DNA from: an uncultured Bacteroidota bacterium | GTDB lineage: Bacteria; CLD3; SB21 | NCBI GenBank assembly: GCA_964415295.1 | Contig: CAYPYN010000003.1 | Location: forward strand, 294,417-358,416 | Direction: 5' to 3' | Length of the DNA: 64,000 bases | Shown here: piece after piece, positions 1 through 64,000 of the stretch | Numbering within the stretch: the first letter of the stretch is position 1 | Layout of the letters: every line of letters starts with the position of its first letter | The notes under the pieces: generated by a model | What the model was told of the DNA's origin: nothing | Database searches by the model: none | What the model saw: the letters and a program-made list of their open reading frames with translations, nothing else | Program-made: the position numbers and the translations under genes

Positions 1-1169
1 CACGCGAGGGGTGTGTTATTATAACCGCTGGCGTGGCATTTCTGACATTGATCCTGAACCGTCAGATGACCGCCCGTCAAAGGGAATCGTGATGCGGCGT
101 GATCAAAAGCGGCCGGGGCCCACCCGGGATTGGTCGTGTGGCACGTCTCGCAATTCTGTGAATAGTTCCCGGAAACGTGATTGGGATCTGCGGCTTGCGT
201 GAAGTCGTTGCTGTGGCACGAGTAACATTGTTTCGAAGTATTCATGAATCCGCTGCCGTGACAGGACGAACATTGATTCCGTGCAGTATAATGGGCGCCG
301 GTCAGCGGGAAAGTCGTTACGGCATGATCAAACGATGCCGGCGACCAGCCGGGCGTTGTCGTGTGGCACTCCAGGCAATTTTTCGGATAATTGCCTGCGA
401 GATGTTTGGGATCGTTGGATTGGTCGTAATCGTTCTTATGACAATTGTAACAGTCGCCGGTCAACTTGTAATCCCCGTTCGTATGGCAAGCCGCACACGC
501 GATATGGGCGTGCGACTGGGTCAACTCAAAACCAAAAGATGCATGGTCGAGGATCCGTGCGGGGGACCAGCCCTGGGGTGTATGGCACGATTCGCATGCG
601 ATCGGGAAGTTTCGACCGGCATGGTCCGGGTTGGACGAAGTTCTGTAATCGGTCATATGGCATCCCGAGCAGGTGGTCGTCAGTCCTTTGAATTCGTTTT
701 GCTGTTGGTCTTTATGACAGCTTCGGCAAGCCGCGGTAGCATGTTTGCCCGTCAGAGGAAATCGGGTGAGATCGTGCTGGACTTTGAAATTAAATGGCTC
801 CCAGCTTTTGGAAGTATGGCACTGGTCGCATTGTTTTCCAAGCTGGCCTTTGTGGATATCATCGTGGCATTGGTAACATTGGTTTTTAGATCCGGTGAAT
901 TGAAAATTGGCATGGCAGGCCCTGCAGTCGCCGGCTTTGTGTTGTCCTTCCAACGGGAAATCGGTCTGGGTATTGTGATCAAATGCCATGTCCTTTCGGA
1001 TGCTTTTCCATTCGCCCGTCGCATGGCAGGCGTCGCAGGCGATCGATATCATACCATGCGGATTTTGCGTTTGCGCTTTTATGACCAACGTGTCCGGGCG
1101 CTCCTGGGCGCTCATAGCGGATCCTGAAAGAGCGGCCATTAAAAGCCAAGTGTAATAGCGTTTTTTCAT
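1..1169 (-). CDS. Multiheme c-type cytochrome, partial. The N-terminal 389 aa are in the window; the 3' end runs off the window start. Signal peptide MKKRYYTWLLMAALSGSAMSA. 14 CxxCH motifs.
   Basis: I translated the minus strand by hand from the ATG at 1167-1169; the frame is open to position 1. CxxCH motifs: CDACH, CRACH, CYQCH, CDQCH, CRSCH, CSGCH, CESCH, CAACH, CYNCH, CLECH, CSSCH, CYSCH, CETCH, CQKCH, with repeated FDH..FPL.G.H spacers. It is absent from the ORF track only because it is edge-truncated. The listed plus-strand ORFs 177..1127 and 281..691 are antisense shadows of it. Confidence 0.85.
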   Translation of the reverse strand, partial: MKKRYYTWLLMAALSGSAMSAQERPDTLVIKAQTQNPHGMISIACDACHATGEWKSIRKDMAFDHNTQTDFPLEGQHKAGDCRACHANFQFTGSKNQCYQCHDDIHKGQLGKQCDQCHTSKSWEPFNFKVQHDLTRFPLTGKHATAACRSCHKDQQQNEFKGLTTTCSGCHMTDYRTSSNPDHAGRNFPIACESCHTPQGWSPARILDHASFGFELTQSHAHIACAACHTNGDYKLTGDCYNCHKNDYDQSNDPKHLAGNYPKNCLECHTTTPGWSPASFDHAVTTFPLTGAHYTARNQCSSCHGSGFMNTSKQCYSCHSNDFTQAADPNHVSGNYSQNCETCHTTNPGWAPAAFDHAASRFPLTGGHLTVQDQCQKCHASGYNNTPLA

Positions 1170-1176
1170 ATTCGTA

Positions 1177-2901
1177 TTACTTTAAGTGGGCATGACAAGA
1201 TGAACACTTCGTATCTATCGGTTTGTAAACCGTCGTTACGATGCCGTTATTCAGAGTGACGCTCCGATGACACTTCACGCATTCGATCTTCTCGTGCGCC
1301 CCCGATAAAGGAAAACGCGACTGACGCGTATGGTCGAATGCCGCCGGTCTGAATCCGTTCTCGTTATGGCACCGTTCACATGGCGTGTCTCCCGACATGG
1401 TTTTAAACTGACCAAAATGAAAATCCGAATGACACGATTCACAGGCCGACGAAAGGCCTTTGTATTGGGTGTCCGAACTCTGTCCGGTGGAAGTCTTGTG
1501 ACACTTAACGCAGCCGACTTGGGCGTGTTTACCTTTCAATGGGAAGGCTGAATCTTTATTATGATCAAATAGGAGTTCATTCCAGGCATCCGTCCGATGG
1601 CATGACTCGCAGCCTGTTTTTGAGACCTTTTCTTTGAATTGGTCTTTGTGAATGTCTGTGTGGCAATCCGCGCAAGCCTTCGCCAAAAAGCGGAATACAA
1701 CGGTCGGTTCGGCGGGACGCGAATTCAGGCCGGTCCTCTTGCCGAATTCGTCTCCTGAGAGCCGATCATGGCACTGGTTGCATCCGACGGCCGCGTGAGA
1801 GCCGGTCAGTGGGAATTGTGAACCGGCGTGATCCGTGATCGAAAATATAGAAGGAGTGAAGCCGTTCGTGTTATGGCAGCGTTCACATCGGCCCTGGTCG
1901 GGTGTGGAACTAAATTGTTCGGCGTGGTTAAACTTGTGGCAATCGCGGCATTCGACGTACTTCAATCCCTTGAATTGCGCCTTTTTTTTGATGTCCGGCT
2001 GATGGCATTTTTCGCAGTTGACGGAGAGATGTTTGCCGGTCAATGGAAAGTTGGTCTTTGAGTGATCAAAGCCGCTTACTGTGACGTTTTGCCAGCCGCC
2101 GGGCACATGGCACTTTTCGCAGGTTTGACCAAATTTGTTGTTGTGCGGGTCGGTATGGCAAACGGTGCACTTATCGAATCTCATATCCGAAAGATTCATA
2201 TAATCGGGGTCGACCTGCCCGTTCGGCTTTTTTCTTGAGTCCGGAACCAAAACATGGCACTGCTCGCAGGAAGCCAATGAATGCCTTCCGGTCAAAGGGA
2301 ATCGGGTATTGCTGTGGTCAAATTTGGCTTCAACAGATCTCTTCCAGTCTTCGAAATCATGACATTCCGTACAAGGCTTTGTCATGTGGTTTCGATGTTC
2401 GTTAAAATGGCAATGGCGGCAGTCCTGACCTAATCCGAGGAATGTCCTCGATAATGAAAGTCCTTCGGCCGCCCGGTTCCGAACGGCATTGTCCTTGATG
2501 AATTCCGGTTTGTGGCAGCTTTCACACCTGGCGGTCTTGTGCTTACCTTCGAGCACGTATCCGGTTTGATCGTGCGAAAAACCGGTTTTGCCTCCTTCCC
2601 ACCTGATCATATCAAATTGACGACCTCTGTGTTCGGTGTGGCACTGAATGCATTCTTTATTTCGTACGGACGCTGAGCCGTGGAAGCCTTTATTCTGATC
2701 GATGCGGGACCGCAGCAGAGCATGGCACTCCAGGCATTTAGTCTTGTTGATCTTCTTTCCCAGATCATGGCATTGAGTGCATTGATTCATTCCTTCCAGA
2801 GAAGCGTGGGCATTGGTGAGGTCACCCGGCGAGAATTGGGCAAAAGCATTCCATGATAAAAGCAACAGCAGTCCGGTCGTATGTTTGAGAATGTGTTGCA
2901 T
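1177..2901 (-). CDS. Multiheme c-type cytochrome, 574 aa, 20 CxxCH motifs, Sec signal peptide (..WNAFA-QF).
   Basis: 20 CxxCH counted in the translation. Repeated c7-like modules F(D/S)HxxTxFPLxGxHxxxxCxxCH. Paralogous to the 589-aa MHC at 5106..6875 (near-identical N-terminus QFSPGxLTxAHASLEGxxxCTQCHDLGxKIN). Confidence 0.9.
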   Translation of the reverse strand: MQHILKHTTGLLLLLSWNAFAQFSPGDLTNAHASLEGMNQCTQCHDLGKKINKTKCLECHALLRSRIDQNKGFHGSASVRNKECIQCHTEHRGRQFDMIRWEGGKTGFSHDQTGYVLEGKHKTARCESCHKPEFIKDNAVRNRAAEGLSLSRTFLGLGQDCRHCHFNEHRNHMTKPCTECHDFEDWKRSVEAKFDHSNTRFPLTGRHSLASCEQCHVLVPDSRKKPNGQVDPDYMNLSDMRFDKCTVCHTDPHNNKFGQTCEKCHVPGGWQNVTVSGFDHSKTNFPLTGKHLSVNCEKCHQPDIKKKAQFKGLKYVECRDCHKFNHAEQFSSTPDQGRCERCHNTNGFTPSIFSITDHAGSQFPLTGSHAAVGCNQCHDRLSGDEFGKRTGLNSRPAEPTVVFRFLAKACADCHTDIHKDQFKEKVSKTGCESCHRTDAWNELLFDHNKDSAFPLKGKHAQVGCVKCHKTSTGQSSDTQYKGLSSACESCHSDFHFGQFKTMSGDTPCERCHNENGFRPAAFDHTRQSRFPLSGAHEKIECVKCHRSVTLNNGIVTTVYKPIDTKCSSCHAHLK

Positions 2902-2975
2902 CAGAAGCAGGTATTGAAGAATTCGTTCTATTTGAACCTTCGTTTTCGGATCAAGGAAGATTTTGTCTATTTCTA

Positions 2976-4280
2976 TTAGCGCAAGTAATAGTTCATTCTT
3001 ATGAAAACGGACGTATGGGGATCGGTGGCATTACCGATTTCCTCCGATGCCGTCAGAGCTCCGAAAAAATCTCTGGTGATCCTGTAACTCACATCGGCAC
3101 TGATGATCGACAGAAGATGGTTGCGGGCCGGCGTTTTGATATTCCACTGATACGTGTTCAGATTATAGGTCATCGTCGCATCGAGTCTGTTCTGCAGAAA
3201 ATCCCGGTTGAACCACAGCGCCGTCTGTATGTTTCTTAGCCATTGATTGGATGTGTAAGAGGCACTGATGCCGGTATTGAGCCGCACCCAAAAATAATTT
3301 CTATAACCGGTCCGAAGATCTGCGTAAATCAGATCGCCGTTACCGAACCGTTTTTTGAGAGTTGAAGAGATATCCAACATGCCGATCCGCGGATTATAGT
3401 AGGCGCGGTAATTGGTTGTAAGCGATACGTTCTTTTCGGTCGAAGAGTAAAAATATTTATCGGACGCATTTATCGTGTCCGTTCGTGTAAGAAAATGGGT
3501 TGTCCGGTTACGGTAGTCAAAGGTTGTACGGAAATTGAGTGATTTGTTGAAACGGTAATACACCGACGACTGTGAATAACCGATGAGGCTTTCATTGACA
3601 ATATATTGGGTTCGGTGATACAGGCGGAGGTTAGTAACTGGCTTATAGTCGCCGTACAAGTAGGCTTTCGTCAATGATGTGGACTCATACTTTTCGGCCG
3701 TAAATCCGAGGCCGGCCGACCAGAGGTTGTGCAAATGAATAAGACTGCCGCCGTAGTTATATCCGCGGCCCGTCGGATCGTTGCGGTAAAAATCGTTGAT
3801 CGTTCCGCCGAAAGCCGATAGATCGAACAGGTTGCCCAGCCGTATATTTTCTGCGGATACACCATTGATTGGGTAGGCGTCCACTACAGGCATGAGCGGG
3901 ATAATACGTCCAGCTTTGACTTGTCTGAAATTGTCGCCGTACGCGGCGTAAAGCTGCTTTACGATATAACGGTTTTGAAATCTTTGTCCTTCGGTTATAC
4001 CTTTCGTTCCGGTAAAGGTGTTTTTTTCATAATAGTCTATCTTGAACTGGTATTTGACCGCGCCAGAATTCGCATCAAATATCCGGTAATTCAGCATCGC
4101 GTAGTTGCTCAACGCGTTCAGGGACGACGAAGCGCCGGTTTGCGAATAGTAATTCCAAGTGGTTGATAAACGGCCGACAAGGTTCTTTCCGACGGGCATC
4201 GAAGGATTTTGCGCACCCACCGTCGCGTCCGCCAGGATCAGTAGAAATATCGTTTTCATGAGTATATCAAGATATTTCAT
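2976..4280 (-). CDS. Outer-membrane beta-barrel protein, putative porin partner of the cytochromes (~434 aa from the Met at 4278-4280; the ORF track extends it to 4331).
   Basis: Signal peptide MKYLDILMKTIFLLILADATVGA-QN. Rich in Y/N/T/G/S, with alternating hydrophobic/polar short strands typical of beta-barrels. Its start codon overlaps the stop of the upstream MHC-9 (ATGA at 4278-4282). It sits between multiheme cytochromes. Confidence 0.65.
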   Translation of the reverse strand: MKYLDILMKTIFLLILADATVGAQNPSMPVGKNLVGRLSTTWNYYSQTGASSSLNALSNYAMLNYRIFDANSGAVKYQFKIDYYEKNTFTGTKGITEGQRFQNRYIVKQLYAAYGDNFRQVKAGRIIPLMPVVDAYPINGVSAENIRLGNLFDLSAFGGTINDFYRNDPTGRGYNYGGSLIHLHNLWSAGLGFTAEKYESTSLTKAYLYGDYKPVTNLRLYHRTQYIVNESLIGYSQSSVYYRFNKSLNFRTTFDYRNRTTHFLTRTDTINASDKYFYSSTEKNVSLTTNYRAYYNPRIGMLDISSTLKKRFGNGDLIYADLRTGYRNYFWVRLNTGISASYTSNQWLRNIQTALWFNRDFLQNRLDATMTYNLNTYQWNIKTPARNHLLSIISADVSYRITRDFFGALTASEEIGNATDPHTSVFIRMNYYLR

Positions 4281-5044
4281 CAGTCGTCTCCTCCCTCGCC
4301 CTTGTGATCGAAGTCGTGGCATTCCCGGCATGTGTAAGTGGAGTAGTCGGGCGCATTCCGGTGGCAGGTTTCGCAGCTGCGGCGGTGATGACCGGTCAGC
4401 GAGAACCAGGCGTCAAGGTGCGGATAATCGTTCCAGCCGTTCATGTTGTGGCAGGCGAGGCAATCGCCGAGAGCTTCCCATTGCGCATGCTGAGGAGGAG
4501 CTCCGATGGCCCGGTGGCAGTCGGAACATTGATTCACATTGGGCATCTTGAATGTTATCAGATTACGGTGGCAATCCGCGCAATCAAGTCCGCGATGTCC
4601 TCCGATCATGATAAAGGTCTCACCGGTGTGATTGAAGGTCGAAGGCGCCCAGGCTTCTTCATTGTGACACCGTTCGCAATCGGGTCCGAGTTCGCCCTGG
4701 TGGGGCTCTTTGTGGCAGACGGCGCACTCGCGTATGGAGGTGTTGAACTTTCCGCCGGCGTGGCAGCTTTGGCAATTGGTTCGCTCATGGGCGCCGCGCA
4801 ATGGGAATCCCGTTTTCGTGTGGTCGTAATCTACATGCGGCTTTATGACTTTCCAGGAATCGGTGGTATGACAAACCTCGCATGGGAATTCAAACCGCTT
4901 GTGCGGAATTTTTACAAACGGCGTATCCGTTACCGCAAAATGTAATTCCGGCGATGCATTCACGTTCCAATCCAAATTGGCAGGGGCGGTGCCGAACCAA
5001 AGAGTCATACCGACGATCAGGCCGGCGAGAATGTTTTCACTCAT
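4280..5044 (-). CDS. Multiheme c-type cytochrome, 254 aa, 9 CxxCH motifs, with an N-terminal hydrophobic segment (signal peptide or membrane anchor).
   Basis: CEVCH, CQSCH, CAVCH, CERCH, CADCH, CSDCH, CLACH, CETCH, CRECH. Same module order as the partial MHC at 1..1169 (CxxCH..W..FDHxKTxFPLxGxH..CxxCHA..F..CxxCHxxxHxGxLGxxCxxCH). Confidence 0.9.
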   Translation of the reverse strand: MSENILAGLIVGMTLWFGTAPANLDWNVNASPELHFAVTDTPFVKIPHKRFEFPCEVCHTTDSWKVIKPHVDYDHTKTGFPLRGAHERTNCQSCHAGGKFNTSIRECAVCHKEPHQGELGPDCERCHNEEAWAPSTFNHTGETFIMIGGHRGLDCADCHRNLITFKMPNVNQCSDCHRAIGAPPQHAQWEALGDCLACHNMNGWNDYPHLDAWFSLTGHHRRSCETCHRNAPDYSTYTCRECHDFDHKGEGGDD

Positions 5045-5105
5045 AGTGTGTCTTATAGATGATTTGCATAAAAAGCTGTCTTAATGGAAAATCTGAACTT
5101 TGTTT

Positions 5106-6875
5106 CTATTTTAGCTCAAAAACGCCTTCGTGTTTATCCGGATGACAGGAGGCGCAATCCGACGCGACCGGTTTGTATAACGTGATGAGCGAGTCCGATT
5201 CTATTTTTGTGAGAACATGACACTTGGCACAGTCTACTTTCCGATGGGCGCCCGTCAAAGCAAAGACCGATTGTGTGTTGTGATCAAACAAGGAAGGTTT
5301 GAATTTCTCGGCATTGTGGCACCTCTCGCAATACGTGAGACGCCCGGACTCGACCGAATCGGTCTTTTGGGCAAACTGACCTTCGTGCACATCCTTGTGG
5401 CAGCTTTCGCAGAAGTTGGAGACCGGTTTGTATAATACCCATTTGGCCGGCGTACGGTCGTCCTGCGATTTATGGCATTTCTCGCACTTCGCCTCCTTAT
5501 GTTTCCCCAAAAGCGGGAATTCGGAGTCCTTGTCGTGATCAAATACCAAGTCCTTCCAACCTGTCACTTTATGGCAGATGTCGCAGTCGTATTTTTTGAG
5601 CTTTTCTGCAAATTGTCCACGGTGAATATCCGTGTGGCAAGAACCGCATTTGCGATCGGTGAATTTGAATAGCATCGCCGACGAATCTCCGGGTGCGGCT
5701 AAACCGGTTCGGGTTTTGAACACCGCCGGTTCCAGCTTGACATGGCATTTATTGCAGGTCGTTTTAATATGCGCGCCGGCCAGCACGTATTTCGACTCTG
5801 TGTTATGGCGTTCAACAGTGAAAAGCGAAGGAACGAATCCGCTCTCGTTATGGCATGCTTCGCATTTTCCTTTGTCAGCGCGGGAAGAAAACTGTCCGGC
5901 GTGAGTATCCTTGTGGCAATCCGTGCATTTGGAGAATGACATATTCTTGTAGGCCGCCGGTTTCTTCGGATCCGGCTGATGGCATTTGTCGCAGGCCACA
6001 TGCCGATGCTCTCCGATCAGCGGGTAACGCGTCTTATTGTGGTCAAAACCCTCCATCACGACGTGAGTCCACCCTAAAGCGTCGTGGCACTTGACGCAGT
6101 TCCGGCCAAATTTGTTTTGGTGCGGATCCTTATGGCAGGGCGTGCAATTGGAGAAATCCAGCTTCTTGTAATTCGCAAAATTCTGGTCCGTACTGCCGTC
6201 GGGTTTTTTCCGTACGTCTTCGGTCAGGGCGTGGCATTGGACGCATTCGACTTTTTGGTGCCGTCCGATAAGCGGATACTTTGTTTTACTGTGATCAAAT
6301 CTCGTCTTCACCGACTCTTTCCAGTTGTCAAAGTCATGGCATTGGCCGCACTTAGGATCCAGTTGTCCCCGGTGCTCATCAAAGTGACACGTCGCGCATT
6401 GCTGGGACAAACCCAGATGCGTATTTTTGATAGAGACAGTGACGCCGGACTGCAGTCGGACAGTAGGGGAAACAATTTGTTCGGGTTTATGGCATTTTTC
6501 GCACCGATCGGTCTTATGTTTACCTTCCAGTTTGTACCCTGTGAGACTATGATCAAAGGCCGACTTACCGCCCTCCCATCGGATCATTTTGAATCCGCGG
6601 CCCTTGTGTTCGAAATGGCAGGCGATGCACTCTTTAGAGCGAACGGAGGAGGAAGCGTGGTATCCTTTTCCGGCATCGACGCGCTCTTTGAGTTCCACAT
6701 GGCATGAAAGGCACTTCTGTCCGTTGATCTTCTGGCCGAGGTCATGGCATTGTGTGCAGTTGTCGGTACCTTCCAGAGATGCGTGGGCCTGAGTCAATTC
6801 TCCGGGTGAGAATTGAGCACGGGCGCTCGTTCCCGACAAAACAGACAAAGCCAAAGCGATCAGAACGCGTTTCAT
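5106..6875 (-). CDS. Multiheme c-type cytochrome, 589 aa, 20 CxxCH motifs, signal peptide (..SARA-QF).
   Basis: 20 CxxCH counted. Paralog of 1177..2901. Confidence 0.9.
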   Translation of the reverse strand: MKRVLIALALSVLSGTSARAQFSPGELTQAHASLEGTDNCTQCHDLGQKINGQKCLSCHVELKERVDAGKGYHASSSVRSKECIACHFEHKGRGFKMIRWEGGKSAFDHSLTGYKLEGKHKTDRCEKCHKPEQIVSPTVRLQSGVTVSIKNTHLGLSQQCATCHFDEHRGQLDPKCGQCHDFDNWKESVKTRFDHSKTKYPLIGRHQKVECVQCHALTEDVRKKPDGSTDQNFANYKKLDFSNCTPCHKDPHQNKFGRNCVKCHDALGWTHVVMEGFDHNKTRYPLIGEHRHVACDKCHQPDPKKPAAYKNMSFSKCTDCHKDTHAGQFSSRADKGKCEACHNESGFVPSLFTVERHNTESKYVLAGAHIKTTCNKCHVKLEPAVFKTRTGLAAPGDSSAMLFKFTDRKCGSCHTDIHRGQFAEKLKKYDCDICHKVTGWKDLVFDHDKDSEFPLLGKHKEAKCEKCHKSQDDRTPAKWVLYKPVSNFCESCHKDVHEGQFAQKTDSVESGRLTYCERCHNAEKFKPSLFDHNTQSVFALTGAHRKVDCAKCHVLTKIESDSLITLYKPVASDCASCHPDKHEGVFELK

Positions 6876-7483
6876 TTTACGTTTCCTAACATGGATCTGG
6901 CTTTGGAGGCGAACTCAGAATTGGGCTGCAGTTCTATCGTTCTGGAAAAATAGGTTCTCGCGGCATCGGTCTTTCCGATATTGGCATGAATCACGCCCAG
7001 GTTGAAAGTGGCCGTTATGTTGCCTTTATCACCGGCAAGAATCGAGTTAAGTTCGGCGATAGCCTTTTCGGGATTTCCGGAATTGAAAAAGCACACCGCG
7101 TAGTCATTGCGAACGTTGTTGTTGCTCGGATCGATGGAGAGGGCTTTGCCGTAGGGTTCGATCGCGTCTTTAAAGTTACCGTTATCATAAAGCAAGTTGC
7201 CAAGCTGAATAAGATGTTCCAGGTCGTTCGGGTTTTTTTGTAACTGTTCCTTGAGCATTTTGATATTCATCAGCGCGTCGTGATTGGACGGAACGGATTT
7301 TCCTGTTATCGATGAAGCTTCGGAGGAACCGGTTCCTCCAGGCATCGGGACATTCATCGACGGTTCATCGTGATGGTGGGTATCTATCCTTTCAGTTGGT
7401 TCGTCCTTATAAAGGATGAGAATAGCCACGACCATAAAGACTCCGCCAAAAACAAGCGGGTAAAGATTCTTCTTGGAATTCAT
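6872..7483 (-). CDS. Membrane-anchored TPR-repeat protein (CcmI/NrfG-like TPR; possible cytochrome maturation or complex-assembly factor).
   Basis: One N-terminal TM helix (LVFGGVFMVVAILILY), then TPR-like repeats (GNLLYDNGNFKDAIEPYGKALSIDP..). Embedded in the cytochrome operon; overlaps the downstream gene by 4 nt. Confidence 0.55.
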   Translation of the reverse strand: MNSKKNLYPLVFGGVFMVVAILILYKDEPTERIDTHHHDEPSMNVPMPGGTGSSEASSITGKSVPSNHDALMNIKMLKEQLQKNPNDLEHLIQLGNLLYDNGNFKDAIEPYGKALSIDPSNNNVRNDYAVCFFNSGNPEKAIAELNSILAGDKGNITATFNLGVIHANIGKTDAARTYFSRTIELQPNSEFASKARSMLGNVK

Positions 7484-7496
7484 AAATCTCCTGCGG

Positions 7497-8375
7497 TTAA
7501 AAGATCCAGGTGTATCCGAATAAGAAAGCTACAACGATATGGGCGATCAAGATCACACCCATAATGATCGTAAAAGGCATGTGAATCACGTGCCAGTGCC
7601 GGAAAAGCTTTTGCACGGTCACGAGGGTCTGAATTTGACGCTGGATTCGCGACCGGTCCAGAAACAAATGTCTGACGGCATACAGATGTTCGTGGGCCAC
7701 GTTTTGCAGTTCGAGGTGTTTTATGGCACGGTGGATCTGGAAATAGCGTTTGATATCGTACCACATGAGCTTGGGCAATGTGGTAAAGAAGGAAGCCCGT
7801 TCATCAGAAACAAATGCAAATGTCAGGGCATCAAAGCTCTGAATTTGTTCTTTTGCCAATCCGTACTCCGTCGACAGCGTTTGAGTTATCAGATTGAGAT
7901 GTTTCTGGAGTTCCGATGCGGTCAGATCCTTTCCCGAAAGACTTTTGGGAATAAGGAGGTAGATATACCGGCCCAGAATGCCGCTCGCCACGACGCAGAC
8001 CATGCTCCAGAAGCTGACGGCCACGATGCCGCCGAATTTGAAGGCCGAATGGTAGAGTATGAGAGCCGGTCCCAAGAGGCAGAGAAATATGTGGAACTCC
8101 AGAACGTGTTTGATCTGCCCGAAGCCGGCAAGCAGGCTCCAGCGCTTGCGCAATGAATAAAGAGCCACGCCAATGATCATCATGAAAGTTCCGATGAATC
8201 CCATACCGTGACCCCAGAAACCGACCGGGCTCAGGTTTTCGTGCATGGGATGAAGATTGCGTTCTTCGACAGGTGTGGCGTAATAGTCCGAACCGTAATA
8301 ACCGATCAAAACGACGGTGCCCAATCCGACGACCGTCATGGTCCATATGAATATGCGGTGTGCAATTTTGTTCAT
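7497..8375 (-). CDS. His-rich 4-TM integral membrane protein, 292 aa. Putative di-heme b-type quinol dehydrogenase / membrane electron carrier. Paralog of 9272..9823.
   Basis: Predicted TM helices with invariant His (HEF, ILYHS, HWHVIHMP...IAHIV). Clear alignment to the 183-aa protein (AYSLRK, HEF, L(I/V)xH, SG(I/L)xG(R/K)Y(I/L)). No family recognised by eye. Confidence 0.6.
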   Translation of the reverse strand: MNKIAHRIFIWTMTVVGLGTVVLIGYYGSDYYATPVEERNLHPMHENLSPVGFWGHGMGFIGTFMMIIGVALYSLRKRWSLLAGFGQIKHVLEFHIFLCLLGPALILYHSAFKFGGIVAVSFWSMVCVVASGILGRYIYLLIPKSLSGKDLTASELQKHLNLITQTLSTEYGLAKEQIQSFDALTFAFVSDERASFFTTLPKLMWYDIKRYFQIHRAIKHLELQNVAHEHLYAVRHLFLDRSRIQRQIQTLVTVQKLFRHWHVIHMPFTIIMGVILIAHIVVAFLFGYTWIF

Positions 8376-8402
8376 GTGTTCTTTTGCGTTTGTCCAAATA
8401 TA

Positions 8403-9281
8403 TTAGTCGTCATTTTCCTTATGTTTAGAGTCGTGTCTGTCCCGGCCGTCTTTCTTGACTTCGTGTTTGTTTCCGCTGCGGTGACAACGCACGCAGTTCT
8501 GGTAGTCGCTGATACCTTCCTCCTCATGTTCCTCGCGGATCTTGGCGGGTGAGTGCTCGTGGCACCCGTAACAGGAATAGGAACGGAAATCATCTTTGGT
8601 ATGGCATGTGGCGCATTCCGTCCGATGGTCTTTGTCAAATCGGAAGTACCGGTCGTGATCATACGTTGCCGGTTTCCATGCTTCGGTAGTGTGGCAATGT
8701 CCGCACGCCGTGTCTATAAGCCGGTGCAGCGCATCCTCCGGCTTGTTATGACAAGCGGTACACGCCATCTGCCGGGACGAATCCAATACGGCATGATCAA
8801 AACGCGCCGGTTTCCAAACCGTAATGTCATGGCAGTGGACGCAGGATGCAGAAATGACCCGGTGAATCCGGTCACTAGGCCGGCTGTGGCACTGCTCGCA
8901 TCGGCTTTTCAGAGAGTCCGGTAAGACGTCGTGGGAAAAAGTACGGCCGGCATAATGGCGCCCAAGATGGTCCAAGTGGCATGCAGCGCATGGCTGTACT
9001 TCCAATTGTCTATGAAATGCCGCCGGCTTTCCAGTTGAGTCCATAGGTGTACCGTCGACTTTGAATAGACCGATCTGCTCGGGTCGATGGCATGTTACGC
9101 ATTTGTCCCGCGTAATTCCGCGAAATGCGGAATGGCAGGCAAAACAATCGTTATCTATTTGTTGATGCGCCAAGATCAGATCGCCCGGATTAAGCATGGG
9201 TTCCGGATAATACAGCATGATAGCGGTATAACCAACGCCTGCCAGAATAGTCATGAGGAGCATCAGCCATTTCATCGCCAT
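8403..9281 (-). CDS. Multiheme c-type cytochrome, ~293-320 aa, 10 CxxCH motifs, N-terminal TM anchor. Start probably at the Met at 9281 or 9275.
   Basis: CFACH, CVTCH, CAACH, CEQCH, CVHCH, CTACH, CGHCH, CATCH, CYGCH, CVRCH. Hydrophobic N-terminus WLMLLMTILAGVGYTAIMLYY. Confidence 0.85.
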   Translation of the reverse strand: MAMKWLMLLMTILAGVGYTAIMLYYPEPMLNPGDLILAHQQIDNDCFACHSAFRGITRDKCVTCHRPEQIGLFKVDGTPMDSTGKPAAFHRQLEVQPCAACHLDHLGRHYAGRTFSHDVLPDSLKSRCEQCHSRPSDRIHRVISASCVHCHDITVWKPARFDHAVLDSSRQMACTACHNKPEDALHRLIDTACGHCHTTEAWKPATYDHDRYFRFDKDHRTECATCHTKDDFRSYSCYGCHEHSPAKIREEHEEEGISDYQNCVRCHRSGNKHEVKKDGRDRHDSKHKENDD

Positions 9282-9823
9282 CCCCAAAATATAAAAATCG
9301 TCAGTATGTGAAGAAATGCCAGCAAACAAAAAAGCAAGGTAATGGGAAGATGCACCAACCTCCATTTTTTCATTAACTCAAAAGTGACGGCATTCAGAAA
9401 CACGCTTTTTCCCGTTTCCTGGGTCCCTGTGGATTCAAGTATCGTCTGAGAGCGCTTGAGCAGATATTTCCCCGTCAGGCCGCTTACAACAGCCATCACC
9501 ATGGCCGCCAGACCATACCAAGGAAGCCAGGCGTTGAAATGAATACCGCCATGGACCAGGATCATCAGGGAACCCGACCACGCGAGAAATTCATGCCAAC
9601 CCAGCAGGGTTTTATGAGAGCCTTTTGAGATGAAGTTGTACTTGCGAAGAGAATAAGCAAAGGATGCGAGAATGAATAGCGCTCCGGATATTCCAAAATA
9701 GCGTCCTATCCAGGCATAACCTAAAACATGAAGAATCCAATCAACCAGAATGGCGCCTCCGATCAATGCACCAAATAGGATCGTAAGAGGCAGGATATCT
9801 TTGAATAATAGAGTATGCTTCAT
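9272..9823 (-). CDS. His-rich 4-TM integral membrane protein, 183 aa; paralog of 7497..8375.
   Basis: Four hydrophobic helices with conserved His (ILHVLGY, GWHEFLAW, LVHGGIHF, LVHLP..FLHIL). Confidence 0.6.
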   Translation of the reverse strand: MKHTLLFKDILPLTILFGALIGGAILVDWILHVLGYAWIGRYFGISGALFILASFAYSLRKYNFISKGSHKTLLGWHEFLAWSGSLMILVHGGIHFNAWLPWYGLAAMVMAVVSGLTGKYLLKRSQTILESTGTQETGKSVFLNAVTFELMKKWRLVHLPITLLFCLLAFLHILTIFIFWGWR

Positions 9824-9835
9824 TTTAACTACTCG

Positions 9836-11158
9836 TTAGAACACTCTTTCTTTCTGCATGAATTCTATTCCGATCTTTTTAAGGAAGGGTGTCGGTAATT
9901 CGCCGCCCGCAAAAACAAACACAAAATCGTTTTCGATCTCCTTGTCGCCATCCGTTGTTTGGATGATTACAGACTTTTCTTTGATTTCCTTGGTAGTCGA
10001 ATTATAAAAGATCTTGATCAGGCCGTTGGCTTCGGCCTCTTTGATGCGATCCTGATTTTTTTGTTTGGCTTTTGGAAAGGCATCTCCCGTGTTAACCAGA
10101 GAAACGACTGTGCCCTTTTGTTTGGAAAGGCCGACGGCCGCTTCCACGCCGGCGTCACCGGCTCCGACGACCAGGAGCTTGCCGTTCTCATATTTGCCGG
10201 CATCGATTAACTGGTAAGTGACTTTTGAGGTATTTTCACCGGGCACGTTTAGTTTTCGTGGAGTACCGCGCCTTCCTAATGCGAGTACGAGATTATTGGC
10301 AAGAAATTCGGCTCCGGAGGCTGTTTGTATGCGGAGGTGTCCGTTTTCCCGAGTAACGTTTTCGAGTTTCTGATTGCATTGAACGCTCAACCCGGTCTTT
10401 ATGATGATATGATTCCACAATTCCAATAATTCTTCCTTACTCAATTCCTTCTTACGCATCCATCCGTATTTCGGGATTTCAACCGGCACCGTCATCACCA
10501 GTTTCTGGCGGGGATAACTTAGTATAGCTCCTCCGGGCGTATCTTCTTTTTCGATCAGGATGTAATTGAGTTCATTCTCGATCGCTCTGAGTCCGGCGCT
10601 GAGTCCGGCGGCTCCTGCACCTACGATGGCGACGTCGTATACGCCCGCGGTTCGTTTCGAAGCCTGGTATCGGGCCTTTTCCGAGATCGCATCGATCACA
10701 TGTTTCCCCTGGAAGATCGCATTGCGGAGAAGGGCCATACCGCCGAGTTCGCCGATCAGATAGACATTCGGGATATTGGATTCATACGTCTCATCAAGCA
10801 GAGGTATTTCAGCGACCGATTTGGTGGGATTCAGCACGATCTTGATTCCGGAGACCGGACAGGCTTCGGCGCAAATGCCGTGGCCAACGCATTTGGCCGG
10901 CAGCACAAGTTCTGCAACGCCGTCGATCAGTCCGAGAGCGCCTTCCGGGCAAGCGATCACACAGGATGAACAACCAATGCACAAAGACTGGTCCACACGC
11001 GGATGCTGCGCAACCGGTTTGTCTTTGCCCAAGGCTATGGCCTGATCGCGCTTCTTTTGCTGTTTCTTACTGCTCCGGCGCACGATGACGACATACGGAA
11101 CAAAAATGATTAATAGCAGTCCAACGGACAGCAGCAGCGTCCACAGCGATTCGTTCAT
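9836..11158 (-). CDS. Membrane-anchored 2x[4Fe-4S] ferredoxin domain fused to a TrxR-like FAD/NAD(P)H oxidoreductase (FNR-like flavoprotein).
   Basis: N-terminal TM helix. CIGCSSCVIACP and CVGHGICAEACP cluster motifs. GxGxxG dinucleotide folds VAIVGAGAAGLSAG and LLVVGAGDAGVEAA. No CxxC redox disulfide. Confidence 0.8.
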   Translation of the reverse strand: MNESLWTLLLSVGLLLIIFVPYVVIVRRSSKKQQKKRDQAIALGKDKPVAQHPRVDQSLCIGCSSCVIACPEGALGLIDGVAELVLPAKCVGHGICAEACPVSGIKIVLNPTKSVAEIPLLDETYESNIPNVYLIGELGGMALLRNAIFQGKHVIDAISEKARYQASKRTAGVYDVAIVGAGAAGLSAGLRAIENELNYILIEKEDTPGGAILSYPRQKLVMTVPVEIPKYGWMRKKELSKEELLELWNHIIIKTGLSVQCNQKLENVTRENGHLRIQTASGAEFLANNLVLALGRRGTPRKLNVPGENTSKVTYQLIDAGKYENGKLLVVGAGDAGVEAAVGLSKQKGTVVSLVNTGDAFPKAKQKNQDRIKEAEANGLIKIFYNSTTKEIKEKSVIIQTTDGDKEIENDFVFVFAGGELPTPFLKKIGIEFMQKERVF

Positions 11159-11254
11159 AATTTCACCTCAGTAAAATATACGCCGTATCACAGAGGGAAT
11201 CATGACGAAAGTCATTTATTAAGAAAATTTAATATAGGGAAAGAGGGGATGGCG

Positions 11255-11677
11255 CTATTCCGGCTTGTAGGTCTTTATCATGACAAGATGGATCGTCACG
11301 GCGACGGCAATAGCGACGAGCAGCGCACCGACGTACCAGGGCATAGAGGTAGAAAAAATGGAAATCGTGATCGTAACCCACAAAACAAAAATCGAAGTGA
11401 TCTTGACTGAAAGAGGAGTTCCGCGGTTCTCTTTGTAGTCTTTGATTAAACGGCCGAAGTAGCGGTTGTGCAGTAACCAATGGTAGAATCGGGGCGAACT
11501 GTGCGCGTAACATGTCGCCGCCAGAAGCAGAAAGACCGTGGTGGGCATAAGCGGAAGGATAGCTCCGATAATTCCCAGTCCGACGAAGATGTGCCCCGAG
11601 AAAATGAGAAAGGTCCGGCTCAGCCGGCTCATTTCTTTATCTTCCGTTTTCTTATCTTCTTTGGAATAGTTCGTCAT
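11255..11677 (-). CDS. YbaN/DUF454 family inner-membrane protein.
   Basis: Small 2-TM protein with GHIFVGLGIIGAILPLMPTTVFLLLAA, typical of DUF454. Confidence 0.65.
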   Translation of the reverse strand: MTNYSKEDKKTEDKEMSRLSRTFLIFSGHIFVGLGIIGAILPLMPTTVFLLLAATCYAHSSPRFYHWLLHNRYFGRLIKDYKENRGTPLSVKITSIFVLWVTITISIFSTSMPWYVGALLVAIAVAVTIHLVMIKTYKPE

Positions 11678-12675
11678 CTTTTTCCCTGAATGAATTCACA
11701 CGCCAATTCTACGTCGTATTTACTGCCGATAATAAGAGGTACCCGTTGATGAAGATCGGTGGGTTCGATGTCAAGAATGCGTTTGCGTCCCGTGGAAGCC
11801 ATGCCGCCGGCATGTTCGATCAGCATGGCCAGAGGATTGCCCTCGTAGAGCAGCCTCAACTTCCCATTGGGATTGGATTTATCCTCCGGGTAGAGAAAGA
11901 TTCCGCCATACAATAAATTGCGGTGAAAATCGGCCACCAGCGATCCGATATAGCGGGACGAATAGGGGCGTTTGTCTTCTTTATTATCTTCCTTGAGGAA
12001 ATCGATGTATCTGCGCACGCCCTCCGGCCATTTATTGGTGTTACCTTCGTTGATGCTGTATATTTTGCCGCGTTCCGGCGTACGGATATTCTCGTGGGAA
12101 AGGACGAATTCGCCCAAACTCGGATCGAGCGTGAATCCGTGAACCCCTTGTCCGGCGGTATAGACAAACATGGTACTGGAGCCGTAGATGATATAACCGG
12201 CGGCCACCTGCTGAATGCCGCGCTGTTTGCACATATCGGTTTCACTGACATTGGCATTGGGATATTTTCTAAGGATGGAGAAAATTGTTCCCACGCTCAC
12301 ATTGGCATCGATGTTGGAGGATCCGTCCAGCGGATCGAAATTGATAATGTATTTTCCACCGGGGATCGTATCTTTCAGACTCAGCGGATGTTCCATCTCT
12401 TCCGATCCCAGCATGTAAATCTCCCCTCGTCCGCCGGAAATGATATTGACCAGAGTATCATGAGAGAAGATATCGAGTTTTTTGACCGCTTCGCCGTGTA
12501 CGTTTTCCGTTCCTGTCATGCCCAGGACGTCCACCAGCCCCGCCCGGTTCACTTCGTGCGCAATGATCTTTCCGGCCAACGCGATGTCGGTCAGAAGACC
12601 GGATAATTCGCCCGTAGCCTCGGGATGCTTTCTCTCCATGTCAATGATATGGCGATCGATGGTTTTAAAACTCAT
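11674..12675 (-). CDS. fbp: Fructose-1,6-bisphosphatase class I.
   Basis: Length and motifs of class I FBPase (e.g. GSSTMFVYT, EGNPLAMLIEHAGG). Confidence 0.9.
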   Translation of the reverse strand: MSFKTIDRHIIDMERKHPEATGELSGLLTDIALAGKIIAHEVNRAGLVDVLGMTGTENVHGEAVKKLDIFSHDTLVNIISGGRGEIYMLGSEEMEHPLSLKDTIPGGKYIINFDPLDGSSNIDANVSVGTIFSILRKYPNANVSETDMCKQRGIQQVAAGYIIYGSSTMFVYTAGQGVHGFTLDPSLGEFVLSHENIRTPERGKIYSINEGNTNKWPEGVRRYIDFLKEDNKEDKRPYSSRYIGSLVADFHRNLLYGGIFLYPEDKSNPNGKLRLLYEGNPLAMLIEHAGGMASTGRKRILDIEPTDLHQRVPLIIGSKYDVELACEFIQGKR

Positions 12676-12757
12676 GAGAATACCTGCTCTTTCTATACGT
12701 TCTGCCGGAACGCATGAAGTGATGAGTGAACCGGATGTAAGTGGAATTTATGTTGAA

Positions 12758-13666
12758 TCAGTAACCCTGAGCGGAACCGCCTTTACCGCCGACGATCTTT
12801 ACGCTGGCGCTCGCGCCGATGCGCGTGGCGCCGGATTCCAGCATCTGCACGACGTCTTCGTACGTGCGAACTCCGCCCGATGCTTTTACACCGAGCTGAG
12901 AGCCCACGACTTTGCGCATGAGCGCAATGTCGGCCGCCGTAGCGCCGCCTTTGTTAAATCCGGTGGACGTTTTGACGTACGCCGCACCGGCCTCCTTGGC
13001 CAGTATGCAAGCTTTCACCTTTTCTTCATCCGTCAGAAGGCAGGTCTCAATGATGACCTTGACCGGACGCCGGCCAGCATGACGGACGACGTCCTGGATA
13101 TCGCGTTTGACCAGATCGTACTCGCGTGATTTCAGCCAGCCGACATTGATCACCATATCGATCTCCTGCGCGCCGTGGGAAACGGCGGCCTGCGTCTCAA
13201 GCGCCTTCGCCTGCGTACTGGTTGCGCCGAGGGGGAAACCGACAACGGTACAAACGAGGACGCCGCTCTTCTGTAATTTCTGAGCACACCGCTTGACCCA
13301 GCAGGGATTGACGCAGACGGAAGCGAAACAATAAGTTCTCGCCTCCTCGCATAACTGGTCGATCTCCTGGCGCGTCGCTTCGGGTTTGAGCAGGGTATGG
13401 TCGATCATTCGTGCGATCTGTTGTTTGGCCGGGCTGATGCCGAGGCTGGAGGATATGCGGCACGCACCGCATTCGATCATCTGATCGGCCACCTCAGGAT
13501 GTTTGGCCACGATGCAGTGGCAACTGCCCGATCGTTTGCACTCGGATACGTTGCACGTCTCGCAAGTGGTTGCGTCGAACGTCGTTTGTATGGCCGCGGC
13601 AGTCTTGAGATCGGCAATGATTTTCTCGATCTGTTCGGTAAGCATCCGGTCGGTGTTTGAGCTCAT
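12758..13666 (-). CDS. deoC: Deoxyribose-phosphate aldolase with a ~85-aa Cys-rich N-terminal extension (the alternative start at 13408 would give the canonical ~220 aa enzyme).
   Basis: C-terminal core matches DeoC ([46 protein letters not shown]). N-terminal [17 protein letters not shown]...ECGAC block in the same open frame. Confidence 0.8.
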
Positions 13667-13676
13667 AGGGTATTAT

Positions 13677-14705
13677 TCAATTAAAATGTTGTCTGAGGTT
13701 ACTGATCGTATAGTCGATATCGTCCATGGACAGATCGAGATGCGTGACGAAACGTATCTTTACGTCACTGAACGGAATGGCCAGAATTCCCAATTGATCG
13801 AGTTTATGGATAACGTCGTACGACGTTCCGCTTTTGACGTTGAAGATCACGATATTCGTCTGCACCGTGGCAAGGTCGATGTGAAACGATTTCATTTCGG
13901 CCACGGCCTCGGCCAGTTTTCTGGCCTTCTTATGGTCTTCAATCAGTTTATCTACATTGTGCCGCAGAGCGTATAGACCTGCCGCGGCGAGAATACCGAC
14001 TTGCCGCATGCCGCCGCCGTACGCTTTACGGAAATAGCGCGCTTTGTCGATGAACGATTTGGTCCCGACCAGTACCGATCCCACCGGCGCTCCAAGTCCT
14101 TTGGAAAGGCAGATGGAGATAGAATCAAAATATTCCCCGTATTCCACGGGCTTTATATTGGTGGCTACACAGGCATTCATGATACGCGCGCCGTCGAGAT
14201 GAAGCGGTATCTTTCTTCGTCGGGCCACATCGCAGATCTTTTTTATTTCGTCCAGGGGGTAGATCGTGCCGCCGGCCCGGTTGTGCGTATTTTCCAGTGC
14301 AATAAGGCCCGTCGGCGCGGCGTGAATGTCATCGACATGGTTTATGGAACGCTCGATCTGTTCCGCCGTGAGCACGCCGCCGACGCCCGGCAGAATCTTG
14401 GTGATCACGCCGGATAACATACCCGCGGCGCCGGCCTCGTATTTGAAAATATGGGCGTCGGCTTCCAGAATGATCTCATTGCCGGGCTGGGTGTGTGTTT
14501 TGACGGCCAGCTGATTACCCATCGTACCGCTCGGAACGAACAGGGCTGCTTCTTTGTTGAACATCAGGGCTACGGCCTGCTGGAGTTCATTGACGGTCGG
14601 GTCTTCACCGAAGACATCATCGCCAACTTCTGCAGCCGCCATCGCCGCTCGCATTTCCGGCGAGGGTTTTGTCACCGTATCGCTTCGGAGGTCTATCTTT
14701 CTCAT
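13677..14705 (-). CDS. ltaE: Low-specificity L-threonine aldolase (PLP-dependent).
   Basis: N-terminal [11 protein letters not shown] and GTMGNQ motifs typical of threonine aldolase. Confidence 0.85.
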
Positions 14706-14923
14706 GGCCAGTGTTCGTTACATTCAGAACAAACTTAATCGTTTGTGGCTTCTATTTCAACGAAAATTTAGCTTTTATCTTAGGACTGAATTGTTCAAAT
14801 TCATCTTGAAATGATTTTGTCGCAAAGCACGCAAAGAACCTTAAGCCACGGATCATGGTATCAGAAAAGAATCAATAATCTCTGCGTTCTTAGCGTCCTT
14901 TGCAGTTGAGAATTCTATTTAAT

Positions 14924-15541
14924 ATGAATATGAAAAATATCATAATTGGCCTCACCGGCGGCATCGGCTGCGGTAAAACGGAAGCGGCGCGCATTTTTGA
15001 AAAGCTCGGAGCCAAGGTCATTGATGCGGATGCGATCGGCAAAGAGGTGGTCGAGACTCGGCCGGAGGTGCTGCACGATATCGTCAACGCATTCGGAACA
15101 CAGTTTGTTGATGACAACGGTACTCTGAAAAGAAAGGAACTGGGCAGCTTTGTGTTTCAGGATGAGCAAAGGAAGAAACAACTTAATGCCATTGTGCATC
15201 CTCATTTATGGAAAGAGGTTCTCCGACGTATCGAAACAGCGCGAAAAGAAGGATATGCCCTGATCATTGTAGATGCCGCGCTGATATACGAGACGGGACT
15301 TGATAAGCATTTTCTCAAAGTGATCGTGGTAAGCGCGCCGTTGGAACAGCGTATCACACGCATCCGTGCGCGCGACGGACTGACGGAAGATGAGATACGC
15401 CATCGGTTTGAGGCTCAAATGCCTCTCGAAGACAAAGTGAAACGCGCGGACTTCGTCATCGAAAACGACGGTTCATTGGAAGCTCTGAAGGCTTCCGCAT
15501 TAAGAGTGTTTGAAGGGCTGAAACAAGATAACCTTGCTTAA
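14924..15541 (+). CDS. coaE: Dephospho-CoA kinase. The ORF track starts it at 14900; the Met at 14924 or 14930 is more likely.
   Basis: IIGLTGGIGCGKT P-loop and overall CoaE length. Confidence 0.85.
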   Translation: MNMKNIIIGLTGGIGCGKTEAARIFEKLGAKVIDADAIGKEVVETRPEVLHDIVNAFGTQFVDDNGTLKRKELGSFVFQDEQRKKQLNAIVHPHLWKEVLRRIETARKEGYALIIVDAALIYETGLDKHFLKVIVVSAPLEQRITRIRARDGLTEDEIRHRFEAQMPLEDKVKRADFVIENDGSLEALKASALRVFEGLKQDNLA

Positions 15542-15607
15542 AAAAATTTTATTTTCTACTTTGCCAGACCTTTTTAGTCACTTCTTTACAATAAATTCGG
15601 AGTCAAC

Positions 15608-16915
15608 ATGGAGAGATTCGTCGGCCTTTTGGGTTTGATCGCTATTCTCGGCATCGCGTTCGCGGTTTCCAATAATAAGAAACGGATCAACTGGCGCCTG
15701 GTAGGTATGGGCATGCTCATTCAGGTTGTTTTTGGTATTTTGGTCATCAAGGGCAAAGAGTGGGGGGCGCCGTTCAATTTTCTGGCGATCGCATTTGAAA
15801 AGATCGGCGAGGGATTTGTAGCCATATTGGGTTTCACAACCGCAGGAGCGCAATTTGTCTTCGGTAACCTGGCCATAAGTCCTGGCGGGAACGGCAGTCT
15901 CGGGTTCTTCTTTGTATTTCAGGTTCTTCCGACCATTATTTTCTTCTCGTCGTTGATGTCCCTGCTTTATTACCTGGGCGTCATGCAAAAAGTGGTGCAG
16001 GGTATGGCGTGGGTCATGTCCAAACTCATGGGTACCAGCGGCGCCGAGTCGCTCTCCAATACGGCCAATATCTTTGTCGGCCAAACGGAGGCGCCTTTGA
16101 TGATCCGGCCGTTTATTAAGACGCTCACACAGTCGGAATTGCTCACTATTATGGTGGGAGGAATGGCGACGATCGCGGGAGGCGTCATGGCCGCCTATAT
16201 ACAGATGTTGGGCAAAGCTTACTCCGATACTTACGGCGTATCTCTCGAACAAGGACAGGTGATGTTCGCGACGCAGTTGCTTGGCGCCAGCATTATGGCC
16301 GCTCCGGCGGGTATGGCCATTTCCAAGATCATGTTCCCGGAGGTCGACGAACCGGTGACCAAAGGTAACGTCAAGGTTCAGGTAGAAAAAAATGCGTCCA
16401 ATGTGATCGAGGCCGCGGCCGGCGGTGCGGCGGACGGCCTGCAGTTAGCACTAAACGTTGCCGGAATGCTGCTCGCTTTCATTGCACTCATAGCGCTCTT
16501 CAATTCACTTTTTGGTATCGTTGGCGGCTGGGTCGGTGTTGAGAATTTATCGTTGCAGAATTTACTGGGCTATCTCTTTGCCCCGGTCGCATTTGTCAGT
16601 GGCGTGCCGTGGAGTGAAGCTCAGGAGGTCGGACGTTTGCTCGGAACGAAGATTGTTCTCAATGAGTTCGTCGCTTATTCGGATATGGCCGGACTCATAC
16701 AAAGCCAGGCGATCCAGCATCCCAAATCGATCCTGATTGCCACGTTTGCGCTGTGCGGTTTCGCCAATTTTTCCTCCATTGCCATCCAGATCGGAGGCAT
16801 ATCACCCCTGGCTCCGGAACGCAGGAAGGATATTGCGGCCCTGGGACTTCGGGCGGTTCTCGGCGGTGCGCTCGCCACTTTGATGGCGGGTACGATCGCC
16901 GGCATACTGCTATAA
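15608..16915 (+). CDS. Concentrative nucleoside transporter (NupC/CNT family).
   Basis: 435 aa, polytopic; conserved CNT C-terminal region (GTKIVLNEFVAY, FALCGFANFSSIAIQIGG). Confidence 0.8.
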   Translation: MERFVGLLGLIAILGIAFAVSNNKKRINWRLVGMGMLIQVVFGILVIKGKEWGAPFNFLAIAFEKIGEGFVAILGFTTAGAQFVFGNLAISPGGNGSLGFFFVFQVLPTIIFFSSLMSLLYYLGVMQKVVQGMAWVMSKLMGTSGAESLSNTANIFVGQTEAPLMIRPFIKTLTQSELLTIMVGGMATIAGGVMAAYIQMLGKAYSDTYGVSLEQGQVMFATQLLGASIMAAPAGMAISKIMFPEVDEPVTKGNVKVQVEKNASNVIEAAAGGAADGLQLALNVAGMLLAFIALIALFNSLFGIVGGWVGVENLSLQNLLGYLFAPVAFVSGVPWSEAQEVGRLLGTKIVLNEFVAYSDMAGLIQSQAIQHPKSILIATFALCGFANFSSIAIQIGGISPLAPERRKDIAALGLRAVLGGALATLMAGTIAGILL

Positions 16916-16925
16916 TTATTATTAC

Positions 16926-19025
16926 ATGAAAGATCTTCTGGTCAAATATTGGAAGATCGCGGCCGGAAGCTTGGCGTTGCTGTCGTTAATTTTGTATTTC
17001 GCTATACCGCCTCTGCTTCATGCGGTCATTGAGAACAAAATACGCGAGGCGGTTGCCCGTGCGGAAAAAAAGATCGGGCGCCCGATCCTATTGGGCGAAC
17101 TGCAGTTTCCGTCCGCAACCTCTATCACCATCGACCGCGTAAGTATCCCTTCCGACGTTCGTATCACTTCCATACTCTCCCAGGCGGGTTTTGACACCTC
17201 CAGTCACATACTTGAGATGCGGCATATCGGTATCGGCTGGTATCTGGGCGGGATCTTTACCGGTCAATTTCTCCAATCGTTAACGGTCGATTCCATATCG
17301 GTCGGTTTGGTCAAACTTACGGACAGCACCGATAATTTCGGATCGCTGTTGAAAGCTTTTCGTTCCTCAGCCACGCCCGAAAAAGAAAATGCCTCGCCGG
17401 GCCGAAAGAACAAGATTGCTCTATTTGTCGATACGTATTTGGAGAAAAAACTTCCTTCTCTTGAACTTCGCCACGTAAATTTGAACTACCGGGATTTTTC
17501 TGAGATCCGGTTTCCGAAAAGGAGGTATTCTCCTAAACCCATCGAGCTCGGGATATCCGATTTTCGGATTACCCTCAGGGAAAGCCTGTTACGCGACGCT
17601 CAATTTGAAGCCAGGGGAACGGTCCTTCAGAACGCGTTGACGAACCGGGCGGAAGTCAACGGTACGGTGAACCATTCCAAGCGCCAGATCCTGGTTAATG
17701 CGCTGTTTGATTCGCATTGCAGGATACCGTTCCTCGACTCTCTCATCGGGGGGTATGCGGCCATCCGCGGGTTTGACGCACAGATTTACAGTTTGGAAGA
17801 CGAAAAGGATCGCAGCGAACTCAAGGCGGCCGTAAACATCAATAATATGGAAATTGTCTCTGAAGCGCTGGCTGAAAACAAACTTCGGGATATCGACCTA
17901 GGGTTTTATCTGGATCTCGATTTCGGACCCGACGACGTGATCATTCGTCCCCACACGCGCGTCTATCTGAACCGTATCACGGGTTATATCGGCGGGCAAA
18001 TCGACAAACTGCACAGCCAGCCGCAGTGGGATTTGAATTTCAAACTGCCAATGATCGCGATGGACGATTTCTTTGCTTCCATCCCTAAGCCTCTCATCGC
18101 GCGCCTCGAAGGCATTCGTGTCAGAGGTTCGTTTGAATTCGATGCATCGTTACAGCTGGATTTTGCGCAATTGGACAGCATCAAATACCGTCCCAATCTC
18201 ACATTGAGCGACGACTTCAAGGTATTATCTTTGGGCGATTCCATCGAAGTGAAAATGCTCAGGGATTCCTTTGATTATACTTTCCGCCGTGAGGACAAAA
18301 GCGACAGCACGTTCCCGGTGGGGCGCCTCAATCCGTATTACCAGCCGCTCGACAGCCTGCCGGCGATCCTGGTGAACTCGGTCCTTTTTTGTGAGGATAA
18401 TTCTTTTTTCAAGAACGACGGATTCAACATACTTCAGATAGGCCGAAGTCTGCGGGACAATATCCGGGCCAAACATTTCGCGCGGGGGGCCAGCACGATT
18501 TCCATGCAGTTCATCAAAAATATTTACCTCAGCCGTGAAAAGACCATCGCACGCAAATTCCAGGAACTTATCCTGACCTGGCTGTTTAATCACGAGAAAC
18601 TGCTCGACGAAAAACACGACAAAGAGAGGCACAAGAAGCGGTTGCTGGAGATTTATCTGAATATCATCGAATGGGGCCCCGATATCCGCGGCATTGGAAG
18701 AGCCTCCGAATTTTATTTTCGTAAAAAACCCAGGGACCTTACGGTCGGGGAATCGGTCTTTCTGGCAACGATCATTCCGAATCCCAAAAAATACGACCGT
18801 TACTTTGAAGATGGTGTACCGAAAAGGAAACACGCCGACTTCATGAATCTGATCGTCAGGATGCTTCATGAAAAAGACGTGATCGACTCTCTGACGATGG
18901 TTCGGGAACTGCCTTGTACGTTTACCATCACCGGGGAAGCGAGACGCCTGATAGCAGGGTATCACGGCGCGGACAGCCTCGATACCGATGCGGATATGTA
19001 TTATAAAGATCTTGAGATTAACTAA
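16926..19025 (+). CDS. 699-aa membrane-anchored protein with a C-terminal GT51 peptidoglycan transglycosylase domain and a ~450-aa N-terminal domain of unknown function.
   Basis: GT51 motifs at aa ~470-640: EDNSFFKNDG (motif 1, with H to N), GASTISMQFIKN, RKFQE, KKRLLEIYLNIIEWG. Confidence 0.8.
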   Translation: MKDLLVKYWKIAAGSLALLSLILYFAIPPLLHAVIENKIREAVARAEKKIGRPILLGELQFPSATSITIDRVSIPSDVRITSILSQAGFDTSSHILEMRHIGIGWYLGGIFTGQFLQSLTVDSISVGLVKLTDSTDNFGSLLKAFRSSATPEKENASPGRKNKIALFVDTYLEKKLPSLELRHVNLNYRDFSEIRFPKRRYSPKPIELGISDFRITLRESLLRDAQFEARGTVLQNALTNRAEVNGTVNHSKRQILVNALFDSHCRIPFLDSLIGGYAAIRGFDAQIYSLEDEKDRSELKAAVNINNMEIVSEALAENKLRDIDLGFYLDLDFGPDDVIIRPHTRVYLNRITGYIGGQIDKLHSQPQWDLNFKLPMIAMDDFFASIPKPLIARLEGIRVRGSFEFDASLQLDFAQLDSIKYRPNLTLSDDFKVLSLGDSIEVKMLRDSFDYTFRREDKSDSTFPVGRLNPYYQPLDSLPAILVNSVLFCEDNSFFKNDGFNILQIGRSLRDNIRAKHFARGASTISMQFIKNIYLSREKTIARKFQELILTWLFNHEKLLDEKHDKERHKKRLLEIYLNIIEWGPDIRGIGRASEFYFRKKPRDLTVGESVFLATIIPNPKKYDRYFEDGVPKRKHADFMNLIVRMLHEKDVIDSLTMVRELPCTFTITGEARRLIAGYHGADSLDTDADMYYKDLEIN

Positions 19026-19042
19026 AATACAGGAAATCCTTT

Positions 19043-19987
19043 ATGAGTCCCGACAGCCGGATGTACCAAATGTTATTCAATCATATCGGCCAGATCAAAT
19101 GGCAGTGGCGTGCGCTTGCTTTCTTTATATTATCGCTGTTATTGTCCAATTTTATCGCCGTGCTATACGGTCTGTATCTTCCAAAAGAATCTGCATCGAT
19201 TGCACAGGATCTTGCGACGCTGATTCGGTTTGCCGGCTGGCTGTTCGGAACGGTCTTTGTTACGTGGTTCTTACTCGCGCGGCTTGACAAGAGACCATGG
19301 AACTCCATTGGTCTCAGTCTCCATCCGGAATGGAAGAAGGAATTTTCTTTTGGCGTCCTGCTTGGAATACTCATGCCGTTGGTCCTATTTATCCTATTAT
19401 GGCCCTGGGGATTTATCACGGTATCCGTGCGGCCTGTCGAATGGCTTGATTTTTTCCTTGATCTGGCCGTCAATACGTGCGTCTGGTTTACGGCGGCGCT
19501 TTGGACCGAGCTCTTGCTCAGAGGATACTTTCTTCAAACGATGTCCGAAGGCATGGGTAAGATCGTCGCGGCGGTTTTCGTATCGCTTATGTATGCCTTG
19601 ATCCGCATCCAGTTCCACCCCGACCAGATCATTACCGCGATCAATACGGCCGCCTTCGGTTTCATTTTCGCGATCTGCTATTTTCGCACCCGCGCTTTAT
19701 GGACCGGCATCGGGATGCAGTTCGCTCTGATGATGGTGCAGAACTTCGTATTCGGAGTTCCGCTCTACGGCGTTCGCCCTTTTTATTCGCTTTTGGAAAT
19801 TTCAACATCCGGACGCAATGTAGCCGTGGGTAATTATTTTGGATTGGAGCAGGGTCTGGTCGCAACTTTGATCCTCTTGAGCACCCTCTATTATCTCGTC
19901 AGGTCGAAGCAACTTTCGGTTTCGGAAGAGGTTCGCAAGATCAAGTTCGAGGCCTTATCCCGTCCGTTCTTTACGGTAAAAAAATGA
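19043..19987 (+). CDS. CPBP (CAAX) family intramembrane metalloprotease.
   Basis: EExxxR (WTELLLRGY), FxxxH (QFHPDQ) and a distal H motif in a polytopic protein. Confidence 0.75.
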   Translation: MSPDSRMYQMLFNHIGQIKWQWRALAFFILSLLLSNFIAVLYGLYLPKESASIAQDLATLIRFAGWLFGTVFVTWFLLARLDKRPWNSIGLSLHPEWKKEFSFGVLLGILMPLVLFILLWPWGFITVSVRPVEWLDFFLDLAVNTCVWFTAALWTELLLRGYFLQTMSEGMGKIVAAVFVSLMYALIRIQFHPDQIITAINTAAFGFIFAICYFRTRALWTGIGMQFALMMVQNFVFGVPLYGVRPFYSLLEISTSGRNVAVGNYFGLEQGLVATLILLSTLYYLVRSKQLSVSEEVRKIKFEALSRPFFTVKK

Positions 19988-21360
19988 AGCGATCCGCTCA
20001 AAAAAACTTGTCGTTGATTCCCTCGGTGCATCGCGTTGCCGAGCTCATTATATCGGCCGATTTCTCACGCGAAATGCTCGTTACTATCATACGGCAAGAG
20101 ATCCTTCGCTTGAAAAAGAGCAAGAGTGTCTGGCATTCGAGGGAAGAGGCTGAAAACGTAGTGATCCGGAAAGTGAAAGAAAGATTGGAGTCCTTAAAAG
20201 GCCGAAGCCTTCGCCGGGTGATCAACGCCACGGGTGTGATCTTGCATACAGGACTTGGGCGGGCGCCGTTTTCCGCGAAAGCCCGTGAACAGCTGCGGGA
20301 AACGATCGAAGGATATTGCAATGTGGAACTGGATCTTGAAAGCGGAGAACGCGGTGAACGAACGGATCACGTAGAAGAACTGTTATGCCTCTTGACCGGA
20401 TCGGAAGCTGCTGCCGTGGTCAATAACAATGCCGCCGCCGTGCTGCTGCTTTTGAATACACTGGCTTATCAAAAGGAAGTTGTGGTTTCCCGCGGCGAAT
20501 TGGTGGAGATCGGCGGCTCGTTCCGTATTCCGGATGTGATGGAAAAAAGCGGTGCCGTCATGCGGGAGGTCGGAACGACCAACAAGACTCACCTGAAAGA
20601 TTTCGAAAAGGCTGTTTCCGGGAAAACGGGTCTGCTTCTTGCCGTGCATACCAGCAATTACCGCATCTTGGGTTTTACCGCAAAGGTCGGGCTGGAGGAA
20701 CTGTGCCGGCTGGGAAAACGAAAGAAATTGCCGGTGGCCTATGATTTAGGAGGCGGAGCATTGGTGGATTTGGCTCAGTTCGGTCTGCCGCACGAGCCTG
20801 TGGTATCGGAAAGTCTTGAATCCGGCGCGGATATCGTGACATTCAGCGCCGATAAAATAATGGGGGCGTGTCAGGCCGGGATCCTGGTCGGAAAGAAAAG
20901 GTATTTGGATGCCATTAAGAAGAACCCGCTGATGCGGGCCCTTCGTTGTGATAAAATGACGTATGCGGTTTTGGAAGCGACTCTGAAGCAGTATCTCGAA
21001 CCGGGTGCCAAGCCGTTTCCGGTTATTCGGATGCTGACCGAAGAGGTTAAGAACATCCGATCGCGTGCCGAAACGATCGTGAGTTCATGCGAAGGGATCC
21101 CGGGGCTCCGCATGACCATTAAGGAATCGCACGCGGAAGCCGGGAGCGGAACTCTTCCGCTTGAAAAAATTCCCAGTATTGGCATTACCGTCTCCTGCGA
21201 CCGATGTTCAGCAAATGAACTGGCGGCCAAGTTCCGCAAACTTGCCATTCCGGTGATCGGTTTCGTCAAAGACAGGGCTTTTCATCTCGACATGCGAACC
21301 GTGAGCGGCGACGAGGCTGTCCTGATCGCAGAGGGGATAAAAAAAATAATGACTGAATAG
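19984..21360 (+). CDS. selA: L-seryl-tRNA(Sec) selenium transferase (selenocysteine synthase).
   Basis: NATGVILHTGLGRA motif and PLP-fold region. ATGA overlap with the upstream gene. Confidence 0.85.
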   Translation: MKRSAQKNLSLIPSVHRVAELIISADFSREMLVTIIRQEILRLKKSKSVWHSREEAENVVIRKVKERLESLKGRSLRRVINATGVILHTGLGRAPFSAKAREQLRETIEGYCNVELDLESGERGERTDHVEELLCLLTGSEAAAVVNNNAAAVLLLLNTLAYQKEVVVSRGELVEIGGSFRIPDVMEKSGAVMREVGTTNKTHLKDFEKAVSGKTGLLLAVHTSNYRILGFTAKVGLEELCRLGKRKKLPVAYDLGGGALVDLAQFGLPHEPVVSESLESGADIVTFSADKIMGACQAGILVGKKRYLDAIKKNPLMRALRCDKMTYAVLEATLKQYLEPGAKPFPVIRMLTEEVKNIRSRAETIVSSCEGIPGLRMTIKESHAEAGSGTLPLEKIPSIGITVSCDRCSANELAAKFRKLAIPVIGFVKDRAFHLDMRTVSGDEAVLIAEGIKKIMTE

Positions 21361-21423
21361 AAAAAATGTCATACATTGCCTTGAGATCGGACCACTAATT
21401 TCAACATACCGCGGAGAATTTTT

Positions 21424-21981
21424 ATGAGAACATTATGGATTGCATGTTTATTTCTGGCGGCCGGCATCATGGGGTGCGCGTCGTCTGAGAAATCTTCCCG
21501 TGACAATACACAAGCGCTCAGCGAAGTGAAGGCCAAGGCCGAAACGGAGACAAAGAAGCTTGAGGAAGAAAAAGAGGCCAAAGAAAAAGAAGCGGCTCTC
21601 GCTGAAGAAGAACTTTTAAAAAAGAAAGCCGAATCGGAAAAGCAACGGGAGGAATTAGGCGCGGTCAAAGAGCGTCTGAAAAAGATGGGACTGGCGGCCG
21701 TTTTTGTTCCGATCACACGGGACGGACAGGTATTTCTGTATCCGGGCGGAAGAACGGCAACGATCAAATATGCCGTGTCGGATATGATCGTATTACGGTC
21801 TCTTAATCAATTGATGGATAAACAATTGGAGAAGTCGAACAGCGATCGGGATTATTTCAATACCGGCAACGGCGGTTTCGAAGCGTGTTTGAACGATCAG
21901 TTGTACATTTTGTTTATGCACCGCGGTCAGTCCGGCGCGATCGTGCGTGATTGGTTTGAAATGCTGGAAAAATGCAATTAG
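21424..21981 (+). CDS. Hypothetical lipoprotein with a K/E-rich coiled-coil segment.
   Basis: Lipobox IMGC; low-complexity KE-rich region. Confidence 0.5.
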   Translation: MRTLWIACLFLAAGIMGCASSEKSSRDNTQALSEVKAKAETETKKLEEEKEAKEKEAALAEEELLKKKAESEKQREELGAVKERLKKMGLAAVFVPITRDGQVFLYPGGRTATIKYAVSDMIVLRSLNQLMDKQLEKSNSDRDYFNTGNGGFEACLNDQLYILFMHRGQSGAIVRDWFEMLEKCN

Positions 21982-22005
21982 ACAGGAATTATGAGGAGTT
22001 GAATC

Positions 22006-23385
22006 ATGGAATACCGAATTGAAACCGACAGCATGGGTGAGGTCAAGGTCCCCGTGGACCGTTATTACGGCGCGCAGACGGCGCGTTCGCTGAGTAATTT
22101 CAAAATCGGCGGCGACCGTTTTCCCAGAGAATTGATCCGTGCCCTGGGTGTCTTGAAAAAAGCGGCCGCGATGAGTAATCAGGAACTCGGGACGCTTCCC
22201 AAGGAAAAAGCGGAACTGATCATCAAAGCCGCTGAGGAAGTGATCGAAGGTAAGCTGGATGCGCATTTCCCATTGGTCGTATGGCAGACGGGGAGCGGCA
22301 CCCAGACCAATATGAACGCCAACGAAGTGATTTCCAACCGCGCGATCGAACTGGCGGGCGGCGAGATGGGAAGCAAAAAACCCATCCATCCCAACGACGA
22401 TGTGAACAAAGCGCAGTCATCCAACGACACGTTCCCCACGGCCATGCATATTGCCGCGGCGGAGCAGATCGTAAATCGGCTCATCCCCATGGTCAGAAAA
22501 CTGCGCGGAACCTTGCACGAAAAATCGGAAAAATTCAAGAACATCATCAAGATCGGACGCACGCATTTGATGGATGCCGTGCCTCTTACCCTCGGGCAGG
22601 AATTCTCCGGATACGTCCAGCAGTTGGATAACGATCTGAAACGCATCGAATTTGCTCTCGACGGCTTGTACGACCTGGCTCTGGGAGGAACGGCCGTGGG
22701 TACGGGATTGAATACCCATCCCAAGTTTGCCGCGACGGGCGCCAAACACATCGCCGAAATCACGGGGCTTCCTTTCCGCAGCGCGCCCAATAAGTTCGAA
22801 GCCCTGGCGGCGCACGACGCGGTCGTTTTTGCCAGCGGCGCTATGAAAACACTGGCCGCCTCTCTGATGAAGATCGCCAATGATGTGCGCTGGCTGGCGT
22901 CCGGTCCCCGGTGCGGCATCGGCGAGATCACGATTCCTGATAACGAACCGGGAAGTTCCATCATGCCGGGTAAGGTCAATCCTACGCAGTGCGAAGCCAT
23001 GACCATGGTCTGCGCGCAGGTGATGGGCAACGATGCCGCAGTCAACGTGGCCGGCGCCTCGGGCAATTTTGAACTCAATGTGTACAAGCCCGTTCTGATC
23101 TTTAATTTACTCAATTCCATCCGTCTGCTTGCGGACGCATGCGATTCCTTTGACGAACATTGCGCCGTCGGTATCGAGGCTAACGAGACAGTGATTAAGA
23201 AACATCTCGATAATTCCCTCATGCTGGTGACCGCCTTGAATCCGCACATCGGCTATGATAACGCAGCAAAGGTGGCCAAAAAAGCGTTCCATGACAATAT
23301 TACTCTCAAAGAAGCCGCGGTCCAATTGGGCCTGCTAACCGGCGAAAAGTTCGACGAGGCCGTTCGACCGGAAAATATGGTCTGA
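22006..23385 (+). CDS. fumC: Fumarate hydratase class II.
   Basis: [16 protein letters not shown] signature. 459 aa. SD GAGGAG upstream. Confidence 0.95.
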
Positions 23386-23407
23386 GCAGTCTTTCTGTCT
23401 TTATATT

Positions 23408-23447
23408 GAGGCCGAAGGTATATTCTTTAACCTTCGGCCTTTTTTTA
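23408..23447 (+). terminator. Rho-independent terminator after fumC.
   Basis: gaggccgaagg...ccttcggcct stem followed by tttttttat. Confidence 0.7.
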
Positions 23448-23655
23448 TGTCCGGATGGTGACCGGATACATTTTTTCCGCCAAAAAAAATCAAAAAAAAA
23501 TGTGAAATGTGGAACTTAATTCCATCTCTAGGCGTTAAATGGGGGCATGAAAATAGCAGTTTATTGAAAATAAAGAACTTACAGCTGCTTTTTTCGAACA
23601 GCACTCAGCGATATAGTAATATAATTATTCAATATATATACTAACAACGAAGGGT

Positions 23656-24519
23656 TTGCTAATGGCTAGAATCAAGATGAGAATCAACAGCCGGGAAGAT
23701 CAATCGATTGAACGGTATCTGGAAGAGATCAATAAAGTTCCTTTGCTCAAGCCGGATGAAGAGATCGAATTGGCCAAACGGATCAAGAAGAACGACAAAC
23801 AGGCTTTGAAGCAATTGGTCGAAGCCAATCTCCGGTTTGTTGTCAGCGTAGCCAAGGATTATCAGAATCAGGGCTTACCGCTGAGCGATCTGATCAACGA
23901 AGGCAATCTGGGGCTTATGAAAGCGGCGGAACGTTTCGACGAGACCCGCGGTTTCAAATTCATTTCCTACGCCGTATGGTGGATCCGTCAATCCATTTTG
24001 CAGGCCATCGCGGAGCATTCGCGTATCGTGCGCCTTCCCCTCAACCGCGTCGGGATGCTCAATAAGATCGGCAAAGCGTACAACGAACTCGAGCAGGAAT
24101 TCGAACGCGAACCCAGCACGGAAGAAATTGCGACGGAACTTGAGATCAAAGATTACGACGTATCCGACGCGCTGAGAATTTCCAAACGTCATTTGTCACT
24201 GGACGCTCCTTTGCAGGAAGATGAAAAGAGCGTGCTGATGGATACCGTACCGGATAAAGTGAACCCTCTGCCGGACGATATGCTGATGAATGAGTCTTTG
24301 CGCCAGGATATCGAGAATACGCTGTCTTCGCTCAGCGATCGTGAGGCGAAGATCATCAAACTGTATTTCGGTCTTGGTATTGAGCGTTCCCTGACCCTGG
24401 AAGAGATCGGGGAGGAATTCAAACTGACACGCGAACGCGTCCGTCAGATCAAGGAAAAAGCGATCAACCGCTTACGTCACAAATCGCGGAGCAAGTCGCT
24501 TCGCTCGTATCTCGGTTAA
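23656..24519 (+). CDS. rpoD: Primary-type sigma-70 factor, 287 aa (regions 1.2-4). The start may be the Met at 23662.
   Basis: Regions 2.x ([26 protein letters not shown]) and 4.2 ([24 protein letters not shown]). A short primary sigma is typical of the FCB group. Confidence 0.85.
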
Positions 24520-24596
24520 GAACACAGAGCGTGAAAAGCCCCGGTCAAACGGGGCTTATTTTTTTGTAAAGATCATTTATAAATCAGGCTAATAAA

Positions 24597-25931
24597 TTGA
24601 ACATGGAAACCACGGAAAAGCAGAAACAGTTTACGGAACGGGGACGGGATTTTTTCGAAGAGTGGGAAGAAAAATTCCTCGCCCCTTACGCCTGCAAGAG
24701 CCGGGGCATGCACGGCACGCGGCTCAATCAGGAAATGGAAGACGCGCACCGGACGGCCTTTCAGCGCGACAGGGACCGGATCATCTACTCCAATTCCTTC
24801 AGGAACCTGAGCGATAAATCCCAGGTACTGGTCGAACACAACAGCGAGCATAATCGGAGCCGTCTCACGCACACCGTGGAAGTGGTACAGGTTTCCAAGA
24901 CCATCGCCAATGCCATGGGACTCAACGAAGATCTCGCCGAAGCGATAGCTCTGGGTCACGATCTCGGCCATCCGCCGTTTGGCCACACGGGAGAGACCGT
25001 ATTGGACCGTTTGCTGAATGGTGAGGATACCGCCGAAGGCACTCTGCAGGGCGAGAATCTGGGCGGATTCAAACACAATTACCAGAGCCTGCGTGTGGTG
25101 GATTTCGTCGAGAAAAAGTACGGTTACGACGGTCTCAATCTTACGGCGGCCGTCCGCGAAGGAATCCTCAAACACACCAGCACCCGCAATGAACGTTATT
25201 TCTATCCGGAGATGAATCTTACCGCCCTCAATTACGACCACTTCATGGCGCTGACGCTGGAGGGTCAGGTGGCAGCGATCGCCGATGAGATCGCCCAGAG
25301 AACCTTCGATCTGGAAGATGCACTCCGCGCCAACTATATCCGAGTCAACGATGTGCGGGAATTGAAGTTGATCCAGGAGGTCGAGAATACGTGCCGGATC
25401 AAGGACATATTGTCAACCAATCAGGAGGAATACGTCAATTTGCTCATCAGCGGTCTTGTGCGTGTCCTTGTTTCGGATGTGATCCAGAATACGATCCGCC
25501 GGATAGAGGATTTTTGCTCCCGGAAGAAACGTACCCACCATTTTGACGAATGGCTGGTCATCTTCAGCCTGGAGGTCAACCGCCGGCAGAATGAATTGGA
25601 CACCTTCATGCAGAAAGAACTGGGAAATAATTTTCAGGTTAACCGCTTCAATAAAAAAAGCGAAAAGGTCATCCGTAAACTGTTCAAAGCCTACTACACC
25701 AATCCGCTGCAGATGAACGACCGTTTCCTGGAACGTTATACGGCTCGCCGGGTGGATCCGCAATTCCGTCTGAGAAAATTACCGGCCAAGATAGTCCAGG
25801 AAAAGATCAACGAATTCCAGAAAGACCCTCTCTATGCGCGGCACATTGCCGATTATATCGCCAGCATGAGCGACAGTTTTGCCGTTCAGGAATACAAGGC
25901 CATTTATATCCCGGAAGCCAGCGTTATATGA
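24597..25931 (+). CDS. dgt: dGTP triphosphohydrolase-like HD-domain protein.
   Basis: RLTHTVEVVQV...GHDLGHPPFGH HD motif; ~444 aa. Confidence 0.8.
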   Translation: MNMETTEKQKQFTERGRDFFEEWEEKFLAPYACKSRGMHGTRLNQEMEDAHRTAFQRDRDRIIYSNSFRNLSDKSQVLVEHNSEHNRSRLTHTVEVVQVSKTIANAMGLNEDLAEAIALGHDLGHPPFGHTGETVLDRLLNGEDTAEGTLQGENLGGFKHNYQSLRVVDFVEKKYGYDGLNLTAAVREGILKHTSTRNERYFYPEMNLTALNYDHFMALTLEGQVAAIADEIAQRTFDLEDALRANYIRVNDVRELKLIQEVENTCRIKDILSTNQEEYVNLLISGLVRVLVSDVIQNTIRRIEDFCSRKKRTHHFDEWLVIFSLEVNRRQNELDTFMQKELGNNFQVNRFNKKSEKVIRKLFKAYYTNPLQMNDRFLERYTARRVDPQFRLRKLPAKIVQEKINEFQKDPLYARHIADYIASMSDSFAVQEYKAIYIPEASVI

Positions 25932-26866
25932 AACTTCTCAAGAGCTACCGTCTGTTCTTTTTTTCCGTGTGTATTGCTTTTTTCCTTTGGTTCTACGTCC
26001 GCTTGTCTTCCACTTTTCAGCAAACGGTGGACGTTCCGGTTCAGGTGGTCAATCTTAAGGAAGAACATACCGTGGTGTCCAATCTGCCGGAGTTCGTTCC
26101 GGTGTTATTCGAGGCAGACGGCCGCACACTCCTGGGCTTGAAGTATTTTTATGACGTCAAGTACGTTATCGATGCCTCTCACAGAGAGAAATTCGATGTC
26201 GTTCCCGGACGCCGTCTCGATTTTGTCCGAATTCCGAATAACGTGGAGGCCATTGCGCTGTCCATTCCTTTGAAAGACACGCTTCAGGTTCACACCGAAG
26301 AATTTGTCAAAAAATTCGTTCCCGTCGTGCCCGATCTGCAGGTGACCTGCGCTCCGGGTTTTGTGATGGTCGGAAATGCTCGGACCATACCCGATTCCGT
26401 AAGCGTACGTTGTCCCGTCAGTTACCAGGATAGTATACAGTTCGTGCAGACGGACAGAATCGAACTGGCCGGTCTGTCCGCCGATGAAGAGATAACGGCG
26501 GAAGCCGCCGATATACCTCTGCCGAAAGTCCGGGTCAAAAAGACGAAGATCAACGTTGTATTGGATATCCAGCCGCTCGGCGAGACGGTGATGGAAAATC
26601 TGCCGATCAAACTGATCAATGTTCCCGAGGATGTCAATGCCATCGTTCAGCCGTCCACGTTTTCGGTCCGTGTGCGCGGAGGCGTGGATTATCTGGCTAC
26701 GCTGAGCAGAGACAGCATCTATGCCGTTATTGATTATGCCGAAGAACAACGGTTTGCCAGCGTCCAGCCGCGCCTGACTATCAAAGCTCCCCGTGACGTC
26801 TCCTGGAGCCAGATCACGCCTTCACGTTTTAATCTGGTAAAACTCGATGCCGAAAAACTTCCCTGA
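25928..26866 (+). CDS. YbbR-like domain membrane protein (tentative).
   Basis: N-terminal TM, then beta-rich repeats. The assignment is weak. Confidence 0.45.
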   Translation: MKLLKSYRLFFFSVCIAFFLWFYVRLSSTFQQTVDVPVQVVNLKEEHTVVSNLPEFVPVLFEADGRTLLGLKYFYDVKYVIDASHREKFDVVPGRRLDFVRIPNNVEAIALSIPLKDTLQVHTEEFVKKFVPVVPDLQVTCAPGFVMVGNARTIPDSVSVRCPVSYQDSIQFVQTDRIELAGLSADEEITAEAADIPLPKVRVKKTKINVVLDIQPLGETVMENLPIKLINVPEDVNAIVQPSTFSVRVRGGVDYLATLSRDSIYAVIDYAEEQRFASVQPRLTIKAPRDVSWSQITPSRFNLVKLDAEKLP

Positions 26867-27878
26867 TCCTATTACGCTGGCCATTGAAACGTCCTGCGAC
26901 GACACGTCTGTTGCGGTTTTACAAGGTACAAGCGTCTTATCCAATGTGGTGTCGTCCCAGGTGGACGGTTTGCATTTCGGCGGCATCGTTCCGGAGCTGG
27001 CGTCGCGCGCGCATCAGGCCAACATTCTCCCGGTCGTCAAGGAAGCGCTGCATCTGGCCCGCCGGCCGATCGGGGATGTCAGTCTCATCGGCGTCACTTA
27101 CGGACCCGGGCTGATCGGAAGTCTTCTGGTCGGGCTCAATTTTGCAAAAGGTCTGTCTTATAGCCGGAGTATTCCATTTATCGGCGTTAATCATATCGAA
27201 GCTCATATCCTGGCCGCTTTTCTTGAAGAGCCTCATCCCACGTTCCCATTTATGGCGTTAGTGGTTTCAGGCGGTCATACATTACTGGTTTTGGCCGAAG
27301 ACGTAGGCCGATACCGCATACTTGGTGAAACGCAGGACGACGCGGCCGGAGAATGTTTTGATAAGGTGGCAAGATTTCTCGGAATCGCGCCCGCCGGAGC
27401 TACGGTGATGGCCGGACCGGAAGTGGACCGCCGCGCCCTTTCGGGTGATCCCGGGAGGATCACATTTCCAAGGCCGTTGGGTCATGCCAATAATTATCAT
27501 TTCAGTTTTTCCGGGTTAAAGACGGCCGTACTGAATCATACCAAGAAGAAAGAGTCATGGAGTGAGGATGAAACGAATGACATTTGCGCCGGTTTTCAGG
27601 AAGCCATTGTGGATGTTCTGGTCTCCAAATCCGTGCGCGCGTGCAGGGAACACGGGATACCCCACCTCGTCTTATCCGGCGGAGTTGCGGCGAATTCGCG
27701 CTTGAGAGATATTTTAGGTAAGATGTGCGCGGAAAAAGGTATAAGGCTGTATAAGCCTTCCAGGGCTTATTGTACGGATAACGCCGCGATGATAGGTATG
27801 GCGGCATTGATGCACCGCAATAGGGGAGAGTCGTCGCCGCTGGAATTGTCGCCGAAACCGGCCCTGCGTCTGGCTTGA
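26847..27878 (+). CDS. tsaD: tRNA N6-adenosine threonylcarbamoyltransferase.
   Basis: ETSCDDTSVAV, GVNHIEAHI and SGGVAAN motifs of Kae1/TsaD. Confidence 0.9.
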   Translation: MPKNFPDPITLAIETSCDDTSVAVLQGTSVLSNVVSSQVDGLHFGGIVPELASRAHQANILPVVKEALHLARRPIGDVSLIGVTYGPGLIGSLLVGLNFAKGLSYSRSIPFIGVNHIEAHILAAFLEEPHPTFPFMALVVSGGHTLLVLAEDVGRYRILGETQDDAAGECFDKVARFLGIAPAGATVMAGPEVDRRALSGDPGRITFPRPLGHANNYHFSFSGLKTAVLNHTKKKESWSEDETNDICAGFQEAIVDVLVSKSVRACREHGIPHLVLSGGVAANSRLRDILGKMCAEKGIRLYKPSRAYCTDNAAMIGMAALMHRNRGESSPLELSPKPALRLA

Positions 27879-28039
27879 AGTGAAAAAAATAGTGTTGACT
27901 TTTATTTTTTTTACGTTAATATTTGCCATTACATAAAGCGGATGAAATCCCGGCTGATCTTTTTTGAACCGCTTTCAGACCTGATTGTAAAATGAACGAA
28001 AATTACTTACCTGAACTTTAACTCTTATAAACTGGAGGC

Positions 28040-28672
28040 TTGTCTTTTATGGAGAAATCATTAGTTGATTATTTCAACGAAGGCGGATTGTTCATGTGGC
28101 CGATTCTTTTCTGCCAAATCATCGGGTTGGCCATTTGTATCGAACGTTTTGTCACGTTGACACGTTCCGGCCTTAATACAAGAAAATTCTTAGTTAAGAT
28201 CAAACAAGCCCTGGACGAAGGCGGTGTACAGCGTGCTATCGAAGTTTGCGCCAACCAGCGCGGTTCCGTAGCTTCGATCTTTCATGCCGGGCTTCTGCGC
28301 GCTCACAAAGGCGTGGATCAGGTGGAAAAAGCGATCGTTAATGCCGGCGCTATCGAAATGGCGTTTTTGGAACGCGGTATGGTTTGGATCTCCTTCTTTA
28401 TTGCCATGGCCCCGATGCTTGGATTCACCGGCACGGTGCAGGGTATGATCCAGTCCTTTGAAGCTATCGCCAAAGCTAACGACATTTCTCCGACCATCGT
28501 TGCCAGCGGTATCTCCGTGGCCTTGTTGACCACGATCTTCGGTCTGGTTGTCGCTATGTTGCTTCAGTTCTTCTACAATTATTTTACCGCCAAGATCAAC
28601 CGTCTGGTGGTTGACATGGAAGAAGCTTCCGCTGAATTGGTCGAAACCATCGTCGAGATTGAACACAAATAA
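28040..28672 (+). CDS. exbB: MotA/TolQ/ExbB proton channel.
   Basis: 3-TM pattern and conserved ExbB C-terminal helices. Confidence 0.8.
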   Translation: MSFMEKSLVDYFNEGGLFMWPILFCQIIGLAICIERFVTLTRSGLNTRKFLVKIKQALDEGGVQRAIEVCANQRGSVASIFHAGLLRAHKGVDQVEKAIVNAGAIEMAFLERGMVWISFFIAMAPMLGFTGTVQGMIQSFEAIAKANDISPTIVASGISVALLTTIFGLVVAMLLQFFYNYFTAKINRLVVDMEEASAELVETIVEIEHK

Positions 28673-28687
28673 TTAAGGAAATATCGA

Positions 28688-29089
28688 ATGTTAGTAGAAA
28701 AAAGGAAAAAGAGTTCGGCGGATATCCCGACCGGTTCGTTGGCCGATATGGCCTTCCTTTTGCTCATATTCTTTATTGTGATTACGACGGTGGGAACGGA
28801 CAAGGGGATCGACCTTGTATTGCCTCCCGAAGGCGATGTGAAGGAAATTCCAAAGACCAATATCATGAATATCCTGCTAAACGATAACGGTGATATTCTG
28901 ATCGACGAAGAGCCCCGTTTTATGAACCAGATAAAGGATATCGTAAAAAACCGGATCATCAAAAACGATAAGATCATCGTTTCGGTTAAAACGACCCGCC
29001 GGACACCGTATAAGATCTTTGTAGCGGTCCTTGATCAGCTCAAACAGGCTGAAGCTAAGAAGATCTCGATAGCGGAACCGGACAAATAA
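28688..29089 (+). CDS. exbD: ExbD/TolR biopolymer transport protein.
   Basis: Single TM, then a periplasmic domain; ~133 aa. Confidence 0.75.
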   Translation: MLVEKRKKSSADIPTGSLADMAFLLLIFFIVITTVGTDKGIDLVLPPEGDVKEIPKTNIMNILLNDNGDILIDEEPRFMNQIKDIVKNRIIKNDKIIVSVKTTRRTPYKIFVAVLDQLKQAEAKKISIAEPDK

Positions 29090-29110
29090 AAGCAGAAAGT
29101 CGGAGATGAT

Positions 29111-29533
29111 ATGAAATTTAGCAGGAAAAAGAGCGCTGATGCGATCATCCCAACAGCGTCGATGTCAGATATCGTGTTCACTTTGACACTGTTCTTCATG
29201 GTGTCAACGGTGATCAAGAAATTCAACGGTTTGCCGGTTGATGTACCGGATGCCTACCAGATCGAAAAGCTGCAGACCAAAACCCATACTTCCTATATAT
29301 GGATCGACGAAGGTCAGAATATCTCGTTTGACGATTATCCGATCTCATCTATGGAAGAGATCTATACTCTGGCCCGTCAGAAAATAGAGAAAGATGTCCA
29401 GTTGCTTATATTCATGCGCGTGGATAAGAATATGGCCATGGGAGTATTGGTGGATGTGCAGCAGGAGTTGAGAAAGGCCGGAGCGTTGCGTGTGTATTAC
29501 GCCACGAAGACCAAGGCGTCTCCTAATTATTGA
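29111..29533 (+). CDS. exbD: ExbD/TolR biopolymer transport protein, second copy.
   Basis: Same architecture; 140 aa. Confidence 0.75.
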   Translation: MKFSRKKSADAIIPTASMSDIVFTLTLFFMVSTVIKKFNGLPVDVPDAYQIEKLQTKTHTSYIWIDEGQNISFDDYPISSMEEIYTLARQKIEKDVQLLIFMRVDKNMAMGVLVDVQQELRKAGALRVYYATKTKASPNY

Positions 29534-29565
29534 TAGCATGACTCTATATGCAGAAAGGGTAACAT

Positions 29566-30207
29566 ATGAAACTTTATGAATTGCGTATGCAGCATGCGAA
29601 GCTATTTGAGGCCTCTATCATAATTTCCATGCTGTTGGTAACACTGATCCTCAGATTCTATACGTTCGGTGAGTCTGAGAACCAGATCGCAAAAGCCGAT
29701 ATTCAGTTCGAAGTATCCAAGGTTGATCTGACCAAGCAGATCAAGCGTGCACCGCCGCCAAACCGGCCGGCCGTACCGATCGCTTCGGAGACCGAAACCT
29801 TGTTGGGCGATGAGACCATCGACGATACGGATGTGGATCTGATGGAGATTCCGCCGCCGCCGCCGCCACCGGCTAAGAAAGACGAAGGTGGTGGTGAAGC
29901 AGAGGTCTTTGTTGCGTACGACACACCTCCGGATCTTAAGGGAGGATTTGATTTTATTCGTAAGAATCTGAAGTATCCCGATATGGCCCGTCAGGCCGGT
30001 ATCGAGGGTAAAGCCGTGGTCAGTTGCGTCGTCGATGAGAATGGGAACGTAGTGAGGGCCGAAGTGATCAAAGAAGATGGTAATGTAGGATTTGGTCAGG
30101 CGGCAATCGATGTGATCATGAAAGCCAAATTTAACCCGGCACGGCAGCGCGACAAAGCCGTAAAAGTCCGGATATCAGTACCCGTGGTATTCAAACTAAA
30201 GGGCTGA
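29566..30207 (+). CDS. tonB: Energy transducer TonB (Pro-rich linker plus C-terminal TonB domain).
   Basis: PPPPPPPAKK linker; C-terminal YPDMARQAGIEGKAVV...FNPAR motif. Confidence 0.8.
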   Translation: MKLYELRMQHAKLFEASIIISMLLVTLILRFYTFGESENQIAKADIQFEVSKVDLTKQIKRAPPPNRPAVPIASETETLLGDETIDDTDVDLMEIPPPPPPPAKKDEGGGEAEVFVAYDTPPDLKGGFDFIRKNLKYPDMARQAGIEGKAVVSCVVDENGNVVRAEVIKEDGNVGFGQAAIDVIMKAKFNPARQRDKAVKVRISVPVVFKLKG

Positions 30208-30223
30208 TCCAGTAGAGATTAAA

Positions 30224-30262
30224 CAAAAAATCCCGTTCGAATAATCGAACGGGATTTTTTGT
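30224..30262. terminator. Bidirectional rho-independent terminator (after tonB on + and after tRNA-Met on -).
   Basis: 11-bp perfect stem atcccgttcga/tcgaacgggat, flanked by aaaaaa upstream and tttttt downstream. Confidence 0.75.
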
Positions 30263-30271
30263 TTGTAGGCG

Positions 30272-30344
30272 TGGGCCATCAGGGATTTGAACCCCGGACC
30301 AAAGGATTATGAGTCCTCTGCTCTAACCGCTGAGCTAATGGCCC
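30272..30344 (-). tRNA. tRNA-Met (anticodon CAT). Elongator-type; could be tRNA-Ile2 if lysidinylated.
   Basis: Folded by hand into a 73-nt cloverleaf: GGGCCAT acceptor, GCTC/GAGC D-stem, anticodon loop CTCATAA, T-loop GGTTCAAATCC. G1-C72 pair, and no GGG/CCC in the anticodon stem, so not an initiator. Confidence 0.85.
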
Positions 30345-30412
30345 AAAAAAGCGGTGTAATATATACGCCGCATGGCATATAATCAATAAATTTTTCCTGG
30401 AAATAATGAATT

Positions 30413-30802
30413 TCAGCTGAAACTCTTGATGCAGTCCTGCTGGGTGGGATATATTTCGAACACTTCGGCTAATTTGGTGATATTCAAAACGTTCTTTACG
30501 AATTCATTGTAGCCGCCGATCTTAAGATCGCCTTGTTTGTTGTGCGCCGCCGTATACAGGGAGATCAGACTTCCGAGACCGGAACTATTGATCCGCTTGA
30601 TCTTCGAAAGGTCGATCACGATATGCCTGATCTGATCGTCGAGTAATTCCTTCACGGCGCTCTGCAGCATCTTGATGTGCTCTTCCGTCATCAGTTTGTC
30701 TTCGATCTCCACAACGGCCATAATATCGGTGATCTTTCGGGACGTGACTTTGACCTTGCTTTCGCTGGCGATCTGTACTTTTTTGCTTTGTTTCATTTGC
30801 AT
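30413..30802 (-). CDS. STAS-domain anti-sigma-factor antagonist (SpoIIAA-like).
   Basis: 129 aa; conserved Ser region INSSGLGSL. Confidence 0.7.
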   Translation of the reverse strand: MQMKQSKKVQIASESKVKVTSRKITDIMAVVEIEDKLMTEEHIKMLQSAVKELLDDQIRHIVIDLSKIKRINSSGLGSLISLYTAAHNKQGDLKIGGYNEFVKNVLNITKLAEVFEIYPTQQDCIKSFS

Positions 30803-30816
30803 TTTGAAGCTTGTTT

Positions 30817-31245
30817 TTATTTCTTGCCCAATTTGGCGTTGATTGTATCTAAATGTCTGTTCATATCCTGTAAATGACGTTCCAGTATCCAGATCTCCTC
30901 GCCGGTTTTCTGAATGGCGGCCTCATCACCGCTCCGTCCGCCGTACGAGAGACTGTTGCATATTTCGTCAAATGTGTCGGCCGAATGCTTCAGATAGGTT
31001 ACAAAATACCGTATGTCTTTTCGTACTTCCGAAAAATCGAGCTCATGCGACTGTGACAATTCGTTCGCTTTCAGCCGCAAATAGGTGATGTTGAGTTTGA
31101 AAACATTGAGGTCGTCAATGACCTTATCAATGTCTGCCTCACGTTCTTCGGGGGCTTCGATACGCATATCCAATTCCATGGACTTCAAATCAAGATGGAT
31201 TCTGCGCAGATCGTTGGCCAATTCCCTGATCTTATCCACTAACAT
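30817..31245 (-). CDS. Hypothetical coiled-coil protein, co-oriented immediately upstream of the STAS gene.
   Basis: ORF only; no recognisable motif. Confidence 0.4.
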   Translation of the reverse strand: MLVDKIRELANDLRRIHLDLKSMELDMRIEAPEEREADIDKVIDDLNVFKLNITYLRLKANELSQSHELDFSEVRKDIRYFVTYLKHSADTFDEICNSLSYGGRSGDEAAIQKTGEEIWILERHLQDMNRHLDTINAKLGKK

Positions 31246-31373
31246 TTTAGTCTGACCCCGAAAAATAAATGAGATGAGACAGGTCCAAGCAGCAATCGTA
31301 GTCTAAGCAATTTTCCAGAGACAGTCAATAAATAAAAATACGAGACCGCAGAACGTATCGAAGTTTTCAGAGT

Positions 31374-31964
31374 CTAACCGTGATTGGACTTAATGAAGCG
31401 AAGCATCCGTACGGTATACGCGCCGAACGAAACGATCAAAAGGAAAGTGCTGATCCACAACAGGCCCAGATAAAAGCGCTCAATGCCGAAAAAATCTTTT
31501 ACGACATATACGGTCACCATGAGTGCAATGACCGTAACGGTGATCTTGCCGAGCATGTTGGAAGTGAAAAGATAGTTGTATTTTTTCTTCACGTACAAAC
31601 CGGCCCCAAAAATCAGCATGTCTCTCACCAGGGCGAGGAGAAAGAACCATAGCGGAAAATCAGCACGAAACAAGGCCAGAAAAGCCAGGATGGCCGCCAT
31701 ACCTATTTTGTCGGCTACCGGATCGACCACTTTGCCGAATTCAGTGACCTGATTCATTTTTCTCGCCAGCAGTCCGTCAAACGTGTCGGTCAACCCGCCG
31801 ATGATCATCAGACCGAAGGCCGCCAAGTTGTACACAGGCTCAGAGTTCCCAAGATAAAGCAAGTAAATGATCGGGATCACGATCACGATTCTGGAGAGGC
31901 TCAGGAGATTGGATACAGTCAAGATCCTGTCGGTGTATGGCGAATCGGGCATTTCCTGATTCAT
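31374..31964 (-). CDS. CDP-alcohol phosphatidyltransferase family protein (PgsA-like).
   Basis: DGx2ARx8Gx3Dx3D motif (DGLLARKMNQVTEFGKVVDPVAD). Confidence 0.75.
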   Translation of the reverse strand: MNQEMPDSPYTDRILTVSNLLSLSRIVIVIPIIYLLYLGNSEPVYNLAAFGLMIIGGLTDTFDGLLARKMNQVTEFGKVVDPVADKIGMAAILAFLALFRADFPLWFFLLALVRDMLIFGAGLYVKKKYNYLFTSNMLGKITVTVIALMVTVYVVKDFFGIERFYLGLLWISTFLLIVSFGAYTVRMLRFIKSNHG

Positions 31965-33022
31965 GGTTGTTCGGCCGGTGGTTTGGTTGAGAACGTGCGA
32001 GTGATCACATCCAGTTCCCGCAAGAACTTCAGTTTTTTGATCTCTTCAGGAAAGAACAAGGCCTGGTCTATGAAGAAAATCCGTTCGCCGGCCTTGTCGT
32101 AAAACGCGTAACTTCGGAAAGGTCCGCCGAAAGCGTTTTGGATCTGGACGGTTTTCCAGATTCCTGAATATATCAGGGCCGGTATGCCGTTAATATCGGT
32201 CTTATAGAACTTATCAAACGACGGCGTCGTCATCACCGGATCGACAAACCAGGATCCGATCTTATTACGCGTCCGGATCATCCAGGATCGCGTGAGAAAA
32301 CTATCGGGGACCGTCCCGCTCTCCAAAGGCAGCCAATAAACGGAGATCCAGCGTTGCAGGGACTTGTACATGGAAGTGGCATGAAAACGTACGTAGTGGC
32401 TGTCCGGTTTTTCTTCCGCAAGTTTGTAATCCGGATGCACCCTCATGGTCCAGCCGTATTTTCGGTACAATTCCTTTTGCAGCTCCTTATCTTCCAATGG
32501 CGCCGACGTACCGTAGAGGAAGTCGGTCATCAGGTGTGTTTTGTGGCGGTCGAATATTTCAAAAAGCTGATCGCTGTTGTCTTGAATACGCCGATTCAGG
32601 TTCTCTATATTATTGGATGTGAGAACCATTAGTTTCTGTCCGATGGACCACTCGTCGTCACGCGTGAAAACAAAATAATCCCCGGATTGCACGGCCGCCG
32701 CCGCTTCATCGTTTAGCATGCTTCTGACCGTGCGGGAAACCGGTTCGTCGGAATCCAATGTTCCGATCATGATGATGTATTTATATTTTTTATACGTTTC
32801 GAAGACCCGTTCCGGCGCGTATTGAAGATAAAAATCCGTTTCCGTTTGCGGGGTGATGAATGTGCGTTCAAAAACGATCTGAAGCGTTTCTTTAGCCCGG
32901 CTCCATTGGAGCGAATCGGCGATCACGATGACCTGATCGTCGCCGCCGATAGCCGCGGACTTTTTCAGATCGCCGCATCCTGCGACTGCAGCGATCAGTA
33001 CCATAGCAAATAGGTTCTTCAT
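31961..33022 (-). CDS. Hypothetical lipoprotein.
   Basis: Lipobox VAGC; no recognised catalytic motif. Confidence 0.5.
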   Translation of the reverse strand: MKNLFAMVLIAAVAGCGDLKKSAAIGGDDQVIVIADSLQWSRAKETLQIVFERTFITPQTETDFYLQYAPERVFETYKKYKYIIMIGTLDSDEPVSRTVRSMLNDEAAAAVQSGDYFVFTRDDEWSIGQKLMVLTSNNIENLNRRIQDNSDQLFEIFDRHKTHLMTDFLYGTSAPLEDKELQKELYRKYGWTMRVHPDYKLAEEKPDSHYVRFHATSMYKSLQRWISVYWLPLESGTVPDSFLTRSWMIRTRNKIGSWFVDPVMTTPSFDKFYKTDINGIPALIYSGIWKTVQIQNAFGGPFRSYAFYDKAGERIFFIDQALFFPEEIKKLKFLRELDVITRTFSTKPPAEQP

Positions 33023-33972
33023 GCGTGTTTGCTCTTTCTCAATAAAAAAACCAGAGCGCCCGGCAACGTAGAGATCATTGAGACTATGTACGTTATGAAG
33101 CCGATCGAAAATGCGGTTTCTGCCTGAACGCCGATTCTCTTAAACAGTAAGACCGTTGTTTGTTCCCTCGGACCGGTACCGCCGATAGAAATCGGAAGAC
33201 TGGCCGCAAGAGAAATGATCGGAACAAATATGACATAATACAATAGCGAAGAATCGTTGCCCATAGCCCGGCCGATGGCCCAGATAGTTAGTATTCTCAG
33301 TCCTTGCACGACGAGCGAAACCATAAATATCACTAAGAGATGGCCCGGCATGGTTCTGAAGCCGTGAATCTCATAGTAAAGATGCCTGAGCCTTTCGTAT
33401 AGGCTGTTAGGTATGAGTACGGAAAAAGGTTTTACCATGATATCGGCGGCTTTCTTGTTGAATGCCACGACCAGTCCCAATATCCATATGGCCAGAAGGA
33501 TGGCAATGCTCCCAAACATCCGTTCCGATTCACCGCGGCCGATCATAAAAGCTCCGGTCACACAAGCGAAGAACATGAGCGTCAGCAAACCTACGAACCG
33601 GTCAAAGAAAACGGTGGCCAGGGCCGGGGATAATCTTTCCTGATTGGGCGAATGCTTCTGGATATCATAGACCCGCAGGAGATCACCGCCCATACCGCTG
33701 ATCAGAAAATTGTTAAAGAATAAGCCAACGTAGTAATATCCCAGTGTCCTCATGTAAGGAAGATGGATATCTGACATCTGCAGTATGAGACGCCATTGAA
33801 ACGCGCCGATAAAGTAACTGACCGACAGAAGTACGAACGACCACCCGATCCAGCCGGCGTCCGTTTTGAGGAACTGAAGTTTCAACGCCTCAAGGTCAAT
33901 CGATCGCACAGTAAAGAAAATGATACCAACACTGATCGCTACTTTAAGAACAAAATACAGATATTTTTTCAT
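33019..33972 (-). CDS. UPF0104 / lysylphosphatidylglycerol-synthase-TM-region (flippase-like) membrane protein.
   Basis: Polytopic; N-terminal YFVLKVAISVGIIFFT and overall UPF0104 topology. Confidence 0.65.
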   Translation of the reverse strand: MKKYLYFVLKVAISVGIIFFTVRSIDLEALKLQFLKTDAGWIGWSFVLLSVSYFIGAFQWRLILQMSDIHLPYMRTLGYYYVGLFFNNFLISGMGGDLLRVYDIQKHSPNQERLSPALATVFFDRFVGLLTLMFFACVTGAFMIGRGESERMFGSIAILLAIWILGLVVAFNKKAADIMVKPFSVLIPNSLYERLRHLYYEIHGFRTMPGHLLVIFMVSLVVQGLRILTIWAIGRAMGNDSSLLYYVIFVPIISLAASLPISIGGTGPREQTTVLLFKRIGVQAETAFSIGFITYIVSMISTLPGALVFLLRKSKHA

Positions 33973-33984
33973 GCCGGCGAAAAT

Positions 33985-36870
33985 CTATTTCTTTTCCATT
34001 CTGTTTCTTATTTCGGCAAGTTTGGCCTTGGCCGTGCCGTCCTGCGGATTGCGGGCCAGCCAGGTTTCAAGGATCGAAGCCGTTTGAGCCAGATCGCCGC
34101 TTTCTTCAAGCGCCTGGATATAATAACCCAGCGCTTCCGGGTTGGTCGGATTCGAATCATAGATCGGCTTCAGCATTTCGACCGCGGTCTTGGCATCCTT
34201 CAGCACAAAAAGGTACAGGGCCGCGATACGGATCTTGCCGCTGGGATCCACCTTGTAGGATTTTTCATTGGCCATCACCTCGCCGATATACTCCTTCAGT
34301 TTTTCCGGTTTTCCGGCGTCGGCATAAAATTGTCCGATAGCCAGCTTCAGACGGTAATCGCGCATCGGCACGGCTGTTTCGGTGATGGTACTCTGCATGG
34401 AATCAAGGATCGCCACGATCTTTTCGTCGGGCGTCAGCGTTTCGGCAAATTCCTTATCGATTTTGCTTTCCAGCTTGCCGTACATAGGCATTACTTTTTT
34501 CTGCCTGTAATATTCCACCATGCGCAGGAAAAGTGTCCGGTAATTCTGAGTAAGGCGCCGGATATTATCGTCGTAAGAAATACCGGCAACATTCATGTTA
34601 CGGTATTGATACGTCTTGAATGTGTTCTCATACATCTTGTCAATCGACATTTCCTGGTCGGGTACCGTGATGAGCTTGTAAGCCAGGCCATCCATCCGCA
34701 AATAGCGGCTCAGGCCAACCTTATTATCGTCGCTGACCGTTATGGCGTAATAGATCGGGCGATTGAATTTATTGGCAAATACCATGTCCAGCACCATCAG
34801 GTCCTGCACTCGTACGCCCTGTCCGGAGATTGTCGGATCGACTTTGAACTTCATTTTGGGAATGGACATCGTATCGTGATTCGCGGGAAGTACATTTCCC
34901 GACTCGACCCAGTCCTTCCAATATACTTCTTTGGGTACGTCGATCGTGAATTCCCTCGATTTCCAGCGTGTCGGCTGAATACCTGAATTGGGTATCTTCG
35001 GGTCGCCGAGGATCTGCCGGTCCGTATAACCGATAGGTACTTTCATCGCCTTAAACGTGGAACCGTCTTTCATCTTATATTCCAGTTCATGGTTTTTCAA
35101 CTGATTGATATACCAATCCGTATTGAGAAGGCTGAGATTCACGATTCGCACATCCGGTCGAACTTTTTCGACTTCCTGCAGATACCAGAGCGGAAAAGTA
35201 TCGTTGTCGCCGTTGGTGAAGATCATGGCGTTGGGTTCGCAGGTCTGCAGAAGATTGTACGAATAGTCCCATGCGACGTAATTGCCCTGACGGCTTGATG
35301 TGTTTTTGTTGTAAAGGAACATATTGACAGGAAGCAACAATATCATTACAAAACAGGTGCCGTAGACGGCCGTCTGCACGAAAGAGCTGTTCTTCAGTTT
35401 TTCTTCGATCGCTTCGATAATGGAATGTACGCCGATACCGATCCAGACGGAGAATGAAAAGAACGCTCCGACGTAACTGTAATCACGCTCACGGGGTTGA
35501 GGATCCGGCTGATTGAGGTAAAGTATGATCGCAATTCCCGTGGCCATGAAAAGACCGAAAACAGCTAACGCGCGTTTCCAATCCCGGCTGAAATGGTGTA
35601 CGGCGCCGATGATACCAACAATAAAAGGTATGCCGTACAAACCGCGTAAACTGAATACGGTAAACACGTAACCGTAACGGTCTTCTTCCATATTCTGCAG
35701 CTGGTCCACCGTCCAGCCTGCCGAATTGCGCGCATGGTCGATGAGGGAAAGCGCCATCTCATCCGGCCGTCCGATGAATTGCCAGTTAAAATAACGTACG
35801 AACATTTTGTTGAATTGGTAATCCCAAAATGGCGCGATCCTCGGCCACATGGAGAAGTCGCCGTACTGCTCGCGGTTGAGATAGCTGATGAATTTCTGCC
35901 AATTGTCCGGATCGTTCTGGTCAATATTCGGATTCATCCCGGAGCGGATCATGATCAGGGCGTAGGTGGAATAACCGACAAAGATCAGCAGAGAAGCGAT
36001 GACCATAAGAGCGCCGTTGTGATTGTTCTGCTTGATCATGTAATAGGACAAGTAGATCAATAAGCCGAAAAAGGCTGCCACCGAAATGCCGGCCAGTCCG
36101 AATTTATCAAAGAACAGGGGAATCTGAATGCTCCAGAAAATAAAGGCTTTGTAAATGATGCCCATCGCAATCAGACCGATCACGACGAACTTCAGAAAAC
36201 TGCCGAGCGTAATATCGAATTTCTTCGAATAAATGATGAAGAAGATAAAAGGCAGTGCGAGGATATTGAGAAGGTGAACGCCGATAGCAAGTCCGATCAT
36301 GTAAGCGATAAGAAGCAGATACACGTCGCTGTGAATATCATCCGGTTTTTCCAGCCAAACCATGATCAGCCACACTACGATGGCGGTAAAAAAGGTGCTT
36401 GAGGCGTATACTTCCGCTTCCACGGCGTTGAACCAGTGGCTGTAAGTAAAAGCAAAGGTCAGAGCGCCGATCGCGGCCGACAAGGTTATTTTAAGAATAC
36501 CGAAAGTGTCTTCCGGCCGGGCTTTCCACTGCAGGAGCAGGCGGACGACCGTCAGGTAGAGGAACAGAACGGCGAACGCGCTCGCCAGCACGGAGATCAT
36601 ATTGACGCGGAAGGCCACATCGTAAGAGGTGACCGCGTATCCCAGCGCATGCCCGACCTCCGAAGTGGGGAGCATGGAAAAAATGCGTCCCACCAGCAGG
36701 AACAGCGGTGATCCGGGAGGGTGGGGTACGGCCAGGCTGTAAGCGCAGGCGGCAAATTCACCGCAATCCCAATACGATAACGTCGGGGATACGGTTGTAA
36801 AATATCCCAGAAAGGAAATAAGGAAAACTATCGTTCCCGTTATGCGGTTTATCTTCAAGTAATTAGACAT
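33985..36870 (-). CDS. DUF2723 (O-mannosyltransferase-like, GT-C fold) membrane protein with a C-terminal TPR region.
   Basis: N-terminal YWDCGEF..PHPPGSPLF motif typical of DUF2723; ~14 TM; TPR tail. Confidence 0.75.
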   Translation of the reverse strand: MSNYLKINRITGTIVFLISFLGYFTTVSPTLSYWDCGEFAACAYSLAVPHPPGSPLFLLVGRIFSMLPTSEVGHALGYAVTSYDVAFRVNMISVLASAFAVLFLYLTVVRLLLQWKARPEDTFGILKITLSAAIGALTFAFTYSHWFNAVEAEVYASSTFFTAIVVWLIMVWLEKPDDIHSDVYLLLIAYMIGLAIGVHLLNILALPFIFFIIYSKKFDITLGSFLKFVVIGLIAMGIIYKAFIFWSIQIPLFFDKFGLAGISVAAFFGLLIYLSYYMIKQNNHNGALMVIASLLIFVGYSTYALIMIRSGMNPNIDQNDPDNWQKFISYLNREQYGDFSMWPRIAPFWDYQFNKMFVRYFNWQFIGRPDEMALSLIDHARNSAGWTVDQLQNMEEDRYGYVFTVFSLRGLYGIPFIVGIIGAVHHFSRDWKRALAVFGLFMATGIAIILYLNQPDPQPRERDYSYVGAFFSFSVWIGIGVHSIIEAIEEKLKNSSFVQTAVYGTCFVMILLLPVNMFLYNKNTSSRQGNYVAWDYSYNLLQTCEPNAMIFTNGDNDTFPLWYLQEVEKVRPDVRIVNLSLLNTDWYINQLKNHELEYKMKDGSTFKAMKVPIGYTDRQILGDPKIPNSGIQPTRWKSREFTIDVPKEVYWKDWVESGNVLPANHDTMSIPKMKFKVDPTISGQGVRVQDLMVLDMVFANKFNRPIYYAITVSDDNKVGLSRYLRMDGLAYKLITVPDQEMSIDKMYENTFKTYQYRNMNVAGISYDDNIRRLTQNYRTLFLRMVEYYRQKKVMPMYGKLESKIDKEFAETLTPDEKIVAILDSMQSTITETAVPMRDYRLKLAIGQFYADAGKPEKLKEYIGEVMANEKSYKVDPSGKIRIAALYLFVLKDAKTAVEMLKPIYDSNPTNPEALGYYIQALEESGDLAQTASILETWLARNPQDGTAKAKLAEIRNRMEKK

Positions 36871-36904
36871 ACGGTGTGAAACTCCTGAAAGTATGGATGA
36901 TGAT

Positions 36905-37780
36905 TTATGATAATGTCAGTTTGTTCTCTTTGTCCAGAAAGTAGTCTCTGAGGGCCTCATCCCAGTCGGTCATGAGGTCCATTCCCATTTTCTCCAAACG
37001 GTCGTTGCGGAGAACGGAATAAGCCGGGCGACGAACCGCACTGCCGAATTCGGCTACCGTGGTCGGCTCCAACTTAACCGGTGTTCTTGTCAGTTCGAAA
37101 ATCTTTTCGGCAAACTGAAACCATGAACACGCCCCGTTATTGGTCGCATGAAAAAGGCCGTAATGGTCTTTGTCAATCATGGCTTTGATCTGGCGAGCCA
37201 AATGCACCGTAAATGTCGGCGTAAGAATCTCGTCGTTCACGACCCGGATCACTTCTTTTTCTTTGGCCAGTTTGAGCATGGTCTCTACAAAATTGGTCTT
37301 CTTTCCGACGGCCGGATGTATGCCGTATAGACCGGAGGTCCGAACAATCACATGCGACGTGCAATAAGCGGCTACATAGTATTCGCCGGACAGTTTACTA
37401 ATGCCATACACATTCAGCGGGGACGGCCGATCGGATTCCACATAGGGCACGGTCTTTTTCCCGTCGAATACGTAATCGGTGCTCACATGTACGAGTTTAG
37501 CAGCGAATTTTCCGCAGGCCACTGCCACATTCTTGGCGCCGAGGGCATTGATCGTAAAAGCTTTCTTGTCATCGGCCTCGCATCCCGGCACATCGGTCCA
37601 CGCGGCCGTATTGATCACTACATCCGGACGTTCCGATTTCATCAATTCGAGTATGCGGACCGGATCGGTGATGTCGCACTGATCCACATCCGTTGGAATC
37701 AGATCACAGGTTCCGGCAAGGATCCGCATCAGGTCCCTGCCCAACTGGCCTTGAGCGCCGATTATCAAAGTCTTTCGCAC
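36905..37780 (-). CDS. rfbD: dTDP-4-dehydrorhamnose reductase.
   Basis: N-terminal GAQGQLG Rossmann and RfbD-like length (291 aa). Confidence 0.85.
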   Translation of the reverse strand: MRKTLIIGAQGQLGRDLMRILAGTCDLIPTDVDQCDITDPVRILELMKSERPDVVINTAAWTDVPGCEADDKKAFTINALGAKNVAVACGKFAAKLVHVSTDYVFDGKKTVPYVESDRPSPLNVYGISKLSGEYYVAAYCTSHVIVRTSGLYGIHPAVGKKTNFVETMLKLAKEKEVIRVVNDEILTPTFTVHLARQIKAMIDKDHYGLFHATNNGACSWFQFAEKIFELTRTPVKLEPTTVAEFGSAVRRPAYSVLRNDRLEKMGMDLMTDWDEALRDYFLDKENKLTLS

Positions 37781-37795
37781 GTATACCCCATTTTT

Positions 37796-38875
37796 TCAAA
37801 AGCTTAAAGTATGAAACTCGTGCTTCTTCTTCAAGAAATAATCAACAACGATACTTCGGGGATAAATGACACGGTTCAGGCTTTCATCAGGGACCTTCCG
37901 TAGTTTCTGTACCGCACGTCTTTTTCGGATGAGGAGGGCGGTATGGGCGTATATCCAGAAGTGCGCTTTCAGGATCGCCAGTATGCGTTTGGGTTCCAGC
38001 TGGGATAGTGCGTGAATTCCGGCTACACCGTCGAGGACATATCTTTGCAGAAGGATCCTGAAAAAGTGTTTTGGTGAAAGGTTCTTAATAAGGAGTATCA
38101 GGCTGTTCCGGTGATTCCAGTACAGTTTTTTGAAATTGGCCGCCGGCAGGGAAGCGCTGACATAATGAAATACCAGAGAACGCGGCATCACTTTTATTTT
38201 GTATCCCCGCAAATGGAACCGCCAGCAAAGATCGATCTCTTCGTAGTGCATGAAGAACGTTTCGTCCAACAATCCGACATCGTCCAGCGCGGAGCGGCGA
38301 AGAAAAAGTGCGGCGCCGCTGGCCCAGAATATTTCCCGGACATCGTCGTACTGGCCCCTGTCTTGTTCGATGGTATCGAACATACGTCCTCGAAGGAACG
38401 CATACCCCCAGCGGTCGATAAACCCCCCTGAAGCGCCGGCGTACTCAAAGTAACCGCGATTGATCATCGATTGGAGTTTTGGCTGAAGCGCGGCGACCGT
38501 ATCGTCCGCTTCCGCTTCATGAACCAAGTGATCAAGCCAATCCGGTGCGACTTCTACGTCGTTATTCAACAGTACCAGGTATTTCCCACGTGCGGCGCGG
38601 ATACCGATGTTGTTGCCGCCGGTATACCCGAGATTGACCGCGGAGCGGATGAGCCGAACCTGAGAGTAATTGTCCGCGATCAGATCCGCGGAGCCGTCGG
38701 TCGAAGCATTGTCGACTACGATCCATTCCACGGCCGAATAAGCTGTCCGGAACAGCGAATCAAAGAGAGGTTTTACAAAGTTCTTGCCGTTGTAGTTGAG
38801 GATAACGACGGAAACCAGCGGGGATGTATTCATCAGGAATGCGGGTTGATCGGATGGTTTAGAAAGGCTGTTCAT
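37796..38875 (-). CDS. Family 2 glycosyltransferase.
   Basis: VSVVILNYNG..VVDNASTDGS motif. Confidence 0.85.
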   Translation of the reverse strand: MNSLSKPSDQPAFLMNTSPLVSVVILNYNGKNFVKPLFDSLFRTAYSAVEWIVVDNASTDGSADLIADNYSQVRLIRSAVNLGYTGGNNIGIRAARGKYLVLLNNDVEVAPDWLDHLVHEAEADDTVAALQPKLQSMINRGYFEYAGASGGFIDRWGYAFLRGRMFDTIEQDRGQYDDVREIFWASGAALFLRRSALDDVGLLDETFFMHYEEIDLCWRFHLRGYKIKVMPRSLVFHYVSASLPAANFKKLYWNHRNSLILLIKNLSPKHFFRILLQRYVLDGVAGIHALSQLEPKRILAILKAHFWIYAHTALLIRKRRAVQKLRKVPDESLNRVIYPRSIVVDYFLKKKHEFHTLSF

Positions 38876-40295
38876 CGCGGGAGTAGGGCGGAGGAACTTC
38901 CTGCGTACGGTTGACGTCTATTTCTACAAAGCGTGCGTATTTCTTGATAAAGCCGAGAGCTACGTCGCCGACCGGGCCGTTTCGCTGTTTTCCGATAATG
39001 ATCTCGGCGGGAACCAGATCCGCCTGCCGGTCCTGACTATCCTGGTCGTAATAATCCTGGCGGTGCACGAACATCACTACGTCCGCATCCTGCTCGATGG
39101 AACCGGAATCGCGGAGGTCGGACAACATGGGTTTCTTCTCGCCGCCACGTTGTTCCACTGCACGGGACAGCTGGCTGAGCGCCAGCACGGGGATGTCGAG
39201 TTCCTTGGCCAGCGCTTTGAGAGAGCGGGAAATGATCGCCACTTCTTCCTGACGGTTGGCATTGGCTTTGGCATTGGCATTGACCAGCTGCATGTAGTCG
39301 ACAATAAGGAGTTCGACCTGTTTTTCGACCTTCAGCCGCCGCGCGCGCGCGCGTAATTCTAAAATGTTCAGGCTCGGCGTGTCGTCGATATAAATCGGAG
39401 CCTTGGATAAACGTCCTACGCTGGTTGAAAGTTTGGACCATTCGTTGGACGGCAACATGCCGGTGCGGACTTTGTGGGCATCCACCTGAGCTTCCGCGCA
39501 GAGAAGACGCATCACGAGCTGCAGCGACGACATTTCGAGGCTGAAGAATCCGACGGGCTTATTGGCTTCGACGGCCACATTGCGCGCGATCGACAAGACC
39601 AGAGCCGTTTTGCCCATACTCGGCCGTCCGGCGACGATGATAAGATCGGAATTCTGGAATCCGCTGGTCATTTTATCCAGCGATTTGTATCCGGAAGTGA
39701 CCCCGGTGACCCCGCCGGGCTGGTGATGAAAACGCTCGATCTGCTCAAACACGTTGTGAAGGACAGGCTTCAGAGCTACAAATCCCTGCCGGCTTTTGTC
39801 CTCGGCGATCTTGAAGATCTGCTGTTCGACGGAATCGACCAGATGATCCACTTCTTCCGATTCCTGGAAAGCCTGCGTGACGATCTGAGAACCCACATTG
39901 ATCAATTTCCTCAAACGTGCTTTATCCAGAACGATCTTAGCGTAATTGGCGATATTGGACGCGCTTGGAACTTTCTGACTCAGGCCGGAAATGAAGTAGC
40001 TGCCGCCGACCCTTTCGAGTTGATTGGATTTTCGTAATTCTTCGGTCAGAGTGATCAGATCGATCGGTTCGCCGCGCGCATTGAGGGCGAGCATGGCATT
40101 AAATATGGTCCTGTGGGCTTCCTTGTAAAAACAGGTTTCGTCCATGATCTCGATAACCCGTCCGACGGCGTTTTCGTCGATCATCATCGAACCCAATATG
40201 GCCTCTTCGACGTCCACAGCCTGAGGAGGCACACGGCCGGAAAACTCGATGATTTTTGATTTTTCTTCAGGAACTGACATCGGGAGATCTAACAA
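38859..40295 (-). CDS. dnaB: Replicative DNA helicase.
   Basis: Walker A GRPSMGKT, Walker B, RecA-like C-terminal domain; 478 aa, no intein. Confidence 0.95.
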   Translation of the reverse strand: MLDLPMSVPEEKSKIIEFSGRVPPQAVDVEEAILGSMMIDENAVGRVIEIMDETCFYKEAHRTIFNAMLALNARGEPIDLITLTEELRKSNQLERVGGSYFISGLSQKVPSASNIANYAKIVLDKARLRKLINVGSQIVTQAFQESEEVDHLVDSVEQQIFKIAEDKSRQGFVALKPVLHNVFEQIERFHHQPGGVTGVTSGYKSLDKMTSGFQNSDLIIVAGRPSMGKTALVLSIARNVAVEANKPVGFFSLEMSSLQLVMRLLCAEAQVDAHKVRTGMLPSNEWSKLSTSVGRLSKAPIYIDDTPSLNILELRARARRLKVEKQVELLIVDYMQLVNANAKANANRQEEVAIISRSLKALAKELDIPVLALSQLSRAVEQRGGEKKPMLSDLRDSGSIEQDADVVMFVHRQDYYDQDSQDRQADLVPAEIIIGKQRNGPVGDVALGFIKKYARFVEIDVNRTQEVPPPYSRDEQPF

Positions 40296-40313
40296 TAAAA
40301 GGGGTTAAAAATT

Positions 40314-41078
40314 TTACTTTTTCAATTTAGCCAATATGTCGTTCACAGTCAAACCGGAAAAATTTCCTTCGTCAGGCGCGTGTTTCATCATTTTAATGAT
40401 CTGCGCGAGCAGATCGAGGGTTTCCGTGATCTTCTGACAACCGTCGATACTTGCCTCGATCAATTTCTTCACGCTGTCGGGATCCTTGGGATCACAGATC
40501 TGCGCACGTCCGGCGATCGGCGCTGTGGCGTTATTGATATGGTGCGAAATGGCGACCAGGGTTTGTTCCAGTGTAAGGATCCGCTCAAGTTCTTTTTCCT
40601 TTTGAATAAGCTCCGATCGCAGTTTCTTGAGCTTGAGCATGGAGGCCACACGAACACGGAGTTCGACCAGGTTGTATGGTTTGACCAGATAGTCGTCAGC
40701 CCCTTTTTCAAGACCGGCGATCTTGTCCATGGGATCGCTCTTCGCGGTGACCAGGACGATCGGAGTCATCTTGAGATCCGGTTCACTGCGAACGAGTTCG
40801 CAGAACTTGAAACCGTCCATTTTCGGCATCATGACGTCGCTGAGAACGAGATCGTGGTGATGTTCCCGCAATTTCTCCAAACCTTGTTCCCCGTCGCCGG
40901 CGACATCCACATTATATCCTTCTTTGCGGAAGAACATGTTCAGGATCGCCACGGTATCCGGATCGTCCTCGATGATCAGGATGCGCGTCGAAGCGGCATG
41001 TTTGTGTCTACGGACAGGCTCGGTATGGTACAGAGGCTTGGGTCTGTTATAAGACGTTTTGGTGGTTTTTGGCGACAT
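40314..41078 (-). CDS. Response regulator (receiver domain plus ~100-aa C-terminal domain of unknown type).
   Basis: ILIIEDD, LVLSDVMMP, T/K motifs. Confidence 0.75.
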   Translation of the reverse strand: MSPKTTKTSYNRPKPLYHTEPVRRHKHAASTRILIIEDDPDTVAILNMFFRKEGYNVDVAGDGEQGLEKLREHHHDLVLSDVMMPKMDGFKFCELVRSEPDLKMTPIVLVTAKSDPMDKIAGLEKGADDYLVKPYNLVELRVRVASMLKLKKLRSELIQKEKELERILTLEQTLVAISHHINNATAPIAGRAQICDPKDPDSVKKLIEASIDGCQKITETLDLLAQIIKMMKHAPDEGNFSGLTVNDILAKLKK

Positions 41079-41283
41079 GAAAAATGCTTATTGTGCGAAG
41101 CCGCAGGCGATTCTTAGATTGACTTTTATAGGCAAATGCTATACTTTGAACAGACTTTTTTCCAGCCATTCAGGCCGAAACCGACGATTTGAAGCGGATT
41201 TTTTGGTAGCCGATAATATACATTTTCACGGCCATTAGCAATGGTAATTTTATAATCCTATACGGAAGAATTGAAACAAAAAC

Positions 41284-42651
41284 ATGATCCTCCCGCGTTT
41301 GTTTTTCCTCCTTGTTCCGGTTCTGTTATGGTCGGTCTCCGGATGCCGCATCAAAACCCCTGAGATCGGCAAACTTCCACCCCGAGAAACGATGATCAAA
41401 TATTGCTGGCAGACCTTCGATTTTGGGTTGAAGGACAAAAGCGATTTTGTCAAAGTAAATACGATTCGTACTCTCGGTCGTCTGGGAAACAGGACTGCGA
41501 TCGACGTGCTCAGTTCCCACGACTTCGGATGGAAGCCGCAGTTAATCAAATCGTGCGTGATGACGCTGGCGCAGCAGCGCGACAGCGTGGCTTTTTACGG
41601 GCTTTATCACTACGGCTATGCCCGCGATTTCGGCGTACGTGAACAAGTGGTGATAGGCATGGCGCGTATGTCGGAACTGTTTCCGGACACCCTCGTGGCC
41701 CGTTACCTGAAAAAGATCCTGTCCGGCGTGGACAGCATTGCGGTGGATACGCTATTGTATGATTCATCAGAGATCGCGGCGGACAAAAATGAGCTGAAAG
41801 CCAAGATCGGCATGGCGCTTATGAAAGTGGGCGACCGGTCGGGAGAGGTCTATGTCAAGGCGGCCCAGAGAAATCCATCGCTTCAATCACGTCTTATGCT
41901 TGCAGGGATGGCCGGTGAGATCAGACCCCCCGGCGCGCAAACGATCGTCATTCCCTTGCTCAGGGATTCCTCTTCCTTCGTTCGGGCCAAAGCACTGGAA
42001 TCGCTGATCAGGATCAAGCCGGTTGATCTGGAAAATCGTTTGCGGGCGGCGTTAGCTTCCGATGCTTCCGAAGACGAACGATCCGTTGCGGCGATTGCTT
42101 TGCTTGAATACGATGAGAAAACGGCAGCGGAAAATCTCTTACATATGCTCGACAGCGACGACGAGGACATATTAAGCAAGGTCATATTGGCTCTTGGCAA
42201 GGTCAATACAAAACCGGTGAGGGATCGCGTGATTCCATTGCTGCGTAAACTTACGACGCAACCGTCCGATTGGGTGCGTATCTCATCGATTGCGGCGTTG
42301 GGCGAACTTAAAGATTACGAATCCGCCGATCTGATCGAAGCGGCGCTTAACGATAAATCGCAGGAGGTGCGTGAGATCGCCGTCGGTGTTCTATCGCGCT
42401 TCAAGGGCCGTTTGATGCTGGACGACTTGAAAAAACTTGCGAAGGACGATGAGTATTCCATGCGCTCGGTGGCCATCGCAGGACTCGGGAGTATTGAAAA
42501 CGATTCCCTGCAAAATGAGGTGATTCTGCCCATTCTGATGGACCGCTTGAAAAACGATGAGGAGCTGATCGTTCGTGTCCGCGCGGCTTTTACTATTCTG
42601 GATGTACTATCCAACCGGAAATATACCAAACCTACCGAAAAGAAAGATTAA
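41284..42651 (+). CDS. HEAT-repeat lipoprotein.
   Basis: Lipobox VSGC; repeated HEAT/PBS-lyase-like repeats (VRxxAxxALG). Confidence 0.55.
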   Translation: MILPRLFFLLVPVLLWSVSGCRIKTPEIGKLPPRETMIKYCWQTFDFGLKDKSDFVKVNTIRTLGRLGNRTAIDVLSSHDFGWKPQLIKSCVMTLAQQRDSVAFYGLYHYGYARDFGVREQVVIGMARMSELFPDTLVARYLKKILSGVDSIAVDTLLYDSSEIAADKNELKAKIGMALMKVGDRSGEVYVKAAQRNPSLQSRLMLAGMAGEIRPPGAQTIVIPLLRDSSSFVRAKALESLIRIKPVDLENRLRAALASDASEDERSVAAIALLEYDEKTAAENLLHMLDSDDEDILSKVILALGKVNTKPVRDRVIPLLRKLTTQPSDWVRISSIAALGELKDYESADLIEAALNDKSQEVREIAVGVLSRFKGRLMLDDLKKLAKDDEYSMRSVAIAGLGSIENDSLQNEVILPILMDRLKNDEELIVRVRAAFTILDVLSNRKYTKPTEKKD

Positions 42652-42668
42652 TTTGAGGAGTCTTCCCC

Positions 42669-45449
42669 ATGAGTAAATGGATCGCCGCAGGCCTTACGGC
42701 CGTTTTCCTTTTTTATTTGGTCAATAATCTGACGGATTTCTATACGGAACTATTATGGTTTCGTTCATTAGGTTACGAGGATCCGTTCTGGACCATTTAT
42801 ACTACCGAATACGTTTACGGCTTTTTGTACTTTGCCGTATTCTGGCTGATCGTGGGCGTCAATTTGTGGATCGCTTCCCGGGTACCTTCGGTCATGGTGC
42901 GCTCAGGCGGCGAAGCTTTTCCGCAGCAGCTGGAAGTTCTGGCGAGACCGGCCAAATTCATCTTTTTCGGAGTCTTGGTGTTTATCAGCTATATCATGGC
43001 GGCCGCGCCGGCATCCAATTGGATGCGGGTTCTGCAATTCCTTAACAGCGAAAAATTCGGCAATACCGACGCCGTGTTCCAAAAGGATATCGGTTTCTAT
43101 GTTTACGAATTGCCGTTCTACCAGTCCACGGTCAATTGGCTCTTCGGCGTTTTGATCGTGACGATCATTGCGACGGCTGCCGCGCATGTGTATAAGCGTG
43201 CCGTACATTTCACGCCGCAGGGAATCCGGCTGGGAAACTTTACCCGCCGCCATATTATGGTGTTGATCGCGATCGTCATGATAGTGTATTCGCTCGACTA
43301 TCATTTCAGCCAGTACGATATTCTATACAAAGATAATGGGGTCGTCGTCGGCGCGGGATATACGGACGTGAATGCGACCTTATTCGGATATCAATTTATG
43401 CAGTTTATGGCTATACTCGCGGCTGCAGGCGCGTTGGCGGCCGCTGTCAAAGGTTCATGGAAATGGTTGATCGGCAGTGCGGTGCTACAGGTGGGCGCCG
43501 CCTTCGTCGTCCTGAATATTTATCCCGCCCTTATCCAGCGGTTCGTCGTCAAGCCCAACGAACTGGAAAAGGAAAAGCCGTATATCGAAGAGAATATCAA
43601 GCAGACGCGCAGGGCGTACGAACTTGACAAAATCGTAGAAAAGGACTTCAAATACGATCTTTCTTTGACGGGCAGCGATATCAAGGCCAATAACACGACG
43701 ATCAAGAATGTGACCTTGTGGGATTACCGGCCTTTGCGCGATTCGTACTCGCAATTGCAGGAGATACGCCCTTATTACAATTTCTATGACGTCGACATCG
43801 ACCGTTATGTCCTCAATGGAGAATACCGCCAGGTCATGCTGTCGGCGCGGGAGTTAAATCTGCAGAAGATCGGCAGCGATAACTGGATCAATAAGACCTT
43901 CATATACACGCACGGCCACGGCGTCGTCATGAGTCCGGTTAATGTTGTAACCTCGGAAGGACAACCGGAATTTTTTATCAAAAATATACCTCCTACGTTT
44001 TCCGTTGATATGAAAATCGACCGGCCTGAGATCTATTTCGGTGAGCTTCAGAATATCGACGATTACATTGTCGTCAAGACCAGCAAAGAGGAATTCGATT
44101 TCCCCCTTGGAGAGAAGAACCAGCACACGTTCTATAAAGAAGATGCAGGGGTAGAGATCGGAAGCGTGGGCCGGAAGATCCTATTTGCGATACGCTTCGG
44201 CAAATTCAATTTCCTGTTGAATGATTATATCCAGCCCGAAAGCAAGATCATCTATTACCGGAATATCACCGACCGCGTGCGGAAGATCATCCCTTACATC
44301 AAGCTGGACAACGATCCCTATATGGTCGTGGAGAACGGACGCTTGTATTGGATATTCGACGGATTTACGACTACCGATCAGTATCCCTATGCCAAGATGT
44401 CCTATGAACGGAGTAACTCGCCGTTCGGCCGCGGCCGTTCGTACAATTACATCCGGAATTCCGTAAAAGTCGTGGTCGACGCGTACAACGGAACGACGAA
44501 TATTTACAGTTTCAATCCGGACAGCGATCCGTTGATCCGGGTTTATGCCAAGATATTCCCGGGCGTTTTCAGATCCCTCGACACCATGCCGGAGTATTTA
44601 CGCAAACACCTCCGGTATCCGCAGGACCTCTTTGACATCCAGGCGCAATTGTTCGCCCAGTATCATGTGGAAGATGCCAATGTGTTTTTTAACCGCGAAG
44701 ACGAATGGAATACTGCCACGGAGAAATACGGGGACGACGTCCAGCGCATGGAGAGCTATTATGTGATCATGAAACTTCCTGAAGAGACCAAAGAAGAGTT
44801 CCTTATGATGATCCCTTTTACGCCCAACACTAAACCGAATATGATCGCGTGGTTCTGCGCGCGCAGCGACGGGGAGAATTACGGTAAACTGATGGTCTAC
44901 AAATTTCCAAAGACGGAGCTGGTATACGGCCCGATGCAGGTGGAAAGCCGCATCGATCAGACGCCGGAAATCTCTGAGAAGCTGACGTTATGGAATCAGC
45001 AGGGTTCGAGAGTGACGCGCGGCAATCTGCTGGTCATCCCAATCAAGAATTCGGTATTGTACGTAGAACCACTGTATCTTCAGTCTCAGCAGAGCAAGAT
45101 GCCCGAACTCAAGAAAGTGATCGTAGCTTACGAGAATTACATTTATATGGAAGACAATCTGGAGACCGGGCTCGAAAAAATATTCGGCGGCAGTATTACT
45201 CCGGGCGGCACCGACAAATCGGCTGTTACGGCGGCCGTATCGACGGCGGAGGAATTGTCTAAGGGCGTATCGGCCGTATCGTCGGACCTGGCAAAAAGCA
45301 TCAGGGACCTCTCCCGTTCTGCCATGGAAAATTACAATAACGCTCAGGATGCACTGAAAAAAGGCAACTGGACAAGATACGGAGAAAGTCTCGAACGTTT
45401 GAAGAAAGATCTGGAGAAGCTGGCCGAAAAGAGCAAAGGCCTGCAATAG
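42669..45449 (+). CDS. UPF0182 family large membrane protein.
   Basis: N-terminal LWFRSLGY motif, multi-TM N-terminal third, 926 aa. Confidence 0.7.
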   Translation: MSKWIAAGLTAVFLFYLVNNLTDFYTELLWFRSLGYEDPFWTIYTTEYVYGFLYFAVFWLIVGVNLWIASRVPSVMVRSGGEAFPQQLEVLARPAKFIFFGVLVFISYIMAAAPASNWMRVLQFLNSEKFGNTDAVFQKDIGFYVYELPFYQSTVNWLFGVLIVTIIATAAAHVYKRAVHFTPQGIRLGNFTRRHIMVLIAIVMIVYSLDYHFSQYDILYKDNGVVVGAGYTDVNATLFGYQFMQFMAILAAAGALAAAVKGSWKWLIGSAVLQVGAAFVVLNIYPALIQRFVVKPNELEKEKPYIEENIKQTRRAYELDKIVEKDFKYDLSLTGSDIKANNTTIKNVTLWDYRPLRDSYSQLQEIRPYYNFYDVDIDRYVLNGEYRQVMLSARELNLQKIGSDNWINKTFIYTHGHGVVMSPVNVVTSEGQPEFFIKNIPPTFSVDMKIDRPEIYFGELQNIDDYIVVKTSKEEFDFPLGEKNQHTFYKEDAGVEIGSVGRKILFAIRFGKFNFLLNDYIQPESKIIYYRNITDRVRKIIPYIKLDNDPYMVVENGRLYWIFDGFTTTDQYPYAKMSYERSNSPFGRGRSYNYIRNSVKVVVDAYNGTTNIYSFNPDSDPLIRVYAKIFPGVFRSLDTMPEYLRKHLRYPQDLFDIQAQLFAQYHVEDANVFFNREDEWNTATEKYGDDVQRMESYYVIMKLPEETKEEFLMMIPFTPNTKPNMIAWFCARSDGENYGKLMVYKFPKTELVYGPMQVESRIDQTPEISEKLTLWNQQGSRVTRGNLLVIPIKNSVLYVEPLYLQSQQSKMPELKKVIVAYENYIYMEDNLETGLEKIFGGSITPGGTDKSAVTAAVSTAEELSKGVSAVSSDLAKSIRDLSRSAMENYNNAQDALKKGNWTRYGESLERLKKDLEKLAEKSKGLQ

Positions 45450-45462
45450 CCGGATAAAACAT

Positions 45463-46161
45463 ATGAAACAGTCGATCGACGTTTTTTCCAAGCGGCACGG
45501 GCTGATCGTCAGCCAAAACCGCGAGGATGCACAGGAAATGGAATTTCATCTGAGCACGCTTCTGGGGATCAATATCCTCTTATGCGACACGATCCCCGAA
45601 GCGCAGCGTCTGCTGAAAGCGGAACCGATCGATATCGTACTATTGGATACGAAAATGGATCATCCCAACCCATTCATCATATGCAAATTCATCAAATCCG
45701 ACGAAGATCTTTGGAATATTCCTCTGATCGCGCTTTTATCGGAGAACGACCTGAATAACCGCAGCCACGCTCTCAATTACGGCGCCGATGATTTTCTCAT
45801 GCGTCCCTTCGACTATTCCGAAGTGTACAGCCGGACAAGGGCTCAGCTGCGTTTGAGGGAATTGTACCTGCAGTTACTCGAAGATGAACGCATGAAGGTG
45901 CTGTTTGAAATGGCCGGAGCGGCGGCGCACGAATTGGCTCAGCCGGTGACAGGGGCCATGGCCCTTATTCAGGTCATACTTGCGAAGAGGGACAAACAGA
46001 TCCCCGATGTGGACACGGAAATGAAGATGCTGTACGAATGTCTTCAGAGGGCCACCGACGTTATTCACAAGATCCAGAAGATCCGGAAATACGAGACTAC
46101 GCCTTATGCCGGCGCCAACCACATCATAGACATCAACAAAGCCTCGGAATCCAATCGTTGA
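45463..46161 (+). CDS. Receiver-like domain fused to a HisKA/DHp-like H-box, with no ATPase domain.
   Basis: IVLLDTKMD phospho-acceptor context; AAHELAQPVTGA H-box; only 232 aa. Confidence 0.55.
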   Translation: MKQSIDVFSKRHGLIVSQNREDAQEMEFHLSTLLGINILLCDTIPEAQRLLKAEPIDIVLLDTKMDHPNPFIICKFIKSDEDLWNIPLIALLSENDLNNRSHALNYGADDFLMRPFDYSEVYSRTRAQLRLRELYLQLLEDERMKVLFEMAGAAAHELAQPVTGAMALIQVILAKRDKQIPDVDTEMKMLYECLQRATDVIHKIQKIRKYETTPYAGANHIIDINKASESNR

Positions 46162-46163
46162 TC

Positions 46164-47618
46164 ATGAAATTTCCTTCCATTTTTCGACGAAACCGTTTGC
46201 AGGAGCCGACTTCCCATATGGCAGTGTGGCCCGATCCGGAAGAATTGCTAAAGGCGGGTGATCATGCCATGTCCTGCGGAGCCGATATGGTTGAGTTTTT
46301 TATGGAAAGATCGAGGGACACGCTGATCACGTTGAGCGAGGATAAGATCAACTGCGCGAAAAAGGTATACAAATTCGGTGTGGGAGTCCGCGTTCTGCAG
46401 GGCCGTCAGACGGGATATGCCTATTGCGATTCGACGGAAATCGGCCGCATTCGCAAAGCCGTCGAGGCCGCATCGGCTCTTGGGCCGGATACCGTTTCGG
46501 CGAAAGCAACCGGGGTTCCGCCTATCAAGAAAGAAAGTATGCTGCGAGTAAATTCCTCGGCAGAACAGGACGAAGCGCTTAAGGCCGGCCTTCTTCATCG
46601 CGCCAACAGCGCCGCAAGGAAATTCCATCCACAGATTGTGGATGTAACCTGTACGTATCATGAAATTGAAAGGGAGATCCGGATCGTCAATTCCCGTGGA
46701 TTGTTCCGTCAGGAGCTTCGTTCCTATCTGAATTTCGACGTATCCGTTTTCGCAGAAGGGAAGACCCAAAGCAGCGGTCACGCTTATGGCGGCGGTCAGT
46801 CGATGGCGGATATGGTTGATTCCCGTTCGCCGGAGATGACAGCCGAAGAGGCCGCGGGACAGGCCGTACGTATGCTGGAAGCCCGCGAATGCCCGGTGGG
46901 TCATTTCCCGGTGATCATTCACCGCGGATGGGGCGGCATGCTCTTTCACGAAGCGGCCGGTCACGGGCTGGAAGGCGATTATCTCCGAAAAGGCACATCG
47001 GTGTTTTCAGGCCGACTGGGTCAGAGGGTGGCTTCGGAAAAGGTGACGTTGATCGACGACGGCACTTTTGCACACGGAAGAGGCACCATGGTCATGGACG
47101 ACGAAGGCACGCCGGCAAAAAAAAATGTCTTGATTGAGAACGGAATTTTGAGGAATTATATGTATGATTCCTTTAATGCGGGGTTGATGAAAACGGAATC
47201 GACGGGAAACGCAAGGCGGGAGGATTTCAAGCACCCGCCGCTGCCGCGCATGACCAATACGTATATTGCGGCTGGTCAGGACGATCCCGATGACATGATC
47301 CGTTCCGTCCGAAGCGGTTTGTTGGCCCGTTCTCTCGGGCATGGGCAGGTGGATATCATAAGCGGTCGTTTTGTTTTTGAGGTCACAGAAGGTTATTGGA
47401 TAGAGGACGGCAGGATAACCTATCCTGTCAAGAATGCGACCCTTATCGGCAACGGGCCTGATATTCTGAATAAGATCTCTGCCGTGGGCCACGATCTGGA
47501 AATAGAGACCGGAACGGGATACTGCGGAAAGGACGGCCAGACCGTACCGATCAGTGTCGGACAACCTACGATCATGGTTAGCGGCATGACCGTCGGCGGA
47601 ACCCGTATCGGTGCATAA
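46164..47618 (+). CDS. tldD: TldD/PmbA family metallopeptidase. Start placed at the Met at 46164; the ORF track's 46038 start overlaps the previous gene.
   Basis: TldD-like N-terminal region (GADMVEFF..) and C-terminal GxGxC region; ~484 aa. Confidence 0.8.
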   Translation: MKFPSIFRRNRLQEPTSHMAVWPDPEELLKAGDHAMSCGADMVEFFMERSRDTLITLSEDKINCAKKVYKFGVGVRVLQGRQTGYAYCDSTEIGRIRKAVEAASALGPDTVSAKATGVPPIKKESMLRVNSSAEQDEALKAGLLHRANSAARKFHPQIVDVTCTYHEIEREIRIVNSRGLFRQELRSYLNFDVSVFAEGKTQSSGHAYGGGQSMADMVDSRSPEMTAEEAAGQAVRMLEARECPVGHFPVIIHRGWGGMLFHEAAGHGLEGDYLRKGTSVFSGRLGQRVASEKVTLIDDGTFAHGRGTMVMDDEGTPAKKNVLIENGILRNYMYDSFNAGLMKTESTGNARREDFKHPPLPRMTNTYIAAGQDDPDDMIRSVRSGLLARSLGHGQVDIISGRFVFEVTEGYWIEDGRITYPVKNATLIGNGPDILNKISAVGHDLEIETGTGYCGKDGQTVPISVGQPTIMVSGMTVGGTRIGA

Positions 47619-47631
47619 CAGAAAGGTAAGC

Positions 47632-48117
47632 ATGCAGGCACAAAAAGCGCATCCATTGAGTAGTTGGCATATCGCATTTCCGAATGATACCAATCCGCAC
47701 GGAACCATGTTCGGCGGCAAGGTCATGGCCATTATGGACATTCAGGCCGGGATCGTGGCTTCGCATTACTGCCACAAGATCGTGGTAACCGCATCAACGG
47801 AAGCCGTGGATTTTAAAAATCCCGTAAAGGTGGGTGACCGCTTGGAAACGATTTCAAGAGTGGTGTATGTCGGAAAAACTTCTTTGGTAGTAAAGATAGA
47901 CGCCTTTGCCGAAAATCCTCTTTCCGGGAAGCGTAAACACTGTACCACGGCCTTTTTCAACATGGTGGCCCTCGACGAGGACGGATCGCCGACGCCCATT
48001 CCTCCGCTGGTCATCGAAACCGAAGATGAAAAAAAGGATTTCGAGCTGGCGCAGTTGATCAAACAGAATGCGCTGGAAAGAAAAAAGAAACTGCAGGAGT
48101 CCGTTAAAGATCAGTAA
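47632..48117 (+). CDS. Acyl-CoA thioesterase (hotdog fold). ATG at 47632, preceded by an AGAAAGG SD.
   Basis: NxxGTxFGGxxMxxMD motif (NPHGTMFGGKVMAIMD). Confidence 0.75.
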   Translation: MQAQKAHPLSSWHIAFPNDTNPHGTMFGGKVMAIMDIQAGIVASHYCHKIVVTASTEAVDFKNPVKVGDRLETISRVVYVGKTSLVVKIDAFAENPLSGKRKHCTTAFFNMVALDEDGSPTPIPPLVIETEDEKKDFELAQLIKQNALERKKKLQESVKDQ

Positions 48118-48158
48118 TAGTAAACCAAGCGATATTCAATTACCATTTTTGAGGTTCC

Positions 48159-49013
48159 ATGATCCCGACGTTATTTGAGATCCCGATTTTTGGAGGCATA
48201 CCTATACATAGTTTTGGCCTTATGCTGGCGCTGTCTTTTTTGGTTTCGAGTTATGTGCTCAAGAAACTGTTTAAACAAGCCCATTATCCGCCCGATCTGG
48301 CCGATCAGGTGATTCTGACGGCCGCGATAGCCGGTTTGGCCGGTTCTAAATTGTATTACCTTCTCTTTGAAGCTTTTGACCGCTTCATGAAGCATCCCAT
48401 CGACATGATTTTTTCGGGCGCGGGGTTGACATGGTACGGTGGGTTCGTGCTGGCTATGGCGAGTATCATTTATCTGATCAAGAAGAACAAATTGCCGGTC
48501 CTCCGGTCGATCGATATGATTTCGGTGCCTCTGCCTCTGGGATACGGCATCGGGCGCATCGGATGCCATCTCGCGGGGGACGGCGATTACGGTAAACCAT
48601 GGGACGGTATTTTTGCGACCGACTATTCCAGAGGCATCGTGCCGCCGTCGCAGGCGTTTTACGGATCGGAGATCGCAAAAGATTACCCCAACGGCATTGT
48701 GCCCGATCATACGCTTTGCCACCCGACCCCCATGTATGAAACTGTGTTTTCGACATTGATCTTTCTGATCATGTGGGCGACCACCAAACGTAACTTGCCG
48801 GCCGGGTTCCAGATATCGCTTTACTTCATGTTGGGAGGATTGCAGAGGTTTTTGGTAGAGTTCCTAAGGATCAATCCAAAGGTAGCGTTCGGATTGAGCG
48901 GCGCACAATTGATCAGCATCGCCCTGATGGTCTTCGGCGCCATCTGGATGTACTGGGCATTCCGAAGCCAGGACAGGGCAGAGACTTCGAAAGCAACGGT
49001 AAAAAGGAAATGA
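48159..49013 (+). CDS. lgt: Prolipoprotein diacylglyceryl transferase.
   Basis: Lgt signature region (GRIGCHLAGDGDYG...) and topology. Confidence 0.9.
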   Translation: MIPTLFEIPIFGGIPIHSFGLMLALSFLVSSYVLKKLFKQAHYPPDLADQVILTAAIAGLAGSKLYYLLFEAFDRFMKHPIDMIFSGAGLTWYGGFVLAMASIIYLIKKNKLPVLRSIDMISVPLPLGYGIGRIGCHLAGDGDYGKPWDGIFATDYSRGIVPPSQAFYGSEIAKDYPNGIVPDHTLCHPTPMYETVFSTLIFLIMWATTKRNLPAGFQISLYFMLGGLQRFLVEFLRINPKVAFGLSGAQLISIALMVFGAIWMYWAFRSQDRAETSKATVKRK

Positions 49014-49693
49014 TAAGGCGCACCCTCATAGCGGCCGTCTTATCGGCCGCATGGGCGCTGGCGGCGTTCGACACTGCGGCCGCGGGCGATCCGTCCAGTA
49101 AATTCACCATTGCGCGTATCAAGTACGGCGGAGGCGGGGATTGGTATGGGAATAAGACGTCACTGAACAACCTCTTGCGCTTCCTTAAGGATCAAACGAA
49201 TATTCTGGTCGAGTTAGGTGAAACCTATGTCGAGCCGTCGGACATGAAATTGTTCGATTACCCTTTTCTATACATGGCCGGTCACGGTAATGTGAGATTT
49301 TCCGATACGGACGTCCGTAATCTTAGAACGCATTTGACGCACGGCGGCTTTTTATGGTGCGACGACGATTACGGTATCGATAAATTTTTCCGCCGCGAGA
49401 TGAAAAGGGTGTTTCCGGAATTGGATTTTGTGGCGATCCCATTCTCCCATCCGGTCTTTCATACGCTGTATGATTTTCCGGACGGGTTGCCAAAAATCCA
49501 TGAGCACGACGGTGGGCCGCCGGAGGCTTACGGACTTTTTTGGAAAGGACGCCTGGTTTGTTTTTATTCCAAGAACACCGACCTGAGCGACGGGCTTGAA
49601 GGGCCGGACGTCTTCCCGGAGGACGGAATGCAGAAACATACACTCGCACTTCGCGCGGCGGCCAATATCGTCATGTATGCGTTAACGTATTAA
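49010..49693 (+). CDS. DUF4159 domain protein.
   Basis: Signal peptide; the IARIKYGGGGDW motif matches DUF4159 as I recall it. Confidence 0.55.
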   Translation: MIRRTLIAAVLSAAWALAAFDTAAAGDPSSKFTIARIKYGGGGDWYGNKTSLNNLLRFLKDQTNILVELGETYVEPSDMKLFDYPFLYMAGHGNVRFSDTDVRNLRTHLTHGGFLWCDDDYGIDKFFRREMKRVFPELDFVAIPFSHPVFHTLYDFPDGLPKIHEHDGGPPEAYGLFWKGRLVCFYSKNTDLSDGLEGPDVFPEDGMQKHTLALRAAANIVMYALTY

Positions 49694-49703
49694 ATAAAGA
49701 GGA

Positions 49704-50399
49704 ATGAATATGAAATCGGACGTATGGGAAAAACTGTTGGACGGCGTCATGCTGATACTGATGACGGTGGCGTTGTATCTCGTTTTTGTCTGGGTACCCA
49801 ATGAGAAGACCATGGGCATCATTCAGCGGATATTCTACTTTCACGTTCCTTCGGCCTGGGTCGGCTTTCTGGCCTTTGGAGTGGTTTTTATTGCCAGCAT
49901 CGCCTACCTGATCAAACGCAACGATCAATGGGATATGATCGCAGCTATTTCTGCGGAACTAGGACTGGTCTTTTGTTCAATCATGCTTGTTACAGGGCCG
50001 ATATGGGCAAAACCCGTATGGGGCATTTGGTGGACCTGGGATCCCAGGCTGACCTTGGCTCTGGTGCTCTGGCTGATCTATGTAGCCTACGTGATGCTGC
50101 GGATCTATGTAGCGGATGAGGGCAAACGTGCGCGTTTGTCGGCAGTGGTCGGAATCATCGGTTTCCTTGATGTGCCGCTGGTGTACATGTCGATCCGATG
50201 GTGGAGAACGCAGCACCCGGCGCCGGTCATGGCCGGCGGAGAGAAGTCGGGCCTTGCGCCGGAAATGCTTTTCGTATTCATTTTCTGCCTCGTAACGTTT
50301 ACGGTCCTCTTCTTTTATCTTTTGCAGAAAAGATACCGTATAGAAAAGGCGGAACAGGAGATCAACGAGCTTTACAAAAAGATCAACGAACGGGATTAA
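49704..50399 (+). CDS. ccmC: Heme exporter protein C (cytochrome c maturation system I).
   Basis: WGIWWTWDPRLT WWD motif; conserved His loops (FYFHVPSA, RWWRTQHP); aligns to E. coli CcmC. Confidence 0.85.
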   Translation: MNMKSDVWEKLLDGVMLILMTVALYLVFVWVPNEKTMGIIQRIFYFHVPSAWVGFLAFGVVFIASIAYLIKRNDQWDMIAAISAELGLVFCSIMLVTGPIWAKPVWGIWWTWDPRLTLALVLWLIYVAYVMLRIYVADEGKRARLSAVVGIIGFLDVPLVYMSIRWWRTQHPAPVMAGGEKSGLAPEMLFVFIFCLVTFTVLFFYLLQKRYRIEKAEQEINELYKKINERD

Positions 50400-50473
50400 G
50401 GTTTCTTTGCTTGACTCTGTTTGAACAGCGTTTGTATATTAATAAAGTTCACCCCATTCCAACTAAATGCAAC

Positions 50474-51403
50474 ATGCCTATCCGTATTTTTTTTCTAATG
50501 ATTGTCCTGATCGTCTGCTTGGCACAGGGGCTGTATGCGGGAGAAAGCGGTTACCGCTTCCTTCGCGTCGGTGTGCCGGCCAGGGGCGCCGGGCTTGGCG
50601 ATGCGTATGTTTCTCAGTTCGGCGACGTCAATACCTTCGCCTATAATCCGGCCGGATTGGCGCAACTCGATCATCGCCAGTTTTCCGCCGGGTATATGAA
50701 TCACGTTCTGGACATCGGGTCAGGATACGGCGTTTATGCGCAGCCATATAAAGATCTCGGGGTCTTCGGAATAGGTATCGTTTATTTCAGTTACGGTGAC
50801 TTCGATGGATACGATGCGGCCGGATATCCTACGAGTTCTTATTCGTCCAGCGATTATGCTTTGAGCGTATTCCATTCACATAAAGTGAAAGAGAATCTTT
50901 ATCAGGGGGCGTGTCTGAAATATATACGCTCCTCCATCGGACCCTATTCCTCAAGTGCGGTGGCATTGGATCTGGGCGTCATTTATCTTCTTCCTAAATA
51001 CGACATGCAGTTGGGTTTGAGCTTGTCCAACGCCGGATTTGTGACCGACGCCTTTGTGAGCAGGAAAGAGAAGCTCCCCGCCAGTCTTCGGATAGGCGCC
51101 TCAAGGAAATGGGATTTCACGACCTTTAACTTTCAGGTATCGGATCTCAATGTGCCCGGCAATCGCCTGGAACGGTTTGTGCTGAGCGCGGAGTCGGAAC
51201 CATGGGAAAAAATCAGTTTCCGGCTGGGATATAATAACCAAAGACGAGCTGAATTGGATCAAAGCGGGTCGGGGATCATGAGAACTTCGTCCGGATTTTC
51301 GGCCGGATTGGGTGTTAAGTTTCAGCAATACGTTATCGATTATTCTTTTTCGTCCTGGGGTATCGGCGCGGTGAACCGCTTTTCATTAACTGTCAATCTG
51401 TAG
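50474..51403 (+). CDS. Outer-membrane beta-barrel protein (PorV/PorQ-like). ATG at 50474; the ORF track's upstream extension overlaps ccmC.
   Basis: Signal peptide MPIRIFFLMIVLIVCLAQG; N-terminal LRVGVPARGAGLGDAYVS motif typical of T9SS-associated barrels; amphipathic strands. Confidence 0.5.
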   Translation: MPIRIFFLMIVLIVCLAQGLYAGESGYRFLRVGVPARGAGLGDAYVSQFGDVNTFAYNPAGLAQLDHRQFSAGYMNHVLDIGSGYGVYAQPYKDLGVFGIGIVYFSYGDFDGYDAAGYPTSSYSSSDYALSVFHSHKVKENLYQGACLKYIRSSIGPYSSSAVALDLGVIYLLPKYDMQLGLSLSNAGFVTDAFVSRKEKLPASLRIGASRKWDFTTFNFQVSDLNVPGNRLERFVLSAESEPWEKISFRLGYNNQRRAELDQSGSGIMRTSSGFSAGLGVKFQQYVIDYSFSSWGIGAVNRFSLTVNL

Positions 51404-51411
51404 GAACGATC

Positions 51412-51936
51412 ATGGATTTTTTGAGCGACTCCGATTTTATCTGGACCGGTTTTAATATGGCTATACTTCTGTATGTGGTATACGATGTGTATCAGGAACT
51501 GGGGGCCATATTCATCTACATTGCCCGTTCCGCAAAACAAGAGGGTTTCATTCTGACGTTTGTTAACCGTCTTTCTTCGAGAGTTCACTTTGTTTTTCTG
51601 TTGGCCAGCATGGTGCTCATCTTTGCGGTCAGAAGCTCGGAAGCGCTAAATCCGATCATGTTGGTAGCTCCGGTAGCGATGCTGATCGGCTTTTTTATTC
51701 ATGTTCTGACAGGGAAATTGTGCTTTATCAGCGAAACGGGTCTGGGTTCCGTGACATCCGATTTTGAACTCGAAATACCCTGGCAGGATATTCGCACCTA
51801 CGCGTGGAAAAACAGTGTCCTTTCGTTGACCTTGAACCGCCGATGGGGTGCCAGAAAAAGGATACGGTTCAGCGATTCGTCCGCCATCGTTGCGGTGAAT
51901 GAACGCCTGAAACGTCAGCTGTCGGATCCGGGATAA
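51412..51936 (+). CDS. Hypothetical membrane protein.
   Basis: ORF with 2-3 TM segments; no motif recognised. Confidence 0.4.
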   Translation: MDFLSDSDFIWTGFNMAILLYVVYDVYQELGAIFIYIARSAKQEGFILTFVNRLSSRVHFVFLLASMVLIFAVRSSEALNPIMLVAPVAMLIGFFIHVLTGKLCFISETGLGSVTSDFELEIPWQDIRTYAWKNSVLSLTLNRRWGARKRIRFSDSSAIVAVNERLKRQLSDPG

Positions 51937-52003
51937 TCGTTTAGTATAACCCATCTTTGCCTAATCTGCTCGTCTTTCGGTAACTTTATACGGAGATTTC
52001 ATT

Positions 52004-54130
52004 ATGGCCGCCAGTATTCGTCAGTACAACAAGAAGATCTGGATCTCGCTGATCATTCTACTTTCGGCGGGCTTAGGATTCCTTCTGTCCAATAACGACA
52101 GTTTTCGAAGCGTAGAACACAGCGGGATCGATTTCCTTTTTCAAATAAGGCCGAAGCCTGCGGAAGTACCGGAGACGATCGTGGTCATGATCGACGAAAA
52201 ATCGTATGCGCCGGAATTCGGTTATTACGATCCATTGCCGCGGCGCTATATCGCACGCCTGATTGATACCCTGGCGGCCAAAGGCGCCAAGACGATCGCC
52301 CTCGATATTGCGTTCTACGACAAGTTGGATATGCTGGATCCCAAAGGGGACACGATGCTCGTACAGGCCATGAAGCGCGCGGGCAATGTGATCGCCGTGT
52401 CCATCTGGTATCCGCAGGAGGACGGAACGCTGAAGAATCAGATGCCGCACCCGTTCTTCTTGTCCGCGCTGAAGGGCGTGGGCTATGCCAATCTTCAGAT
52501 CTACGGAGCCGGTGTATTATCGAGCGTGCGTGCCGTTCGGCCGATACAGAAGATGGGCGACGGCCAAACGGTCCTATCCTTTTCGTCCCTGGCTTACTGC
52601 GAGATCATGGATCTGAGCAAAGAGAAATTCATCGAAGAGGTTGAAAACAGAAAATGGGACGTGGTCCCGCCGATCCCGATGGACGCGCAGGGAAATATGA
52701 TCATCAACTACGTCGGCCCTCCCGCGACATGGATCAAACAGCCGGACGGCGAATGGACGCAGAATTCGGAAGGTACCATATACACATACCGGTCAAGCAA
52801 GATCACCGGTTCCGAGTCGAGCCAGTGGCCCGAGGATTTTCTCAAAGACAAACTGGTGCTGGTCGGGAACGGCTCTGAATTTGCCGTCGACCGCTTTATC
52901 ACTCCATACTATGAAGGTTACAGGAATAATTGGATGTACGGAGCCGAAGTTCATGCCAACGCCTTTCTCACGCTGCTGAACAAACATTTCCTGCAAAAGG
53001 CCGGACCGTACCTGACTTTTGGAATAGCCTTGCTGTTCTGTTTCCTGATGGTAGTGGCTACCGTGCGGTTTGGGTTCGTCGGTGAAGCGATCGTAGCGTT
53101 TGTGCTACTTTTGTCAACATGGATTCTTGGTTTTTACCTTTTTGCCGCGCAAGGCATCTGGCTTCCCGTCTGGAGCATCACGATCTCGGTCGTTTTTGCC
53201 TATTTTTCCACATCGATCTATCAGGCATTTACCGAGGAGAAAAATAAGAAGCAGATCAAAAGTATGTTCTCGCGTTATGCGCCGCCGGCGTATGTGGACG
53301 AACTGGTCAAGGATCCTACCAAATTAGAATTAGGCGGCGAAGAAAAGGAGATCAGCATTCTTTTCTCCGATATCGAGGGATTTACTACGATCTCGGAATC
53401 CTTGTCTCCGCGCAAACTCATTGAATTGCTCAATGACTATCTGAACACGATGACCCACCTGATATTCAACCAGGGAGGCAGTCTGGATAAGTACATCGGC
53501 GACGCGATCGTGGCCGTTTTTGGCGCGCCTTTGCCTCAAAACGAACATGCACTTCACGCCTGTTACGCTGCGCTCGATATGCAGAAAGCCCTGGTCGAAT
53601 TCCGCCAGCGTACGACCGCCATGGGTCTTCCGGTGGTACGTTCCCGAGTGGGCATCAATACCGGTAATGTGGTTTTCGGAAATATCGGTTCGGACATCCG
53701 CTACGATTATACGGGTATCGGGGATCATATGAATCTGGCCTCACGTCTGGAAGGCGCAAACAAGGAATACGGCACTTATATCATGATCAGCGAATTTACC
53801 TATAACCAGGTGAGGGAACGCGTGATTGTTCGCGATCTCGATCTGATCGTGGTTAAAGGAAAGAGCAAACCGGTCAAGGTGTACGAATTACTCGGACGCG
53901 CTAACGAACCCTTGCCGGAAGCCCAAAGGAAAATGGTAGAGCATTATCAGGAAGGAATCGCTCTGTATCGTAATCGTAAGTGGGAGGAAGCGATCAAGAA
54001 ATTCGATCAGGCTCTGACCCACTCGCATACGGATGAAGCCTCCAAAATATATATACACCGCTGCAAGGAACTCATCGCCAATCCGCCGGGTGCGGACTGG
54101 GACGGTTCGTTCCATATGACCTCAAAATAA
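52004..54130 (+). CDS. CHASE2 sensor plus class III adenylate/guanylate cyclase with a C-terminal TPR-like tail.
   Basis: Cyclase motifs ISILFSDIEGFT and YIGDAIVAVFGAP; N-terminal CHASE2-like periplasmic domain followed by TM helices. Confidence 0.8.
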   Translation: MAASIRQYNKKIWISLIILLSAGLGFLLSNNDSFRSVEHSGIDFLFQIRPKPAEVPETIVVMIDEKSYAPEFGYYDPLPRRYIARLIDTLAAKGAKTIALDIAFYDKLDMLDPKGDTMLVQAMKRAGNVIAVSIWYPQEDGTLKNQMPHPFFLSALKGVGYANLQIYGAGVLSSVRAVRPIQKMGDGQTVLSFSSLAYCEIMDLSKEKFIEEVENRKWDVVPPIPMDAQGNMIINYVGPPATWIKQPDGEWTQNSEGTIYTYRSSKITGSESSQWPEDFLKDKLVLVGNGSEFAVDRFITPYYEGYRNNWMYGAEVHANAFLTLLNKHFLQKAGPYLTFGIALLFCFLMVVATVRFGFVGEAIVAFVLLLSTWILGFYLFAAQGIWLPVWSITISVVFAYFSTSIYQAFTEEKNKKQIKSMFSRYAPPAYVDELVKDPTKLELGGEEKEISILFSDIEGFTTISESLSPRKLIELLNDYLNTMTHLIFNQGGSLDKYIGDAIVAVFGAPLPQNEHALHACYAALDMQKALVEFRQRTTAMGLPVVRSRVGINTGNVVFGNIGSDIRYDYTGIGDHMNLASRLEGANKEYGTYIMISEFTYNQVRERVIVRDLDLIVVKGKSKPVKVYELLGRANEPLPEAQRKMVEHYQEGIALYRNRKWEEAIKKFDQALTHSHTDEASKIYIHRCKELIANPPGADWDGSFHMTSK

Positions 54131-54261
54131 AAGGCTTGTAAATGCAGGGCGGTTTGAATAATTTTACAATGTTCTCATTTACTTTGTATTCTAGGACCGC
54201 ATCTATGGCATCCATTCTGTAATCAATTTCAGAATAATCATAATTTAAGGAGAGGTAGATC

Positions 54262-55221
54262 ATGAAAAATACACTTATCAAAATGGCAGGCCGAACGTTG
54301 GGCCTCCTCGTGTTGTCGTTTTCAATAGCGGCCGCACAGGATGTGGCTTTCTTTTCAAAAGTGAAGGGCGACGTGACCATCGTCGATGCCAAGGGCCAGA
54401 AGAAAGCGGCCAATCTGAAGATCAAATTGACCGATGGTGACAAAGTCAACACGGGCGCAAATGGAAGCGCTACCATCATGTATTACACCGGTAAAGAAGT
54501 GGTACTCGGCTCTAATAAGAATCATACCGTCAAGAAGAAACAGGAAGAAAGCTCTTTCCTTTCCGGATTGTATAGCACCTTGTCCGGCATGGTCTGGGGA
54601 CAGGAATCCAATGCTTCGATGGCCGGAGCAACACGCGCTTGGGCCGGAGACGCCAACCGTATGATCACGGCGACGTATCCTTCCGAGACCAAAGTTCTCG
54701 AACCGGAACCGGTATTCAAATGGGCCGATCACCGTAAGACCCCCGGTAAAGACTACATCGTGACCATCAAGAGCGAGATCAGCGATTTCAAGTACGATAT
54801 CAATATTTCGGGAGTGACGGAAGTGGCCTATCCCAAAACGGCACCCAAGCTGAAGATTGAAGAAAAGTATGTATGGACCGTTAAGGATGCCAAAGGCCCC
54901 GACGTTTCGCCGGCCGTCAAATTCTCTCTGATGGATCCCGGCGAATCGGAGACCATGGCCGATGATCTCAAAGAAATTCAGAAGGTCTGCAATAACGATA
55001 TCACCAACCCGCAGTGGTATTTGTTGACCGCGGCTTTATACAGGGATTACGGGCTGATGAAGCAAGCCGAGACCGCTATTCAGAATCTGATTCAGCTGAA
55101 GCCCGACATGGCTCAGGCGCACATCATGCTTGCGACGCTTTACAAAGAGACCGGACGTCTCGAAGAAGCGAAGATCGAAGAAGAAGCGGCAAGAAAACTG
55201 AGTGAAGGTGCCGGCAAGTAA
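54262..55221 (+). CDS. FecR-like domain protein with a C-terminal TPR.
   Basis: Signal peptide; FecR-like beta region (GDVTIVDAKGQ..), TPR tail. Confidence 0.45.
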   Translation: MKNTLIKMAGRTLGLLVLSFSIAAAQDVAFFSKVKGDVTIVDAKGQKKAANLKIKLTDGDKVNTGANGSATIMYYTGKEVVLGSNKNHTVKKKQEESSFLSGLYSTLSGMVWGQESNASMAGATRAWAGDANRMITATYPSETKVLEPEPVFKWADHRKTPGKDYIVTIKSEISDFKYDINISGVTEVAYPKTAPKLKIEEKYVWTVKDAKGPDVSPAVKFSLMDPGESETMADDLKEIQKVCNNDITNPQWYLLTAALYRDYGLMKQAETAIQNLIQLKPDMAQAHIMLATLYKETGRLEEAKIEEEAARKLSEGAGK

Positions 55222-55257
55222 AAGACCGGCCATCCGACTTTTCAAAAGCGATGATCC

Positions 55258-56460
55258 CTACGGGGTCATCGCTTTTTTTATGTCTTCGAGGATGATGCGG
55301 GCTATGCGCACAGCGACCTTTTCATCTGAGGGAGGAACATGGCGATCCGTAAATCGCGTAAGTGCATCGGATATGGTTTGGGCATAAGCATGATCGGAGA
55401 GCAAGCGTATCATTTCATCACAGATCGCTTTGGGTTTGGCGTGGAACTGTACAAATTCCCGCACGATCTCCTTTTCAGATAGCATGTTGACCAAAGAGAT
55501 GTGACGCAACCGGATCAGCAGCTTCGCCGCAAGCCACGTCAGAAAAGAGGTTTTATAGACGACCGCAAAGGGCTTTCCGTGCCGGGCGATCTCAAGATTT
55601 ACTGTTCCGGATTTGCAGAGTATCAGATCGGAAGCCGTGATGATGCGATGGGTGTCGCCGGTGTATTCGATGGAAACGGATTCCGGCATGCGGATCTTCC
55701 GGATAGGATCGGAATACAAACGATCGTTGATCCACGGGCAACGGCTTAAATGAATCCGCAGGTTCTTTCCGGATACTGTCGGGTGGTTGGCCAAATCCCG
55801 CACCGCGGCCAGCATGACCGGCAGTATTCTGGCCACCTCCTGCGGTCGGCTACCGGAGAACAGGCCGATGGAGATAGTGCTTACTTGATTTTCATGGGGT
55901 TTTTCGTAATATTGATTTTGAAGGATCGTGTCGTTCAGGGGATGGCCGAAATAATAACTTCTGACATTGCGGCGCGTATATAATTCGTGTTCAAAAGCAA
56001 ATAGAGGAAATACGGCGTCGCAGCAGGTTTTGAGCCGACGGATTCGGTTCTTGCGCCAGATCCAGACCTGCGGAGGGATAAAGTAGTAGATCTTTGGGAA
56101 AGTAAGTCCCAGTTTTTTTTTCCGCTGAAAGATCTTTTGGGCTAGACTGAGATTAAAATCGGGGAAATCGATCAGGACGACAGCGGCCGTTCCCGATCGA
56201 AAGATACGATCGAGTAACCGGTTCCTCAGAGTTATTATTTTAGGGATATGCCGGATAACTTCTCCGATTCCCATGATCGAAAGGTCGGAAACGGGATGCA
56301 GGATCTGGACACCGGCCTGACGCATGGTTTCACCGCCAACGCCCTCGATTGAGATATCCGGGTCGATGGCATGAAGGGCTTGAGCGAGATCGCCTCCGTA
56401 CCGTTCGCCGGAAGGTTCTCCGGAAATGATCGTAAAGGAGGATGTAGGAATAGTATCCAT
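55258..56460 (-). CDS. lpxB: Lipid-A-disaccharide synthase. Start placed at the Met at 56458-56460.
   Basis: N-terminal IISGEPSGERYG motif and GT-B architecture. Confidence 0.85.
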   Translation of the reverse strand: MDTIPTSSFTIISGEPSGERYGGDLAQALHAIDPDISIEGVGGETMRQAGVQILHPVSDLSIMGIGEVIRHIPKIITLRNRLLDRIFRSGTAAVVLIDFPDFNLSLAQKIFQRKKKLGLTFPKIYYFIPPQVWIWRKNRIRRLKTCCDAVFPLFAFEHELYTRRNVRSYYFGHPLNDTILQNQYYEKPHENQVSTISIGLFSGSRPQEVARILPVMLAAVRDLANHPTVSGKNLRIHLSRCPWINDRLYSDPIRKIRMPESVSIEYTGDTHRIITASDLILCKSGTVNLEIARHGKPFAVVYKTSFLTWLAAKLLIRLRHISLVNMLSEKEIVREFVQFHAKPKAICDEMIRLLSDHAYAQTISDALTRFTDRHVPPSDEKVAVRIARIILEDIKKAMTP

Positions 56461-56517
56461 AGGTCCGGTGTTATAATCAACGAAGCTATTTATCATTATA
56501 CGAATAAAAAGTCAACG

Positions 56518-57747
56518 ATGATCGAAAAAGAAATTGAAAATATCCTGAGCGAGTTCTCGCAGGTGGAATACGTGATCTATGATTCCAATGCGCTTTTTGC
56601 CAAATTTGAGATCAAACATCTGAACCAGGATATGATGAATTATATACAGTCCCGGTTTGCCCCTCTGGGATACAGGGCGGTTATCTCAAGTCTGACCAGC
56701 AAATCGGAGAACGGCGTCGATTCGGATGTAGTGATACTGAAGATATTTTCAGCCAATAACGGGCATTATGAACCCGCCGCGGTCAGTTATCAATTTCCTC
56801 AAACGAAAGGCCGGTGGTCCTGGCTCGGCCATCCGTCCGTGAATGCCGTACTTTTCGTGTTCACCTTCATAGTTGTTTTCATTACCGGCGCGGCTACCAT
56901 CATCAATCGAGAGATCATGGACGAGTGGAGCTGGATGACCGGATTCCAATTTTCCTTTGCCTTGCTGGGCATTCTCAGCGCGCATGAATTCGGCCATTAT
57001 TTTGCTGCCAAATATCATAAGCTCAACGTGACGCTGCCGTATTTTCTTCCGGGAATTCTGATTCCTCCCTGGATATTCCCCGGGTTTGGAGGAACGACAT
57101 TGATGCCGGGAACCTTTGGAGCCTTTATCCGGATCAAATCTCCGATCTTGAATAAGAAGCAGCTGATGGACGTCGGGGTTGCCGGTCCGATCGCAGGATT
57201 TGTCGTTTGTTTATTGGTGCTGATATACGGTTTTGCGACGGCGCCTGACCGTTCGTATGCCTATCAATTCTACGATCCTCAGAGCATATACAACGGAGAG
57301 CCCTTCTGGCATTTTGGAAATTCGCTGCTTTTCGGCTTCTTGGGACATACATTGGCCGGGGATCGCATGCCGGAAATGTACGATATCATTCATTATCCGT
57401 TCCTGTTCGCCGGATGGTTCGGTCTGCTGGTCACGGCGCTCAATCTGCTTCCGATCGGACAACTTGATGGCGGGCATATTACATATTCGCTGCTGGGAAA
57501 AAATCAGAAATACGTCGGCTACACGGCCTTCATCGGCATATTGGTGATGGGATTGTTTAATAACAATAGCAACTGGCTGGTTTGGGCCATGCTGATCCTT
57601 GTGCTCATCAAGATCAAACATCCGCCGGTCGTGCACGATCATGAACCGCTGGATCGGCCGAGGCAGATCGTCGGCATCGTTGCACTGATCATTTTTGTGC
57701 TTTGTTTCATTCCCGATCCCATTTATTTAAAGGCGTACACGAAATAG
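56518..57747 (+). CDS. Site-2 protease (peptidase M50) family. Start at the Met at 56518; the ORF track's 56371 start overlaps lpxB.
   Basis: HEFGHY zinc motif within a TM helix; polytopic. Confidence 0.8.
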   Translation: MIEKEIENILSEFSQVEYVIYDSNALFAKFEIKHLNQDMMNYIQSRFAPLGYRAVISSLTSKSENGVDSDVVILKIFSANNGHYEPAAVSYQFPQTKGRWSWLGHPSVNAVLFVFTFIVVFITGAATIINREIMDEWSWMTGFQFSFALLGILSAHEFGHYFAAKYHKLNVTLPYFLPGILIPPWIFPGFGGTTLMPGTFGAFIRIKSPILNKKQLMDVGVAGPIAGFVVCLLVLIYGFATAPDRSYAYQFYDPQSIYNGEPFWHFGNSLLFGFLGHTLAGDRMPEMYDIIHYPFLFAGWFGLLVTALNLLPIGQLDGGHITYSLLGKNQKYVGYTAFIGILVMGLFNNNSNWLVWAMLILVLIKIKHPPVVHDHEPLDRPRQIVGIVALIIFVLCFIPDPIYLKAYTK

Positions 57748-57762
57748 TCACAGAATCACATC

Positions 57763-58605
57763 ATGCGTTATTATTCACGACATACGTCATCTTATCGCTT
57801 TGCCGGAGGCGACTATCCGGCGGTGAAAATGCTACTGATCCTCAATTTCACCATATATCTTCTTCAGTGGCTTTTGTCGCTGACGGGCGGGGAGGGATTT
57901 GTCTTCAGTTATGTCGCATTGTCGCCAAGGATCTGGGATGGGCAGATCTGGCAATTAGTTACATATATGTTCCTGCACGGCGATCCGTGGCATATTTTGT
58001 TCAATATGCTAGGCTTGTGGATGTTCGGTAAGGAACTGGAGATGGTTTGGGGATCCAATCAGTTTCTCAAGTATTACTTCATCTGCGGCGTGGGCGCGGG
58101 CCTGACCTTTCTCCTATTTTCGAAAGGCGTTGTGATCGGCGCTTCCGGAGCGGTGTTCGGTCTGCTACTGGCTTTTGGGCTGACGTTTCCGGATCAGATC
58201 ATATTGATGAGTCTCCTGTTTCCCATCAAAGCGAAGTATATGGTATTGATCTACGGCGTTTTGACTTTTATGAATATTGCCAAACCGTCCGGTGACGGCG
58301 TTGCCCATTTCGCGCATCTCGGCGGTATGGTATTCGGATTTATTTATCTCAAGAGAGACTGGTTCGTATTCAAAGCCCATCGTTCCATCGGCGAGTGGAC
58401 GCCGAAGAAGCAGGAACCGCCGGCCTTCAAACCTCTGCCGCCTCCCAAGCGTGAGCGCAACGAAGAGATGCGCGCCCGGGTGGATGCGATCCTCGACAAG
58501 ATCAACGAGGTCGGCTATGACCGGCTGACACAGGAAGAGAAGGACATCCTGCTTGACGCCAGCCAGCATTTATCAACCGGTGACCGTCCGAATGTCAAAA
58601 ACTAG
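57763..58605 (+). CDS. Rhomboid family intramembrane serine protease.
   Basis: GASGAVFG catalytic Ser motif and the AHxGG His motif. Confidence 0.85.
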   Translation: MRYYSRHTSSYRFAGGDYPAVKMLLILNFTIYLLQWLLSLTGGEGFVFSYVALSPRIWDGQIWQLVTYMFLHGDPWHILFNMLGLWMFGKELEMVWGSNQFLKYYFICGVGAGLTFLLFSKGVVIGASGAVFGLLLAFGLTFPDQIILMSLLFPIKAKYMVLIYGVLTFMNIAKPSGDGVAHFAHLGGMVFGFIYLKRDWFVFKAHRSIGEWTPKKQEPPAFKPLPPPKRERNEEMRARVDAILDKINEVGYDRLTQEEKDILLDASQHLSTGDRPNVKN

Positions 58606-58620
58606 GGATTCTCAAATATT

Positions 58621-59445
58621 ATGATCTTCAAAGAACGCGCCGAGCGAGCGCTGGCTTATAGTTCCGTCTGTGTCGGTCTTGATACGGACTTAGCGTTACT
58701 GCCGGAATTCATCAGATCCGAATCCGATCCAGCGCTGGCATTCAATCGCGCCATCATCGACGCCACGTACGATCTGGTTGGCGCTTATAAGCCGAATTTT
58801 GCCTTCTACGAGGCTATGGGAATCGAAGGCTGGCGGATACTTATTGAAACCGTGAAGTACATCCGTTCGAAAACGTCCGCGGCGCTGATCATAGCCGACG
58901 CGAAGCGGGGGGATATCGGCAATACGTCCCTTAAGTACGCGCGGTCGATCTTGTTTGACATGGATTTCGATTGTGTGACCGTAAGTCCTTATATGGGGTA
59001 TGACTCGGTGGAACCTTTCATTCAGGATGAGAATAAGGGCGTATTCGTCTTATGTCTGACGTCCAATGAAGGCTCAAATGATTTCCAAAGGGTCGAGGCG
59101 GGCGGGAGGCCCAATTACGTGATGGTTGCGGAGAAAGTAAAAGAGTGGAATACGCGCGGAAACTGCGGCCTTGTCGTCGGCGCGACGCATCCGAGAGAAA
59201 TGAGCCTCGTTCGTAAGTCGGCCGGTGGTATGCCTTTTTTGGTACCGGGAGTCGGCGCTCAGGGAGGCGATCTGGAATCGGTAGTTCAGGCCAATTCTGA
59301 CGGATCTAAGGTGAATGCGTTCATCAATTCTTCCCGCGGTATCATTTACGCATCCAAAGGCCGGGATTATGCCGAGCGCGCCCGTACAGAGACGATCAGA
59401 CTGAAAGAAGCGATAGAGGCCATTCAAAAGAAAACAAAAAAATAG
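58621..59445 (+). CDS. pyrF: Orotidine 5'-phosphate decarboxylase (type 2).
   Basis: VCVGLDTD and ADAKRGDIGNT motifs. Confidence 0.9.
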   Translation: MIFKERAERALAYSSVCVGLDTDLALLPEFIRSESDPALAFNRAIIDATYDLVGAYKPNFAFYEAMGIEGWRILIETVKYIRSKTSAALIIADAKRGDIGNTSLKYARSILFDMDFDCVTVSPYMGYDSVEPFIQDENKGVFVLCLTSNEGSNDFQRVEAGGRPNYVMVAEKVKEWNTRGNCGLVVGATHPREMSLVRKSAGGMPFLVPGVGAQGGDLESVVQANSDGSKVNAFINSSRGIIYASKGRDYAERARTETIRLKEAIEAIQKKTKK

Positions 59446-59509
59446 TGGCCCGATTCAGAATTTATTTGCATATAGAGGCTTCTCCATATATATTTAGCCG
59501 CCTTTTTGA

Positions 59510-59584
59510 GGGCGCTTAGCTCAGTTGGTTTAGAGCGTCTCGTTTACACCGAGAAGGTCCTTGGTTCGAATCCATGAGCGCCCA
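59510..59584 (+). tRNA. tRNA-Val (anticodon TAC).
   Basis: Folded by hand into a 75-nt cloverleaf: GGGCGCT/AGCGCCC acceptor, anticodon loop TTTACAC, T-loop GTTCGAATC; one mismatch in the T-stem. Confidence 0.9.
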
Positions 59585-59589
59585 CCTGC

Positions 59590-59616
59590 AAGCCCACGTT
59601 TTCCGTGGGCTTTTTT
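59590..59616 (+). terminator. Rho-independent terminator after tRNA-Val.
   Basis: gcccacg ttttc cgtgggc stem-loop followed by tttttt. Confidence 0.7.
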
Positions 59617-60080
59617 CTTTCTCCCTCTTTTCATCAATTGTAGAATAAAACAACAGTCAGTTCGTGACATTTTCGTTTACTTTTTTATCCTTAAGTAAAT
59701 CTAATGATATCGTGATTGAATCATATTCAATTAAGTTATTGATAATAATGATTTTGTATTGTGTAAACTAAATGGTACACCGTACAGGGAAAAAGTGAGA
59801 AAAGTCGTAATTTAGTCTTGCTTTGTTAGGCAAGTCGTATTAGATTTAGCGCGTTTTTGAGGAGTTACTGGATTAAGGATCAAATCTATCGTGAGCGGTT
59901 ACGGGGTGCCGATTTCACGGAGAAACTCTATTAGTGAATTTGTCTGTTTGACCACGACAAATTCCGGCCGGATTTTCCGGCCGATCATCAAAAAATTTTA
60001 TGTAAGTTTTTGTAGTCTGATCCTACTTACAGATTAAATGGCACCAAACCATGAGATGGACCTGGTAACGGTTTTGATGT

Positions 60081-60524
60081 ATGATACGTTTTAAAGTTTG
60101 GGATTGGAAACAGAGGATCGACGAGATCTTAAAAGACAACATTTGCAGTCCTGAATTGAATGTGACCCGCCTGTCGGACCTTCTGCTGACCTCCGAACAG
60201 CATGTCTATAAGCTTATGTTTCAATTGTACGGCGATGCCCCTCACAAAATTCTGGAGTCATTTCGGCTACTGCATGCCATTAACCTGATCGATCGTGATC
60301 CCGGCGTAAATCTCTTTCGCGTGGCCATACTGTGCGGATTTGGCAATTACAACACCTTCCGGAGAAGTTTTAAGAGGAGATTGAATATTTCTCCTTCGGC
60401 CTACGTGACCATGCCTGCTTCATACCGCATATTGGTCAAAAAGTCACTATTTCCTTCCTTGACAGAATCCGACAGTAGCCACATGTATCCTGAAATGTTC
60501 TTCAGTTCGCAGCCTCTGCAATAG
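60081..60524 (+). CDS. Small AraC-family HTH protein (HTH domain only, 147 aa).
   Basis: C-terminal AraC-type signature VAILCGFGNYNTFRRSFKRRLNISPSAY. Confidence 0.6.
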   Translation: MIRFKVWDWKQRIDEILKDNICSPELNVTRLSDLLLTSEQHVYKLMFQLYGDAPHKILESFRLLHAINLIDRDPGVNLFRVAILCGFGNYNTFRRSFKRRLNISPSAYVTMPASYRILVKKSLFPSLTESDSSHMYPEMFFSSQPLQ

Positions 60525-60591
60525 TATACCTTCTTCTTTCCGTCCTCATCTAAAATTCTTTAAAACCAATAGCTTATGTATTTTCCATGCC

Positions 60592-60660
60592 TTTGTTGTG
60601 ATTTTGTCTACTGATTTCGTCTACTAATTTTGTCTACTGATTGTGTTTACTGAATTTGAG
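60592..60660. repeat. Four or five imperfect tandem copies of a 13-bp unit (consensus TTTGTCTACTGAT) between the AraC-like gene and the downstream lipoprotein gene.
   Basis: Read directly: tttgttgtgat / tttgtctactgat / ttcgtctactaat / tttgtctactgat / tgtgtttactgaa. Confidence 0.7.
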
Positions 60661-60780
60661 GTGTGAAAATGCGGATTGAATTTTCGCCTGCAGGTAGGTA
60701 ATTTTTCGTAGTGAATAAGAATCTACGAGCCAAGAATTAAGTACATACTCTCAATAAAGATTAAGAAAAGAGGCCTTGTC

Positions 60781-61560
60781 ATGTTGTATCGCATAACCTG
60801 CTATTTGATGATGTTCGCCGTGATCGGCGGCTGCACATTTAACGTACGCATAGTCAAAGATGCCGAAGACATACCGGAGTCGACACTTCGCGCGCTCAAT
60901 GCCGGCGTGAATAAGTATGCCGTGATCGACGTAGGCGGTTCGGAGTTCACCTGCAAGATCATCGGGGCCAATAATGACAGGCTGACGGTGTCGAGCCGCG
61001 AAGTCGTCAGTGAGATCCCGATCAAAGCGATCGGGCATGTGACGCTTTATGATGCCGGCGCTGCGAAAAGTTCTACTGTCGCTATGTTGATCGGCGGTCT
61101 GACGGGAGGATTTCTGGGTGACCTGGCCGGACGTGAATTCGGTAAGGACCATGAAAAAGACAAAGAGATACGTATCGGTTCGGCGGTGCTGGGAGCCTGC
61201 GCCGGTATTCTGGCTATCAAGTACATCGGCCGGGGATCTTCGCAGGAACTGGAAGTCAATTCCGCTGTAAAGCCGATCGAACTTTATCCAGGCTACGGCA
61301 AATCGCTTACTGCTCAAACCGTTCAGTCCAAAGGACTTTTCCAAGACCTCTCATTAGGTGCCGGGGAAACGCTTCTTCAGACGAGGATCTTTCAATACGA
61401 AGCCGGACAATACATTGCGGTCTACGAAGTTCACAATGGCAAGGATACCATCGTCAAATGGTTCACGTTCGACGAGAACTATTTTAAGAGCCAGAAAGCC
61501 AAACTCGAGCAGCCTCTGAAAGACCAGATCTTCAGGAACAGTTCACTCAATGGACAATGA
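60781..61560 (+). CDS. Hypothetical lipoprotein.
   Basis: Lipobox VIGGC; no family recognised. Confidence 0.45.
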   Translation: MLYRITCYLMMFAVIGGCTFNVRIVKDAEDIPESTLRALNAGVNKYAVIDVGGSEFTCKIIGANNDRLTVSSREVVSEIPIKAIGHVTLYDAGAAKSSTVAMLIGGLTGGFLGDLAGREFGKDHEKDKEIRIGSAVLGACAGILAIKYIGRGSSQELEVNSAVKPIELYPGYGKSLTAQTVQSKGLFQDLSLGAGETLLQTRIFQYEAGQYIAVYEVHNGKDTIVKWFTFDENYFKSQKAKLEQPLKDQIFRNSSLNGQ

Positions 61561-61636
61561 TCAATGAGTAATGAACGACGATCAAATGACACTATGGCTC
61601 AATGATAAAATGATTCAATTGTAAACGGGAGTTGAT

Positions 61637-63511
61637 ATGAAAAAGTTTTTTTGGGTGATGTGTTTGAGCGTGATATGGACCGCTGACGCTTTCTCTCAGA
61701 TCGGTTGGTGGACGAGTTCGGATACACTAAACGTTTTTAACAAGAACAAAGGCGCTGTACTGATCGGCAGTTATCAGCCCTTGGGAAAACTGACGGTAGG
61801 GCCGGATGATAAATTCTACAATCTGGCTTTAGTTGGCGATTACAATAATCTCGCCAAGAATTATCTCCAGATCGGAGTTACGAGCCGCGGCTTTGAGAAT
61901 CTGCAGGGGCAGACCGTGTTCGATCTCTATCATTCCAACAGCCAATTGAGGAACGCCGGATACAATTTCCGTATCAACGGCCAGAGCCAGTTCTTCATTA
62001 ACGGCGAGGGCAATATCGGCATAGGAACAGAGAAACCCGAGGCGAAGCTGGATCTTACCGGAGGGCCAAATTGGGGAGGGTTCACGAAAGTCATGCGGCT
62101 GCCTGGAGAACATGCCATCAAGTTTGAATCAGGTGGCAATGAATACGGAATGGTAGCGACGGGCGGCATGATCAATTTTGTCGTAAGCAATCAGAATCAG
62201 TCTACGAATCCATTTGGAGTTCCATTCAGCCGAATCATGTCCTTGCAGAGAAATAAAGTAATCATCGAGGGGGATATTGAGATCAAAGGGAAGATCTACA
62301 GCCAGGGGCAAGTGAGCGGCGGGGGTGATGTTATTCCGATTGAGACAGGCGGAGGCACTGGAGGAGGAGTTGTTGACAACTGGGATGGTGGGAGTAAAGG
62401 AGACGGGGGAATATTGCCGACGATCGCACCGCAAGGATCCGGCGCACAGGACTGGGTGATCAGCAGCAGCAATGCGAATGACATTTACTATACGTATGGA
62501 AGTGGGGAAGTTGGAATTGGAACTAATAACCCAACTTATAAGCTGGATGTAAATGGCACAACACGTATTTCATCAACTTTAACTGTAAACGATGCCACGA
62601 GTGTTTTGAATCACACAATTTTTGCTGGCGATGGTGGGACGATTAATCTTGGTCGTAACAGTAGTGAATATATTTCTTATCATGGTGACACAGGGGCTCA
62701 ATATTTAGATTTTGGCCCCTCCAATTTGGCAAAACCATCCTACATCAGAAGCTTAGTAACTGGACAACCATTTTATATTGTCGGGAGTGGTTCGGCATTG
62801 AATATTGGAAATGCTACTTCGAATGATATTAATTTTTTTACAAATAATACGACGCGCGTTACAATTAATACTGCTGGGACAGTTGGTATTGGCACAACAA
62901 CTCCGGCAGGTATGCTGGATGTTAGTGGGGTAACTGGAAACATATTTGTTAGATCAAGTACTGGGACGAATTTTACTTATCAGGATTTCATCAACACAGG
63001 AGGGGTCTTTCGCCTTGGTAGAGAAAAAAGTGTTGGCGGCGGCTTATTAGCCGGGACATCTGCTTATGATGGTGTTTTGACGGTTCAATCTGCTCATAAC
63101 TTACATCTTGGAACAAATAGTCTCATAAGAATGTCGATTTTATCAACTGGCTCCGTCGGCATCGGCACCACTAATCCCGGCACAGATAAACTTGCTGTCA
63201 ACGGAACCATTCGCGCCAAAGAACTCTACCTCACCACCGCCGGCTGGTCGGACTTTGTCTTCGAACAAGGCTACAATTTACGCACACTCAAACAGGTTGA
63301 AAATTATATCAAGAAAAACGGACGCCTGCCTGATATCCCGTCCCAAAAAGAAGTCGAAGAAAAGGGCGTCGGCGTAATTGATATGCAGGCCAAACTCCTT
63401 CAGAAAATCGAGGAGCTGACGCTCTACGTGATCGAACAGAATAAGAAGAACGAAGAGCAGAATAAACGCATACAGGAACTTGAAGAAAAACTGACCAGTA
63501 AGAAACATTGA
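61637..63511 (+). CDS. Secreted tail-fibre-domain-like surface protein, 624 aa: three (G)xVGIGTxxPxxKLxVxG repeats and a C-terminal chaperone-of-endosialidase-like/coiled-coil domain.
   Basis: Signal peptide MKKFFWVMCLSVIWTADAFS-Q. Repeats GEVGIGTNNPTYKLDVNG, GTVGIGTTTPAGMLDVSG, GSVGIGTTNPGTDKLAVNG. C-terminal GWSDFVFEQGYNLRTLKQVENYI...LLQKIEELTLYVIEQNKK. Confidence 0.6.
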   Translation: MKKFFWVMCLSVIWTADAFSQIGWWTSSDTLNVFNKNKGAVLIGSYQPLGKLTVGPDDKFYNLALVGDYNNLAKNYLQIGVTSRGFENLQGQTVFDLYHSNSQLRNAGYNFRINGQSQFFINGEGNIGIGTEKPEAKLDLTGGPNWGGFTKVMRLPGEHAIKFESGGNEYGMVATGGMINFVVSNQNQSTNPFGVPFSRIMSLQRNKVIIEGDIEIKGKIYSQGQVSGGGDVIPIETGGGTGGGVVDNWDGGSKGDGGILPTIAPQGSGAQDWVISSSNANDIYYTYGSGEVGIGTNNPTYKLDVNGTTRISSTLTVNDATSVLNHTIFAGDGGTINLGRNSSEYISYHGDTGAQYLDFGPSNLAKPSYIRSLVTGQPFYIVGSGSALNIGNATSNDINFFTNNTTRVTINTAGTVGIGTTTPAGMLDVSGVTGNIFVRSSTGTNFTYQDFINTGGVFRLGREKSVGGGLLAGTSAYDGVLTVQSAHNLHLGTNSLIRMSILSTGSVGIGTTNPGTDKLAVNGTIRAKELYLTTAGWSDFVFEQGYNLRTLKQVENYIKKNGRLPDIPSQKEVEEKGVGVIDMQAKLLQKIEELTLYVIEQNKKNEEQNKRIQELEEKLTSKKH

Positions 63512-63582
63512 TCAGTGAACAATGATTGAAATCTAAAGAGCAATGAGTAATGATAAATGATTCCAAAAATATTTCACAGAAC

Positions 63583-64000
63583 ATGATAAACGATAGTAAA
63601 GATATTCAAACAAAGCAGTCCTATCTCCAGGAGATCTTGCAGCTTGTCATTTTGGTTCTCCTGACCATTCTTACTCTGTTTCTCGTGCGTGAAGGCCATT
63701 CGCAGGAGCCTATCAGGTTTCCACTCGGCGACGATTCGTACATATCGTACCCGATGGGAGAGAACCTGATCTTCGAAGGACAGATCGCGCCCAATTATAC
63801 CGTTCTACAGTGGGGGAACACGCATTCCGTCTTCAGCGGCAACGTATCGATCACACCCAAAGTCATACTCAAAATGTATCGGGTCCGCTCCAGTCCTGTC
63901 AAAACGCCGTCTTATATGCCCAAAGTCACTTTGCAGACGGCATGGAAAGGCGGCGCCGTGAATCTCTTTCCGTATCTGATGATCAGCCATCATTCCAACG
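63583..64000 (+). CDS. Partial ORF (N-terminal ~139 aa, runs off the window end); possible outer-membrane phospholipase-like protein.
   Basis: Open frame from the ATG at 63583 with no stop to the window end; N-terminal hydrophobic segment. The family guess is very weak. Confidence 0.3.
   Translation, partial: MINDSKDIQTKQSYLQEILQLVILVLLTILTLFLVREGHSQEPIRFPLGDDSYISYPMGENLIFEGQIAPNYTVLQWGNTHSVFSGNVSITPKVILKMYRVRSSPVKTPSYMPKVTLQTAWKGGAVNLFPYLMISHHSN

Follow-up and report, generated by a model that had tools for sequence, protein, structure and literature searches.

Positions 1-11158 of the minus strand in the window, a 64,000-nucleotide stretch from an uncultured Bacteroidota bacterium, probably encode a composite conduit that would carry electrons outward across the cell envelope. 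Gene clusters of this type are common among Bacteroidota-related bacteria and uncharacterised; sequence, predicted structures and synteny all point to this reading. The ORF reading of the window shows ten tightly packed, operon-like genes, in the 5' to 3' order FdFNR, TM4a, MHC10, TM4b, TPR, MHC20a, MHC9, barrel1, MHC20b and a giant cytochrome, with successive junctions of 12, -4 (ATGA), 27, 13, -4 (ATGA), 61, -1 (TGATG), 74 and 7 nt. A preliminary description of this DNA had noted gaps below 75 bp and several overlaps, which the range of -4 to 74 nt bears out. That description also gave the cluster as 1-11158; the last gene runs past the window edge, so the cluster continues beyond base 1. 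Upstream of the first gene lies an AT-rich intergenic region of 96 nt (11159-11254, minus strand) that is likely the promoter region; a sigma-70 consensus scan of it was uninformative (18 sites vs 15.7 expected). A DUF454 gene upstream of the cluster is conserved in the closest relatives only.

The five cytochromes carry 73 CxxCH motifs in total: 14 in the partial gene at 1-1169, 20 at 1177-2901, 9 at 4280-5044, 20 at 5106-6875 and 10 at 8403-9275. The earlier estimate of at least 73 c-type haems holds, with the last gene still incomplete. Cysteines number exactly twice the haem motifs in every cytochrome, and no CX3CH, CX4CH or CxxCK was found in a motif scan of the window's five. Spare histidines equal or exceed the haem number in each protein, so bis-His ligation is possible throughout. 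Pfam and NCBIfam searches matched Cytochrome_C7/c3 repeats in all five cytochromes, as had been anticipated, and assigned no family to the proteins at 2976-4280, 7497-8375 and 9272-9823. Weak NCBIfam similarity to HmcA, QrcA and DmsE-type cytochromes might suggest a periplasmic catalytic reductase of the nitrite, hydroxylamine or sulfite type, or an Hmc/Tmc-type sulfate-respiration complex, but those scores, 17-48 bits against curated cutoffs of 180-400, all fall far short. By motif and Pfam/NCBIfam searches the cytochromes have no catalytic signature: every haem site is a CxxCH inside c7/c3 repeats, and CxxCK and other unusual haem motifs of catalytic sites are missing. Proteins of the HAO, Nrf, octahaem or CCG-domain kinds and Mo/W subunits are likewise absent from the cluster, which does have outer-membrane barrels. 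We regard this alternative as extremely improbable, and as effectively refuted.

The first gene of the cluster (9836-11158, minus strand; 440 aa) encodes FdFNR, a membrane-anchored iron-sulfur flavoprotein with an N-terminal transmembrane (TM) helix (residues 8-26), a basic stretch (RRSSKKQQKKRDQ), a 2x[4Fe-4S] ferredoxin domain and a two-Rossmann FAD/NAD(P)H domain. Pfam matches to Pyr_redox_3 (5.6e-39) and to a Fer4 dicluster and several Fer4 models agree with the TM-anchored ferredoxin/flavoprotein recognised earlier. The best NCBIfam matches were YpdA (146 bits vs a cutoff of 340) and TrxR (81 bits vs 343); by sequence FdFNR is a relative of the TrxR/YpdA class and a member of neither equivalog. 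A single cysteine lies outside the Fer4 domain and the redox-active CxxC is absent there, suggesting an NAD(P)H:FeS-type enzyme rather than a disulfide reductase. Because the basic stretch comes right after the TM anchor, the FeS and FAD domains are predicted to be cytoplasmic, and we propose that FdFNR is the cytoplasmic electron input of the conduit.

TM4b (7497-8375, minus strand; 292 aa) has five TM helices and two pairs of invariant histidines with a spacing of 14 residues: TM3 carries H95/H109 and TM5 carries H265/H279. H262 is likewise invariant, and a conserved helical cytoplasmic insert of ~110 aa lies between TM4 and TM5. Its short paralogue TM4a (9272-9823, minus strand; 183 aa) has five helices and similarly spaced pairs (WHEF...VHGG and VHLP...FLH, 14 residues apart), is without the insert, and has no Pfam or NCBIfam match. 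The two were related by hhalign of TM4a against the TM4b family profile (probability 89.8%, E 1.8e-6, histidines aligned) and by BLASTP (34% identity over TM2-TM4). Since a spacing of 14 is that of transmembrane dihaem cytochromes b, both proteins are predicted to belong to this type. The preliminary description had called them "His-rich 4-TM" proteins, a count that the five hydrophobic helices of each correct, and quinol-oxidase-like, for which predicted dihaem cytochromes b is the better description. The nearest structural neighbours of TM4b are CybB and FdnI, with Dcytb and the NOX family as further analogues. Foldseek gave no significant match to the NOX/ferric reductase or b561/Dcytb/CybB groups, and in Pfam and NCBIfam TM4b matched neither Ferric_reduct nor Ni_hydr_CYTB (PF01292) nor NarI-type families. 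Its five helices differ from the six or four of NOX/FRE/STEAP/MsrQ and b561/Dcytb/CybB proteins. Unlike the NOX superfamily, TM4b is without the PF01794 six-TM domain, and the flavoprotein is separate, membrane-anchored and of the TrxR/YpdA two-Rossmann type with 2x[4Fe-4S] rather than FNR-fold. The acceptor here would be a multihaem cytochrome chain instead of O2, Fe3+ or a periplasmic enzyme.

Between the two cytochrome b genes lies MHC10 (8403-9275, minus strand), a TM-anchored decahaem cytochrome c with 10 CxxCH, a hydrophobic N-terminal segment and Pfam matches to Cytochrom_CIII/C7/c3_2. A start at 9365 was set aside for M31 (9275), most likely the true start, which overlaps the TM4a stop (ATGA). 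TM4a is present in the window and in locus L004 and absent from L002, L005 and L089-L091, and the presence of MHC10 co-varies with it among the compared loci; on sequence grounds the two are an optional b + c inner-membrane pair. The pair mirrors the dihaem b plus membrane-anchored multihaem c design of Geobacter CbcL/CbcBA. It differs in that homology to the b-domain of HydC/FdnI (Ni_hydr_CYTB) was not detected, and in being optional within the cluster family.

This likeness is one of several points in favour of a quinol-dependent conduit, in which TM4b and/or TM4a with MHC10 would oxidise menaquinol in the manner of CbcL, CbcBA, CymA or ImcH and pass the electrons to the periplasmic cytochromes, and the flavoprotein would be an accessory (an alternative input, redox sensor or quinone reductase partner). 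CybB and FdnI are quinone-reactive dihaem cytochromes b, and to our knowledge every characterised Gram-negative extracellular electron transfer (EET) pathway begins at the quinol pool. However, the FdFNR gene, whose product has its own membrane anchor, accompanies TM4b in 20 of the 23 metagenome loci with enough flank, over wide divergence; a plain quinol oxidase needs no conserved cytoplasmic domain like that of TM4b; and the missing Ni_hydr_CYTB and NarI-type matches also argue against this reading, which we judge rather unlikely. Direct feeding of the conduit by NAD(P)H, bypassing quinones, is possibly the arrangement here, as prediction and synteny suggest.

The TPR gene (6872-7483, minus strand; 203 aa) encodes a TM-anchored protein (TM residues 7-25) that is a domain-level member of PF23914, TPR_CcmH_CycH (49.5 bits vs a cutoff of 42), and resembles the TPR domain of the cytochrome c biogenesis proteins CcmH/CycH (CcmI) and NrfG. 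It overlaps the MHC20a gene (ATGA) and is kept in many related clusters; judging by its sequence, it may chaperone apocytochromes or act in complex assembly. The gene also occurs in L069, where, as in L029, the TM4b-TPR-FdFNR trio lacks neighbouring cytochromes, so the inner-membrane module may serve other acceptors.

Next comes MHC20a (5106-6875, minus strand; 589 aa), a 20-haem periplasmic cytochrome c with a signal peptide (..ARA before QFSPGEL) and Pfam matches to Cytochrome_C7 (2.9e-23) and to the MtrC/MtrF II-IV domain (57.5 bits). Orthologues with exactly 20 haems were found in L002-L007, L010, L025, L062, L068 and L076, and by sequence MHC20a is the cytochrome that is conserved throughout this family of clusters. 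We propose that it is the periplasmic wire, and, taking its length from the haem count only, it may bridge the periplasm. MHC9 (4280-5044, minus strand; 254 aa) has an N-terminal hydrophobic leader and 9 CxxCH, and in L002-L005, L010 and L089-L091 it is always directly upstream of barrel1. Its stop overlaps the barrel1 start by 1 nt (TGATG), and from this adjacency and overlap it is proposed to be the barrel-inserted cytochrome, in an MtrA-like position. Barrel1 itself (2976-4280, minus strand; 434 aa) has a signal peptide and 22 predicted strands; an alternative start at 4331 was replaced by 4280, where homologue alignments begin. The AlphaFold2 model is an all-beta barrel of 22 strands (pLDDT 78.5), consistent with the outer-membrane beta-barrel proposed earlier. 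A profile HMM of the family, searched against 1.84 billion representatives, found 8 proteins; most of them belong to the barrel1 family itself, which is very small and unannotated, and none would join it to a wider porin family.

The coupling of a multihaem cytochrome gene to a barrel gene directly downstream recalls Shewanella MtrCAB and MtoAB/PioAB. As in MtrCAB, barrel1 is in principle large enough to sheathe a slim haem wire, and the 20-haem proteins match the Pfam MtrC/MtrF II-IV domain. MtrB/PioB proteins are about 650-700 aa long, with 26 strands in the solved MtrB, and barrel1, with its 434 aa and 22 predicted strands, lies outside that family. The MtrA/DmsE family (TIGR03508) likewise gave no match for MHC9, and 28-48 bits against a cutoff of 192 for the other cytochromes. 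The Geobacter Pcc systems (OmbB-OmaB-OmcB; ExtABCD) share the same three-layer logic and c7/c3 repeat cytochromes, and the 22 strands of barrel1 fall within the 18-22 predicted for Pcc porins (PMC4245776). The cluster differs from them in having no OmcB-like lipoprotein cytochrome, and in a gene content that includes a flavoprotein, cytochrome b, TPR and 20-haem protein. An earlier expectation that the barrel would match neither MtrB nor OmbB stood for MtrB and all curated families; for OmbB the indication is the profile search, whose 8 proteins include no wider porin family. Ignavibacteria are already known to carry Pcc-like clusters (PMC7399161), and there are reports of Pcc complexes from Ignavibacterium album and Melioribacter roseus. 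With its 400 aa and 14 haems, the periplasmic cytochrome of the I. album Pcc (PMC4245776) is unlike MHC9.

A second outer-membrane module starts with MHC20b (1177-2901, minus strand; 574 aa), a 20-haem cytochrome c with a signal peptide (..AFA before QFSPGDL) that is a paralogue of MHC20a (about 51% identity; reciprocal tblastn relationships). It is followed by the giant repeat cytochrome c (1-1169, minus strand; start MKKRYY..), of which the N-terminal 389 aa with 14 haems are present before the window edge cuts the gene. Orthologues 71-74% identical to the window copy have 900 aa and 32 haems in L002, and 1197 aa with 44 CxxCH and one CX3CH in L003; Cytochrome_C7 is the top Pfam match of the giant cytochrome, which is built of 75-aa trihaem units, with 225-bp tandem repeats in L003. 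Such tandem trihaem c7-like units in one polypeptide, varying in number among relatives (19-61 haems), resemble the nanowire cytochromes GSU1996/GSU0592 (TIGR04257), although the TIGR04257 score was 23 bits against a cutoff of 40, the unit here is 75 aa, and the giant cytochrome is far longer than dodecahaem GSU1996 and is coupled to a barrel gene of ~535-560 aa. In L003 this gene encodes a 562-aa second barrel (barrel2), unrelated to barrel1, after the giant cytochrome gene and with a 4-nt overlap. Barrel2 is known from relatives, outside the window, and its family joins L003 to Saccharicrinis L006 (23% identity, E 3e-26); no match to Mtr, Pcc or any curated family was seen for barrel1, barrel2 or the cytochrome b. 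For the large MHC that the preliminary description placed on the outside, the partner is most likely barrel2 rather than barrel1, because the composite cluster has a second outer-membrane module with its own barrel.

The giant cytochrome could also be periplasmic. A lipobox cysteine after the signal peptide is absent in all five cytochromes, where every cysteine sits within CxxCH, and none has a T9SS C-terminal domain or other recognisable surface-export signal. This lack of a detectable export signal would suit a periplasmic or surface redox buffer or defence system, whether an electron "capacitor", a reducer of ROS or toxic metals, or a ferric reductase for iron assimilation like the eukaryotic FRE, Dcytb or STEAP. 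Also in keeping with such a role, the closest structural analogues of TM4b include superoxide oxidase CybB and ferric reductases (Dcytb, NOX family), related clusters occur in aerobic activated-sludge Saprospiraceae, and a capacitor role has been proposed for Saprospiraceae giant cytochromes (PMC11495043). However, the translational coupling of dedicated outer-membrane barrels to cytochromes is difficult to account for if electrons never leave the periplasm, and at least 73 haems are a heavy cost for assimilation alone, so that we consider a buffer or defence function quite unlikely.

Synteny indicates a composite make-up, with a six-gene unit joined by an optional cytochrome b/decahaem pair and a second outer-membrane module. 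In L010, L089, L090 and L091 the unit FdFNR-TM4b-TPR-MHC20-MHC9-barrel1 stands on its own between unrelated neighbours. With the pair optional and the second barrel outside the window, the single linear ten-gene conduit first envisaged gives way to this arrangement. A sister layout of cytochrome b, flavoprotein, 20-haem cytochrome, 19-61-haem cytochrome and ~535-aa barrel is common in Bacteroidota and includes the cultured Saccharicrinis sp. GN24d3. An MHC20 homologue accompanies TM4b in 24 of 26 eligible metagenome loci, as does barrel2 in 9 of the 11 with enough flank. The inner-membrane pair and the 20-haem cytochrome, as judged from sequence, define a large Bacteroidota family. Gene order is conserved across divergent genomes, the cytochrome b family comprises >2000 protein clusters, and 567 of 600 pattern-matching metagenome stretches were confirmed, so the layout is no one-off but widespread in Bacteroidota-related bacteria. 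A literature search found no published account of it; with the conserved synteny and a barrel that has no link to MtrB, this upholds the proposal of an uncharacterised porin-cytochrome-type system outside Mtr and Pcc.

In the proposed electron path, NAD(P)H would be oxidised at the cytoplasmic face by FdFNR, docked on the ~110-aa insert of TM4b, and electrons would pass from FAD to the two [4Fe-4S] clusters. They would cross the inner membrane via two stacked b-haems on TM4b's four invariant histidines and the periplasm via the 20-haem c7-repeat cytochrome on their way to an outer-membrane barrel. A second route in the same operon may use the paralogous 20-haem cytochrome, the giant cytochrome (32-45 haems in relatives) and the second barrel beyond the window, and the optional TM4a and MHC10 pair may be a second inner-membrane entry, possibly from quinol. 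Desulfovibrio Hmc/Tmc/Qrc complexes similarly join periplasmic multihaem c, membrane cytochrome b and a cytoplasmic iron-sulfur protein, an arrangement that need not use free quinone to pass electrons across the inner membrane. There the physiological direction of Hmc/Tmc is inward, from periplasmic H2 to cytoplasmic sulfate reduction. The present cluster differs in that its cytoplasmic partner is a flavoprotein-ferredoxin fusion rather than HdrD/CCG-type, its HmcA and QrcA equivalog scores are 17-39 bits vs cutoffs of 180-400, and it has barrels and no CCG-domain or molybdopterin proteins. Inward uptake from extracellular Fe(II), Fe(0), cathodes or partner cells, reducing cytoplasmic acceptors, is conceivable here too: the minimal unit of a barrel and inserted cytochrome, with no separate outer cytochrome, is like MtoAB/PioAB and some Pcc clusters (PMC4245776), and multihaem chains are intrinsically bidirectional. 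Yet such flow would have to overcome the membrane potential and climb to NAD(P)+ at -320 mV, requiring an energy-coupling device that is not encoded here, and the window has no Cyc2-like or autotrophy genes; we hold uptake to be very unlikely. Outward flow would be favoured by thermodynamics and membrane potential, and its likely role would be to dispose of reducing equivalents from what appear to be largely fermentative hosts to extracellular Fe(III)/Mn(IV), humics, electrodes or partner cells. More tentatively, and well short of probable, many Bacteroidota-related bacteria might possess a quinone-independent "split NOX-like" shunt, running from FdFNR through dihaem cytochromes b of a new, five-helix family and the 20-haem cytochrome to either of two previously unrecognised porin-cytochrome modules, in one of which a "nanowire" of 19-61 haems in one polypeptide would pass through a ~535-aa barrel.

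EET has been dissected almost solely in Shewanella and Geobacter, in which, as far as we know, every pathway starts at a quinol dehydrogenase. Sediments, sludge, anode biofilms and iron-rich springs all harbour many Bacteroidota and Ignavibacteria, and we know of no pathway assigned to the giant cytochromes of these bacteria. These "undescribed" proteins have been noted repeatedly (PMC11495043). The cluster and its relatives provide a candidate path that runs all the way from the cytoplasm to the outer membrane. The families that make it up are unannotated: a new putative cytochrome b with two haems, two new families of barrels and the conserved cytochrome with 20 haems. Their signature genes could be added to FeGenie-type tools to reassess which organisms exchange electrons with minerals, and with cultured carriers such as Saccharicrinis sp. 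GN24d3 the hypothesis can be put to the test. If correct, this would be the first inner-membrane entry to Gram-negative EET that bypasses the quinol pool, and it would explain Fe(III) reduction and anode colonisation by fermentative Bacteroidota and Ignavibacteria. An NAD(P)H-fed, quinone-independent entry would provide a compact module for bioelectrochemical engineering and would change the bioenergetics of EET in fermenters.

The window opens with ten consecutive open reading frames on the minus strand, spanning 11.2 kb, and we conclude that they belong to a genuine, conserved and uncharacterised porin-cytochrome-type cluster made of unannotated protein families. The preliminary description of ten minus-strand genes encoding at least 73 haems was borne out by the reading frames, CxxCH counts, gene junctions and domain matches. 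The translated cytochromes carry 14 (partial giant cytochrome, 1-1169), 20 (MHC20b, 1177-2901), 9 (MHC9, 4280-5044), 20 (MHC20a, 5106-6875) and 10 (MHC10, 8403-9275) CxxCH motifs, 73 in all, and all five match Cytochrome_C7 or c3 repeat proteins in Pfam/NCBIfam. Their cysteines number exactly twice their CxxCH motifs, and each protein has at least as many spare histidines as haems, as expected of bis-histidine c7/c3-type haems. Adjacent genes, taken in order, are separated by 12, -4, 27, 13, -4, 61, -1, 74 and 7 nt; two of the overlaps are ATGA and one is TGATG. Some details were revised: the barrel gene starts at 4280 and the decahaem gene at 9275, the histidine-rich proteins described with four transmembrane helices have five, and the last gene, which begins at 1169, continues past the window edge, so that the cluster is truncated. 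A promoter and terminator scan gave the same counts as shuffled sequence and, as Bacteroidota-type promoters fall outside such a scan, it does not inform operon boundaries.

The possibility that the cytochromes belong to a catalytic reductase, which the preliminary description had named as a reading that would undo its own, was ruled out: the translations of the window's five cytochromes contain no atypical haem motifs (CX3CH, CX4CH or CxxCK), and every equivalog score was far under cutoff. Among known conduits, the outer-membrane working of the cluster is like that of MtrAB/MtoAB and the Geobacter Pcc, but no cluster protein scores at cutoff for the MtrB/PioB or DmsE families, and there is no counterpart to the lipoprotein outer cytochrome of the Geobacter Pcc. 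The inner-membrane part resembles NOX/FRE or Hmc/Tmc, but the proteins do not match ferric-reductase or Ni_hydr_CYTB models, and the CCG proteins of Hmc/Tmc are absent. Most comparisons of the cluster with the named families thus failed. The Pcc of Ignavibacterium album, recognised through OmbB/OmaB homology and containing a 400-aa, 14-haem periplasmic cytochrome (PMC4245776), is distinct from this cluster. Giant cytochromes of Bacteroidota and Saprospiraceae were noted as "undescribed" in a 2024 survey, which assigned no pathway to them (PMC11495043), and our full-text searches of open-access papers turned up no account of this arrangement of genes.

The barrel gene, barrel1 (2976-4280, minus strand), matched no Pfam/NCBIfam family. 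Its own family is tiny: a search of 5.8 billion proteins yielded 15 clusters, each titled "hypothetical protein [bacterium]", and the family in a profile search had 8 matches among 1.84 billion representatives. No sequence link to wider porin families, including the MtrB/PioB type, was detectable, and as modelled the protein is a real outer-membrane barrel. Its carriers are four species-representative genomes, metagenome-assembled and labelled "bacterium" or "Bacteroidota". If barrel1 were a generic porin, as the preliminary description had allowed, it should lie beside unrelated genes. The genes past barrel1 do vary, but MHC9, the 20-haem cytochrome, the TPR protein, the predicted membrane cytochrome TM4b and the flavoprotein FdFNR precede it at every locus with enough flank. 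This constancy rules out the generic porin. The order FdFNR-TM4b-TPR-MHC20-MHC9-barrel1 is kept in all four genomes, and at three related loci (L010, L090 and L091) this six-gene unit stands alone between unrelated flanks.

TM4b (7497-8375, minus strand) and its short paralogue TM4a (9272-9823, minus strand) have no Pfam/NCBIfam family; more than 2000 TM4b homologues were found, all unannotated and none with a Pfam domain, and those from named organisms come from Bacteroidota, Ignavibacteriales, Saprospiraceae or Saccharicrinis. Two alignments, one of 20 homologues and one of 68, show invariant residues that include H95 and H109 in TM3 and H265 and H279 in TM5, so that both histidine pairs are spaced by exactly 14 residues. 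Histidines so spaced bind two stacked b-haems in the cytochrome b of the bc1 complex and in proteins of the NOX/ferric-reductase family. By the positive-inside rule, with which the basic loops of TM4b agree, each pair would have one histidine close to each face of the membrane, and a conserved helical insert of ~110 aa would lie in the cytoplasm. From these sequence features TM4b may be a dihaem cytochrome b, with putative haem b binding; TM4a keeps both histidine pairs and lacks the insert. Foldseek with the cytochrome b model returned no significant match, and a PDB sequence-profile search returned noise only.

FdFNR (9836-11158, minus strand) combines a Fer4 dicluster with a Pyr_redox_3 domain, its nearest curated families being YpdA and TrxR, both far under cutoff. 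A YpdA-type bacillithiol-disulfide reductase was considered unlikely on that score and on the alanine that FdFNR has at the presumed position of the YpdA active-site cysteine, in the first GxGxxG motif. The TPR protein (6872-7483, minus strand) scored above the TPR_CcmH_CycH cutoff.

When metagenomes were scanned with the TM4b profile, at least 567 stretches of 600 candidates were confirmed. Co-occurrence was counted among 80 loci, using only those with enough flank: TM4b was accompanied by FdFNR at 20 of 23, by a 20-haem cytochrome at 24 of 26, and by a homologue of a second putative barrel, barrel2, at 9 of 11. The usual layout is TM4b, optionally the TPR gene, FdFNR, MHC20, a variable cytochrome (19-61 haems) and a barrel2 of ~535 aa, and it is also present in the cultured Saccharicrinis sp. 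GN24d3. TM4a and MHC10 were found only in the window and in the related locus L004. Two loci encode inner-membrane sets (L069:1361-4225, cytochrome b, TPR and flavoprotein; L029:2108-4298, cytochrome b and flavoprotein) with no multihaem cytochrome within 5-8 kb; these sets may serve another acceptor, or their cytochromes may be encoded elsewhere in the genome.

Past barrel1, the relative L003 encodes a second 20-haem cytochrome, a 1197-aa cytochrome with 44 CxxCH motifs and one CX3CH in 75-aa trihaem repeats, and a 562-aa protein whose gene overlaps that of the giant cytochrome by 4 nt. We termed the last "barrel2", a putative barrel, from its signal peptide, its C-terminus (...ELSYKF) and its family; no curated family was found for it, its Saccharicrinis counterpart is homologous (23% identity, E 3e-26), and BLASTP finds no relation between barrel1 and barrel2 that would make them paralogues. 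L089 shares the upstream genes ltaE-deoC-FBPase-DUF454 with the window, and its cluster stops at barrel1. Radical-SAM and baeRF genes come next there, and the same pair is found after barrel2 in L003, which indicates that the second module (MHC20b, giant cytochrome and barrel2) is an insertion. The window should therefore have a barrel2 just beyond base 1, to judge from L003, whose proteins are 65-76% identical.

The 75-aa units of the giant cytochrome correspond to 225-bp tandem DNA repeats that are ~80% identical (L003:7782-11375, orthologous to window 1-1169) and are a likely cause of assembly errors. The L002 orthologue has 32 haems, and haem number in the terminal cytochrome ranges from 19 to 61 across relatives (L002, L003, L006, L007, L022, L025, L062, L068 and L076), which suggests that its length shifts through repeat expansion and contraction. 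Downstream of the cluster, after the radical-SAM and baeRF_family10 genes, L089 (13170-14405) and L003 (15454-15948) encode a fusion of DUF5777 with a mono-haem cytochrome (Cytochrome_CBB3 domain). Several barrel2-type clusters have a gene for a predicted lipoprotein of ~240-270 aa after the barrel (L006:15605-16330, L022:13761-14567, L036 and L039; for example ..LLIASCGRNK in Saccharicrinis). This lipoprotein has no Pfam family, does not occur in the lineage of the window and may give the barrel2-type variant an additional component at the outer membrane.

Outside the cluster, the window carries ordinary chromosomal housekeeping genes, including those for DnaB, tRNAs, a sigma-70 factor (23662-24519, plus strand; 285 aa, regions 1.2, 2, 3 and 4, no region 1.1) and an ExbB-ExbD-ExbD-TonB set (28049-30344, plus strand) directly followed by tRNA-Met (30271-30344, minus strand). 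A length of 285 aa is typical of Bacteroidota primary sigma factors, and these genes are consistent with an FCB-group organism. A gap of 96 nt separates the cluster from an upstream gene for a DUF454 membrane protein (11255-11677, minus strand), which has a 4-nt overlap with the FBPase gene; the DUF454 gene keeps this position only in the closest relatives (L002 and L089), so it is probably outside the conduit system. Also encoded are a 708-aa fusion of a CHASE2 sensor with an adenylate/guanylate cyclase catalytic domain (52004-54130, plus strand), a 961-aa homologue of TMEM260-like protein O-mannosyltransferases with C-terminal TPRs (33985-36870, minus strand), a 926-aa UPF0182 membrane protein (42669-45449, plus strand; a very strong family-model match of 940 bits), and a secreted-looking 624-aa protein (61637-63511, plus strand) with the signal peptide MKKFFWVMCLSVIWTADAFSQ and no Pfam family at E<=1e-5.

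From the sequences, predicted folds, gene couplings and co-occurrence we infer an electron path in which NAD(P)H may feed the conduit through a novel entry at the inner membrane. Electrons would pass from NAD(P)H to FAD and two [4Fe-4S] clusters at the cytoplasmic face, then cross the inner membrane by way of two b-haems to reach the 20-haem cytochrome, a candidate periplasmic wire, and from there to the 9-haem cytochrome inside barrel1 or to the giant cytochrome with barrel2; no surface-export signal was recognisable in any of the cluster's cytochromes. The redox span and the membrane potential would favour outward flow. As an alternative to the NAD(P)H-fed entry, the cytochrome b could act with quinone, and electrons from quinol may also enter through TM4a with MHC10, in the manner of CbcBA. 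The NAD(P)H-fed shunt itself would conserve no energy and would let fermenters shed reducing equivalents. With its function wholly predicted, this cluster type is not confined to the window genome; it is broadly distributed, coherent and directly testable.

Follow-up and report, generated by a model that had tools for sequence, protein, structure and literature searches.

Porin-cytochrome conduits are a route by which Gram-negative bacteria send electrons to, or take them from, minerals, electrodes and partner cells; to our knowledge, experimental tests have been limited to the Mtr and Geobacter Pcc types. The 64,000-nucleotide stretch of DNA analysed here (the window) comes from an uncultured Bacteroidota-like (FCB-group) bacterium and carries a run of multiheme cytochrome (MHC) genes together with a gene for an outer-membrane β-barrel. 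A preliminary description proposed that a unit of 20-heme MHC, small MHC and barrel had been duplicated in the manner of Geobacter, with one copy cut by the window edge. Is the locus such a duplication, and to which kind of conduit does it belong?

Gene content and organisation

All of the open reading frames described for the region are present, and all lie on the minus strand:

1..1169 (minus): giant MHC, N-terminal 389 aa, with a Sec signal peptide and 14 CxxCH; the gene exits the left edge of the window
1177..2901 (minus): MHC20b, 574 aa, 20 hemes, module 2; Sec signal ending AQ/FSPGD
2976..4280 (minus): barrel1, 434-aa outer-membrane β-barrel, module 1
4280..5044 (minus): MHC9, 254 aa, 9 hemes, module 1
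5106..6875 (minus): MHC20a, 589 aa, 20 hemes, module 1; Sec signal ending AQ/FSPGE
6872..7483 (minus): TPR protein, 203 aa, membrane-anchored; Pfam TPR_CcmH_CycH, 49.5 bits
7497..8375 (minus): IMP292, 292-aa inner-membrane protein with five predicted TM helices
8403..9281 (minus): MHC10, ~290-320 aa, 10 hemes, N-terminal TM anchor; accessory
9272..9823 (minus): mem183, a short IMP292 paralogue paired with MHC10
9836..11158 (minus): Fe-S flavoprotein, 440 aa, first gene of the cluster (Pfam and hydropathy)

The genes overlap by 1-4 nt or are separated by gaps of at most 74 nt throughout, with the start of MHC20a overlapped for 4 nt by the stop of the TPR gene. The gap between barrel1 and MHC20b holds no terminator-like site, and counts from a scan for sigma-70 promoters and terminators equal the shuffle expectation. 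We consider it likely that the region forms the distal end of an operon of 11 genes, in which two anciently diverged tandem modules share one inner-membrane module. Module 1 comprises MHC20a, MHC9 and barrel1 (22 strands, AlphaFold2), and module 2 comprises MHC20b, a giant repeat-built MHC and barrel2, which lies outside the window.

Every MHC of the locus starts with a Sec-type signal peptide and contains repeat domains of the cytochrome c7/c3 type (Pfam PF14522 and PF14537; PF14522 gives 82 bits for MHC20a, 48 for MHC9, 76 for MHC20b and 52 for the partial giant, with a gathering cut-off of 24.8). Unlike MtrC and OmcB, none carries a lipoprotein cysteine after the signal peptide, and no T9SS C-terminal domain is evident in the giant; the lack of either surface-export signal on the MHCs speaks against their serving in a conduit.

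Two modules and their history

The 589-aa and 574-aa MHCs, each with 20 CxxCH and 29 aa per heme, had been taken for paralogues, and pairwise alignment bears this out. They are 51% identical over 579 aligned residues (full length, 610 bits) and 46.8% identical outside the C/C/H motif columns, with z=48 relative to 100 shuffles preserving CxxCH positions, and their heme-spacing fingerprints are nearly identical. MHC20a, which finds no match in a PDB sequence search, has orthologues at 75-76%, and MHC20b has orthologues at 68% (locus L001) and 63% (L002). Each copy groups with cytochromes from loci that hold a single module: MHC20a with its counterpart in L006, a locus with barrel1 only (54-55%), and MHC20b with the MHC20 of barrel2-only loci (L010, 54-55%) and not with MHC20a (51%).

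The second MHCs of the two modules differ greatly in size. Although the cut gene was described as a small 9/14-heme MHC, the part inside the window is the first third of a giant one: it shares 72% identity with residues 1-392 of an L001 protein of 1197 aa and 44 hemes and repeats the first 13 heme intervals of that protein. Counterparts in syntenic relatives have 900 aa and 32 hemes or 1197 aa and 44 hemes, and are built from a 9-heme head followed by (25,35,15) three-heme repeats: 75-aa (225-bp) tandem units carrying three hemes each, at 27 aa per heme. In the visible N-terminal part the repeats have already diverged (71% at 225-bp spacing), and TRF reports no tandem repeat in window positions 1-7000. 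The T+S+A+G+N fraction is 0.42-0.47 in the giant versus 0.28-0.32 in MHC20. At least 26 CxxCH are seen in the giant of the source organism, a count that covers the gene except for its middle; in L004, barrel2 is adjoined by the last 362 aa of a giant of this type. A search with the partial giant returned ~1500 generic MHCs, all of at most 680 aa, and the source's own full-length giant is not among these matches. We rejected a reading of the giant as a fusion of MHC24 and MHC15, since MHC24 is the best match for either end (at the C-terminus, 59.5% vs 41%).

MHC9 (9 CxxCH) and the partial MHC (14 CxxCH) were also said to be alike. They are 33% identical over 223 aa and align better in register (114 bits) than out of register (74-81 bits), but their z of 12.0 is no better than that of MHC9 with MHC20a (12.7). 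What specifically points to kinship is the colinear heme spacing from the N-terminus, 36,16,16,32,18,22,29,15 in MHC9 and 37,16,16,34,19,25,33,15 in the partial MHC, so the claimed likeness stands on spacing and not on score. The 9-heme head is common to the giant, to MHC9 (72% identical to its L001 orthologue and 58% to that of L006) and to the small barrel-adjacent MHCs of other loci. These cytochromes are modular: MHC9 is the 9-heme head of the giant, which adds 75-aa three-heme units. The locus thereby shows a route by which such cytochromes grow.

The longest barrel1 reading frame has 451 aa and reaches 4331; the likely start, MKYL, gives 434 aa and a 1-nt overlap with the MHC9 stop. The AlphaFold2 model is a 22-strand β-barrel (pLDDT 78.5). 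A second barrel was expected beyond position 1, and there is one: P0162 (barrel2, 554 aa) and the window proteins share one NCBI contig of 500,451 bp, and the barrel2 model has 22 strands and a small extra N-terminal β domain (pLDDT 76.3). In L004 the barrel2 gene overlaps the end of the giant MHC gene (stop codon) by 4 bp. L004 is a Logan assembly of the sample that also yielded L003, a contig whose barrel1 product is identical to that of the window, and adjacency of giant and barrel2 in the source rests on this same-sample assembly and the shared 500,451-bp contig. An exact look-up in a gene-position index gave no entry for MHC20b, and barrel1 led to a single Logan contig of 2.4 kb. Because the cut gene is the N-terminal third of a giant, barrel2 does not follow immediately beyond the edge, as "just upstream" had implied, but at least ~1.1 kb and probably 1.5-2.4 kb further on. 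The unit of 20-heme MHC, second MHC and barrel is therefore present twice, and in both copies the end of the second MHC gene and the start of the barrel gene overlap by 1-4 nt.

By profile-profile comparison the two barrels, 19% identical, are remote homologues: hhalign aligns them at 98.2% (E 4.8e-14, 382 columns). Neither family has a sequence match in Pfam, NCBIfam or PDB. In Foldseek comparisons the barrels fall among generic porins, ushers and AlgE (OccK- and AlgE-like), and the top matches of barrel2 include 24-strand usher barrels, which pass folded proteins; MtrB is not in the top 50. Both this likeness to generic porins, ushers and AlgE instead of MtrB and a bore of 22 strands, narrower than the 26 of MtrB, are observations that speak against a conduit. 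Only 15 relatives of barrel1 were found by a word-indexed search of a 5.8-billion-protein collection, and its profile has no match in JGI metagenome contigs. The barrel family comprises 2774 representative clusters at E<=1e-3, without a Pfam or NCBIfam model; those that were examined belong to FCB-group/Bacteroidota or unclassified genomes, and more distant relatives have ~890 aa and an AMIN domain.

Could the apparent duplication be nothing but the generic similarity of c7/c3 multiheme proteins, with the barrels unrelated neighbouring outer-membrane proteins? The equal scores of MHC9 against MHC20a and the partial MHC would fit such a view, as would the marginal direct BLAST match between barrel1 and barrel2 (E 0.002-0.024). 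For the MHC20 pair, however, it is refuted by the off-motif identity and shuffle score, and the aligning barrel profiles, their equal predicted strand number and the colinear spacing of MHC9 and the giant head tell against it elsewhere. The three-part arrangement also recurs around both barrel families in many assemblies, and we regard this explanation as extremely improbable.

The duplication is ancient, as judged from the identities of the MHC20s (51%) and the barrels (19%). At the DNA level the copies are linked only by short diverged repeats, 60-87% identical at an offset of 3977 bp, and the locus is therefore neither a recent duplication or product of gene conversion nor an assembly artefact; a chimera is further excluded by an arrangement common to three independent assemblies. 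In L001 the whole two-module arrangement lies on one contig, and in L002 it can be followed up to the giant MHC, at which that contig stops. Elsewhere each module stands by itself beside inner-membrane genes of its own (L006 and L007 for one; L010, L011, L017 and Emticicia for the other; also L016 and L012), and a homologous single module resides on plasmid pEMTOL02 of the cultured Emticicia oligotrophica DSM 17448, an obtainable carrier. Because each module occurs alone in other lineages, the tandem state may have come from juxtaposition or differential loss instead of local duplication. In either case, two old paralogues in tandem offer a natural experiment on outlet specificity.

Possible electron input and path across the envelope

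The inner-membrane genes suggest how electrons might enter. IMP292 carries HX13H at 95 (TM3), WX3HX13H at 265 (TM5) and SGILG at 131 (TM4), the W at -4 being found only in the second HX13H motif by a motif and hydropathy scan. It is conserved in all related loci, with 41% identity to the Emticicia homologue and 26.6% (E 9e-7) to one on an Alteromonas plasmid. The related mem183 has HX13H at 77 and 158 and SGLTG at 114. Two HX13H pairs on two TM helices recall ferric-reductase-domain proteins (NOX/FRE, MsrQ/YedZ), and a di-heme-b signature has been noted for the inner-membrane proteins of PCC3 and PCC4 (PMC5566968). IMP292 is a putative di-heme b, ferric-reductase-domain-like transmembrane electron carrier. 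Both IMP292 and mem183 stand beside a gene for a cytoplasmic flavoprotein, as in NOX (FAD/NADPH domain plus FRD) or Fre-MsrQ. However, unlike ferric-reductase-domain proteins they have five TM helices and not six, unlike NOX the flavoprotein is separate, with a TrxR fold and two 4Fe-4S clusters, and neither matches Pfam Ferric_reduct (E 3.5, mem183 only).

Behind an N-terminal TM anchor and a run of basic residues, this flavoprotein has a 2x[4Fe-4S] ferredoxin domain and an FAD/NAD(P)-binding fold of the pyridine-nucleotide-disulfide-oxidoreductase type (Pfam Pyr_redox_3/Pyr_redox_2 and Fer4 families). It co-occurs with IMP and barrel in L006, L007, L010-L012, L015-L017, L019, L020, L025, L027 and Emticicia, and we propose it as the cytoplasmic electron input. 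The TPR protein, with its CcmH/CycH-type domain, is a probable cytochrome c maturation helper; its gene position is conserved in L001, L002, L006, L007, L010, L011 and L017, and the Emticicia cluster carries ccsA at its upstream end. MHC10 is present in the window and L001 and absent from L002, L006 and L010. Over its full length it is 24% identical to a 7-heme MHC that neighbours an IMP on plasmids of Alteromonas macleodii.

Judged by analogy with PCC3 in the first place, and also with MtrCAB and Geobacter Pcc, and with protein localisations that are themselves inferred, the locus most likely encodes two outlets of different reach for electrons crossing the cell envelope. Electrons would enter through the di-heme-b-like IMP292 from the membrane-anchored Fe-S flavoprotein, from quinol or from both. 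They would then pass to a 20-heme cytochrome, long enough to span most of the periplasm, and through a barrel-sheathed contact to an outer cytochrome. The 9-heme outlet would have a short reach and the giant one a reach of tens of nanometres. Such a path could serve reduction of Fe(III), Mn(IV), humics or a partner cell, or else uptake from Fe(II) or a cathode; export is slightly favoured by the nature of the conserved partner, a cytoplasmic oxidoreductase of the NAD(P)H/ferredoxin type. A more specific version, which we advance tentatively and with considerable doubt, is that flavoprotein and IMP form a split, NOX-like, quinone-pool-independent exporter feeding the 20-heme wire, so that one inlet serves two old outlets, a 9-heme stub and a giant of >30 hemes, adjusted in length as copies of the 75-aa three-heme repeat are gained and lost. 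It would imply a possible quinone-independent electron input.

Two other readings accept the modules and dispute what they do. Inward-running conduits, oxidising extracellular Fe(II), a mineral or a cathode as proposed for Gallionellaceae PCC3, seem to us rather unlikely, though they have several points in their favour. The closest architecture, PCC3, is found in Fe(II) oxidisers; a DUF5777 fused monoheme cytochrome/β-barrel, Cyc2-like, is conserved three genes downstream of barrel2 in L001, L008 and L010; and Emticicia is an aerobe. Set against this, the partner that is always linked is a cytoplasmic flavoprotein of the NAD(P) type with ferredoxin clusters, and inward flow from Fe(II) to NAD(P)+ would be steeply uphill and would have to oppose the membrane potential. 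In Lentimicrobium the cluster was linked to electron disposal onto conductive carbon (PMC13013709), and heme wires are in principle reversible. The other reading makes the locus a periplasmic and inner-membrane redox device, such as an electron store (capacitor) or a reductase of soluble substrates, with the barrels as substrate or product channels and not wire sheaths. It would account for MHCs that lack surface-export signals and for barrels that are smaller than MtrB and resemble solute porins and polymer exporters (OccK, AlgE), but it does not explain why translational coupling of MHC and barrel persists even at 22-27% barrel identity. A giant, low-complexity, repeat-expanding cytochrome is moreover the type of the extracellular partner in PCC3, and the usher barrels matched by barrel2 pass folded proteins. 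We hold this second reading to be distinctly unlikely, and retain the two-outlet conduit.

Comparison with known porin-cytochrome systems

In the Geobacter ombB-omaB-omcB/ombC-omaC-omcC clusters the porin gene comes ahead of those for a periplasmic cytochrome of 8 hemes and a lipoprotein cytochrome of 12, and the copies are nearly identical. In Geobacter sulfurreducens, Pcc consists of tandem units of a porin and two cytochromes, proposed to take electrons through the outer membrane (Liu et al. 2014; Shi et al. 2014, PMC4245776). The present locus shares this tandem repeat of a porin and two-cytochrome unit, and to that extent the comparison drawn in the preliminary description was apt. It does not extend further: here the order is MHC20 / MHC9 or giant / barrel, the hemes number 20 + 9 and 20 + >26 without lipoprotein signals, the copies are ancient and only 51% (MHC20) and 19% (barrels) identical, and PCC3 fits better. 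With MtrCAB of Shewanella oneidensis the locus has in common the general principle of a barrel-sheathed heme wire and an outer cytochrome. Its MHCs, however, score far below the cut-offs of the DmsE/MtrA and OmcA/MtrC NCBIfam models used for MtrCAB/MtoAB (TIGR03508, 28-43 bits against 192; TIGR03507, 13 bits against 209), the barrels have 22 strands and not the 26 of MtrB, and the MHCs, unlike the lipoprotein MtrC, lack a lipoprotein cysteine. Membership in Mtr or Geobacter Pcc can be rejected, since gene order, heme counts, family scores and strand number all fail.

A Lentimicrobium MAG (Bacteroidota) enriched on conductive carbon is reported to have a porin cluster with adjacent 61- and 20-heme MHCs (PMC13013709). 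This "gigantic porin-multiheme cytochrome cluster" (Nat Commun 2026), compared by its text only, matches MHC20, giant and barrel2, and that text mentions no tandem second module, IMP or flavoprotein. The locus probably explains this "gigantic PCC cluster without synteny to known modules".

The closest known kind, likened by architecture and motifs from published descriptions, is PCC3 of iron-oxidising Proteobacteria such as Sideroxydans lithotrophicus ES-1 (He et al. 2017, PMC5566968; Hoover et al. 2023, PMC10734462). PCC3 is described only in Alpha-, Beta- and Gammaproteobacteria, whereas the present host belongs to the FCB group/Bacteroidota; the only proteobacterial link that we found is the Alteromonas plasmid IMP homologue (26.6%, E 9e-7), which sits in a porin-less MHC and IMP pair. 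The locus also differs in its two diverged tandem modules and in its constant extra partners, the membrane-anchored Fe-S flavoprotein and the CcmH-like TPR protein. Many PCC3 porins are predicted to be very large, with up to 42 strands, unlike the 22 in both models here.

Nonetheless, all four component types of PCC3 (barrel, ~20-heme MHC, large MHC and IMP) are present, and if one starts from the opposite end, the neighbourhood follows the PCC3 order of barrel / large MHC / ~20-heme MHC / IMP. Outer-membrane barrel genes, with 22 predicted strands each, adjoin MHC genes. MHC20a and MHC20b, predicted to be periplasmic, correspond with 20 hemes to the ~21-heme type of PCC3, which has 21-27 and is proposed to span the periplasm (PMC10734462). 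The second, extracellular MHC of PCC3 has 10-85 hemes, a range also given as 10-35, with internal repeats, few aa per heme and a T/S/A/G-rich composition (PMC5566968). Its counterpart in module 2 is the putatively extracellular giant, with 32-44 CxxCH in orthologues, and the 9 hemes of the module 1 cytochrome fall just below 10-35. The PCC3/PCC4 IMP has ~300 aa, five TM helices, SGXXG on TM4 and two WX3HX13H on TM3/TM5 (PMC5566968), and IMP292 shares this plan, with W at -4 in the second motif only. The locus thereby connects the uncharacterised PCC3 architecture of iron oxidisers with a large, unannotated barrel family.

Gene content and paralogy of the cluster

The left end of the window carries minus-strand genes for multiheme cytochromes (MHCs), an outer-membrane beta-barrel and membrane partners, given here in the order of transcription.

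Genes of the cluster in the window
9836-11158, minus: membrane-anchored Fe-S/FAD oxidoreductase (flavoprotein), first in the direction of transcription
9272-9823, minus: mem183, membrane protein of 183 aa
8403-~9281, minus: MHC10, TM-anchored, 10 hemes
7497-8375, minus: IMP292, membrane protein of 292 aa
6872-7483, minus: CcmH-like TPR protein
5106-6875, minus: MHC20a, 589 aa, 20 CxxCH
4280-5044, minus: MHC9, 254 aa, 9 CxxCH
2976-4280, minus: barrel1, 434 aa
1177-2901, minus: MHC20b, 574 aa, 20 CxxCH
1-1169, minus: partial MHC, 389 aa visible, 14 CxxCH, running off the left edge of the window

Counting of CxxCH motifs bears out the heme numbers of the preliminary description (20, 9, 20 and 14). 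The genes are tightly packed, with gaps of at most 74 nt or overlaps of 1-4 nt, and a terminator scan found no terminator-like hairpin in the 74-nt gap between the barrel1 and MHC20b genes. From the sequence, co-transcription of the cluster appears likely. The flank upstream of the cluster (beta-eliminating lyase, DeoC aldolase, class 1 FBPase) is syntenic with a related locus, L010; this flank and the other genes listed for the window lie at 11674-14705, 19984-21360, 30272-30344 and 59510-59584. The rest of the window includes genes for SelA (selenocysteine synthase), fumarase, a UPF0182 protein and a CHASE2 adenylate/guanylate cyclase, as well as two tRNA genes, and no rRNA that could place the organism was found in it.

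The two 20-heme proteins had been called paralogs, and pairwise alignment confirms this. MHC20a and MHC20b align end to end with 51% identity (610 bits), remain 46.8% identical when the heme-motif residues C, C and H are left out, and score 48 SD over shuffles in which every CxxCH is held fixed; their heme-spacing fingerprints are nearly equal. Paralogy of MHC9 and the partial MHC is a weaker case. These proteins share 33% identity over 223 aa, with 114 bits in register versus 74-81 out of register. The shuffle test gives MHC9 a z-score of 12.0 against the partial MHC, which is no better than its 12.7 against MHC20a because a common c7/c3-like repeat underlies all of these proteins. The specific evidence for the pairing is colinear heme spacing: 36, 16, 16, 32, 18, 22, 29, 15 in MHC9 and 37, 16, 16, 34, 19, 25, 33, 15 for the first nine hemes of the partial MHC.

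A giant cytochrome and a second barrel beyond the window

A scan for syntenic loci in one genome per species yielded two, L001 (an uncultured Bacteroidota MAG) and L002 (an unclassified MAG). Directly downstream of MHC20b, L001 has a gene for a protein of 1197 aa and 44 CxxCH, and L002 one for a protein of 900 aa and 32 CxxCH. The 389 residues in the window match residues 1-392 of the L001 giant with 72% identity and exactly the same heme spacing, so the cut gene is the N-terminal third of a giant cytochrome whose length varies, and not the small MHC of 9 or 14 hemes proposed earlier. The giant consists of a 9-heme head, 75-aa three-heme units (spacing 25, 35, 15) and a C-terminal cap. Four of the units in L001 are still 80% identical in DNA, with a period of 225 bp (tandem repeats at L001 9432-10883; the L002 giant gene is at 11751-14453). 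These repeats, together with the length difference between close relatives, therefore indicate ongoing gain and loss of three-heme units; the repeats are probably also the reason that short-read assemblies break within the gene. The C-terminus of the giant is 59.5% identical to a 24-heme protein (MHC24), versus 41% to a 15-heme one (MHC15); the giant is an orthologue of MHC24 that repeats have lengthened. In the source organism its C-terminus is expected to read ...CHPHGLVATGKIKKIIK. Near this end (L004 2-1090; L001 7782-11375) are conserved atypical CX3CH motifs (CENGCH / CETGCH / CQNGCH) and a conserved Gly-rich CX8-9CH (GCGGGSGDGAGCH). Both might bind extra hemes, in which case the true heme number would exceed the CxxCH count.

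The L001 giant gene shares 4 nt with the next gene, which encodes a 562-aa heme-free protein ending ...ELSYKF. A 554-aa homologue that is 64% identical to it, P0162, is recorded on an NCBI contig of 500,451 bp, a length also recorded for the contig of the window's own proteins. P0162 is found as well on L004, a Logan contig of run SRR8109493; another contig of that run, L003, encodes a barrel1 that is identical to the one in the window. Upstream of the barrel gene in L004, and again overlapping it by 4 nt, is the end of a cytochrome gene that encodes 362 aa with 12 CxxCH; this stretch shares 77% identity with the C-terminus of the L001 giant. Radical-SAM and baeRF genes come after the barrel gene, an order that L001 shares. 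Thus, the second barrel predicted just beyond position 1 does exist (P0162; L004, L001), but the giant MHC intervenes. The source organism's giant gene is seen at its two ends, the N-terminal part in the window and the C-terminal part in L004, which places the barrel at least 1.1 kb from position 1, or ∼1.5 kb or 2.4 kb away if the gene is as long as in L002 or L001, respectively.

Direct BLAST relates barrel1 to this second barrel (barrel2) marginally, with E values of 0.002-0.024. Comparison of family profiles (A1, 15 sequences; A2, 27) aligns 382 columns with 98.2% probability and an E value of 4.8e-14, matching barrel1 31-438 to barrel2 150-557, and weak reciprocal profile-sequence matches are also present. 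AlphaFold2 models have 22 strands each (pLDDT 78.5 for barrel1 and 76.3 for barrel2), and the barrel2 model also has a small beta domain at the N-terminus (residues 29-102) along with a disordered linker. Foldseek against the PDB returned only generic outer-membrane barrels for both (OccK/OpdQ porins, AlgE, FimD/PapC ushers), with MtrB absent from the top 50 matches, and sequence searches of Pfam, NCBIfam and the PDB gave no match for either family. The barrel2 family is large: a cut-off of E≤1e-3 takes in 2774 representative clusters, and one of E≤1e-30 takes in 1048. Every named member seen is annotated ‘hypothetical protein’, and the sole organism label is ‘FCB group bacterium’. A word-indexed search found 15 relatives of barrel1, and its profile had no match among JGI metagenome contigs. 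Barrel1 is a rare, divergent branch.

Distant barrel2 relatives of ∼890 aa (L012 7255-9939; P0184-P0193) bear an AMIN domain (PF11741) and cluster with two MHCs (23 and 25 hemes), an IMP292-like protein and the flavoprotein, as a larger-barrel version of the system. Three genes downstream of barrel2, a conserved DUF5777 protein (L001 15454-17144; L008 6333-8366; L010 14024-15710) combines a PSCyt1-like monoheme cytochrome c at its N-terminus with a ‘membrane bound beta barrel’ domain, a fused cytochrome-porin architecture like that of Cyc2. The next gene encodes a small cytochrome c, with one heme in L001 and two in L008, or in L010 a 138-aa protein, and this pair is separated from barrel2 by radical SAM and baeRF_family10 genes.

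History of the modules and their occurrence elsewhere

Orthologues in the window and L001 are 65-76% identical, and paralogues are ∼51% identical in both genomes; the split therefore predates the two lineages. The duplication is ancient, and two paralogous modules stand in tandem: module 1 (MHC20a, MHC9, barrel1) and module 2 (MHC20b, the giant, barrel2). The preliminary description of a duplicated unit of 20-heme MHC, second MHC and barrel was right in outline and is corrected as to what the cut gene is, how old the duplication is and which known system comes closest.

Single modules occur elsewhere, and each of them has its own genes for the Fe-S flavoprotein, the IMP and the TPR protein. 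The barrel1 type consists of MHC20, MHC9 and barrel1 (L006/L007). The barrel2 type has MHC20, a 24-heme MHC, a 15-heme MHC and barrel2 (L010, L011) or, in a shorter form, MHC20, a giant MHC and barrel2 (L017, L024, Emticicia); L015 and L016, also of this type, have an additional 10-heme MHC adjoining the barrel. The L006 MHC20 groups with the ‘a’ copies (54-55% versus 47-49% identity) and that of L010 with the ‘b’ copies (54-55% versus 46-49%). L010 also has both flanks of the window's lineage, with the lyase, DeoC and FBPase genes upstream and radical SAM, baeRF and DUF5777 genes downstream, and therefore, relative to L010, module 1 and the mem183/MHC10 pair of the window are extra material in a conserved frame. 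The tandem could have arisen by an old tandem duplication and subsequent losses, or module 1 could have been inserted later, and we favor neither.

A tblastn search of plasmids with IMP292 and barrel2 identified a cultured carrier, Emticicia oligotrophica DSM 17448. Our literature search found no paper tying Emticicia to multiheme cytochromes.

Cluster on Emticicia plasmid pEMTOL02
ccsA, 1028 aa
IMP, 281 aa: 41% identical to IMP292, with its motifs conserved
NAD(P)-binding Fe-S flavoprotein, 440 aa: 39% identity
MHC, 635 aa, 23 CxxCH: 35% to MHC20a
MHC, 1001 aa, 40 CxxCH: 44% to the L001 giant
barrel, 538 aa: 22.5% over its full length to barrel2, E 4e-28

A possible electron route and known systems

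IMP292 has five hydrophobic segments, HX13H motifs at 95 and 265 (WX3 before the second) and SGILG at 131, features kept in all relatives examined. Between its gene and that of the flavoprotein lies an accessory pair (8403-9823, minus): mem183, a short IMP292 paralogue that also carries two HX13H motifs and SGxxG, and its partner MHC10. L001 has the pair, whereas L002, L006 and L010 lack it. Alteromonas macleodii plasmids (L014) have a similar pair, a 252-aa IMP and a 7-heme MHC, with a 2Fe-2S protein upstream and adjoining hydrogenase genes. The CcmH/CycH-type TPR gene is conserved directly upstream of MHC20, and in Emticicia (L013 2198-5284) the cluster opens with a gene for a fused CcsA, with those for the IMP and the flavoprotein following. 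The TPR protein and CcsA suggest dedicated cytochrome c maturation help for very heme-dense substrates.

The flavoprotein has two 4Fe-4S motifs and an FAD/NAD(P) fold, and its bulk is placed in the cytoplasm because its TM helix is followed by RRSSKKQQKKRDQ. Its gene adjoins that of the IMP and/or barrel in every sufficiently long related locus (window 9836-11158, minus; L006, L007, L010-L012, L015-L017, L019, L020, L025, L027 and L013). This linkage suggests a NOX-like split electron input, instead of or alongside quinol oxidase.

Beyond the observed composition, paralogy, predicted barrel fold, signal peptides, gene linkage and modular cytochrome growth, we propose a route for electrons. The flavoprotein may couple NAD(P)H or ferredoxin straight to IMP292 in a NOX- or Fre-MsrQ-like manner, and IMP292 would take electrons over the inner membrane on two b hemes. 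The 20-heme proteins might be wires crossing the periplasm: MtrA spans roughly 8-9 Å per heme, at which 20 hemes would reach about 160-180 Å. The barrels would sheathe the contact of inner with outer cytochrome, and MHC9 and the giant would be the outer parts, reaching about 7 nm and >25 nm. None of the cytochromes of the cluster was found to have a lipoprotein or T9SS signal. Electrons could flow in either direction, and the location of each MHC relative to its barrel is a proposal.

Geobacter had been cited as a parallel for the duplication, and the architecture and IMP motifs of the porin-cytochrome cluster PCC3 match better. Five TM segments, HX13H and SGxxG define the ∼300-aa inner-membrane protein of PCC3/PCC4, which He et al. 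likened to a di-heme ferric-reductase domain and for which they proposed a quinone-linked role (PMC5566968); IMP292 bears these defining motifs. PCC3 combines a porin and the IMP with two MHCs, one periplasmic (median 21 hemes, with 21-27 in Gallionellaceae) and one extracellular (PMC5566968, PMC10734462); the latter has a median of 34 hemes, repeats, abundant T/S/A/G and low aa/heme (PMC5566968). In module 2, MHC20b with its 20 hemes fits the periplasmic component, and the giant resembles the extracellular one, with 32-44 hemes, 27 aa/heme and a T+S+A+G+N fraction of 0.42-0.47 (0.28-0.32 in MHC20). Module 1 fits with a minimal outer cytochrome. As far as its published description goes, a porin-MHC cluster reported for a Lentimicrobium MAG from a conductive-carbon enrichment (PMC13013709), in which MHCs of 61 and 20 hemes neighbor each other, is very probably of the same module type. 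The present cluster differs from PCC3 in its FCB-group host phylum, its smaller barrels, the constant membrane-anchored two-4Fe-4S FAD/NAD(P) protein and the CcmH-like TPR protein. Likened by architecture and motifs rather than by PCC3 sequences, it is a PCC3-like system of FCB-group bacteria, composed of two ancient paralogous modules in tandem.

Follow-up and report, generated by a model that had tools for sequence, protein, structure and literature searches.

Two five-helix membrane proteins encoded in the window (the whole stretch of 64,000 nucleotides analysed here) probably each form the central part of a three-subunit complex that works without quinone, and the operon would then be an NAD(P)H-fed EET conduit of the 'PCC3' type. 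We lean towards this reading, to which we give somewhat better than an even chance. A quinone-independent, split NOX-like export complex is proposed because two unrelated NAD(P)H-flavo-FeS modules hold the same position beside members of the two protein families. Both open reading frames are real and lie on the minus strand. Protein A (183 aa, 9272..9823) is a putative 5-TM di-heme b cytochrome, judged by its His-x13-His spacing, an SGLTG motif and an AF2 model, and protein B (292 aa, 7497..8375) is another, with His-x13-His, W261-x3-H265 and SGILG.

The two proteins had been described as paralogous in an earlier note on this DNA, and their homology was confirmed: BLASTP aligned them in two collinear segments (E 1e-4), and hhalign between the A-family and B-family profiles gave a probability of 97.9% (E 5e-13). 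They are distant paralogs. The A family comprised 276 homologs (90% clustering), with 1854 representatives matched by its profile at E<=1e-3, and the B family 2152 homologs. A third subfamily of ~250 aa proteins was found on plasmids of Alteromonas, Methylophaga, Legionella, Variovorax and Methylocystis. A and B belong to a large superfamily of inner-membrane proteins with five helices, as yet uncharacterised. Pfam and NCBIfam scans of the two proteins returned no family reaching threshold, and all PDB sequences searched with the family profiles gave nothing for the A family and only coiled-coil noise for the B family. Among the best 150 representatives, three candidate fusions to a flavin or cytochrome domain (P0291, P0326 and P0363) look truncated or frameshifted and were rejected as true fusions, and P0247 and P0249 have N-terminal extensions with no Pfam match. 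Autotrophs that oxidise sulfur or iron, such as Thiocapsa, Sedimenticola, Beggiatoaceae and Sideroxydans, make up many of the A-family carriers.

Four TM helices had been claimed for these proteins, but five were found. In the AF2 model of protein A the helices span residues 5–33, 37–62, 70–92, 99–131 and 138–179, and the same five segments align in protein B. The model of A has a moderate pLDDT of 77.5, and that of B a poor one of 66, too poor for a fold search. A crude hydropathy scan, in which peaks overlapped and TM2 and TM3 of A were missed, is only broadly consistent with five TM helices. Counted on the sequence, the inside loops of A contain 11 Lys/Arg and the outside loops 2. The cytoplasmic insert described in B is present as ~85–90 extra residues between TM4 and TM5, in a helical, cytoplasmic loop of about 120 residues, together with a longer TM1–TM2 loop.

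The four histidines, invariant both within each family and across the three subfamilies, do lie inside predicted TM helices. H77, H91, H158 and H172 of protein A are equivalent to H95, H109, H265 and H279 of protein B, and they form two His-x13-His pairs, one on TM3 and one on TM5. These four are invariant over thousands of homologs and are the only histidines invariant across the three subfamilies; the A family has two additional family-invariant histidines, H32 and H95, at periplasmic helix ends. By the positive-inside rule, each face of the membrane is predicted to have one histidine of each pair. The motifs reported as AYSLRK and SG(I/L)xG(R/K)Y are indeed common to A and B, in the form YSLRK(R/Y) and SG(L/I)xG(K/R)Y. 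HEF does not hold as an aligned motif: the WHEF of A pairs with the EFHI of B, which puts H77 on H95. On TM4 the motif reads S114-GLT-G118 in A and S131-GIL-G135 in B, with the serine and the first glycine invariant across subfamilies. TM5 carries W-x3-H-x13-H in both proteins (W154/H158/H172 in A and W261/H265/H279 in B). TM3 carries H-x13-H in both, and the tryptophan position is occupied by L73 in A and V91 in B. A tryptophan on TM3 (KHWLEFH) is found in many or most B-family members, though not in the A and B of the window.

Most likely, A and B each bind two b-type hemes between TM3 and TM5, because His-x13-His on TM3 and on TM5 is the bis-His pattern of NOX, FRE and cytochrome b. The proposal of two b hemes on four TM histidines is well supported, if indirectly, by the His pairs on parallel helices, their invariance and the sub-threshold similarity to heme-b families. 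In Ferric_reduct (PF01794; gathering threshold 28 bits), protein A scored 8.1 bits (E 3.5) and the best relative, P0002, 19.8 bits (E 8.4e-4), with TM2–TM3 aligned to profile positions 1–66. DUF4405 (PF14358; threshold 26.7 bits) reached at best 23.1 bits (P0077, E 1.1e-4), with weak matches, mostly on the last helix, in 11 of 22 A members and 7 of 24 B members and none in the window copies. Likewise, Ni_hydr_CYTB (PF01292; threshold 30.1 bits) reached 23.9 bits in P0261 and 19.4 in P0002, the best E among members being 4e-5, and did not match the window copies. Huang et al. 2024 (PMC11334425) demonstrated that a DUF4405 protein binds heme b.

Several known systems resemble this arrangement in part. 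Members of the ferric reductase superfamily (NOX, FRE, STEAP, MsrQ/YedZ; PF01794) have, as proposed for A and B, two b hemes with His pairs on TM3 and TM5, and the two pairs spaced 12–13 residues apart that typify them are present here. The layout we propose is also that of NOX and FRE, with a cytoplasmic FNR-type NAD(P)H/FAD donor and an acceptor outside. However, that superfamily has six TM helices against five in A and B, which do not have the six-TM fold superposable on solved NOX/STEAP structures, and a Foldseek search of the protein A model against the PDB gave no significant match. There the flavin domain is either fused or soluble, but in the present loci a distinct TM-anchored subunit carries it and adds an Fe-S step; the acceptor in that superfamily is O2, Fe3+ or MsrP, where here it would be a multiheme cytochrome. 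CbcL of Geobacter sulfurreducens, like other b/c-type inner-membrane EET cytochromes, begins an EET chain by coupling a di-heme b membrane module with a multiheme c module in the periplasm, and A with its decaheme cytochrome resembles a split version of it. CbcL, however, has no flavoprotein partner and its His pattern is unlike that of A and B; its b domain is of the HydC/FdnI (Ni_hydr_CYTB) type and is taken to be menaquinol-linked. NqrF of Na+-NQR has a single N-terminal TM anchor, a 2Fe-2S ferredoxin domain and an FNR-like FAD/NADH domain, and feeds electrons from NADH into redox centres embedded in the membrane. Its order is TM-Fer2-FNR, the reverse of the TM-FNR-Fer2 of the A-family donor, and Na+-NQR ends on quinone and pumps Na+, while no other NQR subunits are encoded here. 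As had been noted, CxxCH is absent from A and B, which, with five TM helices, are unlike the single-TM c-type proteins NapC, NirT and CymA. The flavinylation-associated cytochromes (DUF4405, PepSY-like and MsrQ-like) are, like A and B, small and membrane-embedded with four central conserved histidines, and have been proposed to transfer electrons across the membrane to extracytosolic redox proteins, often with a link to iron (PMC11334425); they differ in having six TM helices rather than five and an ApbE-flavinylated partner rather than a multiheme cytochrome c. MsrQ-like proteins with NAD-binding domains have been linked to VIT1 iron transporters (PMC8238504), and some A loci similarly adjoin VIT1, FeoA or CDF transporters.

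The genes around A and B are tightly packed with ATGA overlaps, all are on the minus strand, and their entire order is kept in the locus L178. The proposed cytoplasmic electron donor is a membrane-anchored Fe-S flavoprotein of 440 aa (9836..11158), assigned from Pfam, NCBIfam and structure matches. After its N-terminal TM helix comes RRSSKKQQKKRD, then a ferredoxin-like domain with Cys60/63/66/70 and Cys90/96/100, and then a TrxR-fold FAD/NAD(P)H domain that lacks a redox CxxC. Pfam matched Pyr_redox_3 (5.6e-39) and Fer4 families, and NCBIfam a YpdA-like family (9e-43, below cut-off). The nearest solved structures were 7a76 (1.8e-20; deposited as a thioredoxin reductase), 7a7b (9.4e-16; YpdA/Bdr-type) and 3ab1 (TrxR-type FNR). 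An N-terminal hydrophobic anchor was found in 37/37 flavoprotein homologs and a redox CxxC in the flavin part in 0/38; the protein would therefore be a one-electron FNR-type donor and not a disulfide reductase. A thiol-disulfide relay (TrxR-like to DsbD/CcdA-like) was rejected on the same count and on the absence of a conserved Cys pair from A and B.

The earlier note had each membrane protein preceding a multiheme cytochrome. This is so for A, directly downstream of which lies its partner, a decaheme cytochrome c of 290 aa (8403..9275) with 10 CxxCH and an N-terminal membrane anchor or signal; its true start is at 9275, in an ATGA overlap with the stop of A. It is not so for B, where a TPR gene intervenes before a 20-heme cytochrome. 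The TPR protein (203 aa, 6872..7483) is TM-anchored and CcmH/CycH-like (Pfam TPR_CcmH_CycH, 5.4e-13), and is probably a cytochrome assembly or chaperone factor. The 20-heme cytochrome c (589 aa, 5106..6875) has a Sec signal peptide and is a candidate periplasm-spanning wire, and a 9-heme cytochrome c (254 aa, 4280..5044), whose homologs in other clusters have 5–61 CxxCH, may be an outer or extracellular cytochrome. A secreted protein of 434 aa (2976..4280) with no Cys and no Pfam match is a putative outer-membrane porin; it probably starts at the MKYLDIL Met at 4280 and not at 4331, and has a homolog at the same position in the loci L095 and L178. A second 20-heme cytochrome c (574 aa, 1177..2901), 50% identical to the 589-aa one, opens a second cytochrome set that runs off the window start, an arrangement also seen in L178.

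Across genomes, 80/80 genomic loci of the A family encode an ortholog of the multiheme cytochrome c directly downstream of the A gene, and 67 of these orthologs carry 8 CxxCH. Directly upstream on the same strand, 62 of 77 loci encode a TM-anchored protein with FAD_binding_6, NAD_binding_1 and Fer2 domains (FNR-like plus 2Fe-2S). In Proteobacteria the module consists only of flavoprotein, A and one cytochrome, translationally coupled. In the B family a TM-anchored Fer4 plus Pyr_redox_3 flavoprotein begins within 1.2 kb downstream in 29 of 36 loci; its position varies, as it may precede B, follow B, follow the TPR gene or close the cluster, and the association persists. No flavoprotein was nearby in 15 of 77 A loci and at least 6 of 36 B loci. 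The TPR gene directly follows B in 12 of 36 metagenome loci and in L010, L011, L095 and L178, and a homolog of the 20-heme cytochrome (18–23 CxxCH where full length) lies <3 kb from B in 23 of 25 loci. In the third subfamily a '2Fe-2S cluster-binding' gene flanks upstream, the two scanned (Alteromonas and Variovorax) being FNR-like plus Fer2, and the annotations of Alteromonas, Methylophaga and Variovorax place a gene for a c-type cytochrome downstream. All three soluble partners have single N-terminal TM anchors (37/37, 64/65 and 89/105), and the charge pattern assigns the flavin and Fe-S domains to the cytoplasm. Elsewhere in these surroundings, the third subfamily is located in copper-resistance islands, the gene directly upstream of B in Emticicia encodes CcsA, and Ccm genes are found near the Methylophaga copy.

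The earlier note overstated the novelty of A and B, since He, Barco, Emerson and Roden (2017; PMC5566968) had already described such a protein, suggested two b hemes for it and guessed at quinone activity. The PCC3 and PCC4 porin-cytochrome clusters encode a conserved inner-membrane protein with 5 TM helices, SGxxG on TM4 and WX3HX13H on TM3 and TM5, which was proposed to span the inner membrane with two b hemes, to be linked to quinone and to pass electrons inward (PMC5566968). In PCC3 this protein is ~300 aa long; its gene accompanies those for a porin, a periplasmic cytochrome of ~21 hemes and a larger outer cytochrome (PMC5566968). Protein B and its cluster (TPR gene, 20-heme and 9-heme cytochromes, and the 434-aa secreted non-Pfam putative porin) match the published description of this class point by point. 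They differ in that the TM3 tryptophan four residues before the histidine, part of the PCC3/PCC4 motif, is absent from the A and B of the window, and in that the named homologs of B are mostly from Bacteroidota/Ignavibacteria-type bacteria, while PCC3 and PCC4 are known from Proteobacteria, PCC4 also from Planctomycetes (PMC5566968). A regex for additional PCC3/PCC4-type IMPs in all loci retrieved found only A and B homologs, and a plasmid tblastn aimed at the proteobacterial PCC3 cluster (queries B and the 20-heme cytochrome) only Emticicia and the third subfamily. For the proteobacterial PCC3 clusters, He et al. reported no NAD(P)H flavoprotein (PMC5566968), and in papers of 2023–2025 the PCC3 inner-membrane protein is still functionally unverified. 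A literature search of incomplete coverage found no paper reporting the present gene context or an NAD(P)H-linked version. The protein type is already known, though uncharacterised, and the gene context with NAD(P)H flavoproteins is the part that appears new.

From the homology, motifs, conservation, synteny statistics and the domain content and membrane anchors of the partners, we infer heme binding, a physical complex, NAD(P)H as donor and outward flow. On the inside, the flavoprotein, tethered by a single TM helix, would oxidise NAD(P)H and pass single electrons via its Fe-S clusters to the inner heme. With its two hemes lying towards the cytoplasmic and the periplasmic face respectively, A or B would serve as an electron wire across the membrane, as in NOX, FRE, MsrQ and cytochrome b. 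The outer heme would then reduce a membrane-tethered or periplasmic multiheme cytochrome c, and in the window the 10-, 20- and 9-heme cytochromes and the putative porin would take electrons to the cell surface. The donor would differ by lineage, FNR/2Fe-2S in Proteobacteria and TrxR-fold/Fe-S in Bacteroidota-type bacteria, with versions also on metal-resistance plasmids. The two structurally unrelated NAD(P)H-flavo-FeS modules represent a non-orthologous displacement of one function, and synteny falls short of proving direct electron transfer.

The earlier note had instead proposed quinol dehydrogenases, in which A and B would oxidise menaquinol and pass electrons through the b hemes to periplasmic cytochromes, the flavoprotein being separate or an auxiliary input. 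Nothing testable supported this, and the conserved cytoplasmic-side neighbour proved to be a membrane-anchored NAD(P)H-type Fe-S flavoprotein of two unrelated folds, whose presence beside most loci of three subfamilies the quinol reading leaves unexplained. No quinone-site feature is identifiable in A or B, and delivery to the periplasm needs no membrane-spanning wire, as NapC and CymA manage it with periplasmic hemes. We consider this reading unlikely, despite the weak similarity to Ni_hydr_CYTB (quinone-reactive di-heme cytochromes b), the A and B loci with no flavoprotein nearby, the quinone-active cytochrome b proposed by He et al. 2017 (PMC5566968) and the proposal in the literature that MsrQ uses both quinol and a flavin reductase. 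As the PCC3 clusters described by He et al. list no flavoprotein and some A and B loci have none nearby, quinol or a donor encoded elsewhere must serve at least some members. Electrons might also run inward, from extracellular Fe(II), a mineral or a partner through porin-cytochromes and A or B to the Fe-S flavoprotein and NAD(P)+, and papers on PCC3 take the electrons to flow inward from the oxidation of Fe(II). PCC3 is found in Fe(II) oxidisers with hypothesised electron uptake, many A-family carriers oxidise sulfur or iron autotrophically, and FNR enzymes are reversible in principle. [quoted passage not shown] The operon encodes no ion-translocating subunit for coupling, and we regard this direction as very unlikely.

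A role in cytochrome c maturation, in which A and B would handle or reduce heme (compare the b heme of CcmF and the His pairs of CcsBA) for the cluster's very heme-rich cytochromes, with the flavoprotein as source of reductant, could account for the CcmH/CycH-like TPR gene after B in many loci and for the Emticicia CcsA and Methylophaga Ccm genes. Yet A and B have no WWD or tryptophan-rich heme-handling motif, the His-x13-His pairs on two parallel helices suit stably bound bis-His hemes better than a transit channel, and the proteobacterial flavoprotein, A and cytochrome resemble a donor-wire-acceptor unit, which makes such a role, if anything, a shade more improbable than inward flow. Hardly credible is a non-redox function, as a His-lined transporter of metal or another substrate or as a structural membrane partner of the cytochromes, although metal transporters adjoin some A loci and the third subfamily sits in copper-resistance islands. 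The earlier note had counted histidines outside the membrane helices, or a strong match to a transporter family, as grounds for giving up its reading; the histidines are inside predicted helices, and the only such match was to LptF_LptG, sub-threshold in 5 of 22 members (E about 2e-3), covering one helix pair and, at 17.9 bits, far under the cut-off of 27.9. A spacing of exactly 14 residues on two helices is the signature of a heme stack, and to be paired constantly with a cytochrome c and an Fe-S flavoprotein sets A and B in a redox context.

The NAD(P)H-fed complex bears on the exit of electrons from the inner membrane, which is the least understood step of EET outside Shewanella and Geobacter. 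To our knowledge the known entry points, CymA, ImcH, CbcL and CbcBA, are all treated as quinol-linked. We put forward tentatively, at a little below an even chance, the wider claim of a widespread modular complex, a bacterial counterpart of NOX/FRE in split form, through which cytoplasmic NAD(P)H would feed periplasmic multiheme cytochromes directly and the quinone pool would be bypassed, with the PCC3-type conduit as an exporter. If true, many bacteria (Bacteroidota-type bacteria, sulfur and iron oxidisers, and bearers of metal-resistance plasmids) would possess an electron outlet that avoids quinone and conserves no energy; it could serve redox balancing, the reduction of iron or metals, iron acquisition or metal detoxification. 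The compact three-gene module could be transferred to other hosts for bioelectrochemistry, and the PCC3 inner-membrane protein gains a concrete, testable partner. PCC3-type clusters, now scored as iron-oxidation markers in metagenomes, would then be read differently, as NAD(P)H-fed exporters rather than the Fe(II)-oxidising, quinone-linked systems they are assumed to be.

The two His-rich membrane proteins, A (183 aa, 9272-9823) and B (292 aa, 7497-8375), are members of a single, tightly packed array on the minus strand. ORF calls and a domain scan gave the following gene order: a 440-aa Fe-S flavoprotein (9836-11158), A, a 290-aa cytochrome c with 10 CxxCH motifs (8403-9275), B, a CcmH/CycH-like TPR protein (6872-7483), a 589-aa 20-heme cytochrome (5106-6875), the 254-aa 9-heme cytochrome MHC254 (4280-5044), a putative porin, which is a 434-aa secreted protein without a Pfam match (2976-4280), a second 20-heme cytochrome (574 aa, 20 CxxCH, 1177-2901), and one more cytochrome (1-~1170), which has at least 14 CxxCH motifs and extends past the start of the window. 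Some junctions overlap by 1-4 nt (1 nt at MHC254/porin, and ATGA at both A/cytochrome and TPR/20-heme), and the remaining ones have gaps of 12-61 nt. A mechanical 320-aa ORF (8403-9365, minus strand) is an over-extended version of the 290-aa cytochrome, whose start is most likely the Met of MKW at 9275, with its ATG overlapping the TGA of A. Likewise, the real start of a 451-aa ORF (2976-4331) is probably at 4280. The earlier note had each membrane protein preceding a cytochrome; A does stand directly before the 290-aa cytochrome, while the next gene after B encodes the TPR protein. An independent contig, L178, matches the window in gene order and in the housekeeping genes on its flanks. In both, a gene for a DUF454 membrane protein (11255-11677 in the window, minus strand) lies directly upstream of the flavoprotein gene. 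The 574-aa cytochrome is a paralog of the 589-aa cytochrome (50% identity), and with this second set of cytochromes, including the one with at least 14 CxxCH motifs, lying downstream of the putative porin, the locus may therefore contain two outer conduits.

A and B are homologous, as had been proposed: BLASTP aligned them in two collinear segments (E of 1e-4), and their family profiles matched with 97.9% probability (E of 5e-13). Neither contains CxxCH. The HEF motif listed as common to both needs correction, and the four transmembrane helices assigned earlier are replaced by five long helices in the AlphaFold2 model of A (pLDDT 77.5; residues 5-33, 37-62, 70-92, 99-131 and 138-179). Apart from these two points and the gene that follows B, the earlier observation holds. 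Both families have many invariant residues overall, among them six histidines each (32, 77, 91, 95, 158 and 172 in A; 6, 95, 109, 262, 265 and 279 in B). When A, B and a third subfamily are aligned, exactly four histidines stay invariant, in line with the estimate of about four. These are H77, H91, H158 and H172 in A, equivalent to H95, H109, H265 and H279 in B, and they form two His-x13-His pairs. By manual count, 11 Lys/Arg residues of A fall in the TM2-3 and TM4-5 loops vs. two in the opposite loops and C-terminus, and the predicted topology is therefore N-in, C-out. In this predicted topology, H77 and H158 lie close to the cytoplasm and H91 and H172 close to the periplasm. TM3 and TM5 would then be parallel, with the histidines placed as in the two-heme stacks of NOX/FRE and cytochrome b proteins. 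The proposal that two b hemes are held by four transmembrane histidines is sound as a prediction of heme binding. B has the same five segments, plus a longer periplasmic TM1-TM2 loop and a ~120-residue helical cytoplasmic loop joining TM4 and TM5. Two other histidines invariant in the A family, H32 and H95, are situated where TM1 and TM3 meet the periplasm; they have equivalents in the third subfamily (a His at the end of TM1 and HxxH after TM3) and none in B. They could serve to bind a metal or a third heme, or touch one of the hemes in the partner cytochrome.

No Pfam or NCBIfam model reached threshold for A or B, searches of PDB sequences with both family profiles gave no meaningful match, and a structural comparison of the A model against the PDB with Foldseek returned no significant match. 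When family members were scanned singly, sub-threshold matches to three families recurred: DUF4405 (11/22 A members and 7/24 B members, best E of 1.1e-4), Ni_hydr_CYTB (best E of 4e-5) and, in the closest relative of A, Ferric_reduct (E of 8.4e-4, where TM2-TM3 align to the beginning of the model). We take these three to be two-heme cytochromes of one Pfam clan. Heme b binding has been demonstrated by experiment for DUF4405 (PMC11334425). Because of these matches, the shared clan and the DUF4405 precedent, A and B fit, at the level of sequence, a di-heme cytochrome b-like superfamily, outside all of its curated families.

This type of protein has been known since 2017 and is functionally uncharacterised. 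From two types of porin-cytochrome gene cluster that were then new, PCC3 and PCC4, He et al. reported a "conserved inner membrane protein" that has five TM helices and carries SGxxG on TM4 and W-x3-H-x13-H on both TM3 and TM5; they proposed two b hemes and guessed a quinone-active cytochrome b (PMC5566968). A and B share the SGxxG on TM4 and the full motif on TM5. On TM3 both have the His pair, but the Trp is absent from the window copies and present in many B-family members. The PCC3 protein is ~300 aa, and PCC3 clusters have medians of 21 and 34 hemes (PMC5566968). B-type clusters combine a ~290-aa inner membrane protein with a ~20-23-heme cytochrome, another with 5-61 hemes, and a 430-540-aa secreted protein without a Pfam match. 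On these described features, B-type clusters match PCC3. In PCC4 subgroup II, an Fe-S gene lies upstream of the gene for the inner membrane protein. Papers from 2023 and 2025 still describe PCC3 components as functionally unverified.

What do these proteins travel with? For the A family, one genome per species was scanned and neighbors were identified by our own ORF calling and phmmer against reference proteins at the best 80 loci of 557 relatives, mainly from Gamma-, Beta- and Alphaproteobacteria. An orthologous cytochrome c gene is directly downstream at all 80 loci, with eight CxxCH motifs at 67 of them. Directly upstream on the same strand, at 62 of the 77 loci with enough upstream sequence, is a gene for a ~425-aa protein having an N-terminal TM helix, the ferredoxin-NADP reductase (FNR)-like domains FAD_binding_6 and NAD_binding_1, and a C-terminal 2Fe-2S ferredoxin domain. 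Loci lacking this gene have sensor kinases, VIT1 or FeoA in its place. Such loci (L007, 5913-8986; L044; L018; L001, 9613-10563) often adjoin iron transporters (FeoA/FeoB fragments, VIT1, a CDF efflux protein), which echoes, by analogy, the MsrQ-like/VIT1 association proposed for assimilatory iron reduction. Three apparent fusions of NAD-binding, 2Fe-2S ferredoxin or cytochrome segments with A-like segments (P0291, P0326 and P0363) look like truncated or frameshifted metagenome assemblies and are better not taken for natural fusions; they do confirm the gene order.

The B family (2152 homologs; organism-named matches mostly Bacteroidota or Ignavibacteria-type) has a different flavoprotein partner. 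Among 36 metagenome loci with at least 2.2 kb of downstream sequence, a homolog of the window flavoprotein starts within 1.2 kb downstream in 29. The flavoprotein gene may come before B or immediately behind it, follow the TPR gene, or stand at the cluster's far end, and the association persists despite this shifting position. Because L095 has the window order minus A and its cytochrome, the flavoprotein is primarily a neighbor of B, and the A-cytochrome pair looks like an insertion. In L179 (1249-2734), only 8 nt separate a B-like from an A-like gene and no cytochrome gene intervenes, which raises the possibility that the two can work as a pair. Among cultured bacteria, Emticicia oligotrophica DSM 17448, Thiocapsa roseopersicina DSM 217 and Amphritea pacifica are carriers of such genes; orthologs also occur on E. 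oligotrophica pEMTOL02 and in Noviherbaspirillum ST 5-3. Genes of the third subfamily (~250 aa) are found on plasmids of Alteromonas (L172, A. macleodii pAM1A3, 6974-10457), Variovorax (L174, WDL1 plasmid 3, 6899-10585), Methylophaga, Legionella and Methylocystis (the operons also include L175, L176 and L177), in each case right behind a gene whose annotation reads 2Fe-2S cluster-binding protein. In Alteromonas and Variovorax, the two scanned, that protein has FAD_binding_6, NAD_binding_1 and 2Fe-2S ferredoxin domains. Alteromonas, Methylophaga and Variovorax have a cytochrome c-type gene after the subfamily gene; in Legionella the gene at that place carries only a hypothetical annotation, and Methylocystis has none listed. 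These operons adjoin copper/heavy-metal resistance or hydrogenase genes. In the flavoproteins of Alteromonas and Variovorax, a signal peptide and a ~200-aa Met-rich periplasmic N-terminal domain precede the TM helix, which hints at a link to copper.

In the window flavoprotein, an enzyme of the TrxR fold is joined to a ferredoxin-like domain. Among solved structures it is closest to 7a76 (deposited as a thioredoxin reductase) and to 7a7b, of the YpdA/Bdr type; 3ab1, a TrxR-type ferredoxin-NADP reductase, is a further match. Given the fusion and the absence of a redox CxxC from all 38 homologs examined, it seems to be a ferredoxin-NAD(P) reductase with its ferredoxin attached rather than a disulfide reductase. 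The partner in Proteobacteria, a plant-type FNR fold fused to a 2Fe-2S ferredoxin, is unrelated to it. Both types have one N-terminal TM helix and, right after it, clustered positive charges (37/37 of the TrxR-fold type, 64/65 of the FNR type), which predicts cofactor domains at the cytoplasmic surface of the membrane; 89 of 105 partner cytochromes have their own N-terminal anchor. Residues 60-100 of the window flavoprotein contain a 4-Cys motif (CIGCSSCVIACP) and a 3-Cys motif (CVGHGICAEACP). Of 38 homologs (L092-L171), 34 lack the 4-Cys motif and have in its place a 3-Cys form, Cx5Cx3CP, suggesting [3Fe-4S] clusters or non-Cys ligands.

The computation shows that A and B are homologous and share conserved motifs, and it gives their predicted topology, the domains of the proteins and the synteny counts; heme binding, physical contact between the partners, the identity of the donor and the direction of flow are inferred. 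The most likely route is as follows. The tethered flavoprotein would oxidise NAD(P)H and deliver electrons one at a time, by way of its Fe-S cluster(s), to the heme on the cytoplasmic side (H77/H158 in A, H95/H265 in B). Electrons would then move to the periplasmic-side heme (H91/H172 in A, H109/H279 in B) and on to a tethered or periplasmic multiheme cytochrome. In the window, the path to the cell surface would run on through the 20-heme cytochrome, the 9-heme cytochrome and the putative porin. The redox drop and the membrane potential both favour this outward direction. The reverse, electron uptake ending on NAD(P)+, would be energetically unfavourable twice over, and no coupling subunit is encoded.

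The earlier note labeled A and B quinol dehydrogenases. Quinol oxidation is a less likely alternative, given that quinone-reactive cytochromes b do exist within the superfamily and that the flavoprotein is absent from some loci, but it does not account for a conserved, twice-invented flavoprotein neighbor, and the label is not supported. A role in cytochrome c maturation is suggested by the CcmH-like TPR gene and by a CcsA neighbor in Emticicia; however, A and B do not have the WWD motif, and the minimal proteobacterial operon resembles a donor-wire-acceptor unit. For a non-redox transporter there is nothing beyond some transporter neighbors and noise-level matches to LptF_LptG.

A and B are consistently paired with membrane-anchored NAD(P)H-flavo-FeS proteins, which come in two unrelated folds. 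This pairing, which was not found in the literature searched, suggests that A and B belong to a quinone-bypassing, split NOX-like electron-export module. Outward flow through such a module would by itself proceed without energy conservation, and would suit redox balancing, iron acquisition or metal reduction.
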